Shown one piece after another: positions 1 through 64,000 of a DNA stretch of 64,000 bases. The stretch lies in NCBI GenBank assembly GCA_028716565.1, contig JAQUPL010000001.1, positions 473,476 to 537,475 on the forward strand, in the 5' to 3' direction. Below the pieces are notes generated by a model. That model was not told where the DNA came from, did not search any database, and worked only from the letters and a program-made list of their open reading frames with translations. How positions within the stretch are numbered: position 1 is the stretch's first letter; each line of letters opens with the position of its first letter. A program made the translations under genes and the position numbers. This stretch comes from Candidatus Omnitrophota bacterium. GTDB lineage: Bacteria; Omnitrophota; Gorgyraeia; Pluralincolimonadales; Pluralincolimonadaceae.

Positions 1-2139
1 TTCTAAGACATTGTCCAGGCTGCCCCTGAAGACGGGTATTTTACCGGACCTGCAATGGTCATAGACGGTATCATCGGAGGTATCTTCCGAAGTGGCGACG
101 AGCACATTGTCTACCGCGCAGGTTTTGCAGCGCCTGTATACGTATTCAACCAGGGGCACCCCCCCCAGGAGGGACATTACCTTGCCCGGGAACCGGCTGG
201 AGCTCATCCTGGCCTGGATGATTATCGCGCTCGACCGGCCTTTATCATCCCCTATCCCGTTTTTATCTATATATCTCTTCGCCGCGAAGTCCAGTATTTC
301 CCGCGAATTGCCCGTCTTGAGGCTCATCTCCATCACATCCTGTATAAATCTTCCCAGCCTTTTATCCGCATTGAAGTCGCCGAAATGGTTGAACAGCCGC
401 CGCCATTTAGAGAAATCCCCGATCGAACTGTCGCCTTTGCTCGCCCGGATGATGGCATCTTCCATTCCGTCAAGCGTCTTGAAAATGAACTTCTGGCCGG
501 GATCGCCGTAAAACGGGTGCTTCGTCCACCCGGAACAATCCCAATGCAGCACCCTGTTCCCGTGCGCCCCCGCTACGATGCCCGCGGAATTCAGGCCGAA
601 ACAGACCGACAAATCGGTAAGTGCCGCGGCAGTCGCAGGGGATAACCGGTTATCCAGGAAAAAGACCCTGTCCGTTCCCATGAGCGACCGGAATCTGCGC
701 ACTATATCTTTACCGCCGGGCAGAGCCGAGAGGCTGTCGATATCGCCGTTCTTGCTCTTCACGACCGCTCCCCATGACGGGTTCTTTTCAAGAAGGCCCA
801 GGAGAAGCAGGTAGAAGCGCGAAAGCGACAAAGGCGTTTGATGGACATTATGCGCGGCGCTTGAGTCGAATACGGCAAATGTGAATTCGAGGTCTTTCAG
901 CCGGCCCGTTATCCCGCCCGGATCGGCTGCATCTCTGCATATCCACATCCCGGAAGGAAGCCAATAATCACATACCCCCTCCTTCACGGGAAGGAAATCG
1001 TCGAATATCCTGCCCCATTCAAAAAATACGTTGTACGGGAAAAGGTGCGACGGGGTCATCCGGAACGGATAATTGGACCAGTGGAACCCGAGCATTATGC
1101 CCCCTGCCGATCCCATGGCCGCCGCCTGCGCTTCCTGTTTCCAGGACGTGTCCTGGTGTTGGATAAGTATCTTCACCTTAAATTTATTAAAATACGCCGC
1201 ATAGCACGCATTCCAAAAAGCATATTCAAAATCGAACATTCTCAACCAAAACGGCCGGCCATCCGGCTTTACCAGGTCTTTTATAAGCGCGGCTATCGCA
1301 GGGGTGCCTATATCCGACGCTACCGCCCCCAAATGCGCGTCGGCCCACAACTCGCCCCTCTCCTCTATCTCCCCGGTTATTTCATCATTGACAGGGGTAT
1401 CTCCCCTGTCCAGGTAATAAACGATGCCGAAAAGCGATTTATCCACGTTATTTTTCCAGAATGCTAGATCGATGGCACTTTTTTGGTCGTATTCTATCCA
1501 GACCGACGGCCTTATATCGGTAATATTGGACCTGGGAGCGACAGGCATTACTCTTGCCTTCACTGCGCTCTTTACCAGGCTTAATATCGTCCTGGCGCGC
1601 TGCGCATACTCAAACATCCCGCCGGATTCCTTGATTGCAAAACCTCTTTCTTCGTAAAGGCGGCGCAGCATTTCGTTCATAGGATGCCGTTCAAATCTTA
1701 AGATATGGTCTTTATCCCTCATAAGCGCTGCTTTCGACCTGGCAATGACCGCAAATACTATTTTGCCGCGCAAGGACTCCGATATATAACACTTGATCGC
1801 GTTCTTCAACCTTAAAGGCCTGCCGTCGGCATAGGTTTTAACGGCCCTGTCGCCGCACAGGAGCATATCCTCGTTCACCTCATATGCAAGCGTCTCTCCG
1901 TCCGGGCTTTCCTTTTCCAGGGACAGGCTGACGGGAAATACGTTAAGGCCGACCCTGAACCGTTCTGCCAAAGCAAGGATAAAGCGGGCCGGGGCGGAGA
2001 CCGAACGATCTCCGTAATATATTACGCGGCCGGAAAAAGGCCGCGATAAGCCTGCCGCGACCACATCCGGGGCGCCCAATTTTTCCAGCCACAAGGTCTT
2101 GGGACCTTTTTTTTGTGCTGTTGCGCTGCCTGCGGTCAT
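1..2139 (-). CDS. Open-ended fusion ORF (>=713 codons, 3' end beyond window start). About 640 aa N-terminal domain of unknown function, possibly a glycosyltransferase-like domain. Joined in frame to the N-terminal part of a CMP-sugar cytidylyltransferase domain (SpsF/NeuA/PseF family).
   Basis: I checked the minus frame 2139 to 1 triplet by triplet for in-frame TTA/CTA/TCA on the plus strand and found none. ATG at 2139..2137 overlaps the upstream stop as ATGA. The last about 75 codons read AIIIQARMSSSRFPGKV...VATSEDTSDD...IPVFRGSLDNVLE, the classic N-terminus of the CTP_transf_3 cytidylyltransferases. The ORF is not in the supplied track because it has no stop inside the window. Confidence 0.45.
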   Translation of the reverse strand, partial: MTAGSATAQKKGPKTLWLEKLGAPDVVAAGLSRPFSGRVIYYGDRSVSAPARFILALAERFRVGLNVFPVSLSLEKESPDGETLAYEVNEDMLLCGDRAVKTYADGRPLRLKNAIKCYISESLRGKIVFAVIARSKAALMRDKDHILRFERHPMNEMLRRLYEERGFAIKESGGMFEYAQRARTILSLVKSAVKARVMPVAPRSNITDIRPSVWIEYDQKSAIDLAFWKNNVDKSLFGIVYYLDRGDTPVNDEITGEIEERGELWADAHLGAVASDIGTPAIAALIKDLVKPDGRPFWLRMFDFEYAFWNACYAAYFNKFKVKILIQHQDTSWKQEAQAAAMGSAGGIMLGFHWSNYPFRMTPSHLFPYNVFFEWGRIFDDFLPVKEGVCDYWLPSGMWICRDAADPGGITGRLKDLEFTFAVFDSSAAHNVHQTPLSLSRFYLLLLGLLEKNPSWGAVVKSKNGDIDSLSALPGGKDIVRRFRSLMGTDRVFFLDNRLSPATAAALTDLSVCFGLNSAGIVAGAHGNRVLHWDCSGWTKHPFYGDPGQKFIFKTLDGMEDAIIRASKGDSSIGDFSKWRRLFNHFGDFNADKRLGRFIQDVMEMSLKTGNSREILDFAAKRYIDKNGIGDDKGRSSAIIIQARMSSSRFPGKVMSLLGGVPLVEYVYRRCKTCAVDNVLVATSEDTSDDTVYDHCRSGKIPVFRGSLDNVLE
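159..166 (-). repeat. G8 homopolymer tract (C8 on plus strand) inside the cytidylyltransferase-domain coding sequence (codons SLLGGVPL). Candidate slipped-strand site.
   Basis: Plus strand reads cacc cccccc agg, a run of 8 C at 159..166. It lies in frame inside the 1..2139 ORF. Confidence 0.5.
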
Positions 2140-3581
2140 CTCGCGGTCCGGCCCCTCGTTTTTAAATACGTCTCTTCATAATCCTCGATGCGTTTCAAGT
2201 CGCCCTTGACCATCAACTCCCGCAATCCAAGCAGTTCGACCGTATTGAAATTTTTTGAGATATTGCAGGTGATATCCTTGGCGTCGCCCAGGCTCAGCAG
2301 GAAAAGCTGCAGGTCCCCGCCATATTGTTTAAGTATCAGGTCTTTATACGAGTAATACCATTCCGATCCCGGGTACGGCGTCGCAAAAAAAGGATTCGAC
2401 CGTATCCCTAATTTTTTCCAGGCAAGGACGTCAGCCTTGATGCTTTCAAAGGATTCATCCGGGAAACCTATGATCTGGTTCGGGATGGGCCGTATCCCCG
2501 CATCCATAGTCATCGTAACCGCCCTTGAGTTTATCCTGCTGTTTGAACCTTTGCCGGCGGACAAAAGGACCTCGTCCGAAAAAGACTCTAACCCGTAATC
2601 AAGGTGGGAGCAGCCGAGGCCCTTAAGTTTCCTGAGGATATTTTCGTTTACCATCGCGGCATGCGCGGTAGCGCCCCAGTGTATGCCGCGGCAGGATTTA
2701 AGCCATCTCCGCGAAAACTCATCGAACCAGTCTTTGTTCCTGCACAACGCGACAAAATTTTCATCATAAAATGAGACGAAGTCTATCCCGAACCTTTTTT
2801 TGGCCGATCTTACCAGGTCGACGACGTATTCCGGGCTGTGGTGCCTTACCTTACGGCGGCCGGTTATTAAGACATCGCGCCTGCCGTTCGACTCAACGGT
2901 AGACAGCTCACCACTCAACCCTAAATGAAAACAGTATTTGCACCTGAACGGGCAGCCGTAACTCGCCATGACACCGATATGGCGTTTGGCAAGCATCGAT
3001 TCTTCGCTCAAAAGCAGGCTGCTGTTCTGGAAATAGATATCTAAAGGAAAAATATCCCATGCCGGGAACGGCAGGGAATCGACGTCCTCCAAAAGCTCCC
3101 TCTCGCGGTTCAATACCAGGTCGCCGTCCGGGCTGCGATAGATTATCCCTTTTACCCGCGACCAATCGTCCTCTCCCGCGTCGACCGACTTCAGTATCTC
3201 CATCAGCGTAATATACGCCTCCCCGACGATACCTATGTCCACCTCCGGAAGGAATCCCATGACCTCATGCGGTATCGGGGTGATGAATCCCCCTCCGGCG
3301 ACGATAAGGGAGTTTTTAGCCGCCTTACGCGCGATAGAAACGGTTTTCTTGATAAAGCCGTAAGTCGTGACCAGTCCCCCGGTGGCAACCACGTCCCACC
3401 TATCCGCCCGCAATACCGCGTAGATCTCTTTATCCGACGGCCTCCAGGCATTGGCATCAAAGACCTGGACCTTGTGCCCTTCGCGCATAGCCAATGCCGC
3501 CAGCTGGGCCAGCCCGTAAGGAACATGTGCGGGCTTTCCGCTTTCGCGTATTACAGGATTAATGAACAGGACCTTGGCCAT
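2136..3581 (-). CDS. B12-binding domain radical SAM protein (cobalamin-dependent rSAM, class B-like)
   Basis: Probable start MAKVLFINPV at 3581, two nt after the upstream stop. The N-terminal region resembles a cobalamin-binding domain. CPFRCKYC gives the CxxxCxxC radical SAM cluster motif. The track ORF 2136..3731 has a 50-aa N-terminal extension that overlaps the upstream gene. Confidence 0.75.
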   Translation of the reverse strand: MAKVLFINPVIRESGKPAHVPYGLAQLAALAMREGHKVQVFDANAWRPSDKEIYAVLRADRWDVVATGGLVTTYGFIKKTVSIARKAAKNSLIVAGGGFITPIPHEVMGFLPEVDIGIVGEAYITLMEILKSVDAGEDDWSRVKGIIYRSPDGDLVLNRERELLEDVDSLPFPAWDIFPLDIYFQNSSLLLSEESMLAKRHIGVMASYGCPFRCKYCFHLGLSGELSTVESNGRRDVLITGRRKVRHHSPEYVVDLVRSAKKRFGIDFVSFYDENFVALCRNKDWFDEFSRRWLKSCRGIHWGATAHAAMVNENILRKLKGLGCSHLDYGLESFSDEVLLSAGKGSNSRINSRAVTMTMDAGIRPIPNQIIGFPDESFESIKADVLAWKKLGIRSNPFFATPYPGSEWYYSYKDLILKQYGGDLQLFLLSLGDAKDITCNISKNFNTVELLGLRELMVKGDLKRIEDYEETYLKTRGRTAR

Positions 3582-3583
3582 TT

Positions 3584-4588
3584 TCAGGACTTTCTCTTTG
3601 CGAACATATTTAAGACCTCGGACAAGCCGGAAAATATTACGCCCTTGCCGAACAGGATGCCGCCTTCGGTGCAATTGTACGTCCTGCAATTCGCCACTTT
3701 CGCCATCTCCAGGAAACTTTGCGTATACCAATAATAGGCGGGATCGGTAAAACAGGATTGTTTAAGGTGAGGGTTATGCACCTTTATCAATCCGCGCTCC
3801 GGCTCTCCCGGGAATAACTCTTTAAGCACGTCGTAATACTGCGTTTTATCTACGGTAGTGCCGGGAGGATACGAGAGGTCCATGCCCACCACGACCACCT
3901 CGGGGCTTGCCAATACGGCGTGCGAAAATACCCACGCCGACGTGCCGCAGTTGCCTCCCGTGACCATACAAGGCGTCTTGGTTATCTTATGTATCTTCCT
4001 CGAATAGCTTCCGGGATCGTCAAAATCGTCGTAAAGCGGGTTCCACCAGTAAAGCTGCATTCCGGCTTCAAGGCAGCGCCTGGTGATCTCCGGGCTCACG
4101 CTGGTCGAGATGATCACTTTTATCCCGGGTCCGTGGAGGTTTACCAGACGTATCATTTCATCGTTACGCTCGATCTCGTCCTTGTTCAGCGCCGGATCGA
4201 GGTCCTGCCTCCTGAAGTAGTCATCATCGGGCCTCTTGGAGAGGTGCGTATCCCCGAACCAGCGGATGATACGGTGCGGATGCGGGTCCACCGTAATGAC
4301 ATAATCCGGGACGATGCCGTTACGCAAACAGTGCCCCAGCGTCCCGTCCACGGCCACGATGTGCCCTTTAAAATTGCTCTCCTTAATGGCCTTCAGCGAT
4401 CTCCTGCTATGCAGGCTCGGGCCGGCAGAGATGACCAGCGCCGGTTTTGGAGGGACGGGACCGATATCCCTGATGGTCTGTTTTATATACGCGGAGTTTA
4501 ACTTCGCGTGCTTAAGGCCGATCTCCCCGGTCTTCCTTAAAGTGGCCATGGAGATCAGTTCCAATTCTTTCTTATTTAGCTTTTTCAT
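3584..4588 (-). CDS. Maf-like / DUF115 (6-hydroxymethylpterin diphosphokinase MptE-like fold) protein, a putative nonulosonic-acid glycosyltransferase-type accessory factor
   Basis: 334 aa. Motifs PALVISAGPSL...HIVAVDGTL...IVPDYVITVDPHP resemble the DUF115/MAF_flag10 core. It sits between CMP-sugar synthetase and rSAM genes. Confidence 0.45.
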   Translation of the reverse strand: MKKLNKKELELISMATLRKTGEIGLKHAKLNSAYIKQTIRDIGPVPPKPALVISAGPSLHSRRSLKAIKESNFKGHIVAVDGTLGHCLRNGIVPDYVITVDPHPHRIIRWFGDTHLSKRPDDDYFRRQDLDPALNKDEIERNDEMIRLVNLHGPGIKVIISTSVSPEITRRCLEAGMQLYWWNPLYDDFDDPGSYSRKIHKITKTPCMVTGGNCGTSAWVFSHAVLASPEVVVVGMDLSYPPGTTVDKTQYYDVLKELFPGEPERGLIKVHNPHLKQSCFTDPAYYWYTQSFLEMAKVANCRTYNCTEGGILFGKGVIFSGLSEVLNMFAKRKS

Positions 4589-4781
4589 CCGCGTCCCAGA
4601 TGAACTTGTTCGATTTCATCACAAATGCTATGCTCCCCCCGAGCTTTTCCGTCGCCTTCTCCTCGAAAATACCGGTATGGCTGCGGGCAGGTTTTTTGCC
4701 GCTCTTAGATTTTTTGGTTTTTATCTTATAATTCCCGCTCAAGAACCTGTTATTCATCGATAACGACCTCCTTTTTATCAA
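4572..4781 (-). CDS. Small lysine-rich ORF (69 aa) spanning the 160-bp gap between the NeuA-like and Maf-like genes. It may be non-coding.
   Basis: An open frame across a relatively AT-rich intergenic stretch. It has no recognisable domain and its ends overlap both flanking genes. Confidence 0.15.
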   Translation of the reverse strand: MIKRRSLSMNNRFLSGNYKIKTKKSKSGKKPARSHTGIFEEKATEKLGGSIAFVMKSNKFIWDADEKAK

Positions 4782-5484
4782 GCAAGAACTCGGCGAATAT
4801 CAGGTCGATAGGCTCATCGATATCGACCGATGAAAGATCTGACATCACATGCGCCCCGGTATTTTTCGAGATAATGACCCCTTCCTCGAAAAGGGCCTGC
4901 CTCCTTGTAGCGTAAGCAGCGCCGTTAGGGATAACTAGTTTTGGCAGGGACTGGAAGACGCCTCTTTCCCCTTCCATCTTTCCTCCCAGTAGGAGCTCGG
5001 CGCGGCCCCCGTCCTTGACCCCGAACATCCACTCCGGCCTTTCTTTCACCTGTCTCGACGTAAATGCCGACATCATCCCCTCATCCTTGAGCAGCAGGTC
5101 GACGCAGGCATCTATGTCGCAAGCGCGGCAAAACGGCGTGGTCGGCTGCATGGTCACCGCAATATCTATTTTTTTAGATTCCTGCGATTCCACGAATTCA
5201 ACGGCATGCTTTGTGACCCACTCCGAAGGACAATCTTCCGCAAGGTTTTGAGGCCTCACGAAAGGCGCTTCAGCGCCGCATTCCAAGGCTATCTTCTTGA
5301 TCTCCGGGTGGTCGGTGGAGACGATCACCCTCCTAAGGCAGTTACTTCCCAAGGCGGCCCTGATCATATAGGAGACTAAAGGCTTTCCTCCTAAAAGCGC
5401 GATGTTCTTTAGCGGTATCCTCTTCGACCCTCCGCGCGCGTGGATCACCCCGATAATGTTAAGCCCGTTGTCTTTTTTTACCAT
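4750..5484 (-). CDS. N-acylneuraminate (nonulosonate) cytidylyltransferase, CMP-sugar synthetase (NeuA/LegF/PseF family)
   Basis: 244 aa with the motif IIGVIHARGGSKRIPLKNI, the CTP_transf_3 N-terminal signature. Confidence 0.8.
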   Translation of the reverse strand: MVKKDNGLNIIGVIHARGGSKRIPLKNIALLGGKPLVSYMIRAALGSNCLRRVIVSTDHPEIKKIALECGAEAPFVRPQNLAEDCPSEWVTKHAVEFVESQESKKIDIAVTMQPTTPFCRACDIDACVDLLLKDEGMMSAFTSRQVKERPEWMFGVKDGGRAELLLGGKMEGERGVFQSLPKLVIPNGAAYATRRQALFEEGVIISKNTGAHVMSDLSSVDIDEPIDLIFAEFLLDKKEVVIDE

Positions 5485-6848
5485 TTGTACCCCAGGTCTG
5501 TTTTTACGGATCTTCCCCTTAATTCCGCTAAATTACCGAAAATCTTCTTGAACGCGGCGACCACATCCCTCATGTCATCCCTCCCGTTAGGGCGGTTGAT
5601 ATGATAGAACCATATGAATTTTTCTTTTATCAGGTCTTCCGCAACGGGACAATCGCCTCTCTTGTATTCCCTTTTGGCCTTGTACAAATGGCATGACCAT
5701 GGGCAATGGCCCTTACCGAAGGCGATCTTCCTCAGGAAAATAGGATTATCATACATGGTCTTTAAATATCCGGATCCCGCAGGTATCCCCTCGGCTTTCA
5801 GGGCCGCCAACACCTTGGCCCTTTCTACGCCGGTCTTTGCCTTGTCATAGATCAGGGGGAAGACATGGGGTATCACCCCCTCCTGAAGCTCTACGGCGCT
5901 CAAGCCCGGCAGGCCTTTTAATCCCTTGCTCAAGGAGCGGTAATTACGCAACCTTTCGGAGTTGTTCCTGTCCAATTTTTTAAGCTGGGCTATCCCCACG
6001 GCTGCGGTTAATTCCGTCATCCTGAAATTCATCCCGACAATATTGCTCAATGACCCTTCGTCCCAAGAGATATCCGGCACCGATTCGCCGTGGTTGCGTA
6101 TAAGGCGCGCCTTCCTGGCCAGCCCGGGATCATTTGTTATTACCATCCCTCCCTCGCCGGTCGTGATATTTTTCGTCTCCTGGAAACTGAAAACGCCGAG
6201 ATCGCCGATAGTCCCGACAAACCTGTTCTTATATTTTGTCCCGGGCGCCTGGGCGCAATCCTCGATGATCGCCAGGCGGTGCTTCCTGGCAATGCGCAAA
6301 ATGGCGTCCATATCGGCCGGGTTCCCCAATAGGTGCACCGCCAGGATCGCTTTTGTCCTTTTAGTTACCGCCTTCTCGACACACCTGGGATCAAGGCAAA
6401 AGTTTTTCGGGTCCACATCTACAAATACCGGTATGGAATTAAACATAAGGATGCTCAAGGCTGTGGCATTGAAAGACAGGCACGTGGTAATGACCTCATC
6501 CCCGGGCCCGATCCCGGCGGCCCCTAACGCGGTAGAAAGGCCTGAAGTGGCGGAGTTGACGGAGACGGCATACTTGACCTTGAGTTTCCCGGCGAAATCG
6601 GCCTCGAACCTCCTGACCATCTTACCCCCTAGGAAAGAAAAATACTGGCCCCGGTAATTGAGCGCGTCTTTTGACGGCATGACAAGCAGCTTCCCTATGT
6701 CCCGGGTCGGGCTGCCCATGAAACGGGAGAGCTCTTTATTCTTCATCACCTCCCTGACATAACGCCATTCGTCCCCGTCGATCACCACGGAATTATGGAA
6801 TGGCTTCTTGCGCACGGGCTTGCCGCCGGTTAACGCTAAACAAGACAT
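5478..6848 (-). CDS. DegT/DnrJ/EryC1/StrS family PLP-dependent sugar aminotransferase (long form with C-terminal extension)
   Basis: 456 aa. Motifs KVKYAVSVNSATSGL, AIIEDCAQAPG and a PLP-lysine region FSFQETKNITTGEGG. Confidence 0.8.
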   Translation of the reverse strand: MSCLALTGGKPVRKKPFHNSVVIDGDEWRYVREVMKNKELSRFMGSPTRDIGKLLVMPSKDALNYRGQYFSFLGGKMVRRFEADFAGKLKVKYAVSVNSATSGLSTALGAAGIGPGDEVITTCLSFNATALSILMFNSIPVFVDVDPKNFCLDPRCVEKAVTKRTKAILAVHLLGNPADMDAILRIARKHRLAIIEDCAQAPGTKYKNRFVGTIGDLGVFSFQETKNITTGEGGMVITNDPGLARKARLIRNHGESVPDISWDEGSLSNIVGMNFRMTELTAAVGIAQLKKLDRNNSERLRNYRSLSKGLKGLPGLSAVELQEGVIPHVFPLIYDKAKTGVERAKVLAALKAEGIPAGSGYLKTMYDNPIFLRKIAFGKGHCPWSCHLYKAKREYKRGDCPVAEDLIKEKFIWFYHINRPNGRDDMRDVVAAFKKIFGNLAELRGRSVKTDLGYKW

Positions 6849-6852
6849 GACC

Positions 6853-7707
6853 TTATTGACCTGCCTTCCTGGCGATTATGACCAGCCTGTCGGCTTTGCG
6901 GATGTCCAGTGACGTAAGCCGCAAAAATAACCAATTATATATCCTGGATACGAACCCGGTTAAGGCGGGTATCAGCCCCAGGCCGTAAGGCAACAGGTCC
7001 GCGCTGTTGATCCCCATGACCTTGACGACCCGGAAACCCGTCTTTCCCAGGCAATATCTTAAAGAATCCGCCGTGGGGATCCCCTGTACGTAATCCCCGT
7101 AACGCTCAAAACACGAATATTTATTATAGTAGCGCGACTTGCCCTGATGGCATTTAATGGCCAAAAATCCGTCCTTTTCCAGCATACCGTTTATTTTTTC
7201 CAGGCTCTCTCTCAGGTCGGTGAAATAGTAGCAGCTTTCCAATACCGAGATCAAAGAATATTTTCTCCGCATCAATTCCCCGGGGATATCGTCCGGGAAA
7301 CTGCCCGTATATACTTTCAGACCCTGTTCCCGCGCGCATTCGGCCGCCTTTTCCTGCGGCTCCAGCCCGTACGCGTCGAAGCCGAGTCCTTCCAATACAT
7401 GGCAAAACCCGCCGGTAAAAGTACCTATATCAAGCGCGGCGCCTTTGTCCCTGACTGTCTTCCCGATAAGGACGGCCGCCAGGTCCGGTCTCTGCTTTCT
7501 TGGGTCCGCGCAACAGATATCCGCCCCGGTCTCCCCAGCGCGCGAAAGATATTCCCCGCATTCATTCCCGTCTGCGCGCGGATAGGGATATAAGGTGCCG
7601 CATTCATCGCATATCCTGATATCCCTTTTCTGCCCGTCGCGCAGTCCCTGGTCCTTTTTATACAACGCGGCGCTCCGGTGATGGCAGAACGGGCAGTCGT
7701 AAAGCAT
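6853..7707 (-). CDS. Class I SAM-dependent methyltransferase with N-terminal Cys4 zinc-ribbon
   Basis: 284 aa. CPFCHH...CDECG zinc ribbon. LDIGTFTGGF glycine-rich SAM motif. Confidence 0.65.
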   Translation of the reverse strand: MLYDCPFCHHRSAALYKKDQGLRDGQKRDIRICDECGTLYPYPRADGNECGEYLSRAGETGADICCADPRKQRPDLAAVLIGKTVRDKGAALDIGTFTGGFCHVLEGLGFDAYGLEPQEKAAECAREQGLKVYTGSFPDDIPGELMRRKYSLISVLESCYYFTDLRESLEKINGMLEKDGFLAIKCHQGKSRYYNKYSCFERYGDYVQGIPTADSLRYCLGKTGFRVVKVMGINSADLLPYGLGLIPALTGFVSRIYNWLFLRLTSLDIRKADRLVIIARKAGQ

Positions 7708-7708
7708 G

Positions 7709-8701
7709 TTAGAACTTTATTGAAACCGGCCTTGACCCGTTACTTGCGGAAGCCAACAGAGCCTGGCTCATGCTGAGGGCAATCAACCCGTCCTCGCCGG
7801 AACAGTTGACCGACCGTTTCCTGTGCATCAGGACTTTAGCGATATCGTCAACCGCTTCGATAAAGCGGTCTTTACGGGGCAACGGCCTTGCCGGGGCCGG
7901 CGTCAACTCCATATATCCCGAGTACCTGCGGCTCTTCCTGAAGACCGATAGATCCAGTTTTCCGCCGTTCTCCGTGATCTTCACTCTCCCTTTGTCGCCG
8001 ATTATGTCGACTTCGAAGACGAGGTTTTCCCGTTTGTTCAATACGTTGATCGTGCAGGGGATCTTCCCGTTAAAGATCATCCAACCCGAGACACCGGGAT
8101 CTTGCTTACCCGGATCGAAAGAGACGCCGGAGACGGTTTCAGGATCCGCGGATATAAGGAAACGGACAATATCAAAAAGGTGCGTCCCGATATTGAATAC
8201 CTGCGCGGGATATAAACAGTTCACTGCGGTCACTTTCCCGATCCTGCCGCCATCTATGGCCTTTTTGGCGGCCAAATAACCGGATTCCCACCTTCTCGTA
8301 TGATTTACCGCGAGCAGGATCCCTTTTTTACGGCACAAGTTTACCATTTCCCGGGCTTCCCGTAACGAAGAGGCAACCGGTTTTTCGCAAAATACCGCTT
8401 TTACCCCGGAACGCGACAGTTCTTTCAATATAGGATAATGGGTAGCGGTAGGCGTGCATATGGAGACGATCTCCGGCGAGGTTTTCCTCATCAGCTCACT
8501 TACGCTGCCGAAGACAGGGACCTTCTTGTGCCGTTCCTTAAAAAGCCTTACGGTCCCGGGATCGATCTCCACCGCGCCCGCAAGCCTTGTATATCCCGAT
8601 TTTTCATAAGCGGCGACATGGCTCCAAACCCCTTTCCTGAGAGGATCGAGGCTGAACCGGAAACCTATGTTCCCTAAACCGATAACCGCGCTTGTGTACA
8701 T
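7709..8701 (-). CDS. Gfo/Idh/MocA family NAD(P)-dependent oxidoreductase
   Basis: 330 aa. N-terminal Rossmann motif SAVIGLGNIGFRF. EKP motif CEKPVASS typical of the family. Confidence 0.8.
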   Translation of the reverse strand: MYTSAVIGLGNIGFRFSLDPLRKGVWSHVAAYEKSGYTRLAGAVEIDPGTVRLFKERHKKVPVFGSVSELMRKTSPEIVSICTPTATHYPILKELSRSGVKAVFCEKPVASSLREAREMVNLCRKKGILLAVNHTRRWESGYLAAKKAIDGGRIGKVTAVNCLYPAQVFNIGTHLFDIVRFLISADPETVSGVSFDPGKQDPGVSGWMIFNGKIPCTINVLNKRENLVFEVDIIGDKGRVKITENGGKLDLSVFRKSRRYSGYMELTPAPARPLPRKDRFIEAVDDIAKVLMHRKRSVNCSGEDGLIALSMSQALLASASNGSRPVSIKF

Positions 8702-8731
8702 TGTTTTGCTTTAACGCCCTTTTCTCTGGTC

Positions 8732-9397
8732 CTACCAGACCTCTTTTAGTATCATGAACGCCTCTGCGTATTTAAACCCGGCAGAAGCTCCCCGGAACAG
8801 GGCCAGCGCCTCGATATTCTTCTCGCTCCTCGGGAAAGGGTGTCTCTTCATTTCTCCCTTGTAAATACGCATGATCCCTATTTTTTTCTTCAGGTAACCG
8901 GAGATATCCGAAAAACTGTTCGGGACGAAACTCTTCCCCCTTAAAGGCAGGCGGGATTCGGTCTCGGAAAGCACTTCATACATCAGGACCTTTTTCACCG
9001 AGGGCGCGCGGAATGATTTCACCGCGCTTTGCACGGCATCAAAAGCTACCTGGTGGTCGGAATGCGCGTCGCAGTGGTACGGCGCATAGACCCAGGACGG
9101 GGCAAGGTGCGCGATCGCGCCATGCACCGCTTTTACAAGCTCGGAACGCGCAACCGTGTCAAGTCTGGTGGTCGGGAAATCAAGTTTTATCACCTTCGAA
9201 AAACCGTATCTCTTCGCGACAGCGGTGATCTCGCGCTGGCGGGAATTCACCCTGCTCTTGGGATAACCGGCTGCCTCGGAAACATTGGTCAGGATCAGCC
9301 AGGATACTTTATCATTTTTAGCCCGGTGCTTTAAGAGCGTCCCGCCGCAGCCTAAAGTTTCGTCATCGGGATGGGGCGATACGACTAAAATGTTCAT
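8732..9397 (-). CDS. PIG-L/LmbE family N-acetylglucosaminyl deacetylase
   Basis: 221 aa. Signature VVSPHPDDETLGCGGT and HxDH motif region. Confidence 0.8.
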   Translation of the reverse strand: MNILVVSPHPDDETLGCGGTLLKHRAKNDKVSWLILTNVSEAAGYPKSRVNSRQREITAVAKRYGFSKVIKLDFPTTRLDTVARSELVKAVHGAIAHLAPSWVYAPYHCDAHSDHQVAFDAVQSAVKSFRAPSVKKVLMYEVLSETESRLPLRGKSFVPNSFSDISGYLKKKIGIMRIYKGEMKRHPFPRSEKNIEALALFRGASAGFKYAEAFMILKEVW

Positions 9398-9410
9398 GGT
9401 CTGCCTCTCA

Positions 9411-10565
9411 TTAATAGGTCATCTTTTTTTGCAACAGGCGTTTTCCCTGCGCTGCCTTTTCGAGCTCATCGGCGATCTTTTCGGCGGCCCTGCCGCTGCC
9501 GTAAGGATTGCGGCAGTTCCTTACCTTCCTTAAGAAGGCCTTGTCGGAAACGGCCTTGCGCAACGCTTCCAGGATAGCCCTCTTTTTGTAGGGCACATCG
9601 ATCACGTTCTCCGCCCTGAGCCTCCCCTGCTGGCGGCTGCCGATATTTATACACGCAACTTTAAAGACCGGCGTTTCCATGATGCCGCTGCTGGAATTTC
9701 CCGCTACCGCAGAGGCGATCCTTAATATCCCGAAATAATTCTTCCACCCCAGGCTTTTCCTTATCCTGAAGTGCGGCACCCGGGCATACTCCTTTATCGC
9801 CTTGATCATCCGGTCGCCGCCCGCGTCGTTGCAAGGATAGGTAATTACCGTCTGGCGGCCGAATTCTTTCAGCGCCTCCAGGCTCTCCTTGATCTGTCCG
9901 TAGGCAAGAGCGCTTTCGGTGGTCACGGGATGCTGGGTGAATACTATCACCTGCTTGCCGGGATCGATCTTGAGTTCACGGGCCAGTTCCTGCGGCCCGG
10001 CGTATTCGCCCGATAAATAATTGTCGATGGCGGTCGAACCGACATTAAAAACCCTCCACTTTTCCTCCCCCAGGCCCAATACCCTAAGGTATGAATCCTG
10101 GTTAGAAACGAAGTGCAGGTGCGAAAGCTTGGTGATGCTGTGCCTTACCGAATCATCGAGATTTCCGCCCTGGGAAAGATCACCGCCGAAAAGATGAGCG
10201 ATCGGAATGTTAGAGTAAAAAGCCGCTATCGCCATCGCGTATGTCTCGTAGCGGTCCCCGGCCAAGACAAGGATATCCGGACGCATCGCGCCAAGCAGCC
10301 GCGCGCCTTTCTTTACCAATTCGGCGAAGACGGGAAGCACGTTATCAGGCGTGCCTGGCTGGGATAGATAAACATTTTTGGCCTTAAGCCTGTCCGGATA
10401 TTCGATCTCGGAGTGGGTATTTCCGAACCTTTCCGATAAATGGCTGCCCGAGATGATCAGCCTGACATCAAAATTCCGTCTCGATAAGAGTTCTTTGACC
10501 AAAGGCCGCAAGAGACCGTATTCGGCGCGGTTTCCTGTAAAAAGCGCGATTTTTTTCTTATGCAT
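9411..10565 (-). CDS. UDP-N-acetylglucosamine 2-epimerase (hydrolysing), NeuC/LegG family
   Basis: 384 aa. ALFTGNRAEYGLL...HLFGGD...VGNSSSG motifs typical of NeuC-type hydrolysing 2-epimerases. Confidence 0.8.
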   Translation of the reverse strand: MHKKKIALFTGNRAEYGLLRPLVKELLSRRNFDVRLIISGSHLSERFGNTHSEIEYPDRLKAKNVYLSQPGTPDNVLPVFAELVKKGARLLGAMRPDILVLAGDRYETYAMAIAAFYSNIPIAHLFGGDLSQGGNLDDSVRHSITKLSHLHFVSNQDSYLRVLGLGEEKWRVFNVGSTAIDNYLSGEYAGPQELARELKIDPGKQVIVFTQHPVTTESALAYGQIKESLEALKEFGRQTVITYPCNDAGGDRMIKAIKEYARVPHFRIRKSLGWKNYFGILRIASAVAGNSSSGIMETPVFKVACINIGSRQQGRLRAENVIDVPYKKRAILEALRKAVSDKAFLRKVRNCRNPYGSGRAAEKIADELEKAAQGKRLLQKKMTY

Positions 10566-11349
10566 GCTTATTCCCGCGGACCACTACCATCTCCTTGGAA
10601 ATATCCCATGAGCCAAGACGGACCGAATCAATTTTTTCCCTGCTGGGATCGATGCCGGTCTTCTCGCGGGTTTCCTCAAAAAGCAGCGTGGCAGTATAAT
10701 AACGGATAAATTCGCTTTTATCCGGGAACTTCAATTTGCAGGGAATGATCTCCTTTTCCGCCGCCCCGAAAATATTTTTCACAGCCGGATAGAATTCCTT
10801 TTCGAGGCGTGAACTCCTCAAGGCCGCCTTTTCATCCATTGCGTAATCCAAGCCAAAAACCTTCTTATTGAACTCATACAGCTCTTTGGCGTTATTTTCC
10901 GTAGGGCCGATGAGAAAAACTTCACCGCCGGGTTTCAAGACTCCCTTGATGTCATTAATGACCGCTTCCGCGTCATCCGCGTAATAGATGGAGAAAGCGG
11001 CGATCACACGATCAAAGGTATTTTCAAGGAAAGGAAGCCTGTTGTTCATGTCCCACTGCAGAAGCAGCGGCGTAAAACCGGCGGCCGCTTTCCGGGCCTG
11101 TAAAAGCAGTTCTCTTGACTTGTCGACACCGACTATCCCTCCCCCGCCATTAAGTTTTTTTAAATAGGCCGGGAATAAGTTCCCGTTCCCGCAGCCGATG
11201 TCAAGGATCAAGCCGCCTTTCGCGCCCGGCAAACGGGTCTCCAGCCAATCCTCGAGGCTAAAGCTGGAGAAACGCTTGTGTGCTTCTATCCTGGCGCTTA
11301 AATTTTTCTGGCTTTCGTTATAGCCGAGGCCTTGTGCCGTTTTCGTCAT
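10558..11349 (-). CDS. Class I SAM-dependent methyltransferase
   Basis: 263 aa. ILDIGCGNGNL SAM-binding motif. Overlaps neighbouring genes by 8 and 4 nt. Confidence 0.7.
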   Translation of the reverse strand: MTKTAQGLGYNESQKNLSARIEAHKRFSSFSLEDWLETRLPGAKGGLILDIGCGNGNLFPAYLKKLNGGGGIVGVDKSRELLLQARKAAAGFTPLLLQWDMNNRLPFLENTFDRVIAAFSIYYADDAEAVINDIKGVLKPGGEVFLIGPTENNAKELYEFNKKVFGLDYAMDEKAALRSSRLEKEFYPAVKNIFGAAEKEIIPCKLKFPDKSEFIRYYTATLLFEETREKTGIDPSREKIDSVRLGSWDISKEMVVVRGNKHA

Positions 11350-12350
11350 AAGGTCACCAGCTCATCTTTTTTGAAATTCTTATTAGCCGGCCTGCCAAGC
11401 AGCTTTTCATAGATCACCGGACTCAAGCCGTTGCCGGGCCTTTTTACCGTTATGTTATGGACGGTAAACCTGTCTCCCTTCGCTATGTCCGCGGCAGCTA
11501 CGATGCTTTTCCTGGCAATCTTCCTGTTATTTAATTCGGAGGGCGCAGGTCTTTTGACCCCGTCGCCGAGGGCCGTTTCTATATTGCGGACCGCCTTGAC
11601 CATGGCCCTGAATTCATCCGGTTCAAGGGATGCCTTATGGTCGGGACCGGGCAGGTCCCTGTCCAAAGTAAAATGCTTTTCGATCACAGCCGCGCCTAAT
11701 GCGGCTGCGGCGATAGACACCTCGATGCCCTGCGTATGGTCTGAATAACCCACCTGCACCCGTAGCCTGTTCTTGAGCGTAAGCATGGCGCGCAAATTTA
11801 CTTCATCCATGGGAGCGGGATATTCGGTGGTGCAATGCAGTACGGTGATATCCTCAGGCCTTGTCCCGGAACCGGTAAGGATCCCCATGGCAAAACGCAC
11901 TTCTTTCAGGTCGGACATCCCCGTGGAAAGGATGACCTTTCTTTTAAGCCTCCCGATCTTCCTTAGATACGGCAGGTTGTTTATCTCCCCGGAAGGCACC
12001 TTGAATATCTTCAGTCCGAGGCCCGCCAGGAAATCCACGCTCTTCAGGTCGAACGGCGAAGAAAGAAAGATCACCTTCTTCTTCCGGCAACGCCGCAGTA
12101 ATTCCTTATGGGCGTCGGGGCCAAGCTCCAGCTTTTTTATCATCTCCAGCTGGCTCCCGGTATTGCCCGTGGCTGCCTTCTGGTAAGCGGCCTTAGGCGC
12201 GTACGTGGAGACCAGGGATTCCGCGCTGAATGTCTGGAATTTGACTGCGTCTGCGCCTGCATCTGCCGCGGCATCCACCATCCTCATCGCGACCTTTAGC
12301 GAACCGTTGTGGTTGACCCCGGCTTCGGCAATAATGAATATTTTATGCAT
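11346..12350 (-). CDS. N-acetylneuraminate synthase family enzyme (NeuB/LegI/PseI)
   Basis: 334 aa. FIIAEAGVNHNGS start, the TIM-barrel of the NeuB family, and a C-terminal SAF/antifreeze-like domain. Confidence 0.85.
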   Translation of the reverse strand: MHKIFIIAEAGVNHNGSLKVAMRMVDAAADAGADAVKFQTFSAESLVSTYAPKAAYQKAATGNTGSQLEMIKKLELGPDAHKELLRRCRKKKVIFLSSPFDLKSVDFLAGLGLKIFKVPSGEINNLPYLRKIGRLKRKVILSTGMSDLKEVRFAMGILTGSGTRPEDITVLHCTTEYPAPMDEVNLRAMLTLKNRLRVQVGYSDHTQGIEVSIAAAALGAAVIEKHFTLDRDLPGPDHKASLEPDEFRAMVKAVRNIETALGDGVKRPAPSELNNRKIARKSIVAAADIAKGDRFTVHNITVKRPGNGLSPVIYEKLLGRPANKNFKKDELVTL

Positions 12351-12990
12351 TTTGTTTCATTTCTTTGCAAGGGTTGCCGTAAGCGACCACGCCTTTGCGT
12401 ATGTCGCCGGTGACGACACTGCCCGCGCCTACTACCGTCATTTCCCCTATCTTTACATTCTGGATCACAATGCTTCCCGTGCCGATATGGGAATGGCTGC
12501 CAATGCTTACGCCGCCGCTTAGCAACGCCCCGGGTGAAAGATGCACAAAATCGCCGATCTTGCAGTCATGTTCTACGATAGCACCCGTATTAAGTATGCA
12601 GTTGTCGCCTATACGGGAGCCTGCGTTAACGATCACCCCGGGAGCGATAAAATTGCCCTGCCCAAGGACAGAGCGGGAAGATACCAGCGCATACGGGCTG
12701 ACCAGGTTTGGGAATACGAACCCGGATCTCCTCGCGAGGTTATAGAGTTTAACGCGCAAACGGGTATCACCGACGCTTCCTGCTGAAATAAAACAGTGTT
12801 TTACGCCTTTTCCGGAGAATCGCGGCAGGTCGGTATCGGAGCCGCTTACCGGCACCCCGAAGACCTTCTCCCCGATGCGCTGCTTTACGTCAATTATCCC
12901 GGCGACTTCATATTCTTTAGCGGACAGCAGCAGGTCCAAGACTACCTTGCAATGCCCTCCGGCGCCTATTAGCAATATTTTTTTCTTCAT
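12343..12990 (-). CDS. Sugar O/N-acetyltransferase, NeuD/PglD/LegH family (left-handed beta-helix)
   Basis: 215 aa. N-terminal Rossmann-like motif KILLIGAGGH. C-terminal hexapeptide repeats. Confidence 0.75.
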   Translation of the reverse strand: MKKKILLIGAGGHCKVVLDLLLSAKEYEVAGIIDVKQRIGEKVFGVPVSGSDTDLPRFSGKGVKHCFISAGSVGDTRLRVKLYNLARRSGFVFPNLVSPYALVSSRSVLGQGNFIAPGVIVNAGSRIGDNCILNTGAIVEHDCKIGDFVHLSPGALLSGGVSIGSHSHIGTGSIVIQNVKIGEMTVVGAGSVVTGDIRKGVVAYGNPCKEMKQNA

Positions 12991-12996
12991 ATCAAG

Positions 12997-14067
12997 TTAA
13001 GCCTCGAACTTCTTCAGCATCTCCTGCAAGGCCTCAAACTGCCCCATATCCAGCCACGATTTTTCAGAGACCGGATAGACCCCTATCTTTTCCTTCTTCT
13101 CGATATAGTCCCCGATAAGGTCGGTTATATTGTAAAACCGGTTCTTGGGGATATCACCAAGGACCGAGGCGTCCAAAAGATACATGCCTGTATTTACCAG
13201 GAAGTCATATTCGGGTTTTTCCCTGATGTCCCTGAGGGCCCCGCCTATCCCGATATCGCAGACGCCGTAAGGGATCGTAAAATTCTTCATCGAGCTCACG
13301 AGGGTGATCTTGTTCTTCTTCTCGTTGTGGAACCTCAGTATATCGGTGTAATCCGCCTCGATGAGTATGTCGCAATTGCTCACGAAAAAAGTCTTCTTTA
13401 TCCTGTTCTTCAGCAAGTGGAGGCTTCCTGCGGTGCCCAGGGGTTTGCTTTCAAGGATATAGTTAATCTTGTATTTATGCTCGAAATCACTGAAATACGC
13501 CTTGATCATGTTCGATTTGTAATTCAGCGAAAGGTAGAAATCGTCGCAGCCGTAATCAAAGAACCTGTCGATGATGATCTCTATGATCGGTTTATCGCCG
13601 ATAGGCATCAACGGCTTAGGCAGGACTTTGGTGAACGGATGGAGGCGCACCCCTTCTCCTCCCGCCATGACCACTACCGGGAGCTTCAGTGACTTGTGGT
13701 TCTTCGGTTTGGCCTCAAAAAGGTCCACCCATGAGATGGAGGCGACGACCCTTCTAGTCCCGTCGACCACCGGCAAGCATTCGACTTGGCGCTGGATCAT
13801 CAGGTCCTTCGCGCCTTCCCTGGAAAAACCCTCCTTCAGGACCAGGGGACGGCAGTTCATCGCTTTCTCAAGGCTTTCGCCGAGGCCTTTCCCCTTCAGG
13901 ATCCATCTCCGGATATCGCCGTCGGTGATCGTACCCGCGATCTTCTTCCGGTCATCCACGACGATAAGCGTCTTCTCCCCCATGGCATCCATCTGCTTCA
14001 ATGCCTGCTTGATGCTGCATTTGGGACTTACCAAGACTTTCTTCAATCTTTCCGTCATATCAGTCAC
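12997..14067 (-). CDS. CBS-domain pair fused to a sugar-phosphate nucleotidyltransferase (PtmE-like NTP-transferase)
   Basis: 356 aa. Tandem CBS repeats are followed by VVMAGGEGVRLHPFTKVLPKPL, the NTP_transferase G-rich loop. The architecture matches the GlcN-1-P guanylyltransferase of the GDP-route legionaminic acid pathway. Confidence 0.7.
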   Translation of the reverse strand: MTDMTERLKKVLVSPKCSIKQALKQMDAMGEKTLIVVDDRKKIAGTITDGDIRRWILKGKGLGESLEKAMNCRPLVLKEGFSREGAKDLMIQRQVECLPVVDGTRRVVASISWVDLFEAKPKNHKSLKLPVVVMAGGEGVRLHPFTKVLPKPLMPIGDKPIIEIIIDRFFDYGCDDFYLSLNYKSNMIKAYFSDFEHKYKINYILESKPLGTAGSLHLLKNRIKKTFFVSNCDILIEADYTDILRFHNEKKNKITLVSSMKNFTIPYGVCDIGIGGALRDIREKPEYDFLVNTGMYLLDASVLGDIPKNRFYNITDLIGDYIEKKEKIGVYPVSEKSWLDMGQFEALQEMLKKFEA

Positions 14068-15226
14068 CCCTCCCTAGGCCCCGGATAGCTGAGGTTACCC
14101 GCCTTATCTGTCTCAAATCGAGGTTTGTGCTGCACGGCAGGTTTAGTACGCGCCTCCAATACCGCGGCGCCTTTTCGATTTTATATGCCTGGTTCCTGAG
14201 ATACGGCCTCTGGAGGTGGTTCAGGTACCATACCGGCCTTGTCTGTATGCCCTTCGCCAGCAGGTGCCTCATCGTCTTGTCCCTGTCCGCGCCGAATAGC
14301 TCCTTTTCGATGACCAGCGAATAGAACCAGTAATTCGGCGCCGTGCCTTCCGGGACCCCCAACATCCCGGCCCCTTTGACCCCCTTTAGCAGTTTTTTAT
14401 ATACCGCGTAATTGTCCTTCTTCACCCTTATGAAACCTTTCAACCGTTCGAGCTGCGCCAGGCCGACAGCGGCCTGTAAATTGGTCAGGCGGAAATTGTA
14501 GCCGACCTCATTATGGAGATGTTTTACAGGGTCATCCTTGGCTTGTTCCGTCAGGTACTTTCCTTTTTTCGCCAACAGCCCGTTATCGGTCACGATCATC
14601 CCTCCGCCGCCGGTGGTTATTATCTTGTTCCCGTTAAACGAATATACGCCGATGTCGGAAACTGTCCCCGTGAACCTGCCCTTATAAGCGCCGGAGGTGT
14701 AATATGCCCCCAGGCTTTCGGTCGCGTCCTCGATGACCTTAAGGCGGTACTTCCTGGCGATCTTCATTAGTTCTTCCATGTCGCAGGGGTTCCCAAAGAT
14801 ATGGACCGGGATAATCGCCTTGACCACCCTTCCGGTCTTTTTGTTCCTTAACCCTGCTTTAGTGGCCGTGCATTCCTTAGCGCAAAATTCCCGGACTTTT
14901 ACGCAATCGATATTCAAATAATCGTCGCAGTCCATAAAGACCGGTTCCGCGCCGAGGTATTTGACGACATTGACCGGCGCGATAAATGTAAGCGTCGGCA
15001 CGATCACCTCATCGTCCCTGCCGGCTCCGCAAAGGGCAAGCGCGATATGAAGGCCCGCTGTGCCGTTTACGCAGGCGACCGCATGTTTGGCTTTTACGTA
15101 GCGGCAGACGGCGTCCTCGAAATCCTTTACAAAACCTCCGGAAGAAGATACCCAGTTGGTCTCGACGCACTTCTTGAGGTACTGCAGTTCCCTGCCGCTC
15201 AGGTTTGGGACGGAAAGTGGGATCAT
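14060..15226 (-). CDS. DegT/DnrJ/EryC1/StrS family sugar aminotransferase (LegC/PglE-like)
   Basis: 388 aa. HAVACVNGTAGL, VIEDATESLG, and SFNGNKIITTGGGG containing the PLP lysine. Confidence 0.8.
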   Translation of the reverse strand: MIPLSVPNLSGRELQYLKKCVETNWVSSSGGFVKDFEDAVCRYVKAKHAVACVNGTAGLHIALALCGAGRDDEVIVPTLTFIAPVNVVKYLGAEPVFMDCDDYLNIDCVKVREFCAKECTATKAGLRNKKTGRVVKAIIPVHIFGNPCDMEELMKIARKYRLKVIEDATESLGAYYTSGAYKGRFTGTVSDIGVYSFNGNKIITTGGGGMIVTDNGLLAKKGKYLTEQAKDDPVKHLHNEVGYNFRLTNLQAAVGLAQLERLKGFIRVKKDNYAVYKKLLKGVKGAGMLGVPEGTAPNYWFYSLVIEKELFGADRDKTMRHLLAKGIQTRPVWYLNHLQRPYLRNQAYKIEKAPRYWRRVLNLPCSTNLDLRQIRRVTSAIRGLGRGD

Positions 15227-15239
15227 TTTTTAAGGGTCA

Positions 15240-16220
15240 CTATACGTTATAGATTCCGGATTTATAGATATCTTTATTTTCCTTAAACCACGCTATCGTC
15301 TTCAAAAGGCCTTTTTCCAGGCTGTATTTCGGCGACCAGCCCAACAAGCGCCGGGCCTTGGCATTGTCGGCCAACAACCGTTCGACTTCGCTTTTTTCCG
15401 GTCTTTTCCTTTCAAGGGCCGAATCGATCGTTACGTCGCGGTGAAGGGACAGCGAGATCAGCCGCGCCAAGTCCCCTATTGAGATTTCCGAGTTGCTGCC
15501 GAGATTGATGACCTCGCCTACGGCTCTCCGGCATTCTCCCGCACGGATGAACCCGTCAACCGTGTCTTCCACGTATGTCAAGTCGCGGGTCGGGGCCAGG
15601 GCACCGAGCTTTATCTTCTTGCCGCCGTAAAGTATCTGCGTGATGATAGTCGGGATCACCGCGCGCGCCGATTGCCTCGGGCCGTAGGTATTGAACGGCC
15701 GGACGACCGCGACCGGAAGGTCGAACGAACGGTAAAATGACAAGGCCAGGAGGTCGGCCGCGGATTTAGTCGCCGCATATGGCGATTGGGGGTTTATTGG
15801 GTGGTTTTCCGTGATCGGGACAAACTGCGCCGTCCCGTAGATCTCGCTTGTGGACGTGTGGACTACCTTTTTTACGTCCGAATCCTTCGCGGCCTGTAAA
15901 ATATTCAAAGACCCCCTGATATTGGTCTCGACGTATGCCTCCGGGGAATGGTATGAATAAGGTATCCCGATCAGGGCGGCAAGATGGAAAACAGTCTCGA
16001 CATCGCGCATTGCATCCCGGACAATGTCGGCATCCCGTATATCGCCGGAGATTATCTCTATGCGGTTTTTACACCGTGAGGACTCCAGCCACCCCCAGGA
16101 ATTCCTCGAATTGTAATGGACGAATGCTTTTACTTTATACCCGGAAGCGGATAATTTTTCGGTTAAATGGCTCCCGATAAAACCCCCGGCGCCCGTCACC
16201 AAAACTTTTTTCTTGGTCAT
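15240..16220 (-). CDS. NAD-dependent nucleotide-sugar 4,6-dehydratase/epimerase (extended SDR, LegB/PseB-like)
   Basis: 326 aa. VLVTGAGGFIGSHL. YxxxK region PYAATKSAAD. STSEIYG. Confidence 0.8.
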   Translation of the reverse strand: MTKKKVLVTGAGGFIGSHLTEKLSASGYKVKAFVHYNSRNSWGWLESSRCKNRIEIISGDIRDADIVRDAMRDVETVFHLAALIGIPYSYHSPEAYVETNIRGSLNILQAAKDSDVKKVVHTSTSEIYGTAQFVPITENHPINPQSPYAATKSAADLLALSFYRSFDLPVAVVRPFNTYGPRQSARAVIPTIITQILYGGKKIKLGALAPTRDLTYVEDTVDGFIRAGECRRAVGEVINLGSNSEISIGDLARLISLSLHRDVTIDSALERKRPEKSEVERLLADNAKARRLLGWSPKYSLEKGLLKTIAWFKENKDIYKSGIYNV

Positions 16221-16311
16221 CTCTTTGCTTTCTGAGGACAGAGCTTCGCCCCTTTGGTTACATCCCTGTAACTTTTTCTCATGTTTTTGTTTTTTAAAAA
16301 TTGCCCTGCTT

Positions 16312-16821
16312 TTACAGCCTCTCTACCACGTTGTTGTCGACCTCGGCAGCCAGAGACCTGCCGAGAAGGTCCACCGAGATGATCAGCGTCCCCTTCTTGT
16401 CATTGAACTTCTCGAATATTCCGATAGCGCCCCTTAACGGCCCGTCGACCACGACGATCCGCTCGCCGACGTTCAGGTAAGGATGCGGCAACGGGTCGAT
16501 CCCCGACTCCACTATCTTTCTTACGTTATCGATCTGCTCTACGGGGATGGCCAGGGGGGCCACTTTAGTCCCTAAAATATTGACTACGCCCTCCGTCTTC
16601 TTGACCTCAAGCCAATCCGTTGCCGTAGGAGCGCACTCGACAAAAAGATATCCCGGGAAAAGCGGCCTCGCCACTTTTATCTTCCTGTCTTTCCTCCTGC
16701 TCCATTTGAGGATAGTCGGATAGAAGGTCTTTATCGATCTCTTGTTCAGGAGGTAACTAACCTTGAACTCGTAGTTCGACCGCGTCCTTACCGCATACCA
16801 ATTCTGGGCTATAGCTATCAT
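16312..16821 (-). CDS. NusG-family specialised transcription antiterminator (RfaH/UpxY/LoaP-like paralog)
   Basis: 169 aa. NGN domain WYAVRTRSNYEFKV...FPGYLFV. C-terminal KOW GERIVVVDGPLRGAIGIF. It is the first gene upstream of the biosynthetic operon. Confidence 0.75.
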   Translation of the reverse strand: MIAIAQNWYAVRTRSNYEFKVSYLLNKRSIKTFYPTILKWSRRKDRKIKVARPLFPGYLFVECAPTATDWLEVKKTEGVVNILGTKVAPLAIPVEQIDNVRKIVESGIDPLPHPYLNVGERIVVVDGPLRGAIGIFEKFNDKKGTLIISVDLLGRSLAAEVDNNVVERL

Positions 16822-16824
16822 ATT

Positions 16825-17445
16825 TTATAAACCATGTACCGGTATTTTAGCCAACTCCTCGTCTGCGCTTATTCTCTTGAGGATCTCGTCTTTGTAACGC
16901 ATGGAAGTTATTATTATTGCGTCGGGCTTAAGGTCCCTGATCGTTTCCGCCCCGCCTATCGTGAAATTGAATTTCTTCGTGCCTTGCTTCGCCTTATCGT
17001 CGTCGACTATCCCCAAAAGCTCAATATTGGCCTCGTTTGATATCACAAACGCCACTTCCATGACGTCTCCGGCGCCGTAGAAAACCACCCGTTTTACGCC
17101 CTGTTTAGATATAAAGTCGAGCTTCTCGCTTAGATTTTTCTTGAGATTTATGTAATAGTGGACCGTGTATTCAAGGAAATGGTAGGTGAGCCTGGTTTTT
17201 TCGGAAAAACCTTCGGGGGTGAGAAAATATGATATACGCTTGTGGTTTATGCCTTTGACCTTGATGTAGCCCTTTTTTGCCATTTTTTTTAGGCAGGCAT
17301 TCGTCACGCCCAGGGCTACGCCTAACCGCTCGGAAAGCTTCCTCTGGGAAGCGGTAGAATCCCTCGAAATCTCCTCAAGCAGCTGGAGATTCCTCATGTC
17401 CTCATTGGGCTTCAGGAAATTACTGTTCTTTTCCATATCTGGCAT
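16825..17445 (-). CDS. Winged-helix transcriptional regulator with C-terminal Rossmann-like (Rex/CoA-binding-like) domain
   Basis: 206 aa. N-terminal wHTH (LSERLGVALGVTNACLKKMAKKGYI). C-terminal VVFYGAGDVMEVAFV...KPDAIIITS. Confidence 0.5.
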   Translation of the reverse strand: MPDMEKNSNFLKPNEDMRNLQLLEEISRDSTASQRKLSERLGVALGVTNACLKKMAKKGYIKVKGINHKRISYFLTPEGFSEKTRLTYHFLEYTVHYYINLKKNLSEKLDFISKQGVKRVVFYGAGDVMEVAFVISNEANIELLGIVDDDKAKQGTKKFNFTIGGAETIRDLKPDAIIITSMRYKDEILKRISADEELAKIPVHGL

Positions 17446-17489
17446 AGGGCAATTGACTTGCGGATAACGTTCTAAGAATGAACGATACT

Positions 17490-17518
17490 AGTTTACGCTA
17501 TAACTTATGTGCTGTCAA
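17490..17518 (-). promoter_or_regulatory. Sigma70-type promoter TTGACA-N17-TAAACT driving the regulator, NusG-paralog and sugar operon
   Basis: On the minus strand TTGACA is the reverse complement of 17513..17518 and TAAACT of 17490..17495, with a 17-nt spacer. It lies about 45 nt upstream of the ATG at 17445. Confidence 0.4.
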
Positions 17519-17561
17519 TAGGAAAAAATGGGGGGATTTTCTTGGTGGGAACCGGTACCGG

Positions 17562-18467
17562 TTATGCCTTGGATGCAACTATGTATGATACCAATTTTGC
17601 CAATTCCTGGCTTGGAATATCCTTGTACCTTTTGCAGATCTCGATGCCTTTTAACTCATTTAAAGCTGTCTTATCGGCCTCGGATTCCTCGTGGTCGAGC
17701 TTAAATCCCGCCTTTTTGAAGATCTCAACATACTCAAAATGCCTTAAACGGTTTTGGTAATCCAGGCGGTCCAGCGATAAGATGATCTTATGGATATTCT
17801 CGCTGAACTTAAGGTAGTTAAGCTTCGGGATGCCACTGTCGTTATGCGCCCAGTGGTCGGAATTGTCGATAATATGGCACATCTTGCCGCTATCCTTCAG
17901 TATCCGGTTAAAAACCCTGGCTATGCCCGGGATCGCCTCCTCCGGTATATGCTCCAGGGTCGCCCGCGATATTATAATATCGACGGACTTGTCCGGCAGG
18001 CCGGCGTCCTCGATATCGCACGGCGCAATATATTGCATATTAAAACTTTCCAGCATCTTCTCCAAGGTAAGGCCTTTATCTATCGCCAGTTTTCTTTCAA
18101 TTTCAGGGATAGGGATCTTCAGCCCGGCGGAGATCGTCTCCCTGTAGCCCCGGAGGCCTTCTACGGTCTTTATCATCATCCTTTTGGTGATCAGCCTTTG
18201 TATGTCTATTAATATTATCTTCCTGCACCCTGAGAGGTAAAAAATGACGGGGATCGCCGGCATCCAGCCCGGTCCGGTTTCCAGCAAAGTCTTACCCTCT
18301 GTATTACAGCCGACGGAACGCAATAATTCGACTTGCCGCATCCCCTGCTCTACCGCTTCCGGGGCAACACGGCCGGGAAATAGATCTCCCTTTAACTTCC
18401 GGATTTGCCTTGAAAACGGCAGGAAGCCCGATAAAGTATTCTTCAAAAACCTTAATTGCCATTTCAT
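17562..18467 (-). CDS. Class I SAM-dependent methyltransferase
   Basis: 301 aa. LLETGPGWMPAIP...IILIDI motif region. Methyltransf_23-like. Confidence 0.6.
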   Translation of the reverse strand: MKWQLRFLKNTLSGFLPFSRQIRKLKGDLFPGRVAPEAVEQGMRQVELLRSVGCNTEGKTLLETGPGWMPAIPVIFYLSGCRKIILIDIQRLITKRMMIKTVEGLRGYRETISAGLKIPIPEIERKLAIDKGLTLEKMLESFNMQYIAPCDIEDAGLPDKSVDIIISRATLEHIPEEAIPGIARVFNRILKDSGKMCHIIDNSDHWAHNDSGIPKLNYLKFSENIHKIILSLDRLDYQNRLRHFEYVEIFKKAGFKLDHEESEADKTALNELKGIEICKRYKDIPSQELAKLVSYIVASKA

Positions 18468-19960
18468 CTTTTTTTACGGGAGGCGAGCATTTCAAACTGA
18501 TGGCGGATATAGAAAAACGCGTTCTTGGCAACGAGCGAGATTAGCGCTTGCCCGCCGCGCATGAGGCGCCGGAAATCTTCCGTTGTATCCATGGACCTCA
18601 GGTTCGCCAGCCATATGCGGGGGGAACCGTAATATTCCAAAAAAGCGCGCTTGTACCAATATTTCATTCCCTCGATCCCGAAATTCGGGTTTATGTATAC
18701 GGGGTTATCGAAATCGATGGATAAGAAATCGCTCCATTTGGCATCCTGGCGCAAACCGCCGTCCGCCTTGCAACGTTCATACAGGGCTGTCCCCGGATAC
18801 GGCACCGGCAGGTAAAACATCGCCATCTCCGCGTTTAACGTCTTGGCATAACGGATAGTGTTGCGGACCATCTCTTCCGTCTCGCCGGGCAGGCAGATAA
18901 TAAAGCTGGTAACATACTTGAAGCCGGCCTTACGTATCCATTCCACGCCGCGGGTCTGTTTCTCGACGGTAGTGTTCTTTTGGACGATATCGAGCGACGC
19001 CTGGTTCCCTGATTCTATGCCCAGGACGATCTTCCTCCCTCCCGCCTTGTACATGGCGTCCAAAAGCTCCGGGTCGACGGTGTCGGCGCGCGTGTTGCAT
19101 ATCCATTTCAGGCCCAGTTTTGCCTTTATCATGAGATCCATTAATTTCATTATATAAGCCCTGTTCATCGTAAATGTGGAATCCTGGAAATATATTCCGC
19201 GCGCGCCTTTCTCGTCTTTAAGGACCCTCAATTCCTCAATAACGCGTTCCGGCGTATAGCGCCGCGCTTTCTTACCCGAGATTATAGACGCGCCGCAATA
19301 AGTGCAGCAATAAGGACAGCCGCGCTGCGTTATGAACGGGTAACTGGGTAATGTCACATATTGGGACGGATGCGGGACATATCGTTTTAGATCAATGTCG
19401 CTGTAAAGCCCCGGGGGCAGGCTATCGAGGTCGTCTATGAAGCCGCGAGGCGGATTAACAGCTATCCTCTTCCCGTCCCTATAAACCAGGCCCTTGATGC
19501 CCGAACGGTTGTTATCCCCCCCGGCCAAGGATAGCACCAACTCCTCTAAAGTATTCTCTCCCTCCTGGAGGATTATGAAGTCTATCTCAGGACACTGCTG
19601 CATGCTTAATTCCGGCATCGTCGTCACATGGATATTGCCCATGACAAGCTTGCAATCCGGCAGGACCTTCTTTACGAATGCACCTGTCGCGAAAGCATAA
19701 TCGGCCGTGGGGGTGTATACCGGCAATGCGACTACATCGTACCGGGCGCTGCGGAGGCGGGCGGCAAGGGACGCCTCGTGAAGGTCCTCCAGGATGGTAT
19801 CGAGGAACTCGACATCGTAGCCGCGATATTTAAGCCGGGTATATATCGAGATCATTCCCATAGGCGGCAGGTAGCCTTTTTGGCTTTTAACGCTGCCCCA
19901 GGCGGCTTTTGACGGGTATAACGGCTCCATCAATAAGATCTTAAGTTTTTTTGGGTTCAT
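18464..19960 (-). CDS. B12-binding domain radical SAM protein
   Basis: Start MNPKKLKILLMEP at 19960 (ATGA overlap with the upstream stop), or M at 19970. N-terminal B12-binding-like domain. GCPYCCTYC radical SAM motif. Confidence 0.75.
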   Translation of the reverse strand: MNPKKLKILLMEPLYPSKAAWGSVKSQKGYLPPMGMISIYTRLKYRGYDVEFLDTILEDLHEASLAARLRSARYDVVALPVYTPTADYAFATGAFVKKVLPDCKLVMGNIHVTTMPELSMQQCPEIDFIILQEGENTLEELVLSLAGGDNNRSGIKGLVYRDGKRIAVNPPRGFIDDLDSLPPGLYSDIDLKRYVPHPSQYVTLPSYPFITQRGCPYCCTYCGASIISGKKARRYTPERVIEELRVLKDEKGARGIYFQDSTFTMNRAYIMKLMDLMIKAKLGLKWICNTRADTVDPELLDAMYKAGGRKIVLGIESGNQASLDIVQKNTTVEKQTRGVEWIRKAGFKYVTSFIICLPGETEEMVRNTIRYAKTLNAEMAMFYLPVPYPGTALYERCKADGGLRQDAKWSDFLSIDFDNPVYINPNFGIEGMKYWYKRAFLEYYGSPRIWLANLRSMDTTEDFRRLMRGGQALISLVAKNAFFYIRHQFEMLASRKKR

Positions 19961-20595
19961 TTTTTCCATGCTACATAGAGCGCGTTCAAATACCATTGCG
20001 TCCAAAAATATTTCTTTTTAATATTTACGAAACCGGCGGCTTTAAGCCTCCCGGTGATCTCTGCGGCGGTAAGGTAATACTCCTCATCGCCGGACATCCC
20101 CCTCTCCGAATCCACATCGTGGTGCGTGCCGAAAATTTTATCGTACAGCATTACGACCTTGTGCACCAGGATCTCGGCCAGCGGGTCACCCATCGTGACG
20201 ATAATATTGCCCCTATCCTTCAGGCAACGGTACGCCTCCCGCAACTCAACATCCCTTAAAGGCCTGGGTATGTGGTTCAGGTTCGCGATAAAAGTGGCCG
20301 AATCGAAGCTGCGGTCGTCAAAAGGGAAATGGGAAGTGTCTTTTATGACATTCTCTTCCGAAAGCCCCTCATACCGGTATACATCTATGCCCTTCCCGTT
20401 CCCCTTCAAGTATTCCGCGATGAACTTATTGTGCCTGCCGCATCCTACATCAAGGCAATATCCGAGAACCTCTTTCCTTGCGTAAGAGAACCTTTCCGAA
20501 GCGAGCGAGGATAACCCCCATTTGTCTTCCTCGAATAGAGTGACCGCGCGCAGCGGAAAAGTCATGAAGTCCACGATCTCCCTGAAAGACGGCAT
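19957..20595 (-). CDS. Class I SAM-dependent methyltransferase
   Basis: 212 aa. LDVGCGRHNKF SAM motif. Confidence 0.65.
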   Translation of the reverse strand: MPSFREIVDFMTFPLRAVTLFEEDKWGLSSLASERFSYARKEVLGYCLDVGCGRHNKFIAEYLKGNGKGIDVYRYEGLSEENVIKDTSHFPFDDRSFDSATFIANLNHIPRPLRDVELREAYRCLKDRGNIIVTMGDPLAEILVHKVVMLYDKIFGTHHDVDSERGMSGDEEYYLTAAEITGRLKAAGFVNIKKKYFWTQWYLNALYVAWKK

Positions 20596-20597
20596 CG

Positions 20598-21872
20598 TTA
20601 TACCTTTATTTTAGGCCTGACAATATACGCGTATGCACCGTTCATACCCAAAAGGAACCAAAGGTAGCGCATCGGCAAAATATCAATGCTGAACCCCACC
20701 AGCAAGAAAGCTATTATCCCCGCCGCTATTATCCTTGTGTCGCCGGACTTCATGGCCAGCCCCATGTGGGAACCCAATAAAACCAATATGGCCAGCAGGC
20801 CCGCTATCCCCGTTTCCGCGGCCCAGCCAAAATACGTGGAGTGAGGGTCTTTAGTCCTCCATAAAGGGTCGTCCGGGTCGAATATAGACTCTCTCGCCTT
20901 ATCCCAATCGAAGTAATCCGCCAGATTGCGGTTATACCTGCCCGGCCCCACCCCGAAAATCGGGTGGTCTTTCCACATCTTTAACCCGGCCTCCGACTGC
21001 AGGTAATATTCCGTGTTTTTCGTGGTCATCTTAAGCGGGTTAAGCTGCACCGGAAAGACCCAGATCACTACCGTCGCTAAAGCCAGCGCGGAATATAAAA
21101 GGGTGAAAAGGCTTGCGGAGATCTTTAATAGCGCGTATTTCCTGACAGGCGTTAACATGAACAAACCCGCCGTAGCCAGCAAAAATACTCCCGACGCGGT
21201 CCTGCTTTTCGTCAGGGCGGCCGCCAATATGTGCAGGCACAGCAACGCAAGGTATATCCCGGCCTTTTTGCCGTCCTTTATCCTCTTTTTCATAAGCAAA
21301 AGTATGACGGCTGTGCCTGTTATCAAATACGCGGCGAGCATGTTCGGGTTGCTGAATGTAGAGGTAATCCTCAAATCAAAATGGACCGCGCCTGGGAAAA
21401 ATATCAATTCAGACTGCGGATTAAGTGTAGGCACGAGCGAATTAGGCGCGCCTGTGGCGCAGGCAGCGGCATACCCCATCAATCCCAATACGCATACGGA
21501 CGCGCTTGTCCACGCCCACACACGTAAATAATAGTACCAGTCGATTTCGTCCCTGACCGAAATAACGATCGCGATATACATGACGCACAGGTATGCTATC
21601 CCCGAATATTCTATGAAATCTACCAGCCGCGGTTTAGCCAGGAAAAGCGAGACCGCAAATGTCGTTAATAAGAAAACCAGGGAATAGAGGTTTGGGATCC
21701 CGCGTTTCAGAGATATTCCCCGTTTGACGGCCTGGTAAACGACCCAGAGGAACAAAAAGATGAACACTATTTCCGTATACTGTATCTTGCGCTGGAAATA
21801 CGGGAGCGAGGGCATCTTTACGAAAGGCATCAGCGCGATAAAAAGGCTTAACAGGATCTTAGTTATTACCAC
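20598..21872 (-). CDS. O-antigen ligase/polymerase family membrane protein (Wzy_C domain)
   Basis: 424 aa and polytopic (about 10 TM). A periplasmic loop with conserved R/H follows the TM block LTKSRTASGVFLL. Confidence 0.65.
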   Translation of the reverse strand: MVITKILLSLFIALMPFVKMPSLPYFQRKIQYTEIVFIFLFLWVVYQAVKRGISLKRGIPNLYSLVFLLTTFAVSLFLAKPRLVDFIEYSGIAYLCVMYIAIVISVRDEIDWYYYLRVWAWTSASVCVLGLMGYAAACATGAPNSLVPTLNPQSELIFFPGAVHFDLRITSTFSNPNMLAAYLITGTAVILLLMKKRIKDGKKAGIYLALLCLHILAAALTKSRTASGVFLLATAGLFMLTPVRKYALLKISASLFTLLYSALALATVVIWVFPVQLNPLKMTTKNTEYYLQSEAGLKMWKDHPIFGVGPGRYNRNLADYFDWDKARESIFDPDDPLWRTKDPHSTYFGWAAETGIAGLLAILVLLGSHMGLAMKSGDTRIIAAGIIAFLLVGFSIDILPMRYLWFLLGMNGAYAYIVRPKIKV

Positions 21873-23721
21873 GGGAGTTCCTCCACATGGAGAAAACTAA
21901 TAAATTATACAGCTTGTAAGCGTTGTCTTCCTTCCCTGACGCATGACTTGCATATAATGACCTTACGTAATCCGCGTCGAATTTTACCTCCGAGAGGCGG
22001 CATAATTTATCCGTTTCGTCGAATAACAGGTCCCTGAAACCGCGCTCCTCTTTTAACCATTTTCTTAGCGGCATATTAAACCCTTCCTTCTTACGGGAAG
22101 TGACGCAGGCGGGCAGGTCTTCGGCCAGTATCTTCCGCAACAATTTTTTGCTCTGGTGCCCGAAAACTTTTTCTATGAAAATATGGTCCAGGAGGGGGAC
22201 CCTTGCCTCTACGGAATTGGCCATGCACATCCTGTCTACCTTCGTCAGCATGTCGCTCGGCAGGTATGTATTCAGGTCGAGATATTTGTATTTACTGACG
22301 CCTTTTAGCCTGTCCGACCTTTCGAAATACGGCCGGTAAAAATCATCGAGTTCGGACAGGGTTTTTTCGCTCGCGACTTCCGGCGATGCCAATTGCCGGA
22401 TATCCCGGTCATCGAATATCCGCCTCCAATAAAGGTGCGAGTAGGACGGTTCCCGGTCCGCGAACTTCACGAACCGCCTCAACTTTTCGTCGATTCCTAC
22501 TTTCTTGCCCGATACGGGTAACAGGCCGGCTACCCCTGAAGCGGCATTCTTGATAAAACCGGGGAGCATCCTGTAATACGGGGCTATGGCATCCGCGATA
22601 TAAGTGTCGTAACCGCCGAAGACCTCATCGCCTCCCTCACCTGTCAGGACGACTTTAACGCGCTTATTGGCCATTTTGGCGAGGAAATGGACCCCCACCA
22701 TCGAAGAATCGGCAAACGGCTCATCGAGCCCGGAGACGATCTCGGGAAATTCTCTGAGGAATCTCCCGCCGTCTATAATATCTACAAAATGCTCGGCGCC
22801 GTAGCGCTCGCTTACTATGCGGGAAAACCTGGTCTCATCATGCGAAGGTTCGGAAAACCCTACGGAGAAGGCGGGGATGTTATCCTGGTAACGCGAAAAA
22901 TGGCGCAATACAATACTGGAATCTATGCCTCCGCTGAGGAAGATGCCAATCGGGACATCGCCTATCAGGTGCGCCTTTACCGATTCATCTATTGCGGAAT
23001 CAACCTCATCCTCTTTCTGCTGTTTTCCGCCTGGACGCGCCAACGCCGATGACCCGGCATCCCAGTAGCGGCGCTCCTCTATTTTTCCTTCTTTATATAC
23101 CAGATAATGGGCGGGCTGGAGGCATTTTACGCCTTCATAGATGGTGCGGGGTTGCACTACGTAGTTAAAGCTAAGATACATATAGAGGCTCTGCGGGTCT
23201 ACCTTCAGGCCCAATCCCCGGCAGGCCTCCAAAGAACGTATTTCTGAGGAAAAATATATCCCGTCATCTACCGGCATATAGACGAGAGGTTTTATGCCGA
23301 ACCTGTCCCTGGCCAGTACCAGGCATTTTAAGCGGTCGTCCCATATACTTATGGCGAACATGCCCCTGATCTGGCCTAAGAAATCTACTCCCCATTCCTC
23401 GTAAGCATGCGCGATTACTTCAACGTCGCTTTTTGTGTAAAATTTATGCCCTTTGCTTCTCAATCTTTCCGCGAGATCGTAAAAATTATATATCTCGGCA
23501 TTTGCCGTCACCCAAATATCTTTATTTTCGTTATGGATCGGCTGGCTTCCGCCGCTCAGGTCCACTATGCTTAACCTCCTGACGGCCAGCCCCGCCCCGT
23601 CCTTCAGGAAATAACCTTCTTCGTCCGGACCCCGGCGGATCATCGGCCCGTTCATGGACATGAGCCTATCCCGGGCGTCAAAATCCAGCTTCTTAACGGC
23701 GAACCCGCATATACCGCACAT
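21859..23721 (-). CDS. Asparagine synthase (glutamine-hydrolysing) family amidotransferase (AsnB/WbpS-like)
   Basis: 620 aa. N-terminal MCGICGF (Ntn Cys2). SGGIDSS PP-loop ATP pyrophosphatase motif. Confidence 0.85.
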   Translation of the reverse strand: MCGICGFAVKKLDFDARDRLMSMNGPMIRRGPDEEGYFLKDGAGLAVRRLSIVDLSGGSQPIHNENKDIWVTANAEIYNFYDLAERLRSKGHKFYTKSDVEVIAHAYEEWGVDFLGQIRGMFAISIWDDRLKCLVLARDRFGIKPLVYMPVDDGIYFSSEIRSLEACRGLGLKVDPQSLYMYLSFNYVVQPRTIYEGVKCLQPAHYLVYKEGKIEERRYWDAGSSALARPGGKQQKEDEVDSAIDESVKAHLIGDVPIGIFLSGGIDSSIVLRHFSRYQDNIPAFSVGFSEPSHDETRFSRIVSERYGAEHFVDIIDGGRFLREFPEIVSGLDEPFADSSMVGVHFLAKMANKRVKVVLTGEGGDEVFGGYDTYIADAIAPYYRMLPGFIKNAASGVAGLLPVSGKKVGIDEKLRRFVKFADREPSYSHLYWRRIFDDRDIRQLASPEVASEKTLSELDDFYRPYFERSDRLKGVSKYKYLDLNTYLPSDMLTKVDRMCMANSVEARVPLLDHIFIEKVFGHQSKKLLRKILAEDLPACVTSRKKEGFNMPLRKWLKEERGFRDLLFDETDKLCRLSEVKFDADYVRSLYASHASGKEDNAYKLYNLLVFSMWRNSRGNN

Positions 23722-23728
23722 AAAATCC

Positions 23729-24607
23729 CTATTTATATTTCTCTAAGCGGAGGGAGGCGATCTGGTCGCAAATAATGCCCAAAAGCACGCTTAGGATGCC
23801 GGATATGACTATTATTAACGCGCCTATGGATAAGCCCTGTTTTACCGTCACGAATTTGTAAGCGCCGTAACCGGCGCCTATAGTGAACAGGAATATGCCG
23901 ATGGAAAAAAATATCCTTATCGGGTCGAAAAGCGCTATCAGCCTCAATATTAATACGATAATACGGCTGCCGTCCCTAAACTGCTTTACGTGGCTTACGC
24001 CCTGCCGCTTCCTTGCCATGATCCTGCAGAATTCGATAGAGAGCCCGCTCTTTATGAAAACGATCGTCGACGTGACCGAGAACGAAAATTGGTCGGACAA
24101 CAAACCCAGGTATTTTTCGATGACGCTTTTCCTCGTGACCCTGAAACCGCAGTTGACGTCCTTGATCTCCGTATCGGCGATAAAATTCGTGACCCATTTC
24201 AAAACGAATTTCCCGAGGCTCCGGCTTTCCGCCAGTTCGCGCGCGTTCATCCTTTCGCCGATGACCATGTCGTTACCTTCGTTCAATTTTTCGACCATTT
24301 TCTTTATATCGCCGGGGTTATGCTGGCCGTCGCCGTCTAAAAAGACCAGGACCTCGTTGCGGGCATTCCTTATGCCGGTCTTCAGCGAAGCCCCGTAACC
24401 GAGGTTCTTTTTGTGCCTGATGACCCGCGCGCCCGAATCTCCCGCTATGAGCCCGCTGTTGTCGGTAGAGGCGTCGTCCACGACGATGACCTCGTCGATA
24501 TCAACCTCTCCTTTTGACGCTGTGATCTCGCTTAAGACCCCTTTCAGGGCCTTCTCTTCGTTGTAGACGGGGATGATCACAGATATTTTGCCCGGATTTT
24601 TGTTCAT
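23729..24607 (-). CDS. GT2 family polyprenyl-phosphate glycosyltransferase (ArnC/GtrB/DPM1-like) with C-terminal TM helices
   Basis: 292 aa. VIIPVYNEE, VVDDASTDNS and DGDGQH (DxD) motifs. Two C-terminal hydrophobic helices. Confidence 0.8.
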   Translation of the reverse strand: MNKNPGKISVIIPVYNEEKALKGVLSEITASKGEVDIDEVIVVDDASTDNSGLIAGDSGARVIRHKKNLGYGASLKTGIRNARNEVLVFLDGDGQHNPGDIKKMVEKLNEGNDMVIGERMNARELAESRSLGKFVLKWVTNFIADTEIKDVNCGFRVTRKSVIEKYLGLLSDQFSFSVTSTIVFIKSGLSIEFCRIMARKRQGVSHVKQFRDGSRIIVLILRLIALFDPIRIFFSIGIFLFTIGAGYGAYKFVTVKQGLSIGALIIVISGILSVLLGIICDQIASLRLEKYK

Positions 24608-24627
24608 TATGGCAGATCCTTTCGCCG

Positions 24628-25554
24628 TCAGGAAAACCTGAAGAAATTAACCGTCTCTTTGAGGCCTTTTTCCAGGGAAATCCTGGGAGTCCATTTAAGT
24701 TCTTTTCTCGCCTTCCTTATATTGGGCCGGCGCACCTTCGGGTCGTCTACAGGGAGGGGCTTATACGTTATCCTGCTCCTGCTCCCGGTAAGGGATATGA
24801 TCCTTTTGGCCAGGTCGAGAAGGGTCTCCTCGTTGGGGTTTCCGATGTTTACCGGATCGTTCAGGCCGGAGAGCATCAGCGCGTATAACCCCCTTACGAG
24901 GTCGTCTACGTAACAAAAACTCCTTGTCTGTCTGCCTTTTCCGTATACGGTGATCGGCTTATTTTCAAGGGCCTGCGTTATGAAATTCGGTATCGCGCGG
25001 CCGTCGTTCCTGCGCATCCGCGGGCCATAGGTATTGAATATGCGGACTATCTTCGTATCGACTTTATGCACCCTGTGGTAGGCCATCGTTATGGCCTCGG
25101 CGAAGCGTTTCGCCTCGTCGTAGACGCCCCTCGGACCTATCGGGTTTACGTTGCCCCAATATGATTCCGGCTGCGGATTTACCAGCGGGTCACCGTATAC
25201 TTCGCTCGTCGAGGCGAGCAGGAATTTCGCCTTTTTGGCTTTCGCGAGGCCCAATGCGTTATGGGTACCGAGGCTTCCGACTTTCAGGGTCTGGATAGGA
25301 TACATAAGGTAGTCGACAGGGCTCGCGGGAGAGGCGAAATGGAGCACGTAGTCGACCGGTCCGCTGACATTTATTTTTACGGAGACGTTATGGTTTACGA
25401 ATTTGAAATTTTTGTTGCCGAGGAGATGGGAGATATTCTCCTTTTTGCCGGTTATGAGGTTATCCATGCAGATGACATTATGCCCTTTACCTGTAAGAAA
25501 ATCACAAAGGTGCGAACCTATGAAACCGGCGCCGCCTGTTATGAGTATCCTCAA
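24628..25554 (-). CDS. UDP-glucuronate decarboxylase family (UXS/ArnA-decarboxylase-like extended SDR)
   Basis: 308 aa. [31 protein letters not shown] (YxxxK). Confidence 0.75.
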
Positions 25555-26672
25555 CTCTTTCCCTCCAGAAAATCTATCACACCCCGCGCGACGAAACGGG
25601 CTTCTTCATCTTCCAGTTCCGGGAAGACGGGAAGGGCCAATACCTCTTGACACGCCTCTTCGCTCACCGGGAATTCGCCTTCCTTCCACCCGAGCCGGCC
25701 GTAGACAGGCTGCATATGGAGCGGTACCGGGTAATATACCGCTGTAGCGATACCTTTCGCGTTAAGCGACTCCCTCAATCCGTCCCTTCCTTTTACCCTT
25801 ATGTTATATATATTATATACGTGCTTCCGGCCTTTTTTCTCTGCGGGGACCGTTAATTTTCCTGCCTTGCTTAAATTTTCGAACATTTTATTATAAAGCC
25901 GCGCGTTTTTGCGGCGGGATTCGTTCCATTCGTCGAGATGTCGCAATTTTATCCTCAATATCGCCGCCTGGAGCTCATCCAACCTGCTGTTGCGGCCTTC
26001 TGTCTCGTGGCGATACCTGTCGGATTGCCCGTGGGCACGCAGCATTTTTACCTTGTCGGCGAGCGTCTTATCATTAGTCGTGACCATCCCTCCGTCGCCG
26101 AAACATCCGAGGTTCTTGCTCGGGAAAAAACTGAAACACCCGATATCACCGAAAGTTCCGGCCCTTTTCGATCCGAACCCGGCGCCTATCGCCTGCGCGC
26201 AGTCCTCGATGACCCTAATGCCGCGTTTTTTGGCGATGCTCATCACCGCGTCCATATCGCAGGTCTGTCCGAAGAGATGCACCGGGATTATCGCTTTGGT
26301 CTCAGCGGTAATGGCCTTTTCTATGAGGCCCGCATCGATGTTGAAAGTGTCCGGTTCTATATCGACGAGGACGGGTTTCGCGCCGTTAAGGCAAATAGCC
26401 TCTGTGGTGGCGATAAAGGTAAAGGGGGTCGTGATAACCTCGTCGCCGTCCCCGATACCCAGAGCTTTGATGGCAAGCTCCAGCGCATCGGTGCCGTTTG
26501 CGACGCCGACGGCGTATTTTGTCCCGCAATATTCCGCGGCTTCTCCTTCGAATCCGGCCACATTTTCCCCGAGGATATAAATACCTTTCTCGAGGACGGA
26601 CTTCACGGCCGGGTCTACCTCGCCCTGTAATTTCCTGTACTGCCTGGTTAGATCCACCAATGGGACTTTCAT
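25551..26672 (-). CDS. DegT/DnrJ/EryC1/StrS family aminotransferase (ArnB/WecE-like)
   Basis: 373 aa. [10 protein letters not shown] start, [23 protein letters not shown]-lysine region. Confidence 0.8.
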
Positions 26673-26673
26673 T

Positions 26674-27618
26674 TCAGATTTTTCCGTTCACCGACCTGAA
26701 ATACTCCACGGTCTTCCTTAACCCAAGGACAAAATCCACTTTGGGATCGAATTTTAAAAGTTTCTTCATCTTCGCCACGTCCGCCAGGGTGTGTTTGACG
26801 TCGCCGGGGCGCGGAGGCATGAACTTGGGCTTTATATCCTTACCGATGATCTCGTTCAGGAACTTGACCAATTCGAGGAGGTTATATGCCTTTCCGCACG
26901 CGACATTGAATACTTCGCCGGACGCTCCTTCGCGAATCGCCGCGGTAAGGTTTGCCTCTACGACATTGTCTACATAAGTGAAATCCCGGCTCTGTTTCCC
27001 GTCCCCGTCAACCGGAGGCTGCTCGCCTTTAAGTATGCAGACAATGAACTTGGGTATGACAACGGCATATTCGGATTCAAGCGATTGCCGCGGGCCGAAG
27101 ACGTTGAAATACCGCAAGGCTACGGTCTCGAGGCCGTATGACTTCGCGAATACCCTGCAGTAATGTTCGCCGGCGAGCTTGGTGGCCGCGTAAGGGGATA
27201 TAGGCTGGGGTATCTGGTCTTCGCTCTGCGGGAGTTTAAGCGCATCACCGTAGACCGAGCTGGAAGACGCAAAGACGACCCTTTTTACCTTGTTCTCCCG
27301 GGAAGCGAACAGGACGTTAAGGGTGCCCTTGACGTTAACGTCGTCATATAATTGCGGGTTCTGCAGGGACTTTGGCACGGAACGCAGCGCGGCCTGATGT
27401 ATGACATAATCGCATCCCTTGAGTGCTTTTTTCAACAGGGCGGTATCGCGTATGTCCCCTTCGACCAATTCTATCTTGCCGGATACCTTCCCGAGGTTCT
27501 CCTTTTTTCCCGATGAGAAATCGTCGAGGACTTTGACATCTTCGCGGCGGCGCACCAGCTCATCGACGATATTGGAACCGATGAATCCCGCGCCACCGGT
27601 GACTAGATACCTGGCCAT
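26674..27618 (-). CDS. NAD-dependent nucleotide-sugar epimerase (WbpP / UDP-GlcA 4-epimerase-like SDR)
   Basis: 314 aa. [29 protein letters not shown]. Confidence 0.75.
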   Translation of the reverse strand: MARYLVTGGAGFIGSNIVDELVRRREDVKVLDDFSSGKKENLGKVSGKIELVEGDIRDTALLKKALKGCDYVIHQAALRSVPKSLQNPQLYDDVNVKGTLNVLFASRENKVKRVVFASSSSVYGDALKLPQSEDQIPQPISPYAATKLAGEHYCRVFAKSYGLETVALRYFNVFGPRQSLESEYAVVIPKFIVCILKGEQPPVDGDGKQSRDFTYVDNVVEANLTAAIREGASGEVFNVACGKAYNLLELVKFLNEIIGKDIKPKFMPPRPGDVKHTLADVAKMKKLLKFDPKVDFVLGLRKTVEYFRSVNGKI

Positions 27619-27622
27619 GAGG

Positions 27623-28933
27623 TTAAAGCCTTTCTATTTTATCGCGGTTCGTCTTGATGTTCCTTAACGCGTTGCGAGCATCGAGGATGAACCTGGAATT
27701 TTTGACTATGAAGTCATAGTCTACGTTCGAATGGTCGGTGACTATGACCGCGCAGTCCTTGTCCTTAAGCTCCGCAGCGGTCAGTTTTACCGACCTCATC
27801 TTGTGCCCGTTGACTTCGGAAGCGGGCACTAACGGGTCGTAATACGAGATGGCGGCTCCGCGCTCCCTGAGCTTCTCTATCACCTCGTATGCCGGGGATT
27901 CCCTCGTATCGGTGACATCTTTTTTGTAGGAAAGGCCGAGGATGAGTACCTTTGCGCCCTTGACCGCCTTCCTGAACCTGTTGTTGAGCGAACGCGATAC
28001 CCTTTCGGCCACGTATTCCGGCATGTCGGCGTTCACCTTTGAGGCGAGGTCGATGAACCTCGGCTCGAATCCCTGTATCCTTGCCTTCCACGCCAGGTAT
28101 ATCGGGTCTATCGGGATGCAGTGCCCGCCCAAACCCGGGCCCGGGTAGAACGGCATATACCCGAACGGCTTTGTCTTCGCGGCCTCGATGATCTCCCATA
28201 CGTCCACCTTGAGGCTGTCGCACATGAGCGCGAGTTCGTTCACGAGCCCGATGTTGACCGACCTGAAGGTATTCTCGAGGAGCTTGACCATCTCCGCCAC
28301 TTTCACCGACGAGACGGTAATGACCTTCCCGACTATCTGGGAATACAAAAACTCTATATTCTCCCTGCATATCTTCGTCATGCCGCTTACTACTTTAGGT
28401 ATATTATGCGTCATATAAGTAGGATTGCCCGGGTCGATCCTCTCCGGCGAGAAACCGAGGCAGAAATCCTTTCCCACTTTAAGGCCGGTCGCCTCCAATA
28501 TAGGGAGTATCACTTCCTCGGTCGTCCCGGGATAAGTGGTGGATTCGAGGACTATCACCTGCCCTTGTTTCAAATTCTTGGCGATCGCTTCTGCCGCGGA
28601 GACGATGAAAGACATATCGGGGTCTTTAGTTTTCCTTAACGGCGTCGGGACGCAGATTATTATGGCGTCGACCTCTTTAAGCCTTGAATAATCGCGAGTT
28701 GCCCTGAGCGCCCCCCTCTTCACCAGGGGCTTTATCTCGTCACTCGGGATATCCAATATATAGGAATTTCCCCGGTTGATGGAATCGACCTTCCTCTTGT
28801 CGAGGTCGACCCCGAGCGCGCCGAAACCCTTCTTGGCGAACTCCACCGCCAGGGGCAATCCCACATAACCAAGGCCTATAACAGCGATCCTGGCCTTCCT
28901 TTGTTTTATCTTTATTTTAAACCTCGCGACCAT
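27623..28933 (-). CDS. Nucleotide-sugar 6-dehydrogenase (UDP-glucose/GDP-mannose dehydrogenase family, WbpA/WbpO/TviB-like)
   Basis: 436 aa. IAVIGLGYVGLPLA. Catalytic Cys region GGHCIPID. Confidence 0.8.
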   Translation of the reverse strand: MVARFKIKIKQRKARIAVIGLGYVGLPLAVEFAKKGFGALGVDLDKRKVDSINRGNSYILDIPSDEIKPLVKRGALRATRDYSRLKEVDAIIICVPTPLRKTKDPDMSFIVSAAEAIAKNLKQGQVIVLESTTYPGTTEEVILPILEATGLKVGKDFCLGFSPERIDPGNPTYMTHNIPKVVSGMTKICRENIEFLYSQIVGKVITVSSVKVAEMVKLLENTFRSVNIGLVNELALMCDSLKVDVWEIIEAAKTKPFGYMPFYPGPGLGGHCIPIDPIYLAWKARIQGFEPRFIDLASKVNADMPEYVAERVSRSLNNRFRKAVKGAKVLILGLSYKKDVTDTRESPAYEVIEKLRERGAAISYYDPLVPASEVNGHKMRSVKLTAAELKDKDCAVIVTDHSNVDYDFIVKNSRFILDARNALRNIKTNRDKIERL

Positions 28934-28941
28934 CGGTTCCC

Positions 28942-29841
28942 CTATCTCTTTTTACCGGTTTTTATGTATTCTTTTAACGCTTCCCTGTAATGCCTTAATT
29001 TATATCCTAACGCCTTGCCCGCCTTTGTATTATCGAGGGCCGATAATTTTGGCCTCGGGGCCGGGCCTCCGGCATCCTTTGCGGTTATGGATACGATCTC
29101 GGCTTCCAGCCCGCACAAGGCAGCTATCTCCTTCGCCAATTCGTAACGCGAACAGACCCCTTCGTTGGAAATATTATATATGCCGGACGGGGCTTTGCCC
29201 TTCCTGATGCGCTCCGAAAGGTCAAAAACCGCCTTCGCCAGGTCCGCAGTATAAGTGGGGTTCCCGTATTTCTCCCCGACCGCCCTTATCCTTTCGCCCT
29301 TTTTGGCCGATCCGACGACAAAATCTACAAAATTCTTTCCGCACGGGCCGAACATCCAGCTCGAACGCACTATGGCGTACCTGCTGATATTTGACCTTAC
29401 GTAATCATCGGCCGCCAGTTTCGAATCCCCGTAGACGCTTAACGGATTGGGCTTATCCTCTTCCGTGTAGGCCGAACCCTTATCCCCATCGAAGACGTAA
29501 TCCGTGCTGATCTGGATCAATAACGCCCCGGCCTCTTCCGCCGCGTCAGCTACGTTTTTGGCCCCTTCGGTATTTGTCTTGAAGGCCTCTTCGGGATTGA
29601 GTTCGCAGAAATCGACATCCGCCAATGCGGCCGCGTTTATCACAAGGCCGGGCTTGAACTTCCGGATGACCCGGGCTGCGCCGTCCCTGTCCGTAATATC
29701 CGCCGCCAGCAGTTGTGAGGCGCGGCACTGTTTCGCTTCGCGTTTGCCGCGCGTTAAACCGGCGACATCGCCCGCGGCCGAAAATTCCCTGCAAAGATCG
29801 CAACCTAGCATGCCGGTCGCGCCGGTAATCAGTGTCTTCAA
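28942..29841 (-). CDS. rmlD: dTDP-4-dehydrorhamnose reductase
   Basis: 299 aa. LITGATGMLG. STDYVFDG. YGDSK catalytic YxxxK. Confidence 0.8.
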   Translation of the reverse strand: MKTLITGATGMLGCDLCREFSAAGDVAGLTRGKREAKQCRASQLLAADITDRDGAARVIRKFKPGLVINAAALADVDFCELNPEEAFKTNTEGAKNVADAAEEAGALLIQISTDYVFDGDKGSAYTEEDKPNPLSVYGDSKLAADDYVRSNISRYAIVRSSWMFGPCGKNFVDFVVGSAKKGERIRAVGEKYGNPTYTADLAKAVFDLSERIRKGKAPSGIYNISNEGVCSRYELAKEIAALCGLEAEIVSITAKDAGGPAPRPKLSALDNTKAGKALGYKLRHYREALKEYIKTGKKR

Positions 29842-30842
29842 GCTCTACCCTTATACTGCTTCTTGTAATATTTCTTGTAGGCGCCCCTGTGCTTTATCTT
29901 CATCCACCAATCGCGGTTCTCTTCATACCATTTTACGGTCTTATCAAGCGCTTCGTTGAAGGTATGGTTGGGTTTCCAACCCATATCCCTTAATTTCGAA
30001 TCGTCGAGCGAATATCTCCTGTCGTGCCCCAGGCGGTCCCTGACATATTCTATCATAGACCTGTCCCCGCCCATCGCCCTGATGATATCGTGCACCATAT
30101 CTATGTTCATCATCTCGTATCCGCCGGCGATATTGTATACCTCTCCCGCTGCTCCTTTATTCAATACGAAATATATCCCGTCGCAATTATCCTCGACGTA
30201 GAGCCAGTCGCGGACGTTCTTGCCGTCGCCGTAAAGGGGCACCTTCTCCCCCTCAATGAGGTTTGTTATGCTCAGGGCGACGAATTTCTCCGGGTATTGG
30301 TAAGGCCCGAAGTTATTCGAACTCCTGGTTATGACCACGGGCAGGCCGAACGTGACGAAATAGGCGCGGCACATATGCTCTGCGGCGGCCTTGCTCGCAG
30401 AATAGGGGCTGTTCGGCGCAAGGGAGCTCCCTTCATCGAAAGAACCGTTCTCTATCGAACCGTAGACCTCGTCGGTCGAGATCTGGATGAATTTCGATAC
30501 GCCGTTCATCCTGGCTTTCTCCAGCAGGACGTTCGTCCCGAGGACATTCGACATTATGAACTCGTCCGCCCCGTGGATCGACCTGTCGACATGGCTCTCG
30601 GCCGCGAAGTTCACGACGTAATCGCAGCCCTTGATCGCCTTCTCCACGGCCTTATGGTCGCAGATATCGCCCTTGATGAAGGTATAGTTCTCGTTCTTTT
30701 CTATATCTTTAAGGTTCTCGAGATTGCCGGCATAGCTCAGTTTGTCGAGATTGACTATCTCGCAGCTCATATTCTTATAGAGGACGTACCTTATGAAATT
30801 AGAGCCGATGAAACCGGCGCCGCCTGTTACTAGTATTCGCAT
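29838..30842 (-). CDS. rmlB: dTDP-glucose 4,6-dehydratase
   Basis: Start [16 protein letters not shown] at 30842 with an upstream AAGGGGG RBS. ISTDEVYG, YSASKAA, RDWLYVEDN. The track ORF extends 29 codons further upstream in frame. Confidence 0.85.
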   Translation of the reverse strand: MRILVTGGAGFIGSNFIRYVLYKNMSCEIVNLDKLSYAGNLENLKDIEKNENYTFIKGDICDHKAVEKAIKGCDYVVNFAAESHVDRSIHGADEFIMSNVLGTNVLLEKARMNGVSKFIQISTDEVYGSIENGSFDEGSSLAPNSPYSASKAAAEHMCRAYFVTFGLPVVITRSSNNFGPYQYPEKFVALSITNLIEGEKVPLYGDGKNVRDWLYVEDNCDGIYFVLNKGAAGEVYNIAGGYEMMNIDMVHDIIRAMGGDRSMIEYVRDRLGHDRRYSLDDSKLRDMGWKPNHTFNEALDKTVKWYEENRDWWMKIKHRGAYKKYYKKQYKGRA

Positions 30843-31582
30843 ATCTTCTTTACCCCCTTGCACAATTCCTTCTCGACCAGGCTGCCGGCGCGGAACAGCG
30901 ACTCGAAGGTCCCGCAGTCTGTCCACCACCCGTCGAGGACGTCAAAGGTCATTTTCCCGGACTTTATATACTCGTTATTTACGTCGGTTATCTCGAGCTC
31001 GCCCCTCTTCGAGGGTTTAAGCGGCCTTATGATGTCGAAGACTTTCGGGTCATACATATATATGCCGGTAACGGCGAGGTCGGATTTCGGGTTTTTCGGT
31101 TTCTCTTCGATGTTTATTATCTTCTTTCCCTTGATCTCGGCCACGCCGAAGCGCCCCGGGTCCTGCACTTTCTTCAAGAGCACCTTCGCCCCGGACGGCT
31201 GCCGCCTGAAATCCTGCACATATTTCTTGATGCTCTTCTCGATGAGGTTGTCACCCAGGATAACGATGATCTTATCGCCGTGGGCGAAGTGTTCCGCGAG
31301 GCCGAGCGCTTCCGCGATGCCTCCTTCGCCGCGCTGGTACGTATAATTTATGTGTTTGAGGCCGAATTCCGAGCCGTTCCCCAAAAGCCTCAGGAAGTCG
31401 CCGGCGTTATTGCCGCCGGTCACTATGAGGATGTCTTCTATCCCCGCGTCGACAAGCGTCCGGATCGGATAATATATCATGGGCTTGCAATATACCGGCA
31501 AAAGGTGTTTGTTGGTTATGCGGGTCAACGGGTCGAGCCTCTTACCCAGCCCCCCGGCCAGTATCACTCCTCGCAGGGCCAT
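30830..31582 (-). CDS. rmlA: Glucose-1-phosphate thymidylyltransferase (short form)
   Basis: The track ORF starts at a TTG at 31594. The probable ATG is at 31582 (MALRGVILAGGLGKRL), overlapping the rmlC stop as TAATG. Confidence 0.8.
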   Translation of the reverse strand: MALRGVILAGGLGKRLDPLTRITNKHLLPVYCKPMIYYPIRTLVDAGIEDILIVTGGNNAGDFLRLLGNGSEFGLKHINYTYQRGEGGIAEALGLAEHFAHGDKIIVILGDNLIEKSIKKYVQDFRRQPSGAKVLLKKVQDPGRFGVAEIKGKKIINIEEKPKNPKSDLAVTGIYMYDPKVFDIIRPLKPSKRGELEITDVNNEYIKSGKMTFDVLDGWWTDCGTFESLFRAGSLVEKELCKGVKKICEY

Positions 31583-32049
31583 TATTTCCTCCAATCGTAA
31601 GGTATATCGTTATCGTACGCGTCTATCCTGAGTTCGTCCGGCTCCTTCGGGTTATACGCCATCGTCGGTATGTTGACGATCATCGATTCAATATCGGCCA
31701 CGCACTTGAAACCGTGGTAGACGCCCTTGGGTATCTTGACGAGGAACGGGTCCTCGAGCGACAGGATGAACTCGTTCACCTCGCCCTTGGTCTTCGACCC
31801 GTCCCTGGCGTCATAGAGCCCGAGGCGTATCTTGCCCTGCAAGCAAACGAAATGGTCGTCCTGTTTCTTATGGAAATGCCAGGCCTTTACCACCCCCGGG
31901 AAGGCGGTCGTGAAATACGCCTGCCCGAACTTTTCGAAGATCTCATCGTCGCAGCGCATGATCTCCATGAGCTTGCCGCGGTCGTCCGGTATTATTTTCA
32001 GTTTTTTTATCTTTACGCCGTCTATCATCAGGATGCCCTCCCTACGCAA
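31582..32049 (-). CDS. rmlC: dTDP-4-dehydrorhamnose 3,5-epimerase-like cupin (RmlC family, short form)
   Basis: 155 aa. KGVYHGF motif and cupin fold residues. It lies between rmlA and ugd. Confidence 0.65.
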   Translation of the reverse strand: MRREGILMIDGVKIKKLKIIPDDRGKLMEIMRCDDEIFEKFGQAYFTTAFPGVVKAWHFHKKQDDHFVCLQGKIRLGLYDARDGSKTKGEVNEFILSLEDPFLVKIPKGVYHGFKCVADIESMIVNIPTMAYNPKEPDELRIDAYDNDIPYDWRK

Positions 32050-33329
32050 GTATACCTGAAACCTAGTTCCTTCATCTTTTTGGGATCATATAAGTTCCTG
32101 CCGTCGATGACGACCGGATGCTTGAGGAGTTTCTTGACTTTTTTAAGGTCGAGCTCCTTGAATTCGTTCCATTCCGTCACTATCACGACGCAATCGGCGC
32201 CCTTTACCGCGTCATAGGGCCCCTTACAGAACTTTATTTTTTCGAGTTCAGGCAGGCGCTTCGCCTTATCCATTGCCTGCGGGTCGTACGCTCTTATTGC
32301 GGCACCCTCGCTTATAAGCTTTTCTATTATTCTGACCGAAGGCGCAAACCTCAAGTCGTCGGTATTGGGTTTGAAAGCAAGCCCGAGGATCGCTATCGAC
32401 TTGCCCTTGATGTTCCATAATGCCCTCTCTATCTTCCCTATGAAGAGCATCTTCTGTTTTTCGTTAACCCTCTTTACCGCTTTAAGCAGATCAAAATCGT
32501 ATCCGACCTTCTCGGATATATGGATGAAGGCCTCTATGTCCTTCGGGAAACAAAAACCGCCGAAACCTATGCCGGCGTTCAAGAACGCCCTGCCTATCCT
32601 TTTATCGAAACCCATGCCCCTGGCGACTTCCTCGACGTCGGCGCCAGACTTCTCGCAGACATTCGCCACGGCGTTGATGAACGATATCTTCGTCGCCAAA
32701 AAAGAGTTCGACGCGTGCTTTATCATCTCCGCGCTGTTGATGTTGGTCACGATTATCTCGGCGCCCAACGGCCCGTACAGCTCAAGGAGCATATCCTTCG
32801 CCTTCTTGCTCTCGACCCCTATTATTATCCTGTCGGGATGCATGAAATCCTCTATAGCCGACCCTTCCCTTAAAAATTCCGGGTTAGAGGCCACGTCGAA
32901 CCTGACGCCCTTGCGAGCGTTAGCCTCGAGCACCCGTTTTATCCACTGGCCGGTCTCGACCGGGGTGGTCGACTTCTCTACGACGAGGTGGTACGAGGTC
33001 ATATAGCGGGCAATACCCTCGGCGACAGCTTCGATATGCGTCAGGTCGGCTTCGCCGTTATCTTTCGGCGGGGTCCCTACCGCGATAAATATGATCCCGC
33101 TCTTCCCAACAGCGTCCTTGAGGTTAGTAGAGAACTCGATCCTCTTTTCCTTGCGGTTCCTCTTTAGGAGGTCCTCGAGGCCTGGTTCATAAATCGGCAC
33201 CATGCCGCGGTTAAGTTTCGATATCTTGTCCTTGTCTATATCGACGCATATGACGTCGTTCCCCAGGTCGGCAAGGCACGCGGCCGTCACCAGACCGACA
33301 TATCCTGCCCCTATCACGGTTATTCTCAT
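32028..33329 (-). CDS. ugd: UDP-glucose 6-dehydrogenase
   Basis: Start MRITVIGAGYVGL at 33329, preceded by an AGGTGAGGAT RBS. Catalytic GFGGFCFPKD. The track ORF 32028..33617 has a 96-aa non-homologous extension. Confidence 0.85.
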   Translation of the reverse strand: MRITVIGAGYVGLVTAACLADLGNDVICVDIDKDKISKLNRGMVPIYEPGLEDLLKRNRKEKRIEFSTNLKDAVGKSGIIFIAVGTPPKDNGEADLTHIEAVAEGIARYMTSYHLVVEKSTTPVETGQWIKRVLEANARKGVRFDVASNPEFLREGSAIEDFMHPDRIIIGVESKKAKDMLLELYGPLGAEIIVTNINSAEMIKHASNSFLATKISFINAVANVCEKSGADVEEVARGMGFDKRIGRAFLNAGIGFGGFCFPKDIEAFIHISEKVGYDFDLLKAVKRVNEKQKMLFIGKIERALWNIKGKSIAILGLAFKPNTDDLRFAPSVRIIEKLISEGAAIRAYDPQAMDKAKRLPELEKIKFCKGPYDAVKGADCVVIVTEWNEFKELDLKKVKKLLKHPVVIDGRNLYDPKKMKELGFRYTCVGRAS

Positions 33330-33343
33330 ATCCTCACCTGTCG

Positions 33344-35602
33344 TTAACCCGGAGGCAAAGTGGAGCCGAACCTCGGCGGGTTGTAATTCTGTTGGAATTC
33401 GAAGGGCATCTCCGGGAAAGCCTTGAGCCGCAGCGCGAACATGAAAGTATACCCGTGGTCCTCCGATATGTTGCATATAATGTCCCCGACCCAGCAATGC
33501 AGGTCGCGGCTGATCCTGTATTCCTGCTCGGCCACTTTGTTGATGAACTTCTTGGCGGCATCGGCCCCTGAGCCGAACCTCTTGAAATCGATCCGCTCGT
33601 AAGCGGTGATCTTCCATTTATCGGTAAGGTTGAACATCAACTGCCCTTCCAACTGGCTGTAGACCTCATCCTGCCACCTGTATCCGGCGCCCCAGCTCCA
33701 TTTCTTCCGGGTCAGGTCCGTGTATACCGTGCCCCTGAGGTCCGGGTTGTCGAGGTTGTATTCCGGGTCCCCGACGATGTTGAAAGTGAACGAATTGAAT
33801 TTTGAGGTATGCTGGTCATACGAGGTAGTGGAAAGTATCCTCATCCAGTTATACGGCTTGGATTCGAACAAGAAGTCGTAATCCCCGACACGGCCCTTTT
33901 TCTTCTCCCCGGCCCTGAAATTGTAATTGGTGCTCACTATCAGCCTCGCGAGATCGACCGTCTGCATCGTCTTCCCGACCATCCTCTTCGTCTGGAGTTT
34001 ATTCTCAAGGGACGGGGTGATGACATTCCTGAAATCAAGGGCGTCTATCGAATCGAACTGCGCCAGGTTAGCCGGACGGAACGTGGGCCTGTGGGCATAA
34101 TAGTAACTGACCGTAGGGGAGAAGACATGCCTGATGTTGTTTATCTCCATATTAAACGCGTTCGATTTGACGTCATAAGTTTTATAGAAACGCGTATTGA
34201 GGTCGATCCCCGTAAAAAAATTACCGCGGATAAAATTGCTATTATCCCCCTGCATGTCCTTGCTGTAATACGTCTGTTCAGTGCCCGCAAAAGGCCTTAT
34301 GCCGAGCCAACCCAAAATATTCGACTGGTATGAAAGCTGGTTAGTGGTATCTACCCTGTTTACGCTGGCAACGCCGTTGACCGGCGCGGGTTCCAGCTTA
34401 TTGATGTTGGCGGCCGCAGCCTGGCCGTCGTAATAAAAATTCGTCTGGCCGATCTTCAGGCTGCGTGTCTGGAACTGCACCTGAGGCAGGTATTCGACCA
34501 CGGAATCGAAGCGGTTTACGCGCGGCTGCACGAAAAGGCTCGTGGTGTAATACGGGTCTGTCCTTATGAGCGAGGCATAGTTGTTGTTGACCATGTCCTT
34601 CTGGAAATCCCTAAGGTAATAATCCTTCATGACGTTGGCGTCGGACAACTTATTGTATTCCACGATGCCGCTTGTAGCCGTGTCCGGCTGCCATTTATGC
34701 CTCAGCTGCGCCCTATAGCGGTTGAGGTCCTTATCCTGCTCATCGGCGGCACGCGTGCTCCAGGTCCGCTGGCTGCGCTCGTCAAAATAATTGAACCTCA
34801 CGACGCCGCTCCCGAAGTCATCGGTATCGTAATTGGTCGAGAAGCCGTAGGCAAAATCCCTTAGTTCCCTGTAATCTATGTTTATCCGGCCTTTCACCTT
34901 TTCGTTAAGGTAGTATTTCCAGGAAGTGAGAAGGTAATATCCCCAGTCATTATCATGGCCCGCCATGACCGAGACCGGGGAACGGAAGTCCTTTAACGGT
35001 ATGCTCAGGTAAGGGAAATAAAATACCGGCACATCCCCCACAAGGACCAGGATATTCTTCGCGGTTACCCTGTCGTTAAGATAGACGTTCAATTGCTTGG
35101 TCTGGACCCTGTAATGCGGCTTCTCCCTGTCGCAGGTAGTGATGAAACCCTGTCTGATGTAATAATGGTTCTCGTCCTGTTTCTCGGCTTTTTGTCCGGC
35201 GCCGTAATAAGTGGGCTCTATAAAAACGCGGGGGTTGACTATCGTCCCGACCTTCGTCTCGACGTTATATACCATCTGTTCGCCTTTTAGGAAGCTCCCT
35301 TCCTGTGTCAGTTTTACGTCTCCCTCGGCCAGGACCTCTTTGGTATCTGTATGAAAAATGGCTTTTTTGCAGGTCAGTTTCGCGTCCTGGTAGGTGATGA
35401 CGACATTGCCGTTCGCGACCGCAGTCATGTCCGTTTCGGAATATTCTACCGTGTCGCCGTTTATCACGACCGGCTCTTTGGTGTTCTTGTCGACTTTGAC
35501 AGTGGGAAATTTCGGCGTCGCCACGTCTAAACCGGAAGCCATCCCGGGCAAGATGAAGGTTATTATTACGGCAAAAGCAATTATTGAAAACTTACGGCTC
35601 AA
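33344..35602 (-). CDS. lptD: LPS-assembly outer-membrane protein LptD (OstA N-terminal domain plus beta-barrel)
   Basis: 752 aa. Signal peptide MSRKFSIIAFAVIITFILPGMASG. OstA-like N-domain. Long Y/W/N-rich beta-barrel region ending in an aromatic-rich C-terminus. Confidence 0.7.
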   Translation of the reverse strand: MSRKFSIIAFAVIITFILPGMASGLDVATPKFPTVKVDKNTKEPVVINGDTVEYSETDMTAVANGNVVITYQDAKLTCKKAIFHTDTKEVLAEGDVKLTQEGSFLKGEQMVYNVETKVGTIVNPRVFIEPTYYGAGQKAEKQDENHYYIRQGFITTCDREKPHYRVQTKQLNVYLNDRVTAKNILVLVGDVPVFYFPYLSIPLKDFRSPVSVMAGHDNDWGYYLLTSWKYYLNEKVKGRINIDYRELRDFAYGFSTNYDTDDFGSGVVRFNYFDERSQRTWSTRAADEQDKDLNRYRAQLRHKWQPDTATSGIVEYNKLSDANVMKDYYLRDFQKDMVNNNYASLIRTDPYYTTSLFVQPRVNRFDSVVEYLPQVQFQTRSLKIGQTNFYYDGQAAAANINKLEPAPVNGVASVNRVDTTNQLSYQSNILGWLGIRPFAGTEQTYYSKDMQGDNSNFIRGNFFTGIDLNTRFYKTYDVKSNAFNMEINNIRHVFSPTVSYYYAHRPTFRPANLAQFDSIDALDFRNVITPSLENKLQTKRMVGKTMQTVDLARLIVSTNYNFRAGEKKKGRVGDYDFLFESKPYNWMRILSTTSYDQHTSKFNSFTFNIVGDPEYNLDNPDLRGTVYTDLTRKKWSWGAGYRWQDEVYSQLEGQLMFNLTDKWKITAYERIDFKRFGSGADAAKKFINKVAEQEYRISRDLHCWVGDIICNISEDHGYTFMFALRLKAFPEMPFEFQQNYNPPRFGSTLPPG

Positions 35603-35614
35603 TTGTCTCTCCGG

Positions 35615-36595
35615 TTATTTGCGGCGGCCCCGGGTCCCGGGATAGAAGAAAAGCGCCGCGGCGCCGATAATGCCGGCGTCATTTCCGAGTTTCGCCTTGA
35701 GGATCTTGACGGCTTTACCGGGAACGGGTAAAGCCCTTTCGTTCACCGTTTTCCTGATGGACTTGAACAAAAACTCTCCTGCGTCAGCGACCCCGCCGCC
35801 GATTATTATACTCTCGGGATTCAGGAGATTTACTATGCCTGCCAGCGTAACGCCTATCCTTTCACCTACCGTATCCCAAAAATTTATCGAAAGCCTGTCG
35901 CCTTTTAGCGCTGCTTTACTTATGACCTCCGGCGTCAAGGCCGAGAGATTCCCGTTTACCAGTTTTTTTATGATCGTCGGGCTGCCGCGGCGTATCTTCG
36001 CTTTAAGCTCATCGACGATATATCTGTTGCCGACGTAGCGCTCCAGGCATCCGTAACTTCCGCAGCCGCACGGCAACCCCTCTTCCTTGAGCGGCATATG
36101 TCCTACTTCACCGGCGGAAAAAGAGGAGCCCCGGTAAAGGTCTCCGCCAATTATTATCCCGCCGCCGACGCCTGTCCCCAAAGTGATGCAGACAAGGTTC
36201 TCCGCGCCCCTGCCTGCGCCGAACCTGCATTCGCCGAGCGCCATCAGGTTGACGTCGTTATCTACAAGGACGGGAAGGCCAAGCTTAGACTCAAGCATCC
36301 TCTTGAGGGGCGTATCCTTCCAGCCCGGGACATTTGTCAGGTAATATACGTGCCCGCGCCTGAAATCCACGAGTCCCGGGACGCCGATGCCCACGCCGAG
36401 CACTTTTTTCGGGGAAAGGCGCGCCTTCGCCATCACGGCCCTGACCTCGGCGACAATGGCGGCTACCAGGCCTGCCCTTGTGCCGTATGCGGTTGTGGAC
36501 AATTTTGCCCTGTGGGAGACCCTTCCCTTAGTGTCTACCAGGGCCAGCTTGGTATAGGTGCCTCCGAGGTCTATTCCGACAGCGAATTTAGTCAT
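35615..36595 (-). CDS. ROK family sugar kinase (glucokinase / N-acetylglucosamine kinase-like)
   Basis: 326 aa. GIDLGGT. ROK zinc motif CGCGSYGC. Confidence 0.8.
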   Translation of the reverse strand: MTKFAVGIDLGGTYTKLALVDTKGRVSHRAKLSTTAYGTRAGLVAAIVAEVRAVMAKARLSPKKVLGVGIGVPGLVDFRRGHVYYLTNVPGWKDTPLKRMLESKLGLPVLVDNDVNLMALGECRFGAGRGAENLVCITLGTGVGGGIIIGGDLYRGSSFSAGEVGHMPLKEEGLPCGCGSYGCLERYVGNRYIVDELKAKIRRGSPTIIKKLVNGNLSALTPEVISKAALKGDRLSINFWDTVGERIGVTLAGIVNLLNPESIIIGGGVADAGEFLFKSIRKTVNERALPVPGKAVKILKAKLGNDAGIIGAAALFFYPGTRGRRK

Positions 36596-36657
36596 TAAGT
36601 AAGTAATCTTAACTCAAAAACGGCCATTTTTCAATATAATTCAGCCCAAATCCCGGC

Positions 36658-38103
36658 CTAAGGCCATAATAAGGCCTTATTCCTGCCCGCTTCTTTCGCC
36701 TTGTAAAGGGCCTGGTCAGCCCGGTCTATGAGCGTCGCCACGTCCTCACCGGTCTCCGGGAAAGTCGCCACGCCTATGCTTATCGTCATCGATATCGTCT
36801 CGTCATAAGCCCTGAATTTATGCTTTTCCACGGACATCCTTATCCTGTCGGCGACATTGAGCGCAGAATTCTTGTCGGTATCAGGCAGCGCTATCACGAA
36901 CTCCTCACCGCCGTATCTTCCGATGAGGTCGACCTGCCGCACGTATTCCTTCATTATCCTGGATATCTCCTTGAGGACGATATCCCCTACGAGGTGTCCG
37001 TAAGTATCGTTGCACTGCTTGAAATGGTCAAGGTCGATCATGAGGAGCGAAAGCTTGAGGTTGTGCCTCTTGGAGCGCGCCACCTCTTCGTTCAGCCTCT
37101 CTATAAAATGCCGCCTCACGTATATCCCGGTCAGGCCGTCGGTTATCGCGAGCTCCTGGACCTTCTCGTACAGGTTTGCCTTCTTGAGCTCCAGCGCAAG
37201 CTGTTTTGCGAGAATAGAGAAACTCTCGGCATGTTCCTCATCAATTCCCCGTATCGCGAGGATCCCTAACGGCTCCCCTTCCGAAAGCAACGGCAGCGCG
37301 ATAAAGGACCTGCCCGCGTCGCCGAGGTAAGGGGCAAAAGGATGGCCCTTATCGATGGGCGCTTTGAGCGATATTATCTCCTTGCCGGCGGAAACCATTT
37401 CCGCAAGGAGATGGTCGAACTTGTCGGGCGGCCCGCTGCGGATCTCGCCTGAAGAGAGCTTTCCGGTAGAGGGATTATGTATCTCGTAAGTCACCCGGGC
37501 CGTAGATCTCTTGTGGGATTCTTCAAGCAATATGACCCTAGCGGTAACGAATCTGGAGATCTTGCTGATCGCCTCCCTGAATATCCTGAGCATATCTCCC
37601 GTATCCAGGGACGCGCTCATCTTCTTGGTAACCTCATAAAGATCGAGGATATCATGGACCTGGTTCTGCAGCGAGGCATTCAGGTCCTTCAGCGACTTAA
37701 GCTCCGCGGTGAACTCGTCAAACGATTTTTTCCCGTCGGAAAGCGATGAATTTTTTGAGGCGAAATACCCGGCGTATTTATTATTGAAATAAGAGGGGAT
37801 GAGCGGGACGGTATTCAAGAACACTATCGAGGCAAAATAGGGCAACTCGAATCCCCTGTTAAATAACATCAAGACTAAAGTGAATGCGGTGACGCAGCCG
37901 GTTATCATATATGATACGGCCAACCCGAACTCAAAGGCCGCGGCTATTACCGCTATAAGGGAGAAATTAAGCGTGAAGATATATATGTGCGCCGGCCTGC
38001 CGATGCAGTAAAGCGGAGGTATAAGAGCCAGTATGAAGAATACGGGCAGGACCCCTCTTTTGGAAAGGCCCCATCTTTTCGGGGAGATATTCAGGCGAGG
38101 CAT
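36658..38103 (-). CDS. Membrane-anchored GAF-GGDEF diguanylate cyclase
   Basis: 481 aa. N-terminal multi-TM block. GAF-like middle region. RYGGEEF active site with an upstream RQVD I-site. Confidence 0.8.
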   Translation of the reverse strand: MPRLNISPKRWGLSKRGVLPVFFILALIPPLYCIGRPAHIYIFTLNFSLIAVIAAAFEFGLAVSYMITGCVTAFTLVLMLFNRGFELPYFASIVFLNTVPLIPSYFNNKYAGYFASKNSSLSDGKKSFDEFTAELKSLKDLNASLQNQVHDILDLYEVTKKMSASLDTGDMLRIFREAISKISRFVTARVILLEESHKRSTARVTYEIHNPSTGKLSSGEIRSGPPDKFDHLLAEMVSAGKEIISLKAPIDKGHPFAPYLGDAGRSFIALPLLSEGEPLGILAIRGIDEEHAESFSILAKQLALELKKANLYEKVQELAITDGLTGIYVRRHFIERLNEEVARSKRHNLKLSLLMIDLDHFKQCNDTYGHLVGDIVLKEISRIMKEYVRQVDLIGRYGGEEFVIALPDTDKNSALNVADRIRMSVEKHKFRAYDETISMTISIGVATFPETGEDVATLIDRADQALYKAKEAGRNKALLWP

Positions 38104-39587
38104 ACCTTGTTGCCTCCGTTCTTTTTGGCCTCATAAAGGGCCGCGTCAGCAGACCTGATGATCTCATCCCTCGATACCGCATCTTCGGGCACCCCGGCGC
38201 AGCCGATCGAAACCGTGACATGAGTCTCAACCTGCCTCAGGATGAACTTCTCGCCTTCTATCTTTTTCCGTACCTCCTCGCCGAGCCTCTGCGCCGCGGC
38301 CTTGTCCTTTCCGAAGAGAACGATGACGAATTCTTCTCCGCCGTACCTGGCCGCGATATCGCCGGGCTCCAGGGAACCTTTGAGCAGGCCTCCGATCGAC
38401 TTAAGGACTATATCCCCTGCGATATGGCCGTATTTGTCGTTATAGCCCTTGAACCCGTCTATATCGAACATAAGCAGCGAGAGCGGTTGTTTTATCCGGA
38501 CCGCTTTTACAATATCCTCCGCCATCCTCTCCTTGAAATATCTCTGGCAGTAGAGCCCGGTCAACCCGTCGCTTATTGCGAGCTCTTCTATGCGGTGGTA
38601 GAGTTTCGAGTTTTCCAGCGCGATAGCTGCAAGGTCGGAGATGATAGTGAGCAGCCTCAGGTCATCGGATATGTAAGCCTCGGCCTCCCTGCTTTCGACC
38701 CGCAGGATGCCGATGACCTTCTTCTCGGAAATAAGCGGGGCGGCTATCAGGGACTTGAAACCCCTCCTGAACTCGACGGGTATCAGGTCGAGGTTGAACC
38801 TGAAATCCTTATCCGCGTCTGATACCATGAGCGGCTGCCTCTGCTTCAAGACCCAGATATCGAAGATATCGCCCTTTTTCGATTTAACGGATACCGCCCC
38901 TTCCTTGCCCCTGACAGCTTTAAGGGCCAGCTCGCGGGCTTCCTCATCGACCAAAAAGAGGATGCAGGCATCCGCCTTCTCGACCAGATCGCAAACGTTG
39001 TCTATGACTATGTTAACCACCGAATCAAGGGATAATGTCGAACTGAGCTTGCTTGTCAGTTCCTTGAGCGTAGCGTACCTTACGACTTTTTCCTTGAGGG
39101 CGTCATTCGCCCCTTTCGTATAGGCATATTCGGCCTCGATCGCGTTCTTCTCCTCCTCAAGGGTATCGATCTGCCTGTCTATGGAAAGGGCACGCGTGAC
39201 CATGCTGTTCTTAAAGATAGTGACAAAGAGCCCGACGGCGAAAAAAATTAATATCTGCATGTTCATATTCGGAGTGTGGATGTTATTACCGGCGGAGATC
39301 CCGGCTGCGGCGGTCGCATTAACGACAGTGGTTATGTTGGTATTGGTGACGAGCGATACGAAAAGCGTGATTACCGAGGAGAGCGCTATGAATATCCAGA
39401 GGCCCCATTCGCCGAAAGCGACCCATGCCAGAAGGATGATGACATTAAGGAGTATGATAAGGGAGCTGATCAGCCCGTAGACCCAATATTGGACCGGGAA
39501 CCGGTGGCAGGCCGAGATTATCAGAGAGGAAACGAGGAGAAAACCTGCTATCGCAAGTATTCCTGAAACCAGCTTTTCCTTTTTCAA
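38091..39587 (-). CDS. Membrane-anchored GAF-GGDEF diguanylate cyclase (tandem paralog)
   Basis: 498 aa. N-terminal TM block. GAF. ARYGGEEF. I could not see an RxxD I-site. Confidence 0.8.
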   Translation of the reverse strand: MKKEKLVSGILAIAGFLLVSSLIISACHRFPVQYWVYGLISSLIILLNVIILLAWVAFGEWGLWIFIALSSVITLFVSLVTNTNITTVVNATAAAGISAGNNIHTPNMNMQILIFFAVGLFVTIFKNSMVTRALSIDRQIDTLEEEKNAIEAEYAYTKGANDALKEKVVRYATLKELTSKLSSTLSLDSVVNIVIDNVCDLVEKADACILFLVDEEARELALKAVRGKEGAVSVKSKKGDIFDIWVLKQRQPLMVSDADKDFRFNLDLIPVEFRRGFKSLIAAPLISEKKVIGILRVESREAEAYISDDLRLLTIISDLAAIALENSKLYHRIEELAISDGLTGLYCQRYFKERMAEDIVKAVRIKQPLSLLMFDIDGFKGYNDKYGHIAGDIVLKSIGGLLKGSLEPGDIAARYGGEEFVIVLFGKDKAAAQRLGEEVRKKIEGEKFILRQVETHVTVSIGCAGVPEDAVSRDEIIRSADAALYEAKKNGGNKVCLA

Positions 39588-39588
39588 A

Positions 39589-40692
<1,104 letters not shown>

Positions 40693-40721
40693 TTGAACCT
40701 CCTTGAGGTAGATTTAAGTCA

Positions 40722-40750
40722 ATGATACTACGGAAGTTAACTACTGTCAA
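40722..40750 (-). promoter_or_regulatory. Sigma70-type promoter TTGACA-N17-TATCAT plus AAGGAGG RBS upstream of the MalK-like gene
   Basis: On the minus strand TTGACA is the reverse complement of 40745..40750 and TATCAT of 40722..40727. AAGGAGG lies 6 nt before the ATG at 40692. Confidence 0.45.
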
Positions 40751-41583
40751 GTCAAGTAATCTATGACCTGGGCAATGCCGGATTTAAGGTTCTTCCTGTG
40801 GATAATCATGTCCAAAAGTCCGTGCTCCAGGAGGAATTCAGAACGCTGGAAGCCGGGCGGCAGTTTCTGCCTGATCGTCTGCTCTATTACGCGCGGGCCG
40901 GTAAAGCCTATCAGCGCCTTGGGCTCCGCCATTATTATATCGCCCAGCGACGCGAAGCTCGCCATGACGCCCGCCATCGTGGGGTTGGTCAGGATAGAAA
41001 TATACGGTACGCCTGCCTCATGAAGCTTCGCTATAGCGGCAGACGTTTTTGCCATCTGCATAAGGGAGAAGAGGCCTTCATACATCCGCGCGCCCCCGCC
41101 CGAACCGGAGACGATGACAAGGGGCAACCTCAGGTTTGTGGCCAGTTCGGTCGCCCTGGCTATCTTCTCTCCCACTACCGAACCCATCGAACCCATTATG
41201 AAACGTGAATCCGTGACGACAAATATTACCCTTTTGCCCTCTATCATGCCCCTGCCGCTGATGCAGGCCTCGGAAAGGCCGGTATCGGCCGCGTCCTGCT
41301 TCAATTTTTCCTCGTACGTCCTCGGCCCTTTGAACTGGAGCGGATCCATAGACCTTAAACCGGCGTCGCGTTCCTCGAAACTGCCGGCGTCCAGGAGCAT
41401 CACTATCCTCTCCTGTGCGGTAAGGACGAAATGGTAGCTGCACCTGGGACATACCTTCATGTTCTCCTCAAGGGCCTTGTTGTAGATTATCTCGCCGCAT
41501 TCCTCGCACTTGGTCCAGAGGCCTTCGGGTATATCCTTTTTCTTGGCGACTTTTACTATTGTGTATTTCGATCTTCCGAACAT
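40747..41583 (-). CDS. accD: Acetyl-CoA carboxylase carboxyltransferase subunit beta
   Basis: 278 aa. N-terminal zinc ribbon CEECGEI...CPRC. Carboxyltransferase core. Confidence 0.85.
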   Translation of the reverse strand: MFGRSKYTIVKVAKKKDIPEGLWTKCEECGEIIYNKALEENMKVCPRCSYHFVLTAQERIVMLLDAGSFEERDAGLRSMDPLQFKGPRTYEEKLKQDAADTGLSEACISGRGMIEGKRVIFVVTDSRFIMGSMGSVVGEKIARATELATNLRLPLVIVSGSGGGARMYEGLFSLMQMAKTSAAIAKLHEAGVPYISILTNPTMAGVMASFASLGDIIMAEPKALIGFTGPRVIEQTIRQKLPPGFQRSEFLLEHGLLDMIIHRKNLKSGIAQVIDYLT

Positions 41584-41586
41584 ATT

Positions 41587-42873
41587 TTAGGTTATCTTGT
41601 TTATTACCAGACCCGAAGGGGGTTTGGGATAGAAATACGTGGTCTTGTGGGGCATCCTCTCCTGCCGCTTGACTATATTTTTTATCTCATCGAGCGCGGG
41701 AGGGCTTAGGAAGAACGCCGCCCTGCCTTTGCCCGGGGCCGCCCATTCCAACGCGGCCCTTGGGTCGCGCGTGAACGATATCCTTCTCTCGGCCTCTTTC
41801 CCCCTAATGCCCAACGCCTTATCAAAGACGAGACGGTGCAAAACCACGACGTCCAGGTTCTTCCAATAATCGGAGTTCGCGGATTTGATCAGGCCGCCTG
41901 CATCCCTGCGCTTAAGCGACAGGCAGAGATAATCCCTGCCGCCCAGGTAGACGCCTATGGTATGCTTCCTGTCCGCCTTCATCATGGCGAACATCTTCTC
42001 TTTGCCGTCCAGGTGTATTATATCAAAAAACTTTTTGATTTTATCGATATTTTTTCGGAACGAGCCTGCAGGGAGCCCCTCGACCATGCGGTGGGTCGGG
42101 AGGATCGTAAGCCCTGAGGGGTCTGAGGTCGCAAAATACATCATCACATAATCCAGGGCGGCAGGGCCGGCTGCCTTGCCGTGACTGCGCATGTAGTCCC
42201 TGTATTCGAGGGAGACTTCGTAGCGGTGGTGGCCGTCGGCTATAAGCGCGCGCTTGCTCTTCACCGACCTTTGCAGCTTTCTTATCGCCGCCGCCTCGGA
42301 CATAAGCCAGATCCTGTTCCTCGTCCCCTCGAACCTGACATCGACCGCGGGCCTGTTCTTTTTTATGAAATCCCTCAGGATGTTCATCACCTTTTTATTC
42401 TCGTCGATCACTATGGAGAATATCGGGCTGAGGTTTGCGCCGGTCTCCTTCATGAGGTTTAGCCTGTCGAGTTTCGGGCCCCTGAAAGTCCGCTCATGCG
42501 GCAGGAATCCCTTCGTGCGGTCTTCTTCCAGCCTCGCCAGGGATATAAAACCAAGGCGGTGCCTTTTCCTGCCGCCATCCGCATATTCCTGGTCGTATAT
42601 ATAGACCGATTCCCTGGGGTCCCTGACGAGGATGCCTTTATCTATCCACTCCTCCAGAAAGTCCCCGGCTCTCGCGTATCTGTTATTTCTATTATTATCC
42701 TTCGGAAAGGTCTTGCCCAGGTCGAGCCTGATGAAGTTGTAAGGATGGTTTTTATAATACGACGCCTGTTGTTCCTTGTTTATGACGTCGTATGGCGGAG
42801 TAATGGCCTTGGAGAGAATGCCCACGGTTTTAGGATCGTACCTGTAGCCTCTGAAGGGTTTGATTATTGTCAT
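41587..42873 (-). CDS. DUF1015 family protein
   Basis: 428 aa. FRGYRYDP N-terminus and ADGHHRY motif typical of DUF1015. Confidence 0.6.
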   Translation of the reverse strand: MTIIKPFRGYRYDPKTVGILSKAITPPYDVINKEQQASYYKNHPYNFIRLDLGKTFPKDNNRNNRYARAGDFLEEWIDKGILVRDPRESVYIYDQEYADGGRKRHRLGFISLARLEEDRTKGFLPHERTFRGPKLDRLNLMKETGANLSPIFSIVIDENKKVMNILRDFIKKNRPAVDVRFEGTRNRIWLMSEAAAIRKLQRSVKSKRALIADGHHRYEVSLEYRDYMRSHGKAAGPAALDYVMMYFATSDPSGLTILPTHRMVEGLPAGSFRKNIDKIKKFFDIIHLDGKEKMFAMMKADRKHTIGVYLGGRDYLCLSLKRRDAGGLIKSANSDYWKNLDVVVLHRLVFDKALGIRGKEAERRISFTRDPRAALEWAAPGKGRAAFFLSPPALDEIKNIVKRQERMPHKTTYFYPKPPSGLVINKIT

Positions 42874-42895
42874 TTTCTGGAGATTATATCACAAA

Positions 42896-44053
42896 TCACC
42901 TGAAAAAACTCTTTAATTTTCTTATGAAAGAGGCGGATTTAGGGAAAGTGTTTTCCCCGGATGCGCGGCCGAATTCCTGGAGCATGCGCTTCTGGGAGTC
43001 GCTTGTTACGGTCGGAGTCTCGACGATGACGCGGACGTGCTCGTCGCCGCGTACGCCGGTATGGATGTCTTTTATGCCCTTATCCCTCAGCCTGAATATC
43101 TTGCCGCTCTGCGTGCCGGCCGGGACTTTCATCCGGACTTTGCCGTCTAGGGTCGGGACCTCGACCTCTGTCCCGAGCGCCGCATCAACCATGGATATCG
43201 GGACCTCGCAAAGGATGTCGCTGCCGTGGCGTTCGAAGATCTCGTGGGGCCTGACATAGATGAGGACATAGAGGTCGCCGCGCTGTCCGCCGCGCTGTCC
43301 TACTTCTCCTTCGCCGGCGACTCGCAGCCTCATTCCGTTCTCGATGCCGGCCGGGATCTTCACGGTTATCTTCCTGTCGACGACTATCCTGCCGGCGCCC
43401 CTGCATTTAGGACAGGGCTTTGTTATGATGGACCCTTCTCCGCCGCACTTATCGCATGCCCGCGAGAAGATCATGAACCCCTGGGACGATTGCACCTGCC
43501 CCGCGCCGCCGCATTTCGAACAAGTCGTCCTCGACGAACCGGGAGCCGTGCCCTCGCCCCTGCAGCCAGGGCACACTTCATGCCGCGGTATGACAAAATC
43601 TTTCGCCGCGCCGGTTGCGGCCTCGTTAAAACTTATCTCCATGTCGAACTGGAGGTCGGATCCGCGTCGCCTGCCGGCTGCGCGCCCGCGCCTGCCGCCG
43701 AAGATCCCCCCGCCGAATATCCCTCCGAGCAGGTCCTCGAGGTCGACGCCTCCCATACCCATGTCTTCAAACACGCTGGAAAAATCCGCGCCGCGGAAGA
43801 TATCTTCGGAGGTGTAGCGCGAATCTATGCCGGAATGGCCGAACTGGTCGTACTGCGAGCGTTTCTGCGGGTCGGAGAGAACAGCATACGCTTCGGAGAG
43901 TTCCTTGAACTTCTCTTCCGCCACATGCTTGTCGGTCGGGTTCCTGTCCGGATGATATTTGAGCGCCAGCCTGCGGTAGGCGGTCTTTATCTCGTCGGCT
44001 GAGGCGCTCTTCTGTACGCCCAGTATTTCATAATAATCGCGTTTGTCTGCCAT
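42896..44053 (-). CDS. dnaJ: Molecular chaperone DnaJ
   Basis: 385 aa. J-domain with HPD (YHPDRNP). G/F-rich region. Four CxxCxGxG zinc-finger repeats. Confidence 0.9.
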
Positions 44054-44072
44054 AATATAGATAAACTAGATC

Positions 44073-44172
44073 CCCTGAAATTTAAGTTTCGTTTGGCCTT
44101 ATTTATTACTCGCAATAACCGTTACTCTACTGCGTCATAAACCGGCTCTGCGCGATACATTAAATTTCAGGG
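44073..44172. repeat. Perfect 13-bp inverted repeat (CCCTGAAATTTAA / TTAAATTTCAGGG) with a 74-nt spacer, filling the dnaK-dnaJ intergenic region
   Basis: Arms are at 44073..44085 and 44160..44172 and are exact reverse complements. The promoter-proximal arm carries the only G-rich stretch ahead of the dnaJ ATG. Confidence 0.6.
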
Positions 44173-44184
44173 TAACCTGTGTAT

Positions 44185-46146
44185 TTACTTTTTCCTTTTA
44201 TCTTTATCCTCGTCCTCGGCGCGGAAATCGGCGTCGATGATGTCGTCCTTCTTGCCGCCCGGGCCGCCTTCTTCAGGGCCTGTCTCAGGGCCGCCTGTCG
44301 GGCCGCCCTGCGGCTCTTCCGGTCCGGCCTGCGGGCCTTCTTGGCCCCCGCTGGGGCCGCCTGGCTGTCCCTTCTGCTGGCTCGACTTGTATATTTCTTC
44401 CGCCAGTTTATATGATGCCTGCTGTAGGCTCTCCATCAATTTCTTGATGCGGTCGACGTTCTTGTCTTTAATCGCCTGCTTCAGGTCGTTAAGTCCGGTC
44501 TCGATGTTCGCCCTGTCCTGCTGGCTTACTTTATCGCCGTAATCCTTCAGTGATTTCTCGGTGGTGTAGACGAGGTTATCGGCCTGGTTGACGACCTCGA
44601 CCTCTTCCTTCTTCTTTGTATCTTCGGAAGCAAACTTCTCGGCTTCCTTGACCATCCTGTCGATCTCTTCTTTCGAGAGCTTCTTCGGAGCCGTGATCTT
44701 TATCGACTGTTCTTTACCGGTGCCGACGTCTTTCGCGTTGACGTGCACGATGCCGTTAGCGTCGATATCGAACGTTACCTCGATCTTCGGCATGCCCCTT
44801 GGAGCGGGCGGTATGCCGACCAGGTCGAAACGCCCCAGCTCGACGTTATCATTAGCCATCGGACGCTCGCCCTGCAATACGCGGATCGTGACGGACGGCT
44901 GATTATCCTGCGCCGTGGAGAATGTCTGGCTCTGGCGCGTAGGTATGGTCGTGTTCCTTTCGATCAATTTCGTCATTACTGAACCTAAAGTCTCGATGCC
45001 CAGTGAAAGCGGCGTGACATCAAGCAGCTGTATGTCTTTTATCTCGCCCTTTAACGCGGCGGCCTGTATCGCGGCGCCCAAAGCGACGCACTCCATCGGG
45101 TCGACCCCGCGCTCTATCTTTTTTCCGACATAATCCTCGACAAACTTCTGGATTATCGGCATCCTCGTTGGTCCGCCGACAAGTATGACCCTGGAGATGT
45201 CGTTCATCGTAAGTTTAGCGTCTTTTACCGCGTTCTCCATCGGGGCGCGGCACCTGTCTACTATCGGTGAGATCAGGTCCTCGAGCTTCGCGCGGGTTAT
45301 CGTGTGGGTGAAATGTTTCGGCCCTGACGCGTCGGCCGTGATGAACGGCAGGTTGATGTCGGTCTGCACGGTGCTCGAAAGCTCCACTTTGGCTTTTTCC
45401 GCAGCCTCGCGCAATCTCTGTATCGCCATCTTGTCGTTCTTTAAGTCGATGCCTGTCTCGCGTTTGAACGCACCTACGAGATAATCTATCAGTGCGTTAT
45501 CCATGTCGGTCCCGCCCAACTGCGTGTCGCCGTTGGTGGACAAGACCTCGAAACCGCTCGCCTTCTGCTCCTTGTCATACCACATCTCCATGATGGTGAC
45601 GTCGAGCGTGCCGCCGCCGAGGTCGAAGACCATTATTTTCATCTCTTTTTCGGCCTTGTCGATGCCGTATGCCAGGCATGCGGCCGTCGGCTCGTTTATT
45701 ATGCGCAATACTTTCAGGCCCGCGATCTCTCCGGCGTCTTTCGTCGCCTGGCGCTGGTTATCGTTAAAATACGCGGGGCATGTGATCACCGCTTCGCTTA
45801 CGCTGTCGCCCAGGTACGCCTCGGCATCCTGCTTTATTTTCTGCAGTATGAACGCGGATATCTGCTGCGGCGTATAATCCTTGCCGTAAACGCTGAATTT
45901 AAAGTCGGTACCCATCTTGCGCTTTGCGGCCTGTATCGTCCCTTCCGGGTTTATAGCGGCCTGACGGCGCGCCGGCTCGCCTACGAGCCTCTGCCCGTCC
46001 TTGGTGAATGCCACATAAGACGGGAATGCTTTTCCGCTCGCCACTCCCGCGCCTTCTGCCGACGGGATTATCGCCGGACGGTCGCCTTCCATCACCGCTG
46101 CGGCGGAGTTCGATGTACCTAAGTCTATTCCTATCGCCTTTGCCAT
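44185..46146 (-). CDS. dnaK: Molecular chaperone DnaK (Hsp70) with Gly/Pro/Glu-rich C-terminal tail
   Basis: 653 aa. [10 protein letters not shown] and DLGGGTLD Hsp70 signatures. Confidence 0.95.
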
Positions 46147-46147
46147 T

Positions 46148-46678
46148 TTATATTTCCTCCTTATTCTCTTCTTGTTTTTGTTCTTCTTTCTCGTTCGAAA
46201 CCTTGACCGCCGCCGGCCTCAATACCTTGCCGTTCAGTTCATATCCTTTTCTCATCACCTCGAGCACCGTGTTCGCCGGATGGGTAACATCTTCTACATG
46301 CTCTATCGCCTCGTGCTTCTCCGGGTCGAAAGGCTGGCCCACGGGGTCTATCGTCTTCAATCCGCTGTCCTTTAATATCTCCTCAAAATCGTGCCTGACC
46401 ATCTCGATGCCCTGGAGCAGCACCTTCGCGTCATTGGTGTTCTTTGCCGAATCTATCGCGCGCTCGAAATCGTCCATCACCCTCAAGAGTTCCGTGATGA
46501 GCCCCTCGTTCGCGAACTTCAGGAAATCGAGTTTCTCCTTATCCTGCCTCTTTCTGCGGTTATCGTAATCCGCCTGCATCCGCAGCATCTTATCGAGGCA
46601 CTCGTCGGCCTTCGACGCCTTTTCCTTCAGGGCGTTCAGTTCGCTTTCATGGATATGGACTTTCTTATCTTCCGCCAA
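46148..46678 (-). CDS. grpE: Nucleotide exchange factor GrpE
   Basis: 176 aa. Coiled-coil N-terminus. GrpE C-terminal beta domain. Sits in hrcA-grpE-dnaK order. Confidence 0.85.
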
Positions 46679-46691
46679 ATGAAGCTCCTTA

Positions 46692-47738
46692 TTATTCGCT
46701 TAATCTCGCCAGAAGCCGGCTGAAGGAATTACTGACGTATTCGACCGCGGGGACAGCCCTTGAATAATCCATGCGGGTAGGCCCTATCACGCCGATGCTT
46801 CCTATGTTCTGGTTCCCGACCTTGTAATTTGAGATCACGATACTGCAATCCCTGATATCCTCGAAAAGATTTTCCGCGCCTATGTGGATGCTCGCCCTCT
46901 CCTCGTTGAGGCCTTGCTCCATTATGCCCAGGATCTCCTCTTCCCCTTCGAGGGCCTTGAGCAACCCCATCACCTTTTCGGCTTCCCTGAATTCGGGCTG
47001 CTCGATTATGTGATGCGCGCCTTCAAGCAGGAACCTCTCCTCGCTCTCGTCAAGTATACGGGACATGTTCAGCAGTTCGGACGCTTCCTTGAAGAGATAC
47101 TGGAACGGGTCGCTCTCGCCGAGGACTTTCCTTAACATATGGCTGCCGATCTCGTTCAATTGCAGGCCGTCCAATTCTTCGTTGAGGAACCTGGACACTT
47201 TGGAAAGTTCCGATTCTTCGATGGCTTCATGCACTTCAAATATGGAATGTTTCACCAGCCCCTGGGCGGTAAACAAAAGCGCGTATATCTTTGTCTTTGT
47301 GGCCGGGATAAGCTCGATCCTCTTGAATGTCCTCCTCTTGGCGCACGGGAAACTTACCAGTGAGGCCTGGCCGGTAAGCTGCGATATGATCTTGGCGGAC
47401 CTCTTTATCAGGTCCTCAAGTTCATCCGCCTCCTGGCTCAATACGCCTTCGACGAATTCCTTTTCATTAGAAGTCAATTGCTTCGGCTCCATTATAGAGT
47501 CGACATAATACCTGTATCCCCTGTCGGTGGGCATCCTGCCGGCAGAAGTATGCGGATGCGTGATGTATCCGGCCTCCTCGAGTTCGGCCATGATATTTCT
47601 TATCGTAGCCGGGCTGAGGCGCTCCCTGAACTTCCTGGAAACGGCTAAAGAACCGACCGGTATAGCGGTGGAAACGTACGAATCCACCACTATCTCCAGA
47701 ATTTTGTTTCTCCTTGAAATTGCGTCACTTACGACCAT
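46692..47738 (-). CDS. hrcA: Heat-inducible transcription repressor HrcA
   Basis: 348 aa. N-terminal wHTH. Sits in the operon context with a CIRCE directly upstream. AGGAG RBS. Confidence 0.85.
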   Translation of the reverse strand: MVVSDAISRRNKILEIVVDSYVSTAIPVGSLAVSRKFRERLSPATIRNIMAELEEAGYITHPHTSAGRMPTDRGYRYYVDSIMEPKQLTSNEKEFVEGVLSQEADELEDLIKRSAKIISQLTGQASLVSFPCAKRRTFKRIELIPATKTKIYALLFTAQGLVKHSIFEVHEAIEESELSKVSRFLNEELDGLQLNEIGSHMLRKVLGESDPFQYLFKEASELLNMSRILDESEERFLLEGAHHIIEQPEFREAEKVMGLLKALEGEEEILGIMEQGLNEERASIHIGAENLFEDIRDCSIVISNYKVGNQNIGSIGVIGPTRMDYSRAVPAVEYVSNSFSRLLARLSE

Positions 47739-47751
47739 ATCGAACTCCTAA

Positions 47752-47778
47752 TTAGCACTCTTTTGGGATGAGTGCTAA
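47752..47778. promoter_or_regulatory. CIRCE operator (HrcA binding site): TTAGCACTC-N9-GAGTGCTAA, a perfect match to consensus
   Basis: The sequence ttagcactc ttttgggat gagtgctaa lies 14 nt upstream of the hrcA ATG. Confidence 0.9.
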
Positions 47779-49041
47779 CTAAAGTTTATCACAATAACCT
47801 TTTTTGTCAAGTAAATTTTTTAGGCGGGCAGGCATGTCGGCTTCAAGATAGACATAGTCTCCCTTGAATTCCCTCTTTATTATGCTCGCTTCCCTGTAGA
47901 CCTGGTTCAGCAGCTTGGCTTCGGACTGAGGGATCGCGGCCTTGACATATATAAGCGAGGCGAAAAGGATCATCGATATCCTTTGGACCAATTCCCCGAG
48001 GTTCTCTTTGCGGAGGGCCGAGACCGGGATGGCATTCTCGAAATCTTTCCTGAGCCGTTCCACGAGGCTTTTATCCGGGACCTTGTCTACCTTGTTAAGG
48101 ACTGTCACGACGGGTTTATCATGTATGCCCAGCTCTTCCATGACCTCATAAACCGCCTGGCTCAGTTCGCTGGCTATCGGGCTGGATGCGTCAAGGACAT
48201 GGATGAGCACATCGGCCTCCACCACCTCCTCGAGCGTCGCCTTGAACGCCTCTATGAGATGGTGCGGCAGGTCATGCAGGAACCCGACCGTATCGACAAA
48301 TACGACTTTCTGGTTGTTCGGTAATATGAACCTGCGCGCCGTAGGGTCGAGAGTCGAGAAGAGCCTGTCCTGCGCTATGACGTCGGAATCGGTAAGCGCG
48401 TTTAGCAATGTCGATTTGCCCGCATTAGTATAGCCGATCAGCGAGACTATCGAGAGGTCGCTCTCGTGCCGTTTGCGCCTCAACCCCTCCCTGCGCGCGT
48501 GGATCTTCCCAAGCTCGTCCTTAAGCTTTACGATCCGCTCCCTTATCTTGCGGCGGTCCATCTCTAGTTTCTGTTCTCCGGGACCCCTCGTCCCGATACC
48601 GCCGCCGAGGCGAGAAAGCATTATCCCTTTGCCTTTAAGGCGCGGGAGGAGGTATTGCAGTTGGGCCAGTTCTACCTGCACCTTTCCTTCGATAGAATGC
48701 GCCCTGTGCGCGAATATGTCGAGGATAAGCTGGGTCCTGTCGATGACCTTTATGTTCATTATATCTTCGAGGTTCTGCTGCTGGGTCGAGGAGAGGTCGT
48801 CACCGAATATGACGACGTCCGCGCCTTTATCCTTGCAGATGAGGCCGATCTCCCCGGCCTTTCCCTTGCCTATATACTGGCCGGCCATCGGGGCTTCTTT
48901 GAAACACTCGACAAGGTCGACGACTTGGAGGCCCGCGGACCTGACGAGCTCCCTGAGCTCGAAATTGACGTCGTCAAGCTTCCAGGTGTTTTTGTATTTC
49001 CTGTCGAAAAATTCGACCGTGACTAAGAGAGCCTTTTCCAT
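47779..49041 (-). CDS. hflX: GTPase HflX
   Basis: 420 aa. HflX N-domain. G-domain motifs GYTNAGKST and DTVGF. Confidence 0.85.
   Translation of the reverse strand: MEKALLVTVEFFDRKYKNTWKLDDVNFELRELVRSAGLQVVDLVECFKEAPMAGQYIGKGKAGEIGLICKDKGADVVIFGDDLSSTQQQNLEDIMNIKVIDRTQLILDIFAHRAHSIEGKVQVELAQLQYLLPRLKGKGIMLSRLGGGIGTRGPGEQKLEMDRRKIRERIVKLKDELGKIHARREGLRRKRHESDLSIVSLIGYTNAGKSTLLNALTDSDVIAQDRLFSTLDPTARRFILPNNQKVVFVDTVGFLHDLPHHLIEAFKATLEEVVEADVLIHVLDASSPIASELSQAVYEVMEELGIHDKPVVTVLNKVDKVPDKSLVERLRKDFENAIPVSALRKENLGELVQRISMILFASLIYVKAAIPQSEAKLLNQVYREASIIKREFKGDYVYLEADMPARLKNLLDKKGYCDKL
47783..47810 (-). promoter_or_regulatory. Sigma70-type promoter TTGACA-N16-TAAACT for the hrcA-grpE-dnaK operon, embedded in the 3' end of hflX
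   Basis: TTGACA is the reverse complement of 47805..47810 and TAAACT of 47783..47788. CIRCE lies immediately downstream. Confidence 0.45.
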
Positions 49042-49940
49042 ATCTCCCGCGCCGTCTCCCCTGTATCAAAATTATCGTCAAGCGTTATCCACTCTATCCT
49101 CTTGTCGCGCCTGAACCACGTGAGCTGGCGTTTCGCGAAATGCCGCGTGTCCCTCTTCACTAATCTTTTCGCCTCTTCCAGGCCGTATTCCCCGTCGAGA
49201 TATCCTAAAACTTCCTTATATCCTAGCGCCTGCGAGGCGGTAAGGCTCAACTTCCCTTCGAGCAGGCTTCTCGTCTCGTTCACCAGGCCTTCGGCGAACA
49301 TAAGTTCTACGCGTTCGTCTATCTTCCTATATAAGGCCGCGCGTTCCATATCAAGGCCGAAGATCCTCACTTCATATTTATCGCCTAATCCTGCAGTATT
49401 TTTCCTTAACTGCGATATCGGGGCCTTTGCCTTCTCGTAGACCTCGAGCGCCCTTATTATCCTGCGCAGGTCGTTCGCGTGTATCTTTCCGGCGCCCTCT
49501 TTATCGGCTTCCTGCAGCCGGCGGTACAAAACCTCTATCCCGAATTCCCCGGCCTCCTGCTCCAGCCGCTCTCTCAATTCCCTGTCTGTCTGGGGCGCCT
49601 CGAATATGCCGTCTATGAGCACCTTGACGTATAGTCCGCTGCCGCCGACCAATAGCGGCGTCTTGCGCCTTGCTGTTATTTCTTCGATAGCTTTTACGGC
49701 TAGGGCGCGGAACCTGGCGACGGAAAATTCCTCCGACGGCTCGACGATATCTATCAGGTGATGGGGTATCGAATTGAGGAGGCATTTCGCGGGCTTTGAG
49801 GTGCCGACGTTCATTCCCTTGTAGACCTGCATCGAATCGCAGGATACTATCTCGCATTCGATGAGCTTAGCGAGTTCAAAGGATATTCCGGTCTTGCCTA
49901 TAGCGGTCGGGCCTACCAGGAATATCAGCCTATCAGCCAT
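49023..49940 (-). CDS. miaA: tRNA dimethylallyltransferase
   Basis: 305 aa. P-loop GPTAIGKT. IPHHLID motif. Confidence 0.85.
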   Translation of the reverse strand: MADRLIFLVGPTAIGKTGISFELAKLIECEIVSCDSMQVYKGMNVGTSKPAKCLLNSIPHHLIDIVEPSEEFSVARFRALAVKAIEEITARRKTPLLVGGSGLYVKVLIDGIFEAPQTDRELRERLEQEAGEFGIEVLYRRLQEADKEGAGKIHANDLRRIIRALEVYEKAKAPISQLRKNTAGLGDKYEVRIFGLDMERAALYRKIDERVELMFAEGLVNETRSLLEGKLSLTASQALGYKEVLGYLDGEYGLEEAKRLVKRDTRHFAKRQLTWFRRDKRIEWITLDDNFDTGETAREIWKRLS

Positions 49941-49943
49941 ATG

Positions 49944-52115
49944 TTACGGGAGGACCTTTGTCGGGAGCCCTTCGGCGCGAAGTTTTTTCGCGAGTTCTTC
50001 CGCTTCTTCCCTCGAGTTCAGTTTTCCGACCCTCACTTTATTGGATTCCTCATCCTGCAATTTTACTATCGAGGCATCGTAACCCTTCTTGACAAGTTCG
50101 TCGCAGAGCTTGAGCGCGTTCGCCTTCTTGTTGAACGAGCCGACCTGGACGGTAAAATACAGGGTCTCTTCGCGCAGGGCCTGCGCGGACATCTGCGCCT
50201 CAAAGCTGGACGGGAAATCCGACCTCACTTTCTGGTAATGGTTCCTTGCGTCCTTCCATCTGCCTTCTTTCTGTTCGCATTTGGCGATCCTGAAATAGGC
50301 AGTGGCCGCTCCCTGCGACCTGGGATACCTGGCGATGTATTTTTCGTATCCGGCCATGGCGCCCTTGTAATCTCCGCCAAGGTAATAACTGTCGGCTATA
50401 CCCAGCTGCGCGAGCGGGGCCAAGCCGCTCTTAGGGAACATCTCTATCAGCGAATTGAAATTCTTCCTGGCGAGGTCGTACCGGCCCAATTTGTTCAGGC
50501 TCGTGCCTATCATGTAGAAGACCTTGTCTTTCTCCTTGGACATCTCAAGGGCCTTTATGCCTTCGCGCACGGTATTCTCGTAGTCGCCGCTCACGAAATA
50601 TCCTTCTATGGCCGCTGTTGTTTCTGCCTTGGCGGAGTTAGAAAATATCCCCCCTGCCAGGACCATGAATAACATAGCGCCGCCGACCAGCGTATGCCCA
50701 AAAACGGAGCTGACCTTTACCGTCTTTAACCTGCCTATCAGTTCGGACGTCCCGACCAGGGCGACTTTTATGTTCTGCCTGTTCTTTCCTGTCACTTTAT
50801 GTTTTTCCTTTCTGCACACTTTTTCAACGAGGACTTCTGTTTGCCCGCCTATGAACTCATTATCCTTCAGGCCTGATATCTTATCCCGCAGCTTCAGCAG
50901 GTCCTGGTTGCGCTCTTCCTTGACTTTTTTCGGCACGTCATCCTCGAGCCCGCCCGCCTTTGCCGGCGGCCGCGGGGAATACTTGAATATGAACGCGGAA
51001 TTGAACGCTATATCCTCCAAGAGTTTTTTTGTCATAATGAAATCTTCGTCCGATTCCCCGGGATATCCCACTATGACATCGGTGGTTATCGCGCAATCCG
51101 GGACATACCTGCGGAGCATCTCGACTTTCTTCAGGTAATCGGCGGCAGTATAGCCCCTGTTCATCGACTTTAAGATTTTATCAGAACCGGACTGCAAAGG
51201 CAAATGGAGATGCTCGCATACTTTCGGGAGGTCGCGCATCGCCTTAAATAGGTCCTCTCCTGCATCTTTAGGATGACTCGTGAGAAAGCGAATCCTCTCA
51301 ATGCCATTGATGTCGTTAATGCGCTCCAATAATCTAATAAAATCAAAATCCGGCGGGTCCTGCCTGCCGAGCACCTCGTCCCCGCTGCTTCGTGCGGCGG
51401 GGCCAAGGGCTCCGTCGGCAGCCACCCGCTGAAACTTTGACCTATATGAGTTTACATTTTGACCAAGCAGCGTAACTTCCTTATATCCTTTGTCAGCCAG
51501 CGATTTTATTTCCTCAATAATACTTTCCGCCGGCCTTCCCACCTCCCTGCCCCTCACATACGGCACGATGCAGTACGAACAGAAATTATTACAGCCCTCC
51601 ATAATAGTCACGAGGGCGGATATGCCTTTCGTATGGTACGCGATATTAGCGACATACGGTCGGGCCTCCTTATCGGTCGCGATGATGGCCTCCCTGCGGT
51701 TCACGAGAATGCTTTCGACCGTCGCGGGGATATCGTAAATATTAGCCGGCCCGGCTATAAAATCGACTATAGGCAGCGTTTCCATGATCTTCCTGCCCCG
51801 CGCCTTTGCCATGCAACCTACTACGCCGATCACCATCCCGGGCCTCTTCTTCTTCAAGGCCTTAAGTTCGCCGATATTGCTTATCGCGCGGTCCTCGGCG
51901 TGCTTGCGAACGCTGCAGGTATTAAATATCGCGACATCCGTCTTTTCGGGCGAATCCTCAAGCGCCCAGCCCTTCTCCATGAATATGCCCGCTATCTCTT
52001 CCGAATCCCGTAAGTTCATCTGGCAGCCGAACGTCTTTATGTACAACCTGGGCTTGGTTTTCGATGATTCTTCGGATTTCATACGGTTATAATAATTTTC
52101 CCCTCCGCCGCTCAT
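49944..52115 (-). CDS. miaB: tRNA-2-methylthio-N6-dimethylallyladenosine synthase MiaB (about 480 aa) read through, with no stop, into a signal-peptide/TM, TPR and SPOR-domain module (243 aa)
   Basis: UPF0004 domain, radical SAM CNNFCSYC and TRAM domain end at ...TLVGGA. The continuation MLFMVLAGGIFSNSAKA looks like a signal peptide. It is followed by TPR-like repeats and a C-terminal SPOR motif FTVQVGSF...VRVG. The internal ATG is at 50675. Confidence 0.8.
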   Translation of the reverse strand: MSGGGENYYNRMKSEESSKTKPRLYIKTFGCQMNLRDSEEIAGIFMEKGWALEDSPEKTDVAIFNTCSVRKHAEDRAISNIGELKALKKKRPGMVIGVVGCMAKARGRKIMETLPIVDFIAGPANIYDIPATVESILVNRREAIIATDKEARPYVANIAYHTKGISALVTIMEGCNNFCSYCIVPYVRGREVGRPAESIIEEIKSLADKGYKEVTLLGQNVNSYRSKFQRVAADGALGPAARSSGDEVLGRQDPPDFDFIRLLERINDINGIERIRFLTSHPKDAGEDLFKAMRDLPKVCEHLHLPLQSGSDKILKSMNRGYTAADYLKKVEMLRRYVPDCAITTDVIVGYPGESDEDFIMTKKLLEDIAFNSAFIFKYSPRPPAKAGGLEDDVPKKVKEERNQDLLKLRDKISGLKDNEFIGGQTEVLVEKVCRKEKHKVTGKNRQNIKVALVGTSELIGRLKTVKVSSVFGHTLVGGAMLFMVLAGGIFSNSAKAETTAAIEGYFVSGDYENTVREGIKALEMSKEKDKVFYMIGTSLNKLGRYDLARKNFNSLIEMFPKSGLAPLAQLGIADSYYLGGDYKGAMAGYEKYIARYPRSQGAATAYFRIAKCEQKEGRWKDARNHYQKVRSDFPSSFEAQMSAQALREETLYFTVQVGSFNKKANALKLCDELVKKGYDASIVKLQDEESNKVRVGKLNSREEAEELAKKLRAEGLPTKVLP

Positions 52116-52867
52116 TAACGGACCGGCTTCGTCGCTATGACCGTCCCGAACGCCCTCTGGCGCGGGACTCTCTTTATGCTAACCGGGCCAAAACCGGCCT
52201 TCCTGCAAAGCCCTGCCCATTGTTCAAGGCCCACGCAGTATTCGCCGTCGTTCAATATGTGCTTCTTTCCGTTATCGTACATCTGGGCAAATGCCTTCAC
52301 GCCTACGTCTTCCAGGGCCGGGACCCATTCCTGCACCAGGACGTCGACGATCCGCTTCAGCCTCTTAACATCGCTATGGCTGCCGGTCGTATCCATATCG
52401 ACCTCGCCGACCATCAAGCGGCCGCCCGGCTTAAGGACCTTGAAAATCTTTTTCAGAGCCGGCAGCTTATCCTTAACATGGTGAAGCACGACGGAAGAGA
52501 CGGCCAGGTCGAAAGCCCCCTCATCGAAACCCAATGACTCCGCGCCCATCTCCTTCAGGCGTACCCTGCCGCCCAATCCCAGTTTATTGATCTTATCCTC
52601 GAAAATTGTCATCATCTCTTTTGACAGGTCGATGCCGGTCACGTCGCAATCCGCCTTCTGCAGGAACTTCAGGCTCAATAGCCCTGTCCCGCAGCCGATA
52701 TCCAGTATCCTGTCCCCGTCCCTGACCGAAGAATTTTTCACCATCAGACCAAGCAGTTCGCGGTGAAAACTGATCTTGCCGAGCGTATTGTCGTATTCGT
52801 TGGACCAACGGTTAAACCAGTCCTTTGTAGTTTTATTTGTGCTTTTTATTCCGCGTCTCTTACCCAT
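52115..52867 (-). CDS. Class I SAM-dependent methyltransferase
   Basis: 250 aa. ILDIGCGTGLL. Confidence 0.65.
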   Translation of the reverse strand: MGKRRGIKSTNKTTKDWFNRWSNEYDNTLGKISFHRELLGLMVKNSSVRDGDRILDIGCGTGLLSLKFLQKADCDVTGIDLSKEMMTIFEDKINKLGLGGRVRLKEMGAESLGFDEGAFDLAVSSVVLHHVKDKLPALKKIFKVLKPGGRLMVGEVDMDTTGSHSDVKRLKRIVDVLVQEWVPALEDVGVKAFAQMYDNGKKHILNDGEYCVGLEQWAGLCRKAGFGPVSIKRVPRQRAFGTVIATKPVR

Positions 52868-52894
52868 CTCCTTATTGCCTCCGTTATTATCAGC

Positions 52895-53266
52895 CTAACT
52901 TATGGTGAGGAAAACTATGCCGAGCACGACCAAAAACGTGCCCAGGAGCTTCATCTTGTCTATTTTTTCATTCAGGAATATGTGCGCAGAGAAGAGGATC
53001 AGGATATATTGCACGCTTCCGAGCGGATATACCAGGCTCAGGTCGCCCTCGGCAAGCGCCATCAGCCATACGACAATGCTTGCGGCCATAACGGCCAACC
53101 CGGCCCATATCGACGGCTTCGCGAAAACATCGCCTAAAAAGCGGATGTGGCCATCGACCTTCTTGAGGTCATGCGCTTCCACCGTATTGGTGGTCTTTTT
53201 AAAAAGGAGGTGGCCGACCGCCGCGAGGATCTCCGACAATAATACCAGCAATATTATCTTGATCAT
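52895..53266 (-). CDS. EamA/SMR-like small 4-TM membrane protein (ArnF/ArnE-like flippase subunit)
   Basis: Probable start MIKIILLVLLSE at 53266 with a 4-nt overlap. About 123 aa and four hydrophobic helices. The track ORF extends to 53347 in frame. Confidence 0.5.
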   Translation of the reverse strand: MIKIILLVLLSEILAAVGHLLFKKTTNTVEAHDLKKVDGHIRFLGDVFAKPSIWAGLAVMAASIVVWLMALAEGDLSLVYPLGSVQYILILFSAHIFLNEKIDKMKLLGTFLVVLGIVFLTIS

Positions 53267-53619
53267 GGCTGCAGGCCTTTCTCCGCCGGTTTCTTGCTCT
53301 GCGAAACAAAATATACCCCCAGCACTATACAGGCGATGCCGATCCATCTTATCAGGTCCACATGCTCATGCAAAAAGAATATCGCCGCTAACGGCACGAG
53401 GATATACGAGGAGCTTCCAACCGGCATCGCTATGCTCAAGTCGACCTTGTATAAGATTACGATCCAGATAAAAAAATTCAGCACATAAATAAGGATCCCG
53501 GCCCACACCAATAATGAGGAGTCGTTCAAGCCTTTCTTCATCACCAACTGGGCTATGGTATCTACGACATCGTTCGATATGATCAGCAGGAATATCTTCA
53601 GGTTCAGGTGGCTCTTCAT
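53263..53619 (-). CDS. EamA/SMR-like small 4-TM membrane protein (ArnE/ArnF-like flippase subunit)
   Basis: 118 aa with four hydrophobic helices. It pairs with the gene downstream, as ArnE/ArnF does. Confidence 0.5.
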   Translation of the reverse strand: MKSHLNLKIFLLIISNDVVDTIAQLVMKKGLNDSSLLVWAGILIYVLNFFIWIVILYKVDLSIAMPVGSSSYILVPLAAIFFLHEHVDLIRWIGIACIVLGVYFVSQSKKPAEKGLQP

Positions 53620-54779
53620 GACGGCCTCTTCTCCTTCGCCTTCCTCAGGTCCGGGTCAAAGTTCTCAAATTTCAGGAATTGGCACATCAGGTTGAAGAAT
53701 GGCCTCAGCATCCTGTTCCGGAACTTAATATAAAGATAAACGTGCCTGAAATCGAAATCGAGCCTTCTCTTCGGCTCATAGCCGGTAGCGCCTATCTCGT
53801 ATTTCTTTACGCCGTGGCTTATGCACCAATCCAGAGAATCCCGGAACGCTATGAAATAAAGGTAGTATTCGTGCGCGACCGAGTAGTCAAAACCTACATA
53901 ATAATCGATCATTATTTCTTTCGAGACCAGGCAGAACTGGAACGCGACAAGTTTCCCTTTTATCCTCCACAGGAAAAATTTCACGCGGCCCGGCATGTTC
54001 ACGGATACGTTCCTGAAGAAATCAATGGTCAGCAGCTCGAATCCCATATCGTGTTTCGCGACCATATCGAGATAAAGCCTGTAGATATCCCGCAATACTC
54101 CCTCTTCGAGCTTCTCCGCGATCTCCAGTTCGACCGGGGCGAGGTTACCTGCTTTCCTGAATTTCCTCTTCAGGTCATAGCGGGTAGCCCCGCTTAAGCT
54201 CTTCATGTATTCCTCGAAATCCTTGAAACGGACATCGAGCTCGGCAAACGGAAGGCTGTCAAACCTTGAAAATCCGCGTTCCCGGAGCGGATCCAGCTCG
54301 TTCGAATAACTCTTATCGAAATCCTTAAACGCCAGTATCGCGGCGCCGTTCTTCGCCGCTATCTCTTCCATGGCCCCGAGGATCGCGTCCATGACCGCAT
54401 CCGTATCCCCGGTTATTCCCATCCTCCCCAGCCCGATCGGCATTCCACAAATAAGGGTCTTGATACTCAATATACCCGGCATGCGTTTTTTTACGGAATT
54501 TATCATACGCTTAAGCGGCCCCACGATGCTGGTATCCAGCGGGTATCTCATTAAAAAACAGGTAGCGGCCCCCACAGGAGCCTCGCCGTCATAGACCATC
54601 AGATAATAAAAGGTGAACTGCTCGAGGCCGGATCCGTCCAGGGTCCTGTAAAAATCATAGCTTTCAAGGACATCCGGGAAGACCTTATTCCAATCCCCGG
54701 CGGGTATCTCGGATATCTTTCTTACGATATTAGTTTTTAACGGCGGCCCATCGCGGTGTTTTGAAGCCGTCAAATTCAT
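53616..54779 (-). CDS. FemAB-like / DUF482 GNAT-fold acyl(aminoacyl)transferase
   Basis: 387 aa. Two GNAT-like halves. Motifs resemble the Acetyltransf_6/FemAB family. Confidence 0.45.
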   Translation of the reverse strand: MNLTASKHRDGPPLKTNIVRKISEIPAGDWNKVFPDVLESYDFYRTLDGSGLEQFTFYYLMVYDGEAPVGAATCFLMRYPLDTSIVGPLKRMINSVKKRMPGILSIKTLICGMPIGLGRMGITGDTDAVMDAILGAMEEIAAKNGAAILAFKDFDKSYSNELDPLRERGFSRFDSLPFAELDVRFKDFEEYMKSLSGATRYDLKRKFRKAGNLAPVELEIAEKLEEGVLRDIYRLYLDMVAKHDMGFELLTIDFFRNVSVNMPGRVKFFLWRIKGKLVAFQFCLVSKEIMIDYYVGFDYSVAHEYYLYFIAFRDSLDWCISHGVKKYEIGATGYEPKRRLDFDFRHVYLYIKFRNRMLRPFFNLMCQFLKFENFDPDLRKAKEKRPS

Positions 54780-55438
54780 CTCTTCCGCCTGTTAAACCAT
54801 TTTACGATCTCGCCGGATATGTCCGCCATCACAAGGAGGACGACGACGGCCATCAGCCGTATCTTGCCGGCATCGACCGGTTCCCCCTCCACCATGAATT
54901 TTCCTTTCAGGTAGAACGCTATGACAACGATCGCGATCCACAGCACCGGCTTGTATTCCTGGCTGCGGAAAAAACGCTCGGAACTGAAACCCCATTTCTC
55001 CCCTTCCCTGTACGGGAAGACCGTCGGGAACAGCGCAGGGACCTTCTTTTTGTATGCGGCGTATTCCTTGAACTTCCTTCCCAGCATCCCTTCTTCCTCT
55101 TTTATCGTTCCCGAATATACGATCGCCATGACGGCCAGAAGCGCCGTCCCTATGTAATAAACCCTCAAAAAGATGATAAAACCGACTATAAGAAGCATCG
55201 TTCCCAGGTAGAGAGGATGGCGCACGAAGGCGTACGGGCCGGAAGTCGTGAGCTTCTCCGATTTTATCGCGTATCCGTTCGCCCATAACCGGATAAGTTC
55301 CCCGGCGGCTATGAACCAGATGCCGTATTTCAGCGACCTGTCGTCGCAATTCGCGAAGACGGCGACAAATACCGCGAACGGGTATAGAACGGCGAAACGT
55401 AATTTAAACCACCTCTTGAGCCTTTCCCTGATGTCCAT
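54776..55438 (-). CDS. Isoprenylcysteine carboxyl methyltransferase (ICMT/PEMT) family membrane methyltransferase
   Basis: 220 aa. Multi-TM. Hallmark TSGPYAFVRHPLYLG. Confidence 0.7.
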   Translation of the reverse strand: MDIRERLKRWFKLRFAVLYPFAVFVAVFANCDDRSLKYGIWFIAAGELIRLWANGYAIKSEKLTTSGPYAFVRHPLYLGTMLLIVGFIIFLRVYYIGTALLAVMAIVYSGTIKEEEGMLGRKFKEYAAYKKKVPALFPTVFPYREGEKWGFSSERFFRSQEYKPVLWIAIVVIAFYLKGKFMVEGEPVDAGKIRLMAVVVLLVMADISGEIVKWFNRRKR

Positions 55439-55468
55439 ATAGTCCTTTCTCCAAATGAAATGATTATA

Positions 55469-56392
55469 TCACGTATGAAGAAGCAGTTCGAGGATCCTGA
55501 TATTCGTTTCCTGGTTGACCGAATTTATCTCTGAGGGGCTTTTCCCCTTCGCGCTGTGATCCCGGGGATGGTCCATGCGGCTGATGATCGTCTTGGTCCT
55601 GCCCTTGGCCTCCGGGGCCGAATAATCGCCCGTTATATCGACTCCCGCGATATCGCAGTTCTCTTTTATCAGTCTCAATAAGGCCAGCAATCCGGGTAAT
55701 TCGAGCATCCCCGGCTCCCAGTTGGTCAGCGAATAGGCCGGCTTAAGGCAATCTTTATCGATACTGACGTATACCTTCTTTACCTTCAACCCCTGTAATA
55801 CCTTCAGGAAGAGGCCGCTTGGATCTTCCCGCTTGAGCTCATGCCAGCAGATCGTGCTTATCGGAAATCCCCTCATCACCTCTATAGAGCTGTTGTCGGG
55901 CACGCGCCTGAAGAAGACCCTCGTGGGCCCGTGCTCATAAGGATAGATGCGCAACCTGTCGCCTCCCAACGACCCCAGGTTCGCCGTGCAGATCGACGGG
56001 CCGGATATGTCATTCGATGAGACGCCCATCAAGACCACGTTCTCTATCGTCTTTCTCCTGAGGATATCGGTTACCCATGAGCCGCATCCCAGCCGGGGAG
56101 GCATAATGTCCCAATCCGGGTGGTGGTCGAATACGATGACGCTCAGGGGTTCTTCAAATTGCCCGATAAGGAGGCTGGAGACATGGTGGAAGTCCCCTGA
56201 TCCGAGGAAGGTTATGCTGTCTTTTTCGGCGGGTTTGAGCGCGGACCGTATTTTTTGCGCGGCCCGCCTGCCCGCCCAAAGACGGCACTCGGGACCGATC
56301 TTTTTCAGGTCTATGACAGAAGGGTTGAAAGTATCGAGGAGTCGTCTTTGCCCTGTTACGCTATCGTCAAAATTAAGAATCCGTACCGGCAA
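55469..56392 (-). CDS. Arginase/agmatinase/formiminoglutamase-fold (ureohydrolase superfamily) metallohydrolase, divergent
   Basis: 307 aa. Variant ureohydrolase motifs GSGDFHHVS, VFDHHPD and SIDKDCLKP. Confidence 0.4.
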   Translation of the reverse strand: MPVRILNFDDSVTGQRRLLDTFNPSVIDLKKIGPECRLWAGRRAAQKIRSALKPAEKDSITFLGSGDFHHVSSLLIGQFEEPLSVIVFDHHPDWDIMPPRLGCGSWVTDILRRKTIENVVLMGVSSNDISGPSICTANLGSLGGDRLRIYPYEHGPTRVFFRRVPDNSSIEVMRGFPISTICWHELKREDPSGLFLKVLQGLKVKKVYVSIDKDCLKPAYSLTNWEPGMLELPGLLALLRLIKENCDIAGVDITGDYSAPEAKGRTKTIISRMDHPRDHSAKGKSPSEINSVNQETNIRILELLLHT

Positions 56393-57821
56393 TGCCTTTC
56401 TTTAGCGCCTCCTCGAATAGGTCAACGGCCAAGTCGATCTCGCTCTCCTTGATATAGAAAGAAGGCGCGATCGTAAAAACGTTCTTGTAATAACCGCCCA
56501 CATCGAGGATAAGCCCCCTCTTCTTAGAGCCGGTCTTCAGGTTCCCGCTAAGGCCGATGTTCATTATAGCGTCGGTGAGCTGCCTGTCCGGCGTAAATCC
56601 GTCCTTATGGCAGATCTCGACCCTTAACGCGAGCCCAAGGCCGGATACGTCGCCTATCTGCGGATATTTTTTCATCAAATTTTTAAGGCGGGATACAAAG
56701 TACTCGCCTTTCTTTGGGACGGAAACGGCGAAGTTCTCCTCGTCTATTATCTTGAGCGTTTCCAGGGCAACTGCCGTCCCGAGCGAATTAGAGGAAAAAG
56801 TCGAGTGCGTCATCCCGGCGGGGAAGACGGCCGGAGAGATCAGCTCTTCTTTGGCCCATATGCCCGAAAGCGGGTTCAGGCCGTTAGTCAGCGCCTTCCC
56901 GAATACCACTATATCCGGCGTCACGTTGAAGTGCTCGAGCGCCCAGAATTTGCCGGTCCTGAAGAAGCCCATCTGGACCTCGTCATCGACCAGCAATATC
57001 TTATACCTGTCGAGTATCTCCTTCAGTCCGGAAAAATAATCCGTCGGCGGGATTATGTAGCCGCCGGTCCCCTGGACCGCCTCAATATAGAACGCGGCGA
57101 ATTCGCACTTATTAGTCTTGTTGTTGACGACCGAATAATATTCGGATTCGAAGAGCCGCTCGAACTGTTTCAGGCAGTAGAGGTCGCAATAATCGCGCTT
57201 CTTGTCGTATGGGCACCTGAAACAATAGGGATAGGGTATGAAACAGGCCCTGTCCGAGAAGTGGCCGTATTTCTCCCTGTACCGGTAACTCGAGGTAATG
57301 GATGAGGCGGCCAGCGTACGGCCGTGATAGCCTCCCATAAAGGCGAAGACGAGCGATTTGCCGCCGGAAGAGTTCCTGACCACTTTAAGCGAATCCTCTA
57401 TGGCCGCGGAACCGCCGACGTTGAAATGGACCCTTCCTTTAGTCTCGTAGGTCCGCTCCATCCTCTGCGCCAGTTTAGCCGCCACTAGTATCTTTTCTTC
57501 GTGTAAATACTGGCAGGCGAGCTGGGGCAGTTTATCGAGCTGTTTCTTGAGGGCCGCGTTCAGCCGCTTGTTCTTGTAACCGAAGTTGGCGGCCGAATAC
57601 CACATCTGGAGGTCGAGATACTCGGTCCCCTGCTTGTCATACAGGTAGATGCCCTCGGAACGGTCGAAGATATTCAACCTGTCCGAATAATGGACAGTAT
57701 CTCCCCATGAACAATACCTGGCCTCTAAGTCCAGGAGTTTATTTTCTCTTGAGCGCGAAGAGCTCTTGCCCAGCTTCTGTTTCGACAACATTACCCGCCT
57801 CCTGGAACCAGCTATAAACAT
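56373..57821 (-). CDS. Class III (omega) PLP aminotransferase (AT-III family)
   Basis: 482 aa. LLVDDEVQMGFFRTG. PLP Lys in VFGKALTNG. The N-terminus overlaps the upstream gene by 50 to 80 nt, so the true start is uncertain. Confidence 0.8.
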   Translation of the reverse strand: MFIAGSRRRVMLSKQKLGKSSSRSRENKLLDLEARYCSWGDTVHYSDRLNIFDRSEGIYLYDKQGTEYLDLQMWYSAANFGYKNKRLNAALKKQLDKLPQLACQYLHEEKILVAAKLAQRMERTYETKGRVHFNVGGSAAIEDSLKVVRNSSGGKSLVFAFMGGYHGRTLAASSITSSYRYREKYGHFSDRACFIPYPYCFRCPYDKKRDYCDLYCLKQFERLFESEYYSVVNNKTNKCEFAAFYIEAVQGTGGYIIPPTDYFSGLKEILDRYKILLVDDEVQMGFFRTGKFWALEHFNVTPDIVVFGKALTNGLNPLSGIWAKEELISPAVFPAGMTHSTFSSNSLGTAVALETLKIIDEENFAVSVPKKGEYFVSRLKNLMKKYPQIGDVSGLGLALRVEICHKDGFTPDRQLTDAIMNIGLSGNLKTGSKKRGLILDVGGYYKNVFTIAPSFYIKESEIDLAVDLFEEALKKGIAGTDS

Positions 57822-58455
57822 CTCTTAAGTTCTTGAACGGTATGAATTCTTTTTTGGTTTTCGTGAAATGCTCCTGAAGGCTCCCTTTTGCGAAAACGAT
57901 ATCGGAATGTTCGGCCGGGCAGATATCGGAAAGGCCGTCCCCGATATATATATTGGTCCTTCCGCGCCCGCGCAATTTAAAGATGTGCGTCTTCTTGCAG
58001 TTCGCGCAATGGGAGCAGGATTTGTCGGTATGCGGGAAAGTCGGGATTAGTTTATTTTTCGAGAAACGCAGCCTGTTTGAATACAGTTTTATGCCGCGCA
58101 CGCCGTTCTTGCTCAGGATGCGCTCTATGAAGAAAGAAAAGCTGTCGCTTAATATCGCCGTCTCTGCGCCCTTGCGTTTCAGGTACCCGAACAACTCCTG
58201 GAAATTATCATCGAGCCGGACCTTATCGAGATAACGGGACAGCTTTGGTTTCGTCGCCCTGACCGAGCGCATCTGCCACTTAAGGCATTCCCTTGAGCCG
58301 ATCTCCCCTTTCTGCCACGCGTTCTCAAAGACCACCCAATCCCTGTTGATCGAGAATTTCTCTATGATATCATCCAGCACGTCGAAAGCGGTCATGGTAT
58401 TATCGAAATCGAAATAGACGTTGCATTTGGAAAAATCGAGCGGCATCTTTACCAT
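57739..58455 (-). CDS. HAD-superfamily phosphatase (MtnX-like)
   Basis: 238 aa. N-terminal YFDFDNTMT (DxDxT). C-terminal GDGLSD. Confidence 0.6.
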   Translation of the reverse strand: MVKMPLDFSKCNVYFDFDNTMTAFDVLDDIIEKFSINRDWVVFENAWQKGEIGSRECLKWQMRSVRATKPKLSRYLDKVRLDDNFQELFGYLKRKGAETAILSDSFSFFIERILSKNGVRGIKLYSNRLRFSKNKLIPTFPHTDKSCSHCANCKKTHIFKLRGRGRTNIYIGDGLSDICPAEHSDIVFAKGSLQEHFTKTKKEFIPFKNLRDVYSWFQEAGNVVETEAGQELFALKRK

Positions 58456-59342
58456 TATTTCGCGTCTCCGTTGTGTATTTTTTCGAAAAACTCCTCCACC
58501 CTGGCTGTCACGGTCTTGCGCTCCTGGTCAGCCGTTATGCAATGGTAGGAATCATACAGCATCACTATCTCTTTTGTCTTCGAACCGACCCCGTCATAAA
58601 TGAACTGGGAATTTTTTACGCTCGATATATCATCGTCTTTGGCCTGTATCAACTGGACCGGTACGGTTATATCCTTAAGCCTTGCGGTTACATGCCTGAC
58701 GAGCGCTTTAAGCTGGCAGAGCAGAACGACAGGGAAATAGGGATAACCGTATTCCGCTATCTTGCTGGTATCGCTGATCACCGCGGTTGAATAGTAGTTA
58801 TGCAGGCGTTTCTGCATCTCTTTGTTCTTCACCCCGTACGGCGGGTCCTCCTTATGATAGAAGAAATTCCTCAATGGGGTATGGGTAGCCAGGGGGAAAA
58901 AGAAATTATACCACGGCGTGTTCCAGCCGTCATAGAAGAGCGTCGGGGAAAGGCACGATACGCCTTTTATCTTTTCGGGAAATTCATCGGCTAGCACAAG
59001 CGCCAGCAAAGCTCCCATAGACAACCCTGAGACCGCTATGAACTCATGGTCATCCTTGACCTTCATATAGGCTTCCTTGACCGACTGGTAGAAATCTTCC
59101 CATGTCATATCTTTCAAGACATCGAGCGGCGCGCCATGGTTCTTCAGGCGCGGGCATACGACGGTATATCCCTTCCTGTTCAGGGATATCCCCAGGCTCT
59201 TCATCTCATTCGGGGTGCCGGTCAAGCCGTGGATAAGGATAACCGCGCGGCCGTTCTGCCCCTTTAAAAATATCCCATCGCCCAAATCGCGGAACTCGGC
59301 CTTACCGGCCCGTCCCTGGTCGAGCGAAAATATCAACGCCAT
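58455..59342 (-). CDS. Alpha/beta hydrolase (esterase/lipase-type)
   Basis: 295 aa. HGLTGT oxyanion region. GLSMG nucleophile elbow. Confidence 0.7.
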   Translation of the reverse strand: MALIFSLDQGRAGKAEFRDLGDGIFLKGQNGRAVILIHGLTGTPNEMKSLGISLNRKGYTVVCPRLKNHGAPLDVLKDMTWEDFYQSVKEAYMKVKDDHEFIAVSGLSMGALLALVLADEFPEKIKGVSCLSPTLFYDGWNTPWYNFFFPLATHTPLRNFFYHKEDPPYGVKNKEMQKRLHNYYSTAVISDTSKIAEYGYPYFPVVLLCQLKALVRHVTARLKDITVPVQLIQAKDDDISSVKNSQFIYDGVGSKTKEIVMLYDSYHCITADQERKTVTARVEEFFEKIHNGDAK

Positions 59343-59378
59343 AAAATTAATGCGCCTTTCTATATTTGGACTATTTTA

Positions 59379-60320
59379 CTATTTTTTCCTTAATTTTACC
59401 AGAAAAAAACCCTCCATATACTCGTTCGGGAGTATCCTAAGGGCCAGGCCAAGGTCCCTTAAAAACCTCTTTCCTTCCCACGACGTAAGGCCGCGGACCT
59501 TGTTCGGCAGCGGTATGTCCACAGGCACGGCATGCAGGCGCTCAAATTTATTCAAGACCCAGTCTACCACCTCTTCGTTCTCCTCCGGAGAGAACGTGCA
59601 GGTCGAATAAACCAATTCCCCGCCCGGCTTTAACGCGGAGATCCCGGAATATATCAGGACTTTCTGAGTATGCTCGAGGTCGGCCACCCTCTTCCGGTTC
59701 CACGGCTTGAATGTCTTCGGGTCGCGCAAATAGAAGAGCGCCTCCCCGGAGCACGGGGCGTCGACCAGGACCTTGTCGAAATATCCTGGATATTCCTTGC
59801 CTATCCCCATCCCGTCCGCAAGAAGGGCCCTGGCGTTATCGGCGCCTTGGATCTTCAGCGTGGCCAAGAGCTTCTGGTACCTTATCTCCAATTTCTCGAC
59901 GGCGACGAGTTCCGCTTCCCCGCCGCTAAGCGAGGCTATCTGGGTCGTCTTCGCTCCGGGCGCGGCGCACAGGTCGAGTATCTTTTCGCCCCTGCGCGGG
60001 TCGAGGAGCAGCGGCGGTATCATGCTCGACACATTCTGCATATATACCCTGCCTTCGGTGTACAGAGAGCTCCTATGGAGGGCTTTCGGCTCCGACCGCA
60101 GGATGAAACTCCCTTTCGGCCAATGGAGTTCCCGGTACCTTATGCCTTCCCTGTCCATGTCCTCTTTAAGTTCCGCCAGTCCTGTTTTAAGGTAATTTAC
60201 CCTGAAGGTCTGTTCTTTTTTGTGGAGGAACGATTCGAATACTTTAGGGAAGGTCCCGGGGTATATTTTTTTGAGCTTCTCTATGAACTCCGCCGGCAGC
60301 TCGTAGAACACGGCTTTCAC
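59379..60320 (-). CDS. RsmB/RsmF/NOP2/Sun family RNA (cytosine-C5) methyltransferase
   Basis: DLCAAPGAKT SAM motif. DAPCSG and catalytic TCT Cys. Probable start is a GTG at 60320 that overlaps the rlmB stop as GTGA. The track ORF begins at 60365. Confidence 0.75.
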   Translation of the reverse strand: MKAVFYELPAEFIEKLKKIYPGTFPKVFESFLHKKEQTFRVNYLKTGLAELKEDMDREGIRYRELHWPKGSFILRSEPKALHRSSLYTEGRVYMQNVSSMIPPLLLDPRRGEKILDLCAAPGAKTTQIASLSGGEAELVAVEKLEIRYQKLLATLKIQGADNARALLADGMGIGKEYPGYFDKVLVDAPCSGEALFYLRDPKTFKPWNRKRVADLEHTQKVLIYSGISALKPGGELVYSTCTFSPEENEEVVDWVLNKFERLHAVPVDIPLPNKVRGLTSWEGKRFLRDLGLALRILPNEYMEGFFLVKLRKK

Positions 60321-61066
60321 TTCTGTTTCTTCCCCGCCTCTCTCTGCCTGGCTATCTCGTAACAAAATATTGCCGCCGAGATCGCGACATTAAAAGAGAG
60401 CGCCGCGCCGGGCATCGGCAGGGTCACCTTGAGTTCGATATGTTTCGAGACGCCGTGGTGTATGCCCTTGCCTTCGGAACCGAGGACGAGGCAAAGCGGG
60501 AACGGGAAAGAGGCCTTATTGAGGTCCTCGCCGCCCCCGACCACCGCGCCGGCCGCCCAATATCCCGCCTCCTTGGCGTGTATAAGGGCGTTCGAGAGGT
60601 TGTTTATCCTGCAGACCCGGACATAATTCTCCCCGCCCGAAGCGACGTTCAGGACCGTCTCGTTCACGTCGCACGAGTCCCGCTCCGGGATGACTATCGC
60701 GAAACTCCCGAAACACGCGGAGGTCCTTATGATGGCGCCGAGGTTCTGCGGGTCAGTGATCCCGTCGAGCATGATGAAAGTCGGCTTGATGCCGTCTTCC
60801 CTCTTCAGGAGCCCTTCAAAGGACGAATATTCGAAAGGATCAGCCTCGGCAATTATCCCCTGGAGGCGCTCGCTGTGCTTCATCTTGAATAATTCCTTCT
60901 CGGCTACCCGCTTTATCGGGGTGCGGTGGAGCTTCGCCGCCTCGAATATCTCCGCGTCGTCGAAATTTTCGGATATCATCACCATCCTCAGGCTCTTCGG
61001 GTTCGCCCTCATGCGTTCGAGGATGGAGTTCCTCCCGTAAAGCAGTACCGGGTTATTTCTTCCCAT
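60317..61066 (-). CDS. rlmB: SpoU/TrmH family rRNA 2'-O-methyltransferase (RlmB-like)
   Basis: Substrate-binding N-domain VLLYGRNS. SPOUT motifs LVLGSEGKG. Probable start M at 61066. The track ORF begins at 61111. Confidence 0.7.
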   Translation of the reverse strand: MGRNNPVLLYGRNSILERMRANPKSLRMVMISENFDDAEIFEAAKLHRTPIKRVAEKELFKMKHSERLQGIIAEADPFEYSSFEGLLKREDGIKPTFIMLDGITDPQNLGAIIRTSACFGSFAIVIPERDSCDVNETVLNVASGGENYVRVCRINNLSNALIHAKEAGYWAAGAVVGGGEDLNKASFPFPLCLVLGSEGKGIHHGVSKHIELKVTLPMPGAALSFNVAISAAIFCYEIARQREAGKKQK

Positions 61067-61538
61067 CTTCTTCCTCCTCGTCTTTATCCTCGACCTTCGC
61101 CTCGACGTCAATCACATCGCTGTCATTATGGTTTTGACGATGTGATGGTGGCGGGTCTCCGCTACCATCACGGTAACGATAGACTTTGAATCTCCCCTGC
61201 GGGCTTACGAAGAGGCTAAGGAAAAAACTTATCGCGCTGAAACACAGCGCTCCCCAGAAAGCGGCCCAGAAATCAACGATGACGAAACCCTCGACTATCT
61301 TCGAGACGAGATAGAAGAAAAAACCGTTCAGGAAAAGCGTGAATATCCCGAGCGAGAGGATGGTCAAAGGCAGTGTGAGAGCGAAGACTATCGGCCTCAG
61401 CGTGGCGTTTATGAGGCCGAGGACGAGCGCGGCCATCACCGTGGCCAAACTGCCCTCTGAGTGTATCCCGGGCACGATACTTATGACCAGTATCATCGCC
61501 GCTATATTTATAAGCCATCTCAAAAGAAAACCCTTCAC
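61053..61538 (-). CDS. DUF360 / phage-holin-4-like 4-TM membrane protein with acidic C-terminal tail
   Basis: 161 aa. Four hydrophobic helices. KDEEEEDGKK tail. Confidence 0.5.
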   Translation of the reverse strand: MKGFLLRWLINIAAMILVISIVPGIHSEGSLATVMAALVLGLINATLRPIVFALTLPLTILSLGIFTLFLNGFFFYLVSKIVEGFVIVDFWAAFWGALCFSAISFFLSLFVSPQGRFKVYRYRDGSGDPPPSHRQNHNDSDVIDVEAKVEDKDEEEEDGKK

Positions 61539-61547
61539 CGATGCCTC

Positions 61548-62900
61548 CTATTTTATCTGTATGGAGAGCAGGAAGATGTCGTCTGCCTGCGCCCCTTCCT
61601 GGTATCTCCCGACTTCGGCAAGCAGGTCCTCGTTAAAGGCGGCAACATCGAGCGCGCCTTTACCCCTGACAAATTGCTCGAAGCGCGCATAGCCGAACTC
61701 TTCGCCGGCCTTATTCTTCGCCTCGATCAACCCGTCCGTGAAAAGGAATATCCTGTCGCCTCTCTCAAAATTTATCTTTACCTGGTATACGTCGCTAGTC
61801 TCCATTCCTATCCCCATCAGGAACGTCTGCGATTCCATGAGGACGATCTTCTTGTCGGCCTTCTGGAATAATATCTGCGGCGGATGGCCGTAATTCGAAT
61901 ATACCAGTTTCTTGTCCGAAAAATCTATCACCCCGCAGAACGCGCTGAGGAATATCCCTATCTTCCCGAAGTCGGATTTTATGAAATTGTCGAGCTTCTT
62001 CAGTATCTCGCCGGGCAGCAGGTTATCGCGGACGAGCCCCTCGATCTCGGTATGTATCCTGTTCACGAGCAGGGCGGCCGAGACGCCGTGGCCGGTCATA
62101 TCCGCTATCATGAAAAGGAGGCGGTTCTTGTCCAGGAAATGGAACTTGGCGTAATCGCCTCCCATGTAAAGCATCGGCCTGTAGTCCACCGCGACGTCAA
62201 CGAGGCTGGTCTTTATCGATTTGGGCATGAGGCCGCTGTGTATCCTGTTGGCGAGTTCGAGTTCCTCGACCATTATCCTGCTCTTCTCCTCGATCTCTTT
62301 CTTGAGGACGAAATCCTTCTGCCTCATTATGCCCTCGTTCCTTTTGACGACCATGCATACAAAGGACGCCACGATAAGCAATGTCACGTTTATGCCGAAG
62401 ATGTCCGTATGCACGTAATCGACGTAATTAATGCGTATATTGCTCATGCTGTATACGCCCATAAAAATTATCAGCGTATAGGCGCCGAGCATGCCCGTCT
62501 CGATCATGTTCCACGGCAAAAGCAGCGCGCTTACGAAGAACGCTATCAGGACGAGGGTTATCCCGAGGTTCGTGATGACGTCGGGGTGCGCCGCGGCGGC
62601 CAGGATGGAGATGGAGATTATTATTATGCTGAAAAAGAAACCCCTGATTTTTTGCGCCGTGAGTCTTTTCGCGAACTTCCCGGTCGTGAGCAGGACGAGG
62701 GAAAAGAACGCGCCGCCCAGGATCCCGGGCATGTCCCTGGTGCTGAGGAGCCTCCTGAATAAGAACCACGCGACGACAACCTCTATCGTGAATGCGCTCA
62801 GCGCTATATAGCAAAAGAGGTTCACGCGTTGGGCGAAGATATTCTTAAGTTCGCCCCTGTATTCTTCCCTGAGCCTATCGGGTATGATCGCGCCGGCCAT
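61548..62900 (-). CDS. Membrane-anchored PP2C-family serine phosphatase (SpoIIE/RsbU-like)
   Basis: 450 aa. N-terminal multi-TM sensor region. C-terminal PPM domain (GDYAKF...DMTGHG...FLFTDGL). Confidence 0.7.
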   Translation of the reverse strand: MAGAIIPDRLREEYRGELKNIFAQRVNLFCYIALSAFTIEVVVAWFLFRRLLSTRDMPGILGGAFFSLVLLTTGKFAKRLTAQKIRGFFFSIIIISISILAAAAHPDVITNLGITLVLIAFFVSALLLPWNMIETGMLGAYTLIIFMGVYSMSNIRINYVDYVHTDIFGINVTLLIVASFVCMVVKRNEGIMRQKDFVLKKEIEEKSRIMVEELELANRIHSGLMPKSIKTSLVDVAVDYRPMLYMGGDYAKFHFLDKNRLLFMIADMTGHGVSAALLVNRIHTEIEGLVRDNLLPGEILKKLDNFIKSDFGKIGIFLSAFCGVIDFSDKKLVYSNYGHPPQILFQKADKKIVLMESQTFLMGIGMETSDVYQVKINFERGDRIFLFTDGLIEAKNKAGEEFGYARFEQFVRGKGALDVAAFNEDLLAEVGRYQEGAQADDIFLLSIQIK

Positions 62901-62904
62901 CTAT

Positions 62905-63663
62905 TCAGTCACCAATAGGGGTCATTTCTACTATCGGAGAATCCAGCGAGCTTTCAAGCCCCTGGAATTTCAGCCATTCGTAAGGCGGTTCGCATGAATA
63001 CCATTCGTAATTCCTGGTTATGAACATCTTCACGGGATTAAAGAGGCCTATCTCGGGGTCGACGGTTATCTTATACGCTTCGCGCGTCTTGCCGTTAACG
63101 GTCACTTCCTCCCTGGCTACCACCCTGAGTGTTACGCGGTAAAGTTCGGTATCGTCGCCGAGGAGATAGGAGGTCTTCTTCTTTTGCCCCGCCTCCAGGA
63201 ACATCTTTATATAATCATCCATTACCATGCCGTTTATTATATCGCCGTCGTATTTGAGCGTCTTTTTCTTTACTTTGCCGGTAAGCAGGTCCTTTACCTC
63301 GCATTCGACCGCTTTTTTGTCAGGGTAAAACCTATGCGCCGATTCGCGGATCGGTTTACCTGACTCGGAGAAGACCTTTTCGTCCATGCTGAGCGGGGTA
63401 AGGCGTTCTTTGTTCTTTATATAACGCATCTCGCGCGTGCGGGATGTTATGCCGTCAGAGCCGTGATACCGGCCTTTTATCTCTTCCGTCATAAGATAAT
63501 TATCCTTCTCTCCCTTCACCGGCGTCACCGTTATGTTGGACTCCCAGAGTTTTTCACCCTTCACATCCACGCACTTATAACGGAAGGTTTCCGCTTTCCT
63601 TCCTTCGGCGTACAGCGCCGAGGCGACCGCCAGCATAAATATGACCGCTAAAATTTTTTTCAT
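62905..63663 (-). CDS. Secreted hypothetical protein (signal peptide)
   Basis: 252 aa. MKKILAVIFMLAVASALYAEG signal peptide. No recognisable catalytic motifs. Confidence 0.5.
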   Translation of the reverse strand: MKKILAVIFMLAVASALYAEGRKAETFRYKCVDVKGEKLWESNITVTPVKGEKDNYLMTEEIKGRYHGSDGITSRTREMRYIKNKERLTPLSMDEKVFSESGKPIRESAHRFYPDKKAVECEVKDLLTGKVKKKTLKYDGDIINGMVMDDYIKMFLEAGQKKKTSYLLGDDTELYRVTLRVVAREEVTVNGKTREAYKITVDPEIGLFNPVKMFITRNYEWYSCEPPYEWLKFQGLESSLDSPIVEMTPIGD

Positions 63664-64000
63664 TCGGTTATCTCCGCCTCAAGTTTTGTAATAAGGTCTT
63701 TTATCTCTTTGACCGTACCGGCCGGAAGTAGTTTCGCTATCTCGATGTCATTCTTCAGGCCCTTCAGCGTGGCGACTACCCGTCTCACGGCGGCGGCCTT
63801 GCGCCTCTGCCTCGCCTCCTGAGGGTCAAGCTCTTCCCTCTGCCTGATGAGCGCGGTGAGGTCCTTCCTTACGTCGCGGACGTCCTTGCCTTTCTCGAAG
63901 ACGTTCTTTTTCAGCGCTTCGTACCCGTCCTCGTCGATCTCCTTCTTGTTCTTGGCGAGGCGCAGGAGGTTTACCGCCTCATAACCGGGAAGGCTCGCGG
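63660..64000 (-). CDS. C-terminal fragment (about 113 aa) of a gene whose 5' part lies beyond the window end. Function not recognised.
   Basis: Reverse-complement translation ...ASLPGYEAVNLLRLAKNKKEIDEDGYEAL...KEIKDLITKLEAEITE* with no in-frame stop. The stop overlaps the downstream start as ATGA. Confidence 0.35.
   Translation of the reverse strand, partial: ASLPGYEAVNLLRLAKNKKEIDEDGYEALKKNVFEKGKDVRDVRKDLTALIRQREELDPQEARQRRKAAAVRRVVATLKGLKNDIEIAKLLPAGTVKEIKDLITKLEAEITE

Follow-up and report, generated by a model that had tools for sequence, protein, structure and literature searches.

A conserved, uncharacterised Omnitrophota gene set joins a double-GNAT transferase to paired EamA half-transporters

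Nine tightly packed, co-directional minus-strand ORFs at 52115-59342 of the window, the 64,000-nt stretch of an Omnitrophota MAG analysed here, represent a single lineage's variant of an uncharacterised set of genes that occurs throughout this uncultured phylum. Our analysis supports the view that the set is conserved and functionally coupled, and its most likely role is to build an amino-group-bearing decoration of a membrane or outer-membrane lipid and to move this decoration across the inner membrane. As a more specific reading we tentatively favor, at somewhat less than even probability, a split, MprF-like pairing of synthase and flippase that makes and translocates a cationic envelope lipid, with two methyltransferases added here. 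None of the described systems matches the whole cluster.

The gene block and its counterparts in Omnitrophota

The nine-gene block is confirmed, and Pfam and NCBIfam reproduced every domain call of a preliminary description of this DNA (Table 1). In transcription order from g1 to g9, the junctions measure -1, -53, -20, +30, -4, -4, -4 and +27 nt, with annotated starts at 57791 for g3 (472 aa) and at 53266 for g8 (123 aa; NCBI gene call). Neighboring genes overlap at six of the eight junctions, at four of these by 1-4 nt; the stop of g5 and the start of g6 share 4 nt, and the largest gap is 30 nt. g9 is preceded by a strong ribosome-binding site of its own. No recognisable promoters or terminators were found bounding the block, which is embedded in a long string of same-strand genes: an rsmB-like gene precedes it at a distance of 36 nt, and miaB follows at -1 to +32 nt.

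Table 1. Genes of the block in transcription order, with window coordinates.
Gene	Coordinates	Strand	Assignment
g1	58455..59342	-	cytoplasmic alpha/beta hydrolase, Pfam Hydrolase_4
g2	57739..58455	-	HAD-IB phosphatase, MtnX/PHOSPHO1-like subfamily
g3	56373..57791	-	class-III fold PLP enzyme, Pfam Aminotran_3 (AT3)
g4	55469..56392	-	divergent ureohydrolase, arginase/agmatinase fold; TTG start
g5	54776..55438	-	polytopic membrane methyltransferase, ICMT/PEMT family
g6	53616..54779	-	double-GNAT transferase (Fem), FemAB_like + Acetyltransf_6, paralogue group A
g7	53263..53619	-	EamA/DMT half-transporter, 4 TM, subunit 1, ArnE/ArnF-like
g8	52895..53266	-	EamA/DMT half-transporter, 4 TM, subunit 2
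g9	52115..52867	-	soluble class I SAM methyltransferase, Methyltransf_11/25, UbiE-like

Beyond this genome, well over 100 genomic and metagenomic loci contain the same families together, a grouping far beyond chance. The conserved core comprises the HAD phosphatase, the class-III PLP enzyme, the ureohydrolase-fold protein, a monoacylglycerol lipase (MGL)-like alpha/beta hydrolase, a DegT aminotransferase, the FemAB-like double-GNAT transferase and the two 4-TM EamA subunits. Across the phylum, the order and orientation of these eight families vary, with at least eight arrangements seen, and the core set was present in five of six contigs picked solely by the class-III enzyme. The nine-gene unit as such occurs in this species only: close relatives have lost the arginase-fold gene, moved or changed the methyltransferases and added DegT, which is widely conserved elsewhere but absent from the window's operon.

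The preliminary description had presented an uncharacterised nine-gene operon. Its uncharacterised status stands, but the conserved unit is not the nine-gene operon, which is confined to this species-level lineage, with g9 present only here. Rather than an unconserved order of genes with well-assigned orthologs, which the description had named as the finding that would speak against it, we found linkage kept in many relatives and an equivalog-level NCBIfam assignment for none of the nine genes (scores and cutoffs in bits: MtnX, 67.7 and 303; ornithine aminotransferase, 183.8 and 378; agmatinase, 20.7 and 174).

Transferase and half-transporters

The AF2 model of g6 (pLDDT 86.4) most closely resembles the aminoacyl-tRNA-dependent transferases FemX, Sbb17 and MprF. 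Foldseek ranked FemX first (E 7e-14), then Sbb17/Sba18, FemA and the MprF synthase domain (MprF soluble domains, E 4e-11 to 1e-9), at TM-scores of only 0.5-0.6. The best structural matches lie among FemX/FemABX and the natural-product enzymes Sbb17/Sba18/Orf11, DhpH/DhpK, PacB and VlmA, with which g6 shares the Pfam families FemAB_like and Acetyltransf_6, two GNAT domains, a basic helix that starts the second domain and, close to the C-terminus, an invariant Lys. In g6 this helix (residues 196-211, net charge +5) is invariant, and it and K337 of the C-terminal GNAT domain coincide in position with the tRNA-binding helix and the catalytic Lys of the aminoacyl-tRNA-dependent class. Unlike these enzymes, to which it is only 12-17% identical, g6 is coupled to a membrane translocator and has no peptidoglycan-precursor or antibiotic-pathway genes nearby; no sequence-level match of the Fem family to any solved structure was found. 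By hydrophobic moment, no segment of g6 is more amphipathic than its nearly invariant C-terminal helix. Acyl-CoA tandem GNATs and N-myristoyltransferase were also among the Foldseek matches. An invariant Gly-rich loop, CGMPxGxGRxG, where beta4 meets alpha3 in GNAT domain 1, together with a fusion of an alpha-oxoamine synthase (Aminotran_1_2) to a Fem domain (P0435), would fit an acyl-thioester donor instead.

Both g7 and g8, which are 27% identical to each other, have ArnE/ArnF as their best NCBIfam matches (for g7, ArnE 8.8e-11 and ArnF 3.9e-10), at scores below half the family cutoffs. Two EamA genes directly adjoin the Fem gene in 28 of 36 type-A and 12 of 12 type-B well-flanked loci, and in-frame Fem-EamA half-transporter fusions form seven independent 50%-identity clusters in relatives; adjacency and fusions both count in favor of a split synthase and flippase system. 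One fusion partner also matches the SMR family PF00893. In a further cluster (P0451) the transferase is fused to an alpha/beta hydrolase, which argues against a simple "synthase versus hydrolase" homeostasis.

Soluble enzymes and methyltransferases

g1 carries the nucleophile motif GLSMG and is related to bacterial MGL and the Est30 carboxylesterase (PDB sequence matches 4lhe, 3rli and 8hea, E 1e-27 to 1e-30). Its homologues adjoin Fem or AT3 in 14 of 36 type-A and 10 of 12 type-B loci. g2, with the motif DFDNT, exceeds the cutoff of the MtnX-like HAD-IB family TIGR01489 (106.8 bits, cutoff 81.55), also matches PF06888 and finds PDB 2fea (E 2e-12). Its pairing with g3 is constant, a HAD gene lying within 5 kb of AT3 in 24 of 24 loci. 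g3 itself matches Aminotran_3 with 260 bits and is 74-80% identical across Omnitrophota; over 120 homologue clusters reach 74% or more. The catalytic Lys is retained (FGKAL); in alignments to 9wqz, 7vno and 9wrf, the usual carboxylate-binding Arg is replaced by Thr and no Arg occupies the alternative BioA-type position. The motif NVFT[IL]APS[FL] is present in 112 of 120 homologues.

g4 belongs to a family of 963 proteins and scores 30.5 bits against the Pfam Arginase family (cutoff 22). Its metal-ligand motifs GSGDxHH, DxHxD and DKD are intact and form invariant alignment columns, and the top Foldseek matches of its AF2 model (pLDDT 95.6) are all ureohydrolases. Fold and metal ligands are shared with agmatinase, proclavaminate amidinohydrolase and guanidinase, which act on embedded or substituted guanidines, as does the peptide arginase OspR. 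In contrast to these ureohydrolases, to which it is only 13-18% identical, g4 is always linked to the HAD phosphatase and the atypical class-III PLP enzyme; its homologues directly adjoin AT3/HAD in 16-17 of 19 well-flanked loci.

The two methyltransferases are lineage-specific additions. g5 matches Pfam ICMT (34.5 bits; PDB matches 4a2n and 8xku) and, below the NCBIfam cutoffs, isoprenylcysteine methyltransferase (1e-13), followed by the Leptospira lipid A 1-phosphate methyltransferase LmtA (4.7e-13). It shares the membrane family of LmtA and ICMT and the motifs RHPxYxG and EE; with 49.5 bits where the LmtA cutoff is 325, we rejected it as an LmtA orthologue. Homologues of g5 occur in only five loci (L009-L011, L062 and L139), mainly in close relatives. 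g9, a class I SAM methyltransferase by Pfam and NCBIfam, has homologues at the same position in the same species only. In one locus (L026), a methyltransferase 29% identical to g9 follows the EamA pair.

Proposed pathway and alternatives

From the gene families, their conservation, fusions and folds, we infer a lipid substrate, a donor, a direction of transport and an order of steps. As a FemX/MprF-like double-GNAT transferase, g6 would work on the cytoplasmic side of the inner membrane, where a membrane-associated acceptor would receive from it either an aminoacyl group donated by aminoacyl-tRNA or, with lower likelihood, the acyl group of a thioester. g7 and g8 would form a heterodimeric translocator that brings the product to the outer leaflet, the three proteins together following the logic of MprF with unrelated membrane parts. 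g2, g3 and g4 may make or trim an amine-bearing head group, possibly by converting a guanidino or arginyl group to an ornithine-type amine, and an ornithine- or arginine-derived aminolipid is a possible product. Against this reading, the roles proposed for these three are not compelling, and g3 is without the Arg that a transaminase should have. The lipase-like g1 would have an ester of this pathway as its substrate, and in this genome only, the product would be capped by g5 and g9.

Like MprF, the Omnitrophota set has a double-GNAT synthase coupled to a membrane translocator of its own, with outright fusion of the two in relatives, with links to stress-sensing kinases and with a hydrolase encoded alongside; operons of aminoacyl-lipid synthases include genes for the esterases AhyD, VirJ and PesT. 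It differs in lacking a DUF2156 domain, in having two 4-TM DMT/EamA subunits, C-terminal in the fusions, where MprF has a large N-terminal flippase domain, and in its additional PLP enzymes, HAD phosphatase, ureohydrolase and methyltransferases. Its host is diderm, with PagL in the neighborhood. In 8 relatives the cluster borders on a gene for a PagL-family lipid A deacylase, at positions that differ among them; FabF adjoins it in about 10 loci and sensor kinases in about 20. Such neighbors occur in only a minority of loci, and the window has none of them. They count, with the LmtA match of the integral-membrane g5, in favor of the proposed envelope-lipid system. The scores of g7 and g8 far under the ArnE/ArnF cutoffs count against it. 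Aminoacylation of lipid A with glycine is known from Vibrio.

A rather doubtful alternative is that a soluble cationic metabolite is made and exported: the PLP enzymes, phosphatase and ureohydrolase would yield an amino-alcohol, polyamine or guanidino-derived amine, Fem would (amino)acylate it and the EamA pair would export it. tRNA-dependent GNAT enzymes, common in natural-product pathways, perform such (amino)acylations in streptothricin-type, dehydrophos and pacidamycin biosynthesis, and Sbb17/Sba18, among the closest structural matches of g6, have a soluble amine as their substrate. Moreover, every enzyme but g5 is soluble with zero TM segments, the invariant core holds no lipid-specific enzyme, the DMT superfamily includes many small-molecule exporters, and one fusion partner also matches the SMR family. 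DMT/SMR-type pairs also export soluble cations, spermidine in the case of the 4-TM pair MdtIJ. However, fusion of a transferase to a half-transporter and a conserved amphipathic helix at the C-terminus are traits found more typically where the substrate is in the membrane, the association with PagL, FabF and ICMT suggests lipids, and phylum-wide conservation at the identity seen for g3 is unusual for secondary metabolism.

Two further alternatives retain a lipid. In a scheme like the Arn (PmrHFIJKLM) pathway, which modifies lipid A with L-Ara4N, a nucleotide-sugar would be aminated (in relatives by DegT), N-modified, transferred to undecaprenyl phosphate, flipped by the ArnE/F-like pair and attached to lipid A or another envelope acceptor. 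The small paired 4-TM translocator, the kinase and PagL context, DegT in the conserved set (with ArnB among its sub-cutoff PDB and NCBIfam matches) and a GT87-type GT-C enzyme 2 kb from the cluster in one locus would fit. Yet among the recurrent neighbor families of about 150 related loci we found no homologue of ArnA, ArnC, ArnD or ArnT and no glycosyltransferase, which makes a lipid-linked sugar unlikely; with DegT missing from the window and the low ArnE/F scores, we regard the scheme as highly improbable. A pathway for an amino-compound of the membrane or envelope, in line with the preliminary description, is still the best reading. Its option of a methylated lipid-linked sugar is not supported by these loci; its interpretation is partly supported.

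Its aminolipid idea essentially corresponds to the other alternative, unlikely in our judgment, in which Fem is an acyl-ACP/CoA-dependent N-acyltransferase (COG3146, "predicted N-acyltransferase") and N-acylates an amine from the PLP enzymes, phosphatase and ureohydrolase to a phosphorus-free, ornithine- or ceramide-like N-acyl aminolipid that is flipped and, here, methylated. Against it stand the top-ranked structural neighbors of g6, all tRNA-dependent, a C-terminal GNAT domain without the canonical Q/RxxGxG/A motif, a conserved core without an OlsA-type O-acyltransferase, and the absence of an equivalog-level NCBIfam match to aminolipid synthases. In its favor, homologues carry the JGI product name N-acyltransferase, acyl-transferring enzymes appear in the Foldseek list, FabF adjoins some loci, the Gly-rich loop occupies the GNAT pyrophosphate-binding place, and the P0435 fusion recalls the succession of serine palmitoyltransferase and ceramide synthase. 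In addition, one locus (L004) has an OlsB/OlsA-like gene pair 5 kb from a solitary Fem.

A conserved, physically coupled transferase-translocator gene pair

The block at 52115-59342 consists of nine ORFs, all on the minus strand, that form a 7.2-kb operon. Each domain call of the preliminary description was reproduced by Pfam and NCBIfam (see table). In order from g1 to g9, the junctions measure -1, -53, -20, +30, -4, -4, -4 and +27 nt. Four TM segments were predicted for each of the EamA half-transporters g7 and g8 and several for the methyltransferase g5; the remaining six proteins had no convincing TM segment. No operon boundaries were delimited by a promoter and terminator scan of the block, in which the best hairpin (52920-52945) lay within the g8 coding sequence and had a weak T tract, and an Rfam scan of the window returned no match. 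The block sits in a long same-strand string of genes, flanked by rsmB/trmH-like genes on one side and by miaB-miaA-hflX-hrcA-grpE-dnaK on the other. Identical proteins are encoded on contig JAQTMX010000004.1 (MAG GCA_028714115.1), in a second MAG and in one Logan assembly, and close NCBI homologues carry the name Candidatus Omnitrophota.

Genes of the block and further features of the window, with PagL-family (lipid A 3-O-deacylase) beta-barrel genes of related loci (L-numbers, positions within the locus)
Feature	Source	Position	Strand	Assignment
g1	window		-	Hydrolase_4 alpha/beta hydrolase (abH)
g2	window		-	MtnX-like HAD-IB phosphatase (HAD), TIGR01489 above cutoff
g3	window	56373-57791	-	class-III aminotransferase fold (AT3)
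g4	window		-	Arginase-family domain (Arg), weak, yet over gathering score
g5	window		-	ICMT/PEMT membrane methyltransferase (ICMT)
g6	window		-	FemAB_like/Acetyltransf_6 (Fem)
g7, g8	window		-	EamA halves, closest named relatives ArnE/ArnF
g9	window		-	class I SAM methyltransferase (MT)
miaB	window	49944-52115	-	UPF0004 and radical SAM, extended at C-terminus
Diguanylate cyclase	window	38091-39587	-	GAF-GGDEF
752-aa ORF	window	33344-35602	-	no Pfam match at E <= 1e-5
Sugar cluster	window	about 2100-31600	-	large nucleotide-sugar/surface-polysaccharide cluster
Sugar cluster gene	window	5478-6848	-	DegT aminotransferase
Sugar cluster gene	window	9411-10565	-	UDP-GlcNAc 2-epimerase
Sugar cluster gene	window	12997-14067	-	CBS-nucleotidyltransferase
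Sugar cluster gene	window	14060-15226	-	DegT aminotransferase
Sugar cluster gene	window	18464-20005	-	B12-radical SAM enzyme
Sugar cluster gene	window	21859-23721	-	AsnB-like amidotransferase
Sugar cluster gene	window	25551-26672	-	DegT aminotransferase
Sugar cluster gene	window	27623-28933	-	UDP-sugar dehydrogenase
PagL-family gene	L076	6685-7323
PagL-family gene	L110	5112-5762
PagL-family gene	L122	about 6220-6570
PagL-family gene	L143	14988-15572
PagL-family gene	L147	4298-4909
PagL-family gene	L148	3122-3910
PagL-family gene	L157	14538-15149
PagL-family gene	L159	12106-12630

The phylum Omnitrophota is widespread and uncultured, and most of its members are ultra-small bacteria that may depend on hosts. 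We anchored neighbourhoods on three genes (Fem, the arginase-fold gene and AT3), using the organism labels of MAGs as given. The preliminary description had presented the nine genes as one unit; as a conserved block this unit did not hold up, and what is strongly conserved instead is a core. For the Fem anchor, 465 homologue clusters and a genome scan gave 66 loci, nearly all labelled Omnitrophota. When searched by tblastn with the window's proteins, most of them showed Fem followed by two EamA genes, with abH-HAD-AT3 adjacent in about a quarter, on the same or the convergent strand; another common arrangement contained a sensor histidine kinase, frequently with abH after it. The closest relatives, L009-L011 (77-95% identity), read abH-HAD-AT3-ICMT-(MT)-Fem-EamA-EamA-DegT and carry no arginase-fold gene. 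The Fem-anchored loci had given the impression that no other genome has g4, which the searches anchored on AT3 and on the arginase-fold gene overturned. The family of the latter comprises 963 proteins, and a metagenome scan yielded 529 relatives, with 80 loci kept. Recurrent among these are HAD-AT3-Arg, Fem-EamA-EamA, and abH with a DegT/DnrJ/EryC1 aminotransferase; the set takes at least seven further orders and orientations. The full eight-gene set was present on five of the six contigs picked solely by the class-III enzyme, which form our least biased sample.

Neighbours within 5 kb were counted only for anchors with at least 5 kb on each side, and the counts are biased because the loci were sampled via cluster genes: 19 arginase-fold anchors had HAD and EamA (17 each), AT3 (16), and abH, DegT and Fem (15 each); 12 anchors of Fem group B had EamA, DegT and Arg (12 each), AT3 (11) and abH (10); and 36 anchors of Fem group A had EamA (28), abH (14), AT3 and HAD (9 each), ICMT and DegT (3 each) and Arg (2). 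Fem occurs as two paralogue groups, of which g6, at 33% identity to group B, falls into group A; the window is therefore an unusual hybrid that joins a group-A Fem module to abH-HAD-AT3-Arg on one strand. Two methyltransferases are added in it and DegT is missing, the window's three DegT genes all lying in the distant sugar cluster. Overall, we show a conserved, physically coupled transferase-translocator pair, accompanied by esterase, phosphatase and ureohydrolase genes and by one or two PLP enzymes. The cluster is among the most conserved accessory gene sets of Omnitrophota, its class-III enzyme being 74-80% identical across the phylum.

Contig CAWDSS010000010.1 (1.19 Mb; L037 and L075) carries both Fem groups about 60 kb apart, each with its own EamA pair, and HAD-AT3-Arg-abH-DegT accompanies the group-B copy only. 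Immediately upstream of the cluster, on the HAD side, synteny with genes for a ThiI-like PP-loop protein and a radical SAM enzyme of AmmeMemoRadiSam type is persistent (L075, L077, L112, L113, L121, L123, L138, L143, L154, L158 and L160); we judged these genes and PncA, found upstream in many loci, to be syntenic housekeeping neighbours, probably unrelated to the cluster.

The transferase and its translocator

The AF2 model of g6 (pLDDT 86.4) contains two GNAT domains in the tandem architecture of Fem and MprF synthases, in which the substrate cleft lies between the domains. Searches of solved structures by sequence, with a single sequence or a profile, returned no match for the Fem protein. 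The top Foldseek matches were all aminoacyl-tRNA-dependent enzymes, namely FemX (E 7e-14), Sbb17/Sba18, FemA and MprF synthase domains, with TM-scores of 0.5-0.6 against FemX, Sbb17, FemA and MprF; acyl-CoA tandem GNATs also matched, with weaker E-values and similar TM-scores. In the tRNA-dependent class, GNAT domain 2 bears a tRNA-binding helix of positive charge, and a Lys is essential (FemX K305 / DhpH K329). A family-invariant basic helix, SGATRYDLKRKFRKAG (net +5), starts domain 2 of g6, and the equally invariant K337 lies within YEPKRRL; both lie in the domain that holds the helix and catalytic Lys of the tRNA-dependent class and are, at the domain level, candidate counterparts of them. 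Domain 1 has an invariant Gly-rich loop at the beta4-alpha3 junction, with which a thioester donor would still be compatible. Under a lipid-modification model, an aminoacyl-tRNA donor would be slightly favoured over an acyl-thioester.

The half-transporters g7 (118 aa) and g8 (123 aa) are 27% identical to each other and share the format of ArnE/ArnF, in which adjacent subunits, two in number, measure about 110-130 aa and have four TM segments each. Their scores stay below equivalog level, at 42 bits against a cutoff of 92 for ArnE and at 40 and 38.5 against 99 for ArnF.

When 1.84 billion representative proteins were searched with a Fem profile, 397 Fem-family clusters matched at E <= 1e-30, of which we examined the best 150. 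Seven of these are in-frame Fem-EamA fusions (P0361, P0366, P0425, P0426, P0450, P0469 and P0481), and in P0361 the fusion junction corresponds to the C-terminus of the window's g6 joined to the N-terminus of its g7. One further cluster, P0451, is an abH-Fem fusion. Frameshifts at the 4-nt gene overlap might have produced a few of the Fem-EamA fusions as artefacts; as a general explanation this is unlikely because the seven clusters are of very different divergence. The fusions show that the transferase acts while attached to a four-TM translocator and that it shares a pathway with the hydrolase.

Three of the same 150 clusters (P0435, P0467 and P0505) carry PilZ, a c-di-GMP receptor, fused to the Fem-like domain, and P0435, the only one that also has Aminotran_1_2, reads PilZ-alpha-oxoamine synthase-Fem. 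The diguanylate cyclase gene of the window may be relevant since such PilZ-fused relatives exist.

Soluble enzymes, methyltransferase and envelope-related neighbours

The hydrolase g1 is similar to Est30 and to the monoacylglycerol lipase of bacteria, and the phosphatase g2 to MtnX and phosphoserine phosphatases. The g2 protein exceeds the subfamily model TIGR01489 (106.8 bits, cutoff 81.55) and falls below the MtnX equivalogs (67.7 vs 303 and 85.9 vs 292); no methionine-salvage (mtn) genes occur in any related locus. The g4 protein passes the Pfam Arginase cutoff (30.5 vs 22 bits), and its AF2 model (pLDDT 95.6) has only ureohydrolases as top Foldseek matches. It has the arginase fold and the invariant binuclear-metal ligands (H; DxHxD; DxD) of the arginase/agmatinase superfamily, at H69/H70, D89-x-H91-x-D93 and D212-x-D214. 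Orthology to arginase or agmatinase proper was not found, with 20.7 bits against the agmatinase cutoff of 174.3 (TIGR01230) and 13-18% identity to solved ureohydrolases.

The class-III enzyme g3, 74-80% identical across Omnitrophota, matches PF00202 at 260 bits and has the PLP-binding Lys, whose FGKAL motif aligns with homologues and is present in 107 of 120 family members. It has Thr where 9wqz, 7vno and 9wrf bear the carboxylate-binding Arg and Val at the alternative BioA-type Arg position. The loss of the co-substrate Arg is family-wide (homologues P0121-P0240; motif NVFT[IL]APS[FL]). Because this Arg is missing, g3 may not be an ordinary transaminase and may carry out non-standard PLP chemistry. 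Housekeeping identities for these enzymes (MtnX, ArgD/ornithine aminotransferase, GABA aminotransferase and agmatinase) were rejected as far under equivalog cutoffs, and an ordinary aminotransferase identity of g3 also on account of the missing Arg. In the g3 family, SSN replaces the GGN that follows the HxTF motif in related enzymes, a further hint of non-standard chemistry.

At the level of its family, sequence scores place g5 among the ICMT-type membrane methyltransferases (ICMT Pfam 34.5 bits, cutoff 24). In NCBIfam, isoprenylcysteine methyltransferase (51.6 vs 160) and the second-best match, the lipid A methyltransferase LmtA (49.5 vs 325), are both under cutoff. In eight relatives, genes for outer-membrane proteins of the PagL family (PF09411, 54-74 bits) directly adjoin the cluster, though not always at the same position; the window itself encodes none. 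A bona fide FabF gene adjoins the cluster in about ten loci, and sensor kinases recur beside it.

Candidate pathways and a neighbouring gene fusion

Based on predicted structure, gene context and sequence, we propose that at the inner leaflet the transferase would (amino)acylate an acceptor associated with the membrane and that the EamA heterodimer would flip the product. Its amine-bearing head group may be built or trimmed by the soluble enzymes and, in this lineage, capped by the two methyltransferases. The pathway would remodel envelope charge or structure, with a possible connection to lipid A. We put this model as a whole at somewhat less than an even chance. Parts of it have precedents in MprF with its esterases, the glycine modification of Vibrio lipid A, LmtA and PagL. 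A more specific version appears improbable: a Fem-like enzyme, either fused to a split DMT flippase or docked on it, would perform tRNA-dependent, ribosome-independent arginylation of a lipid of the envelope (perhaps lipid A or an outer-membrane lipid), after which a dedicated ureohydrolase would convert Arg to Orn on the lipid, followed by further PLP-dependent and methyl-transfer editing. If true, this machinery would form a class of its own among systems for aminoacylating lipids, new and convergent with MprF.

The cluster might otherwise make and export a soluble cationic metabolite, as the lack of a convincing TM segment in all enzymes except g5 would fit; we consider this unlikely, if worth keeping in mind. 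An acyl-dependent N-acyl aminolipid pathway, essentially the aminolipid idea of the preliminary description, seems to us rather unlikely. An Arn-like pathway for a lipid-linked sugar shares the ArnE/F-like translocator with the cluster but not the remainder of the Arn pathway. The related loci yielded neither ArnC/ArnT nor any glycosyltransferase that recurs, and because ArnA/C/D/T and a glycosyltransferase are absent from the recurrent neighbours, we rejected it as the main model and regard it as very improbable.

In the way it would work, the cluster most resembles MprF (synthase, flippase and esterase). The DUF2156 synthase of MprF is fused to an N-terminal multi-TM flippase, whereas g6 has no TM segments and no Pfam match to DUF2156, and the fusion partner in relatives is a C-terminal four-TM EamA half-transporter. 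Our literature searches found no published description of this family or cluster and no functional characterization of DUF482/COG3146 or of Omnitrophota lipids; OlsH, the third known route to ornithine lipids, has no relation to it. Should the envelope-lipid model be right, synthase-flippase coupling for membrane charge modification would have been assembled a second time, and independently, in this cluster, in which a split DMT translocator replaces the MprF flippase domain and the ureohydrolase and atypical PLP enzyme provide new accessory chemistry. A functional assignment would reach several large 'hypothetical' families, with 963 proteins in the ureohydrolase-like one and about 400 clusters (E <= 1e-30) in the Fem-like one.

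At its C-terminus, the product of the window's miaB is extended by a hydrophobic segment, by TPR/YfiO (BamD-like) repeats and by a SPOR domain of the kind that binds peptidoglycan. This odd fusion of a cytoplasmic tRNA-modifying enzyme with periplasmic-type modules is kept in the relative L009 (725 aa).
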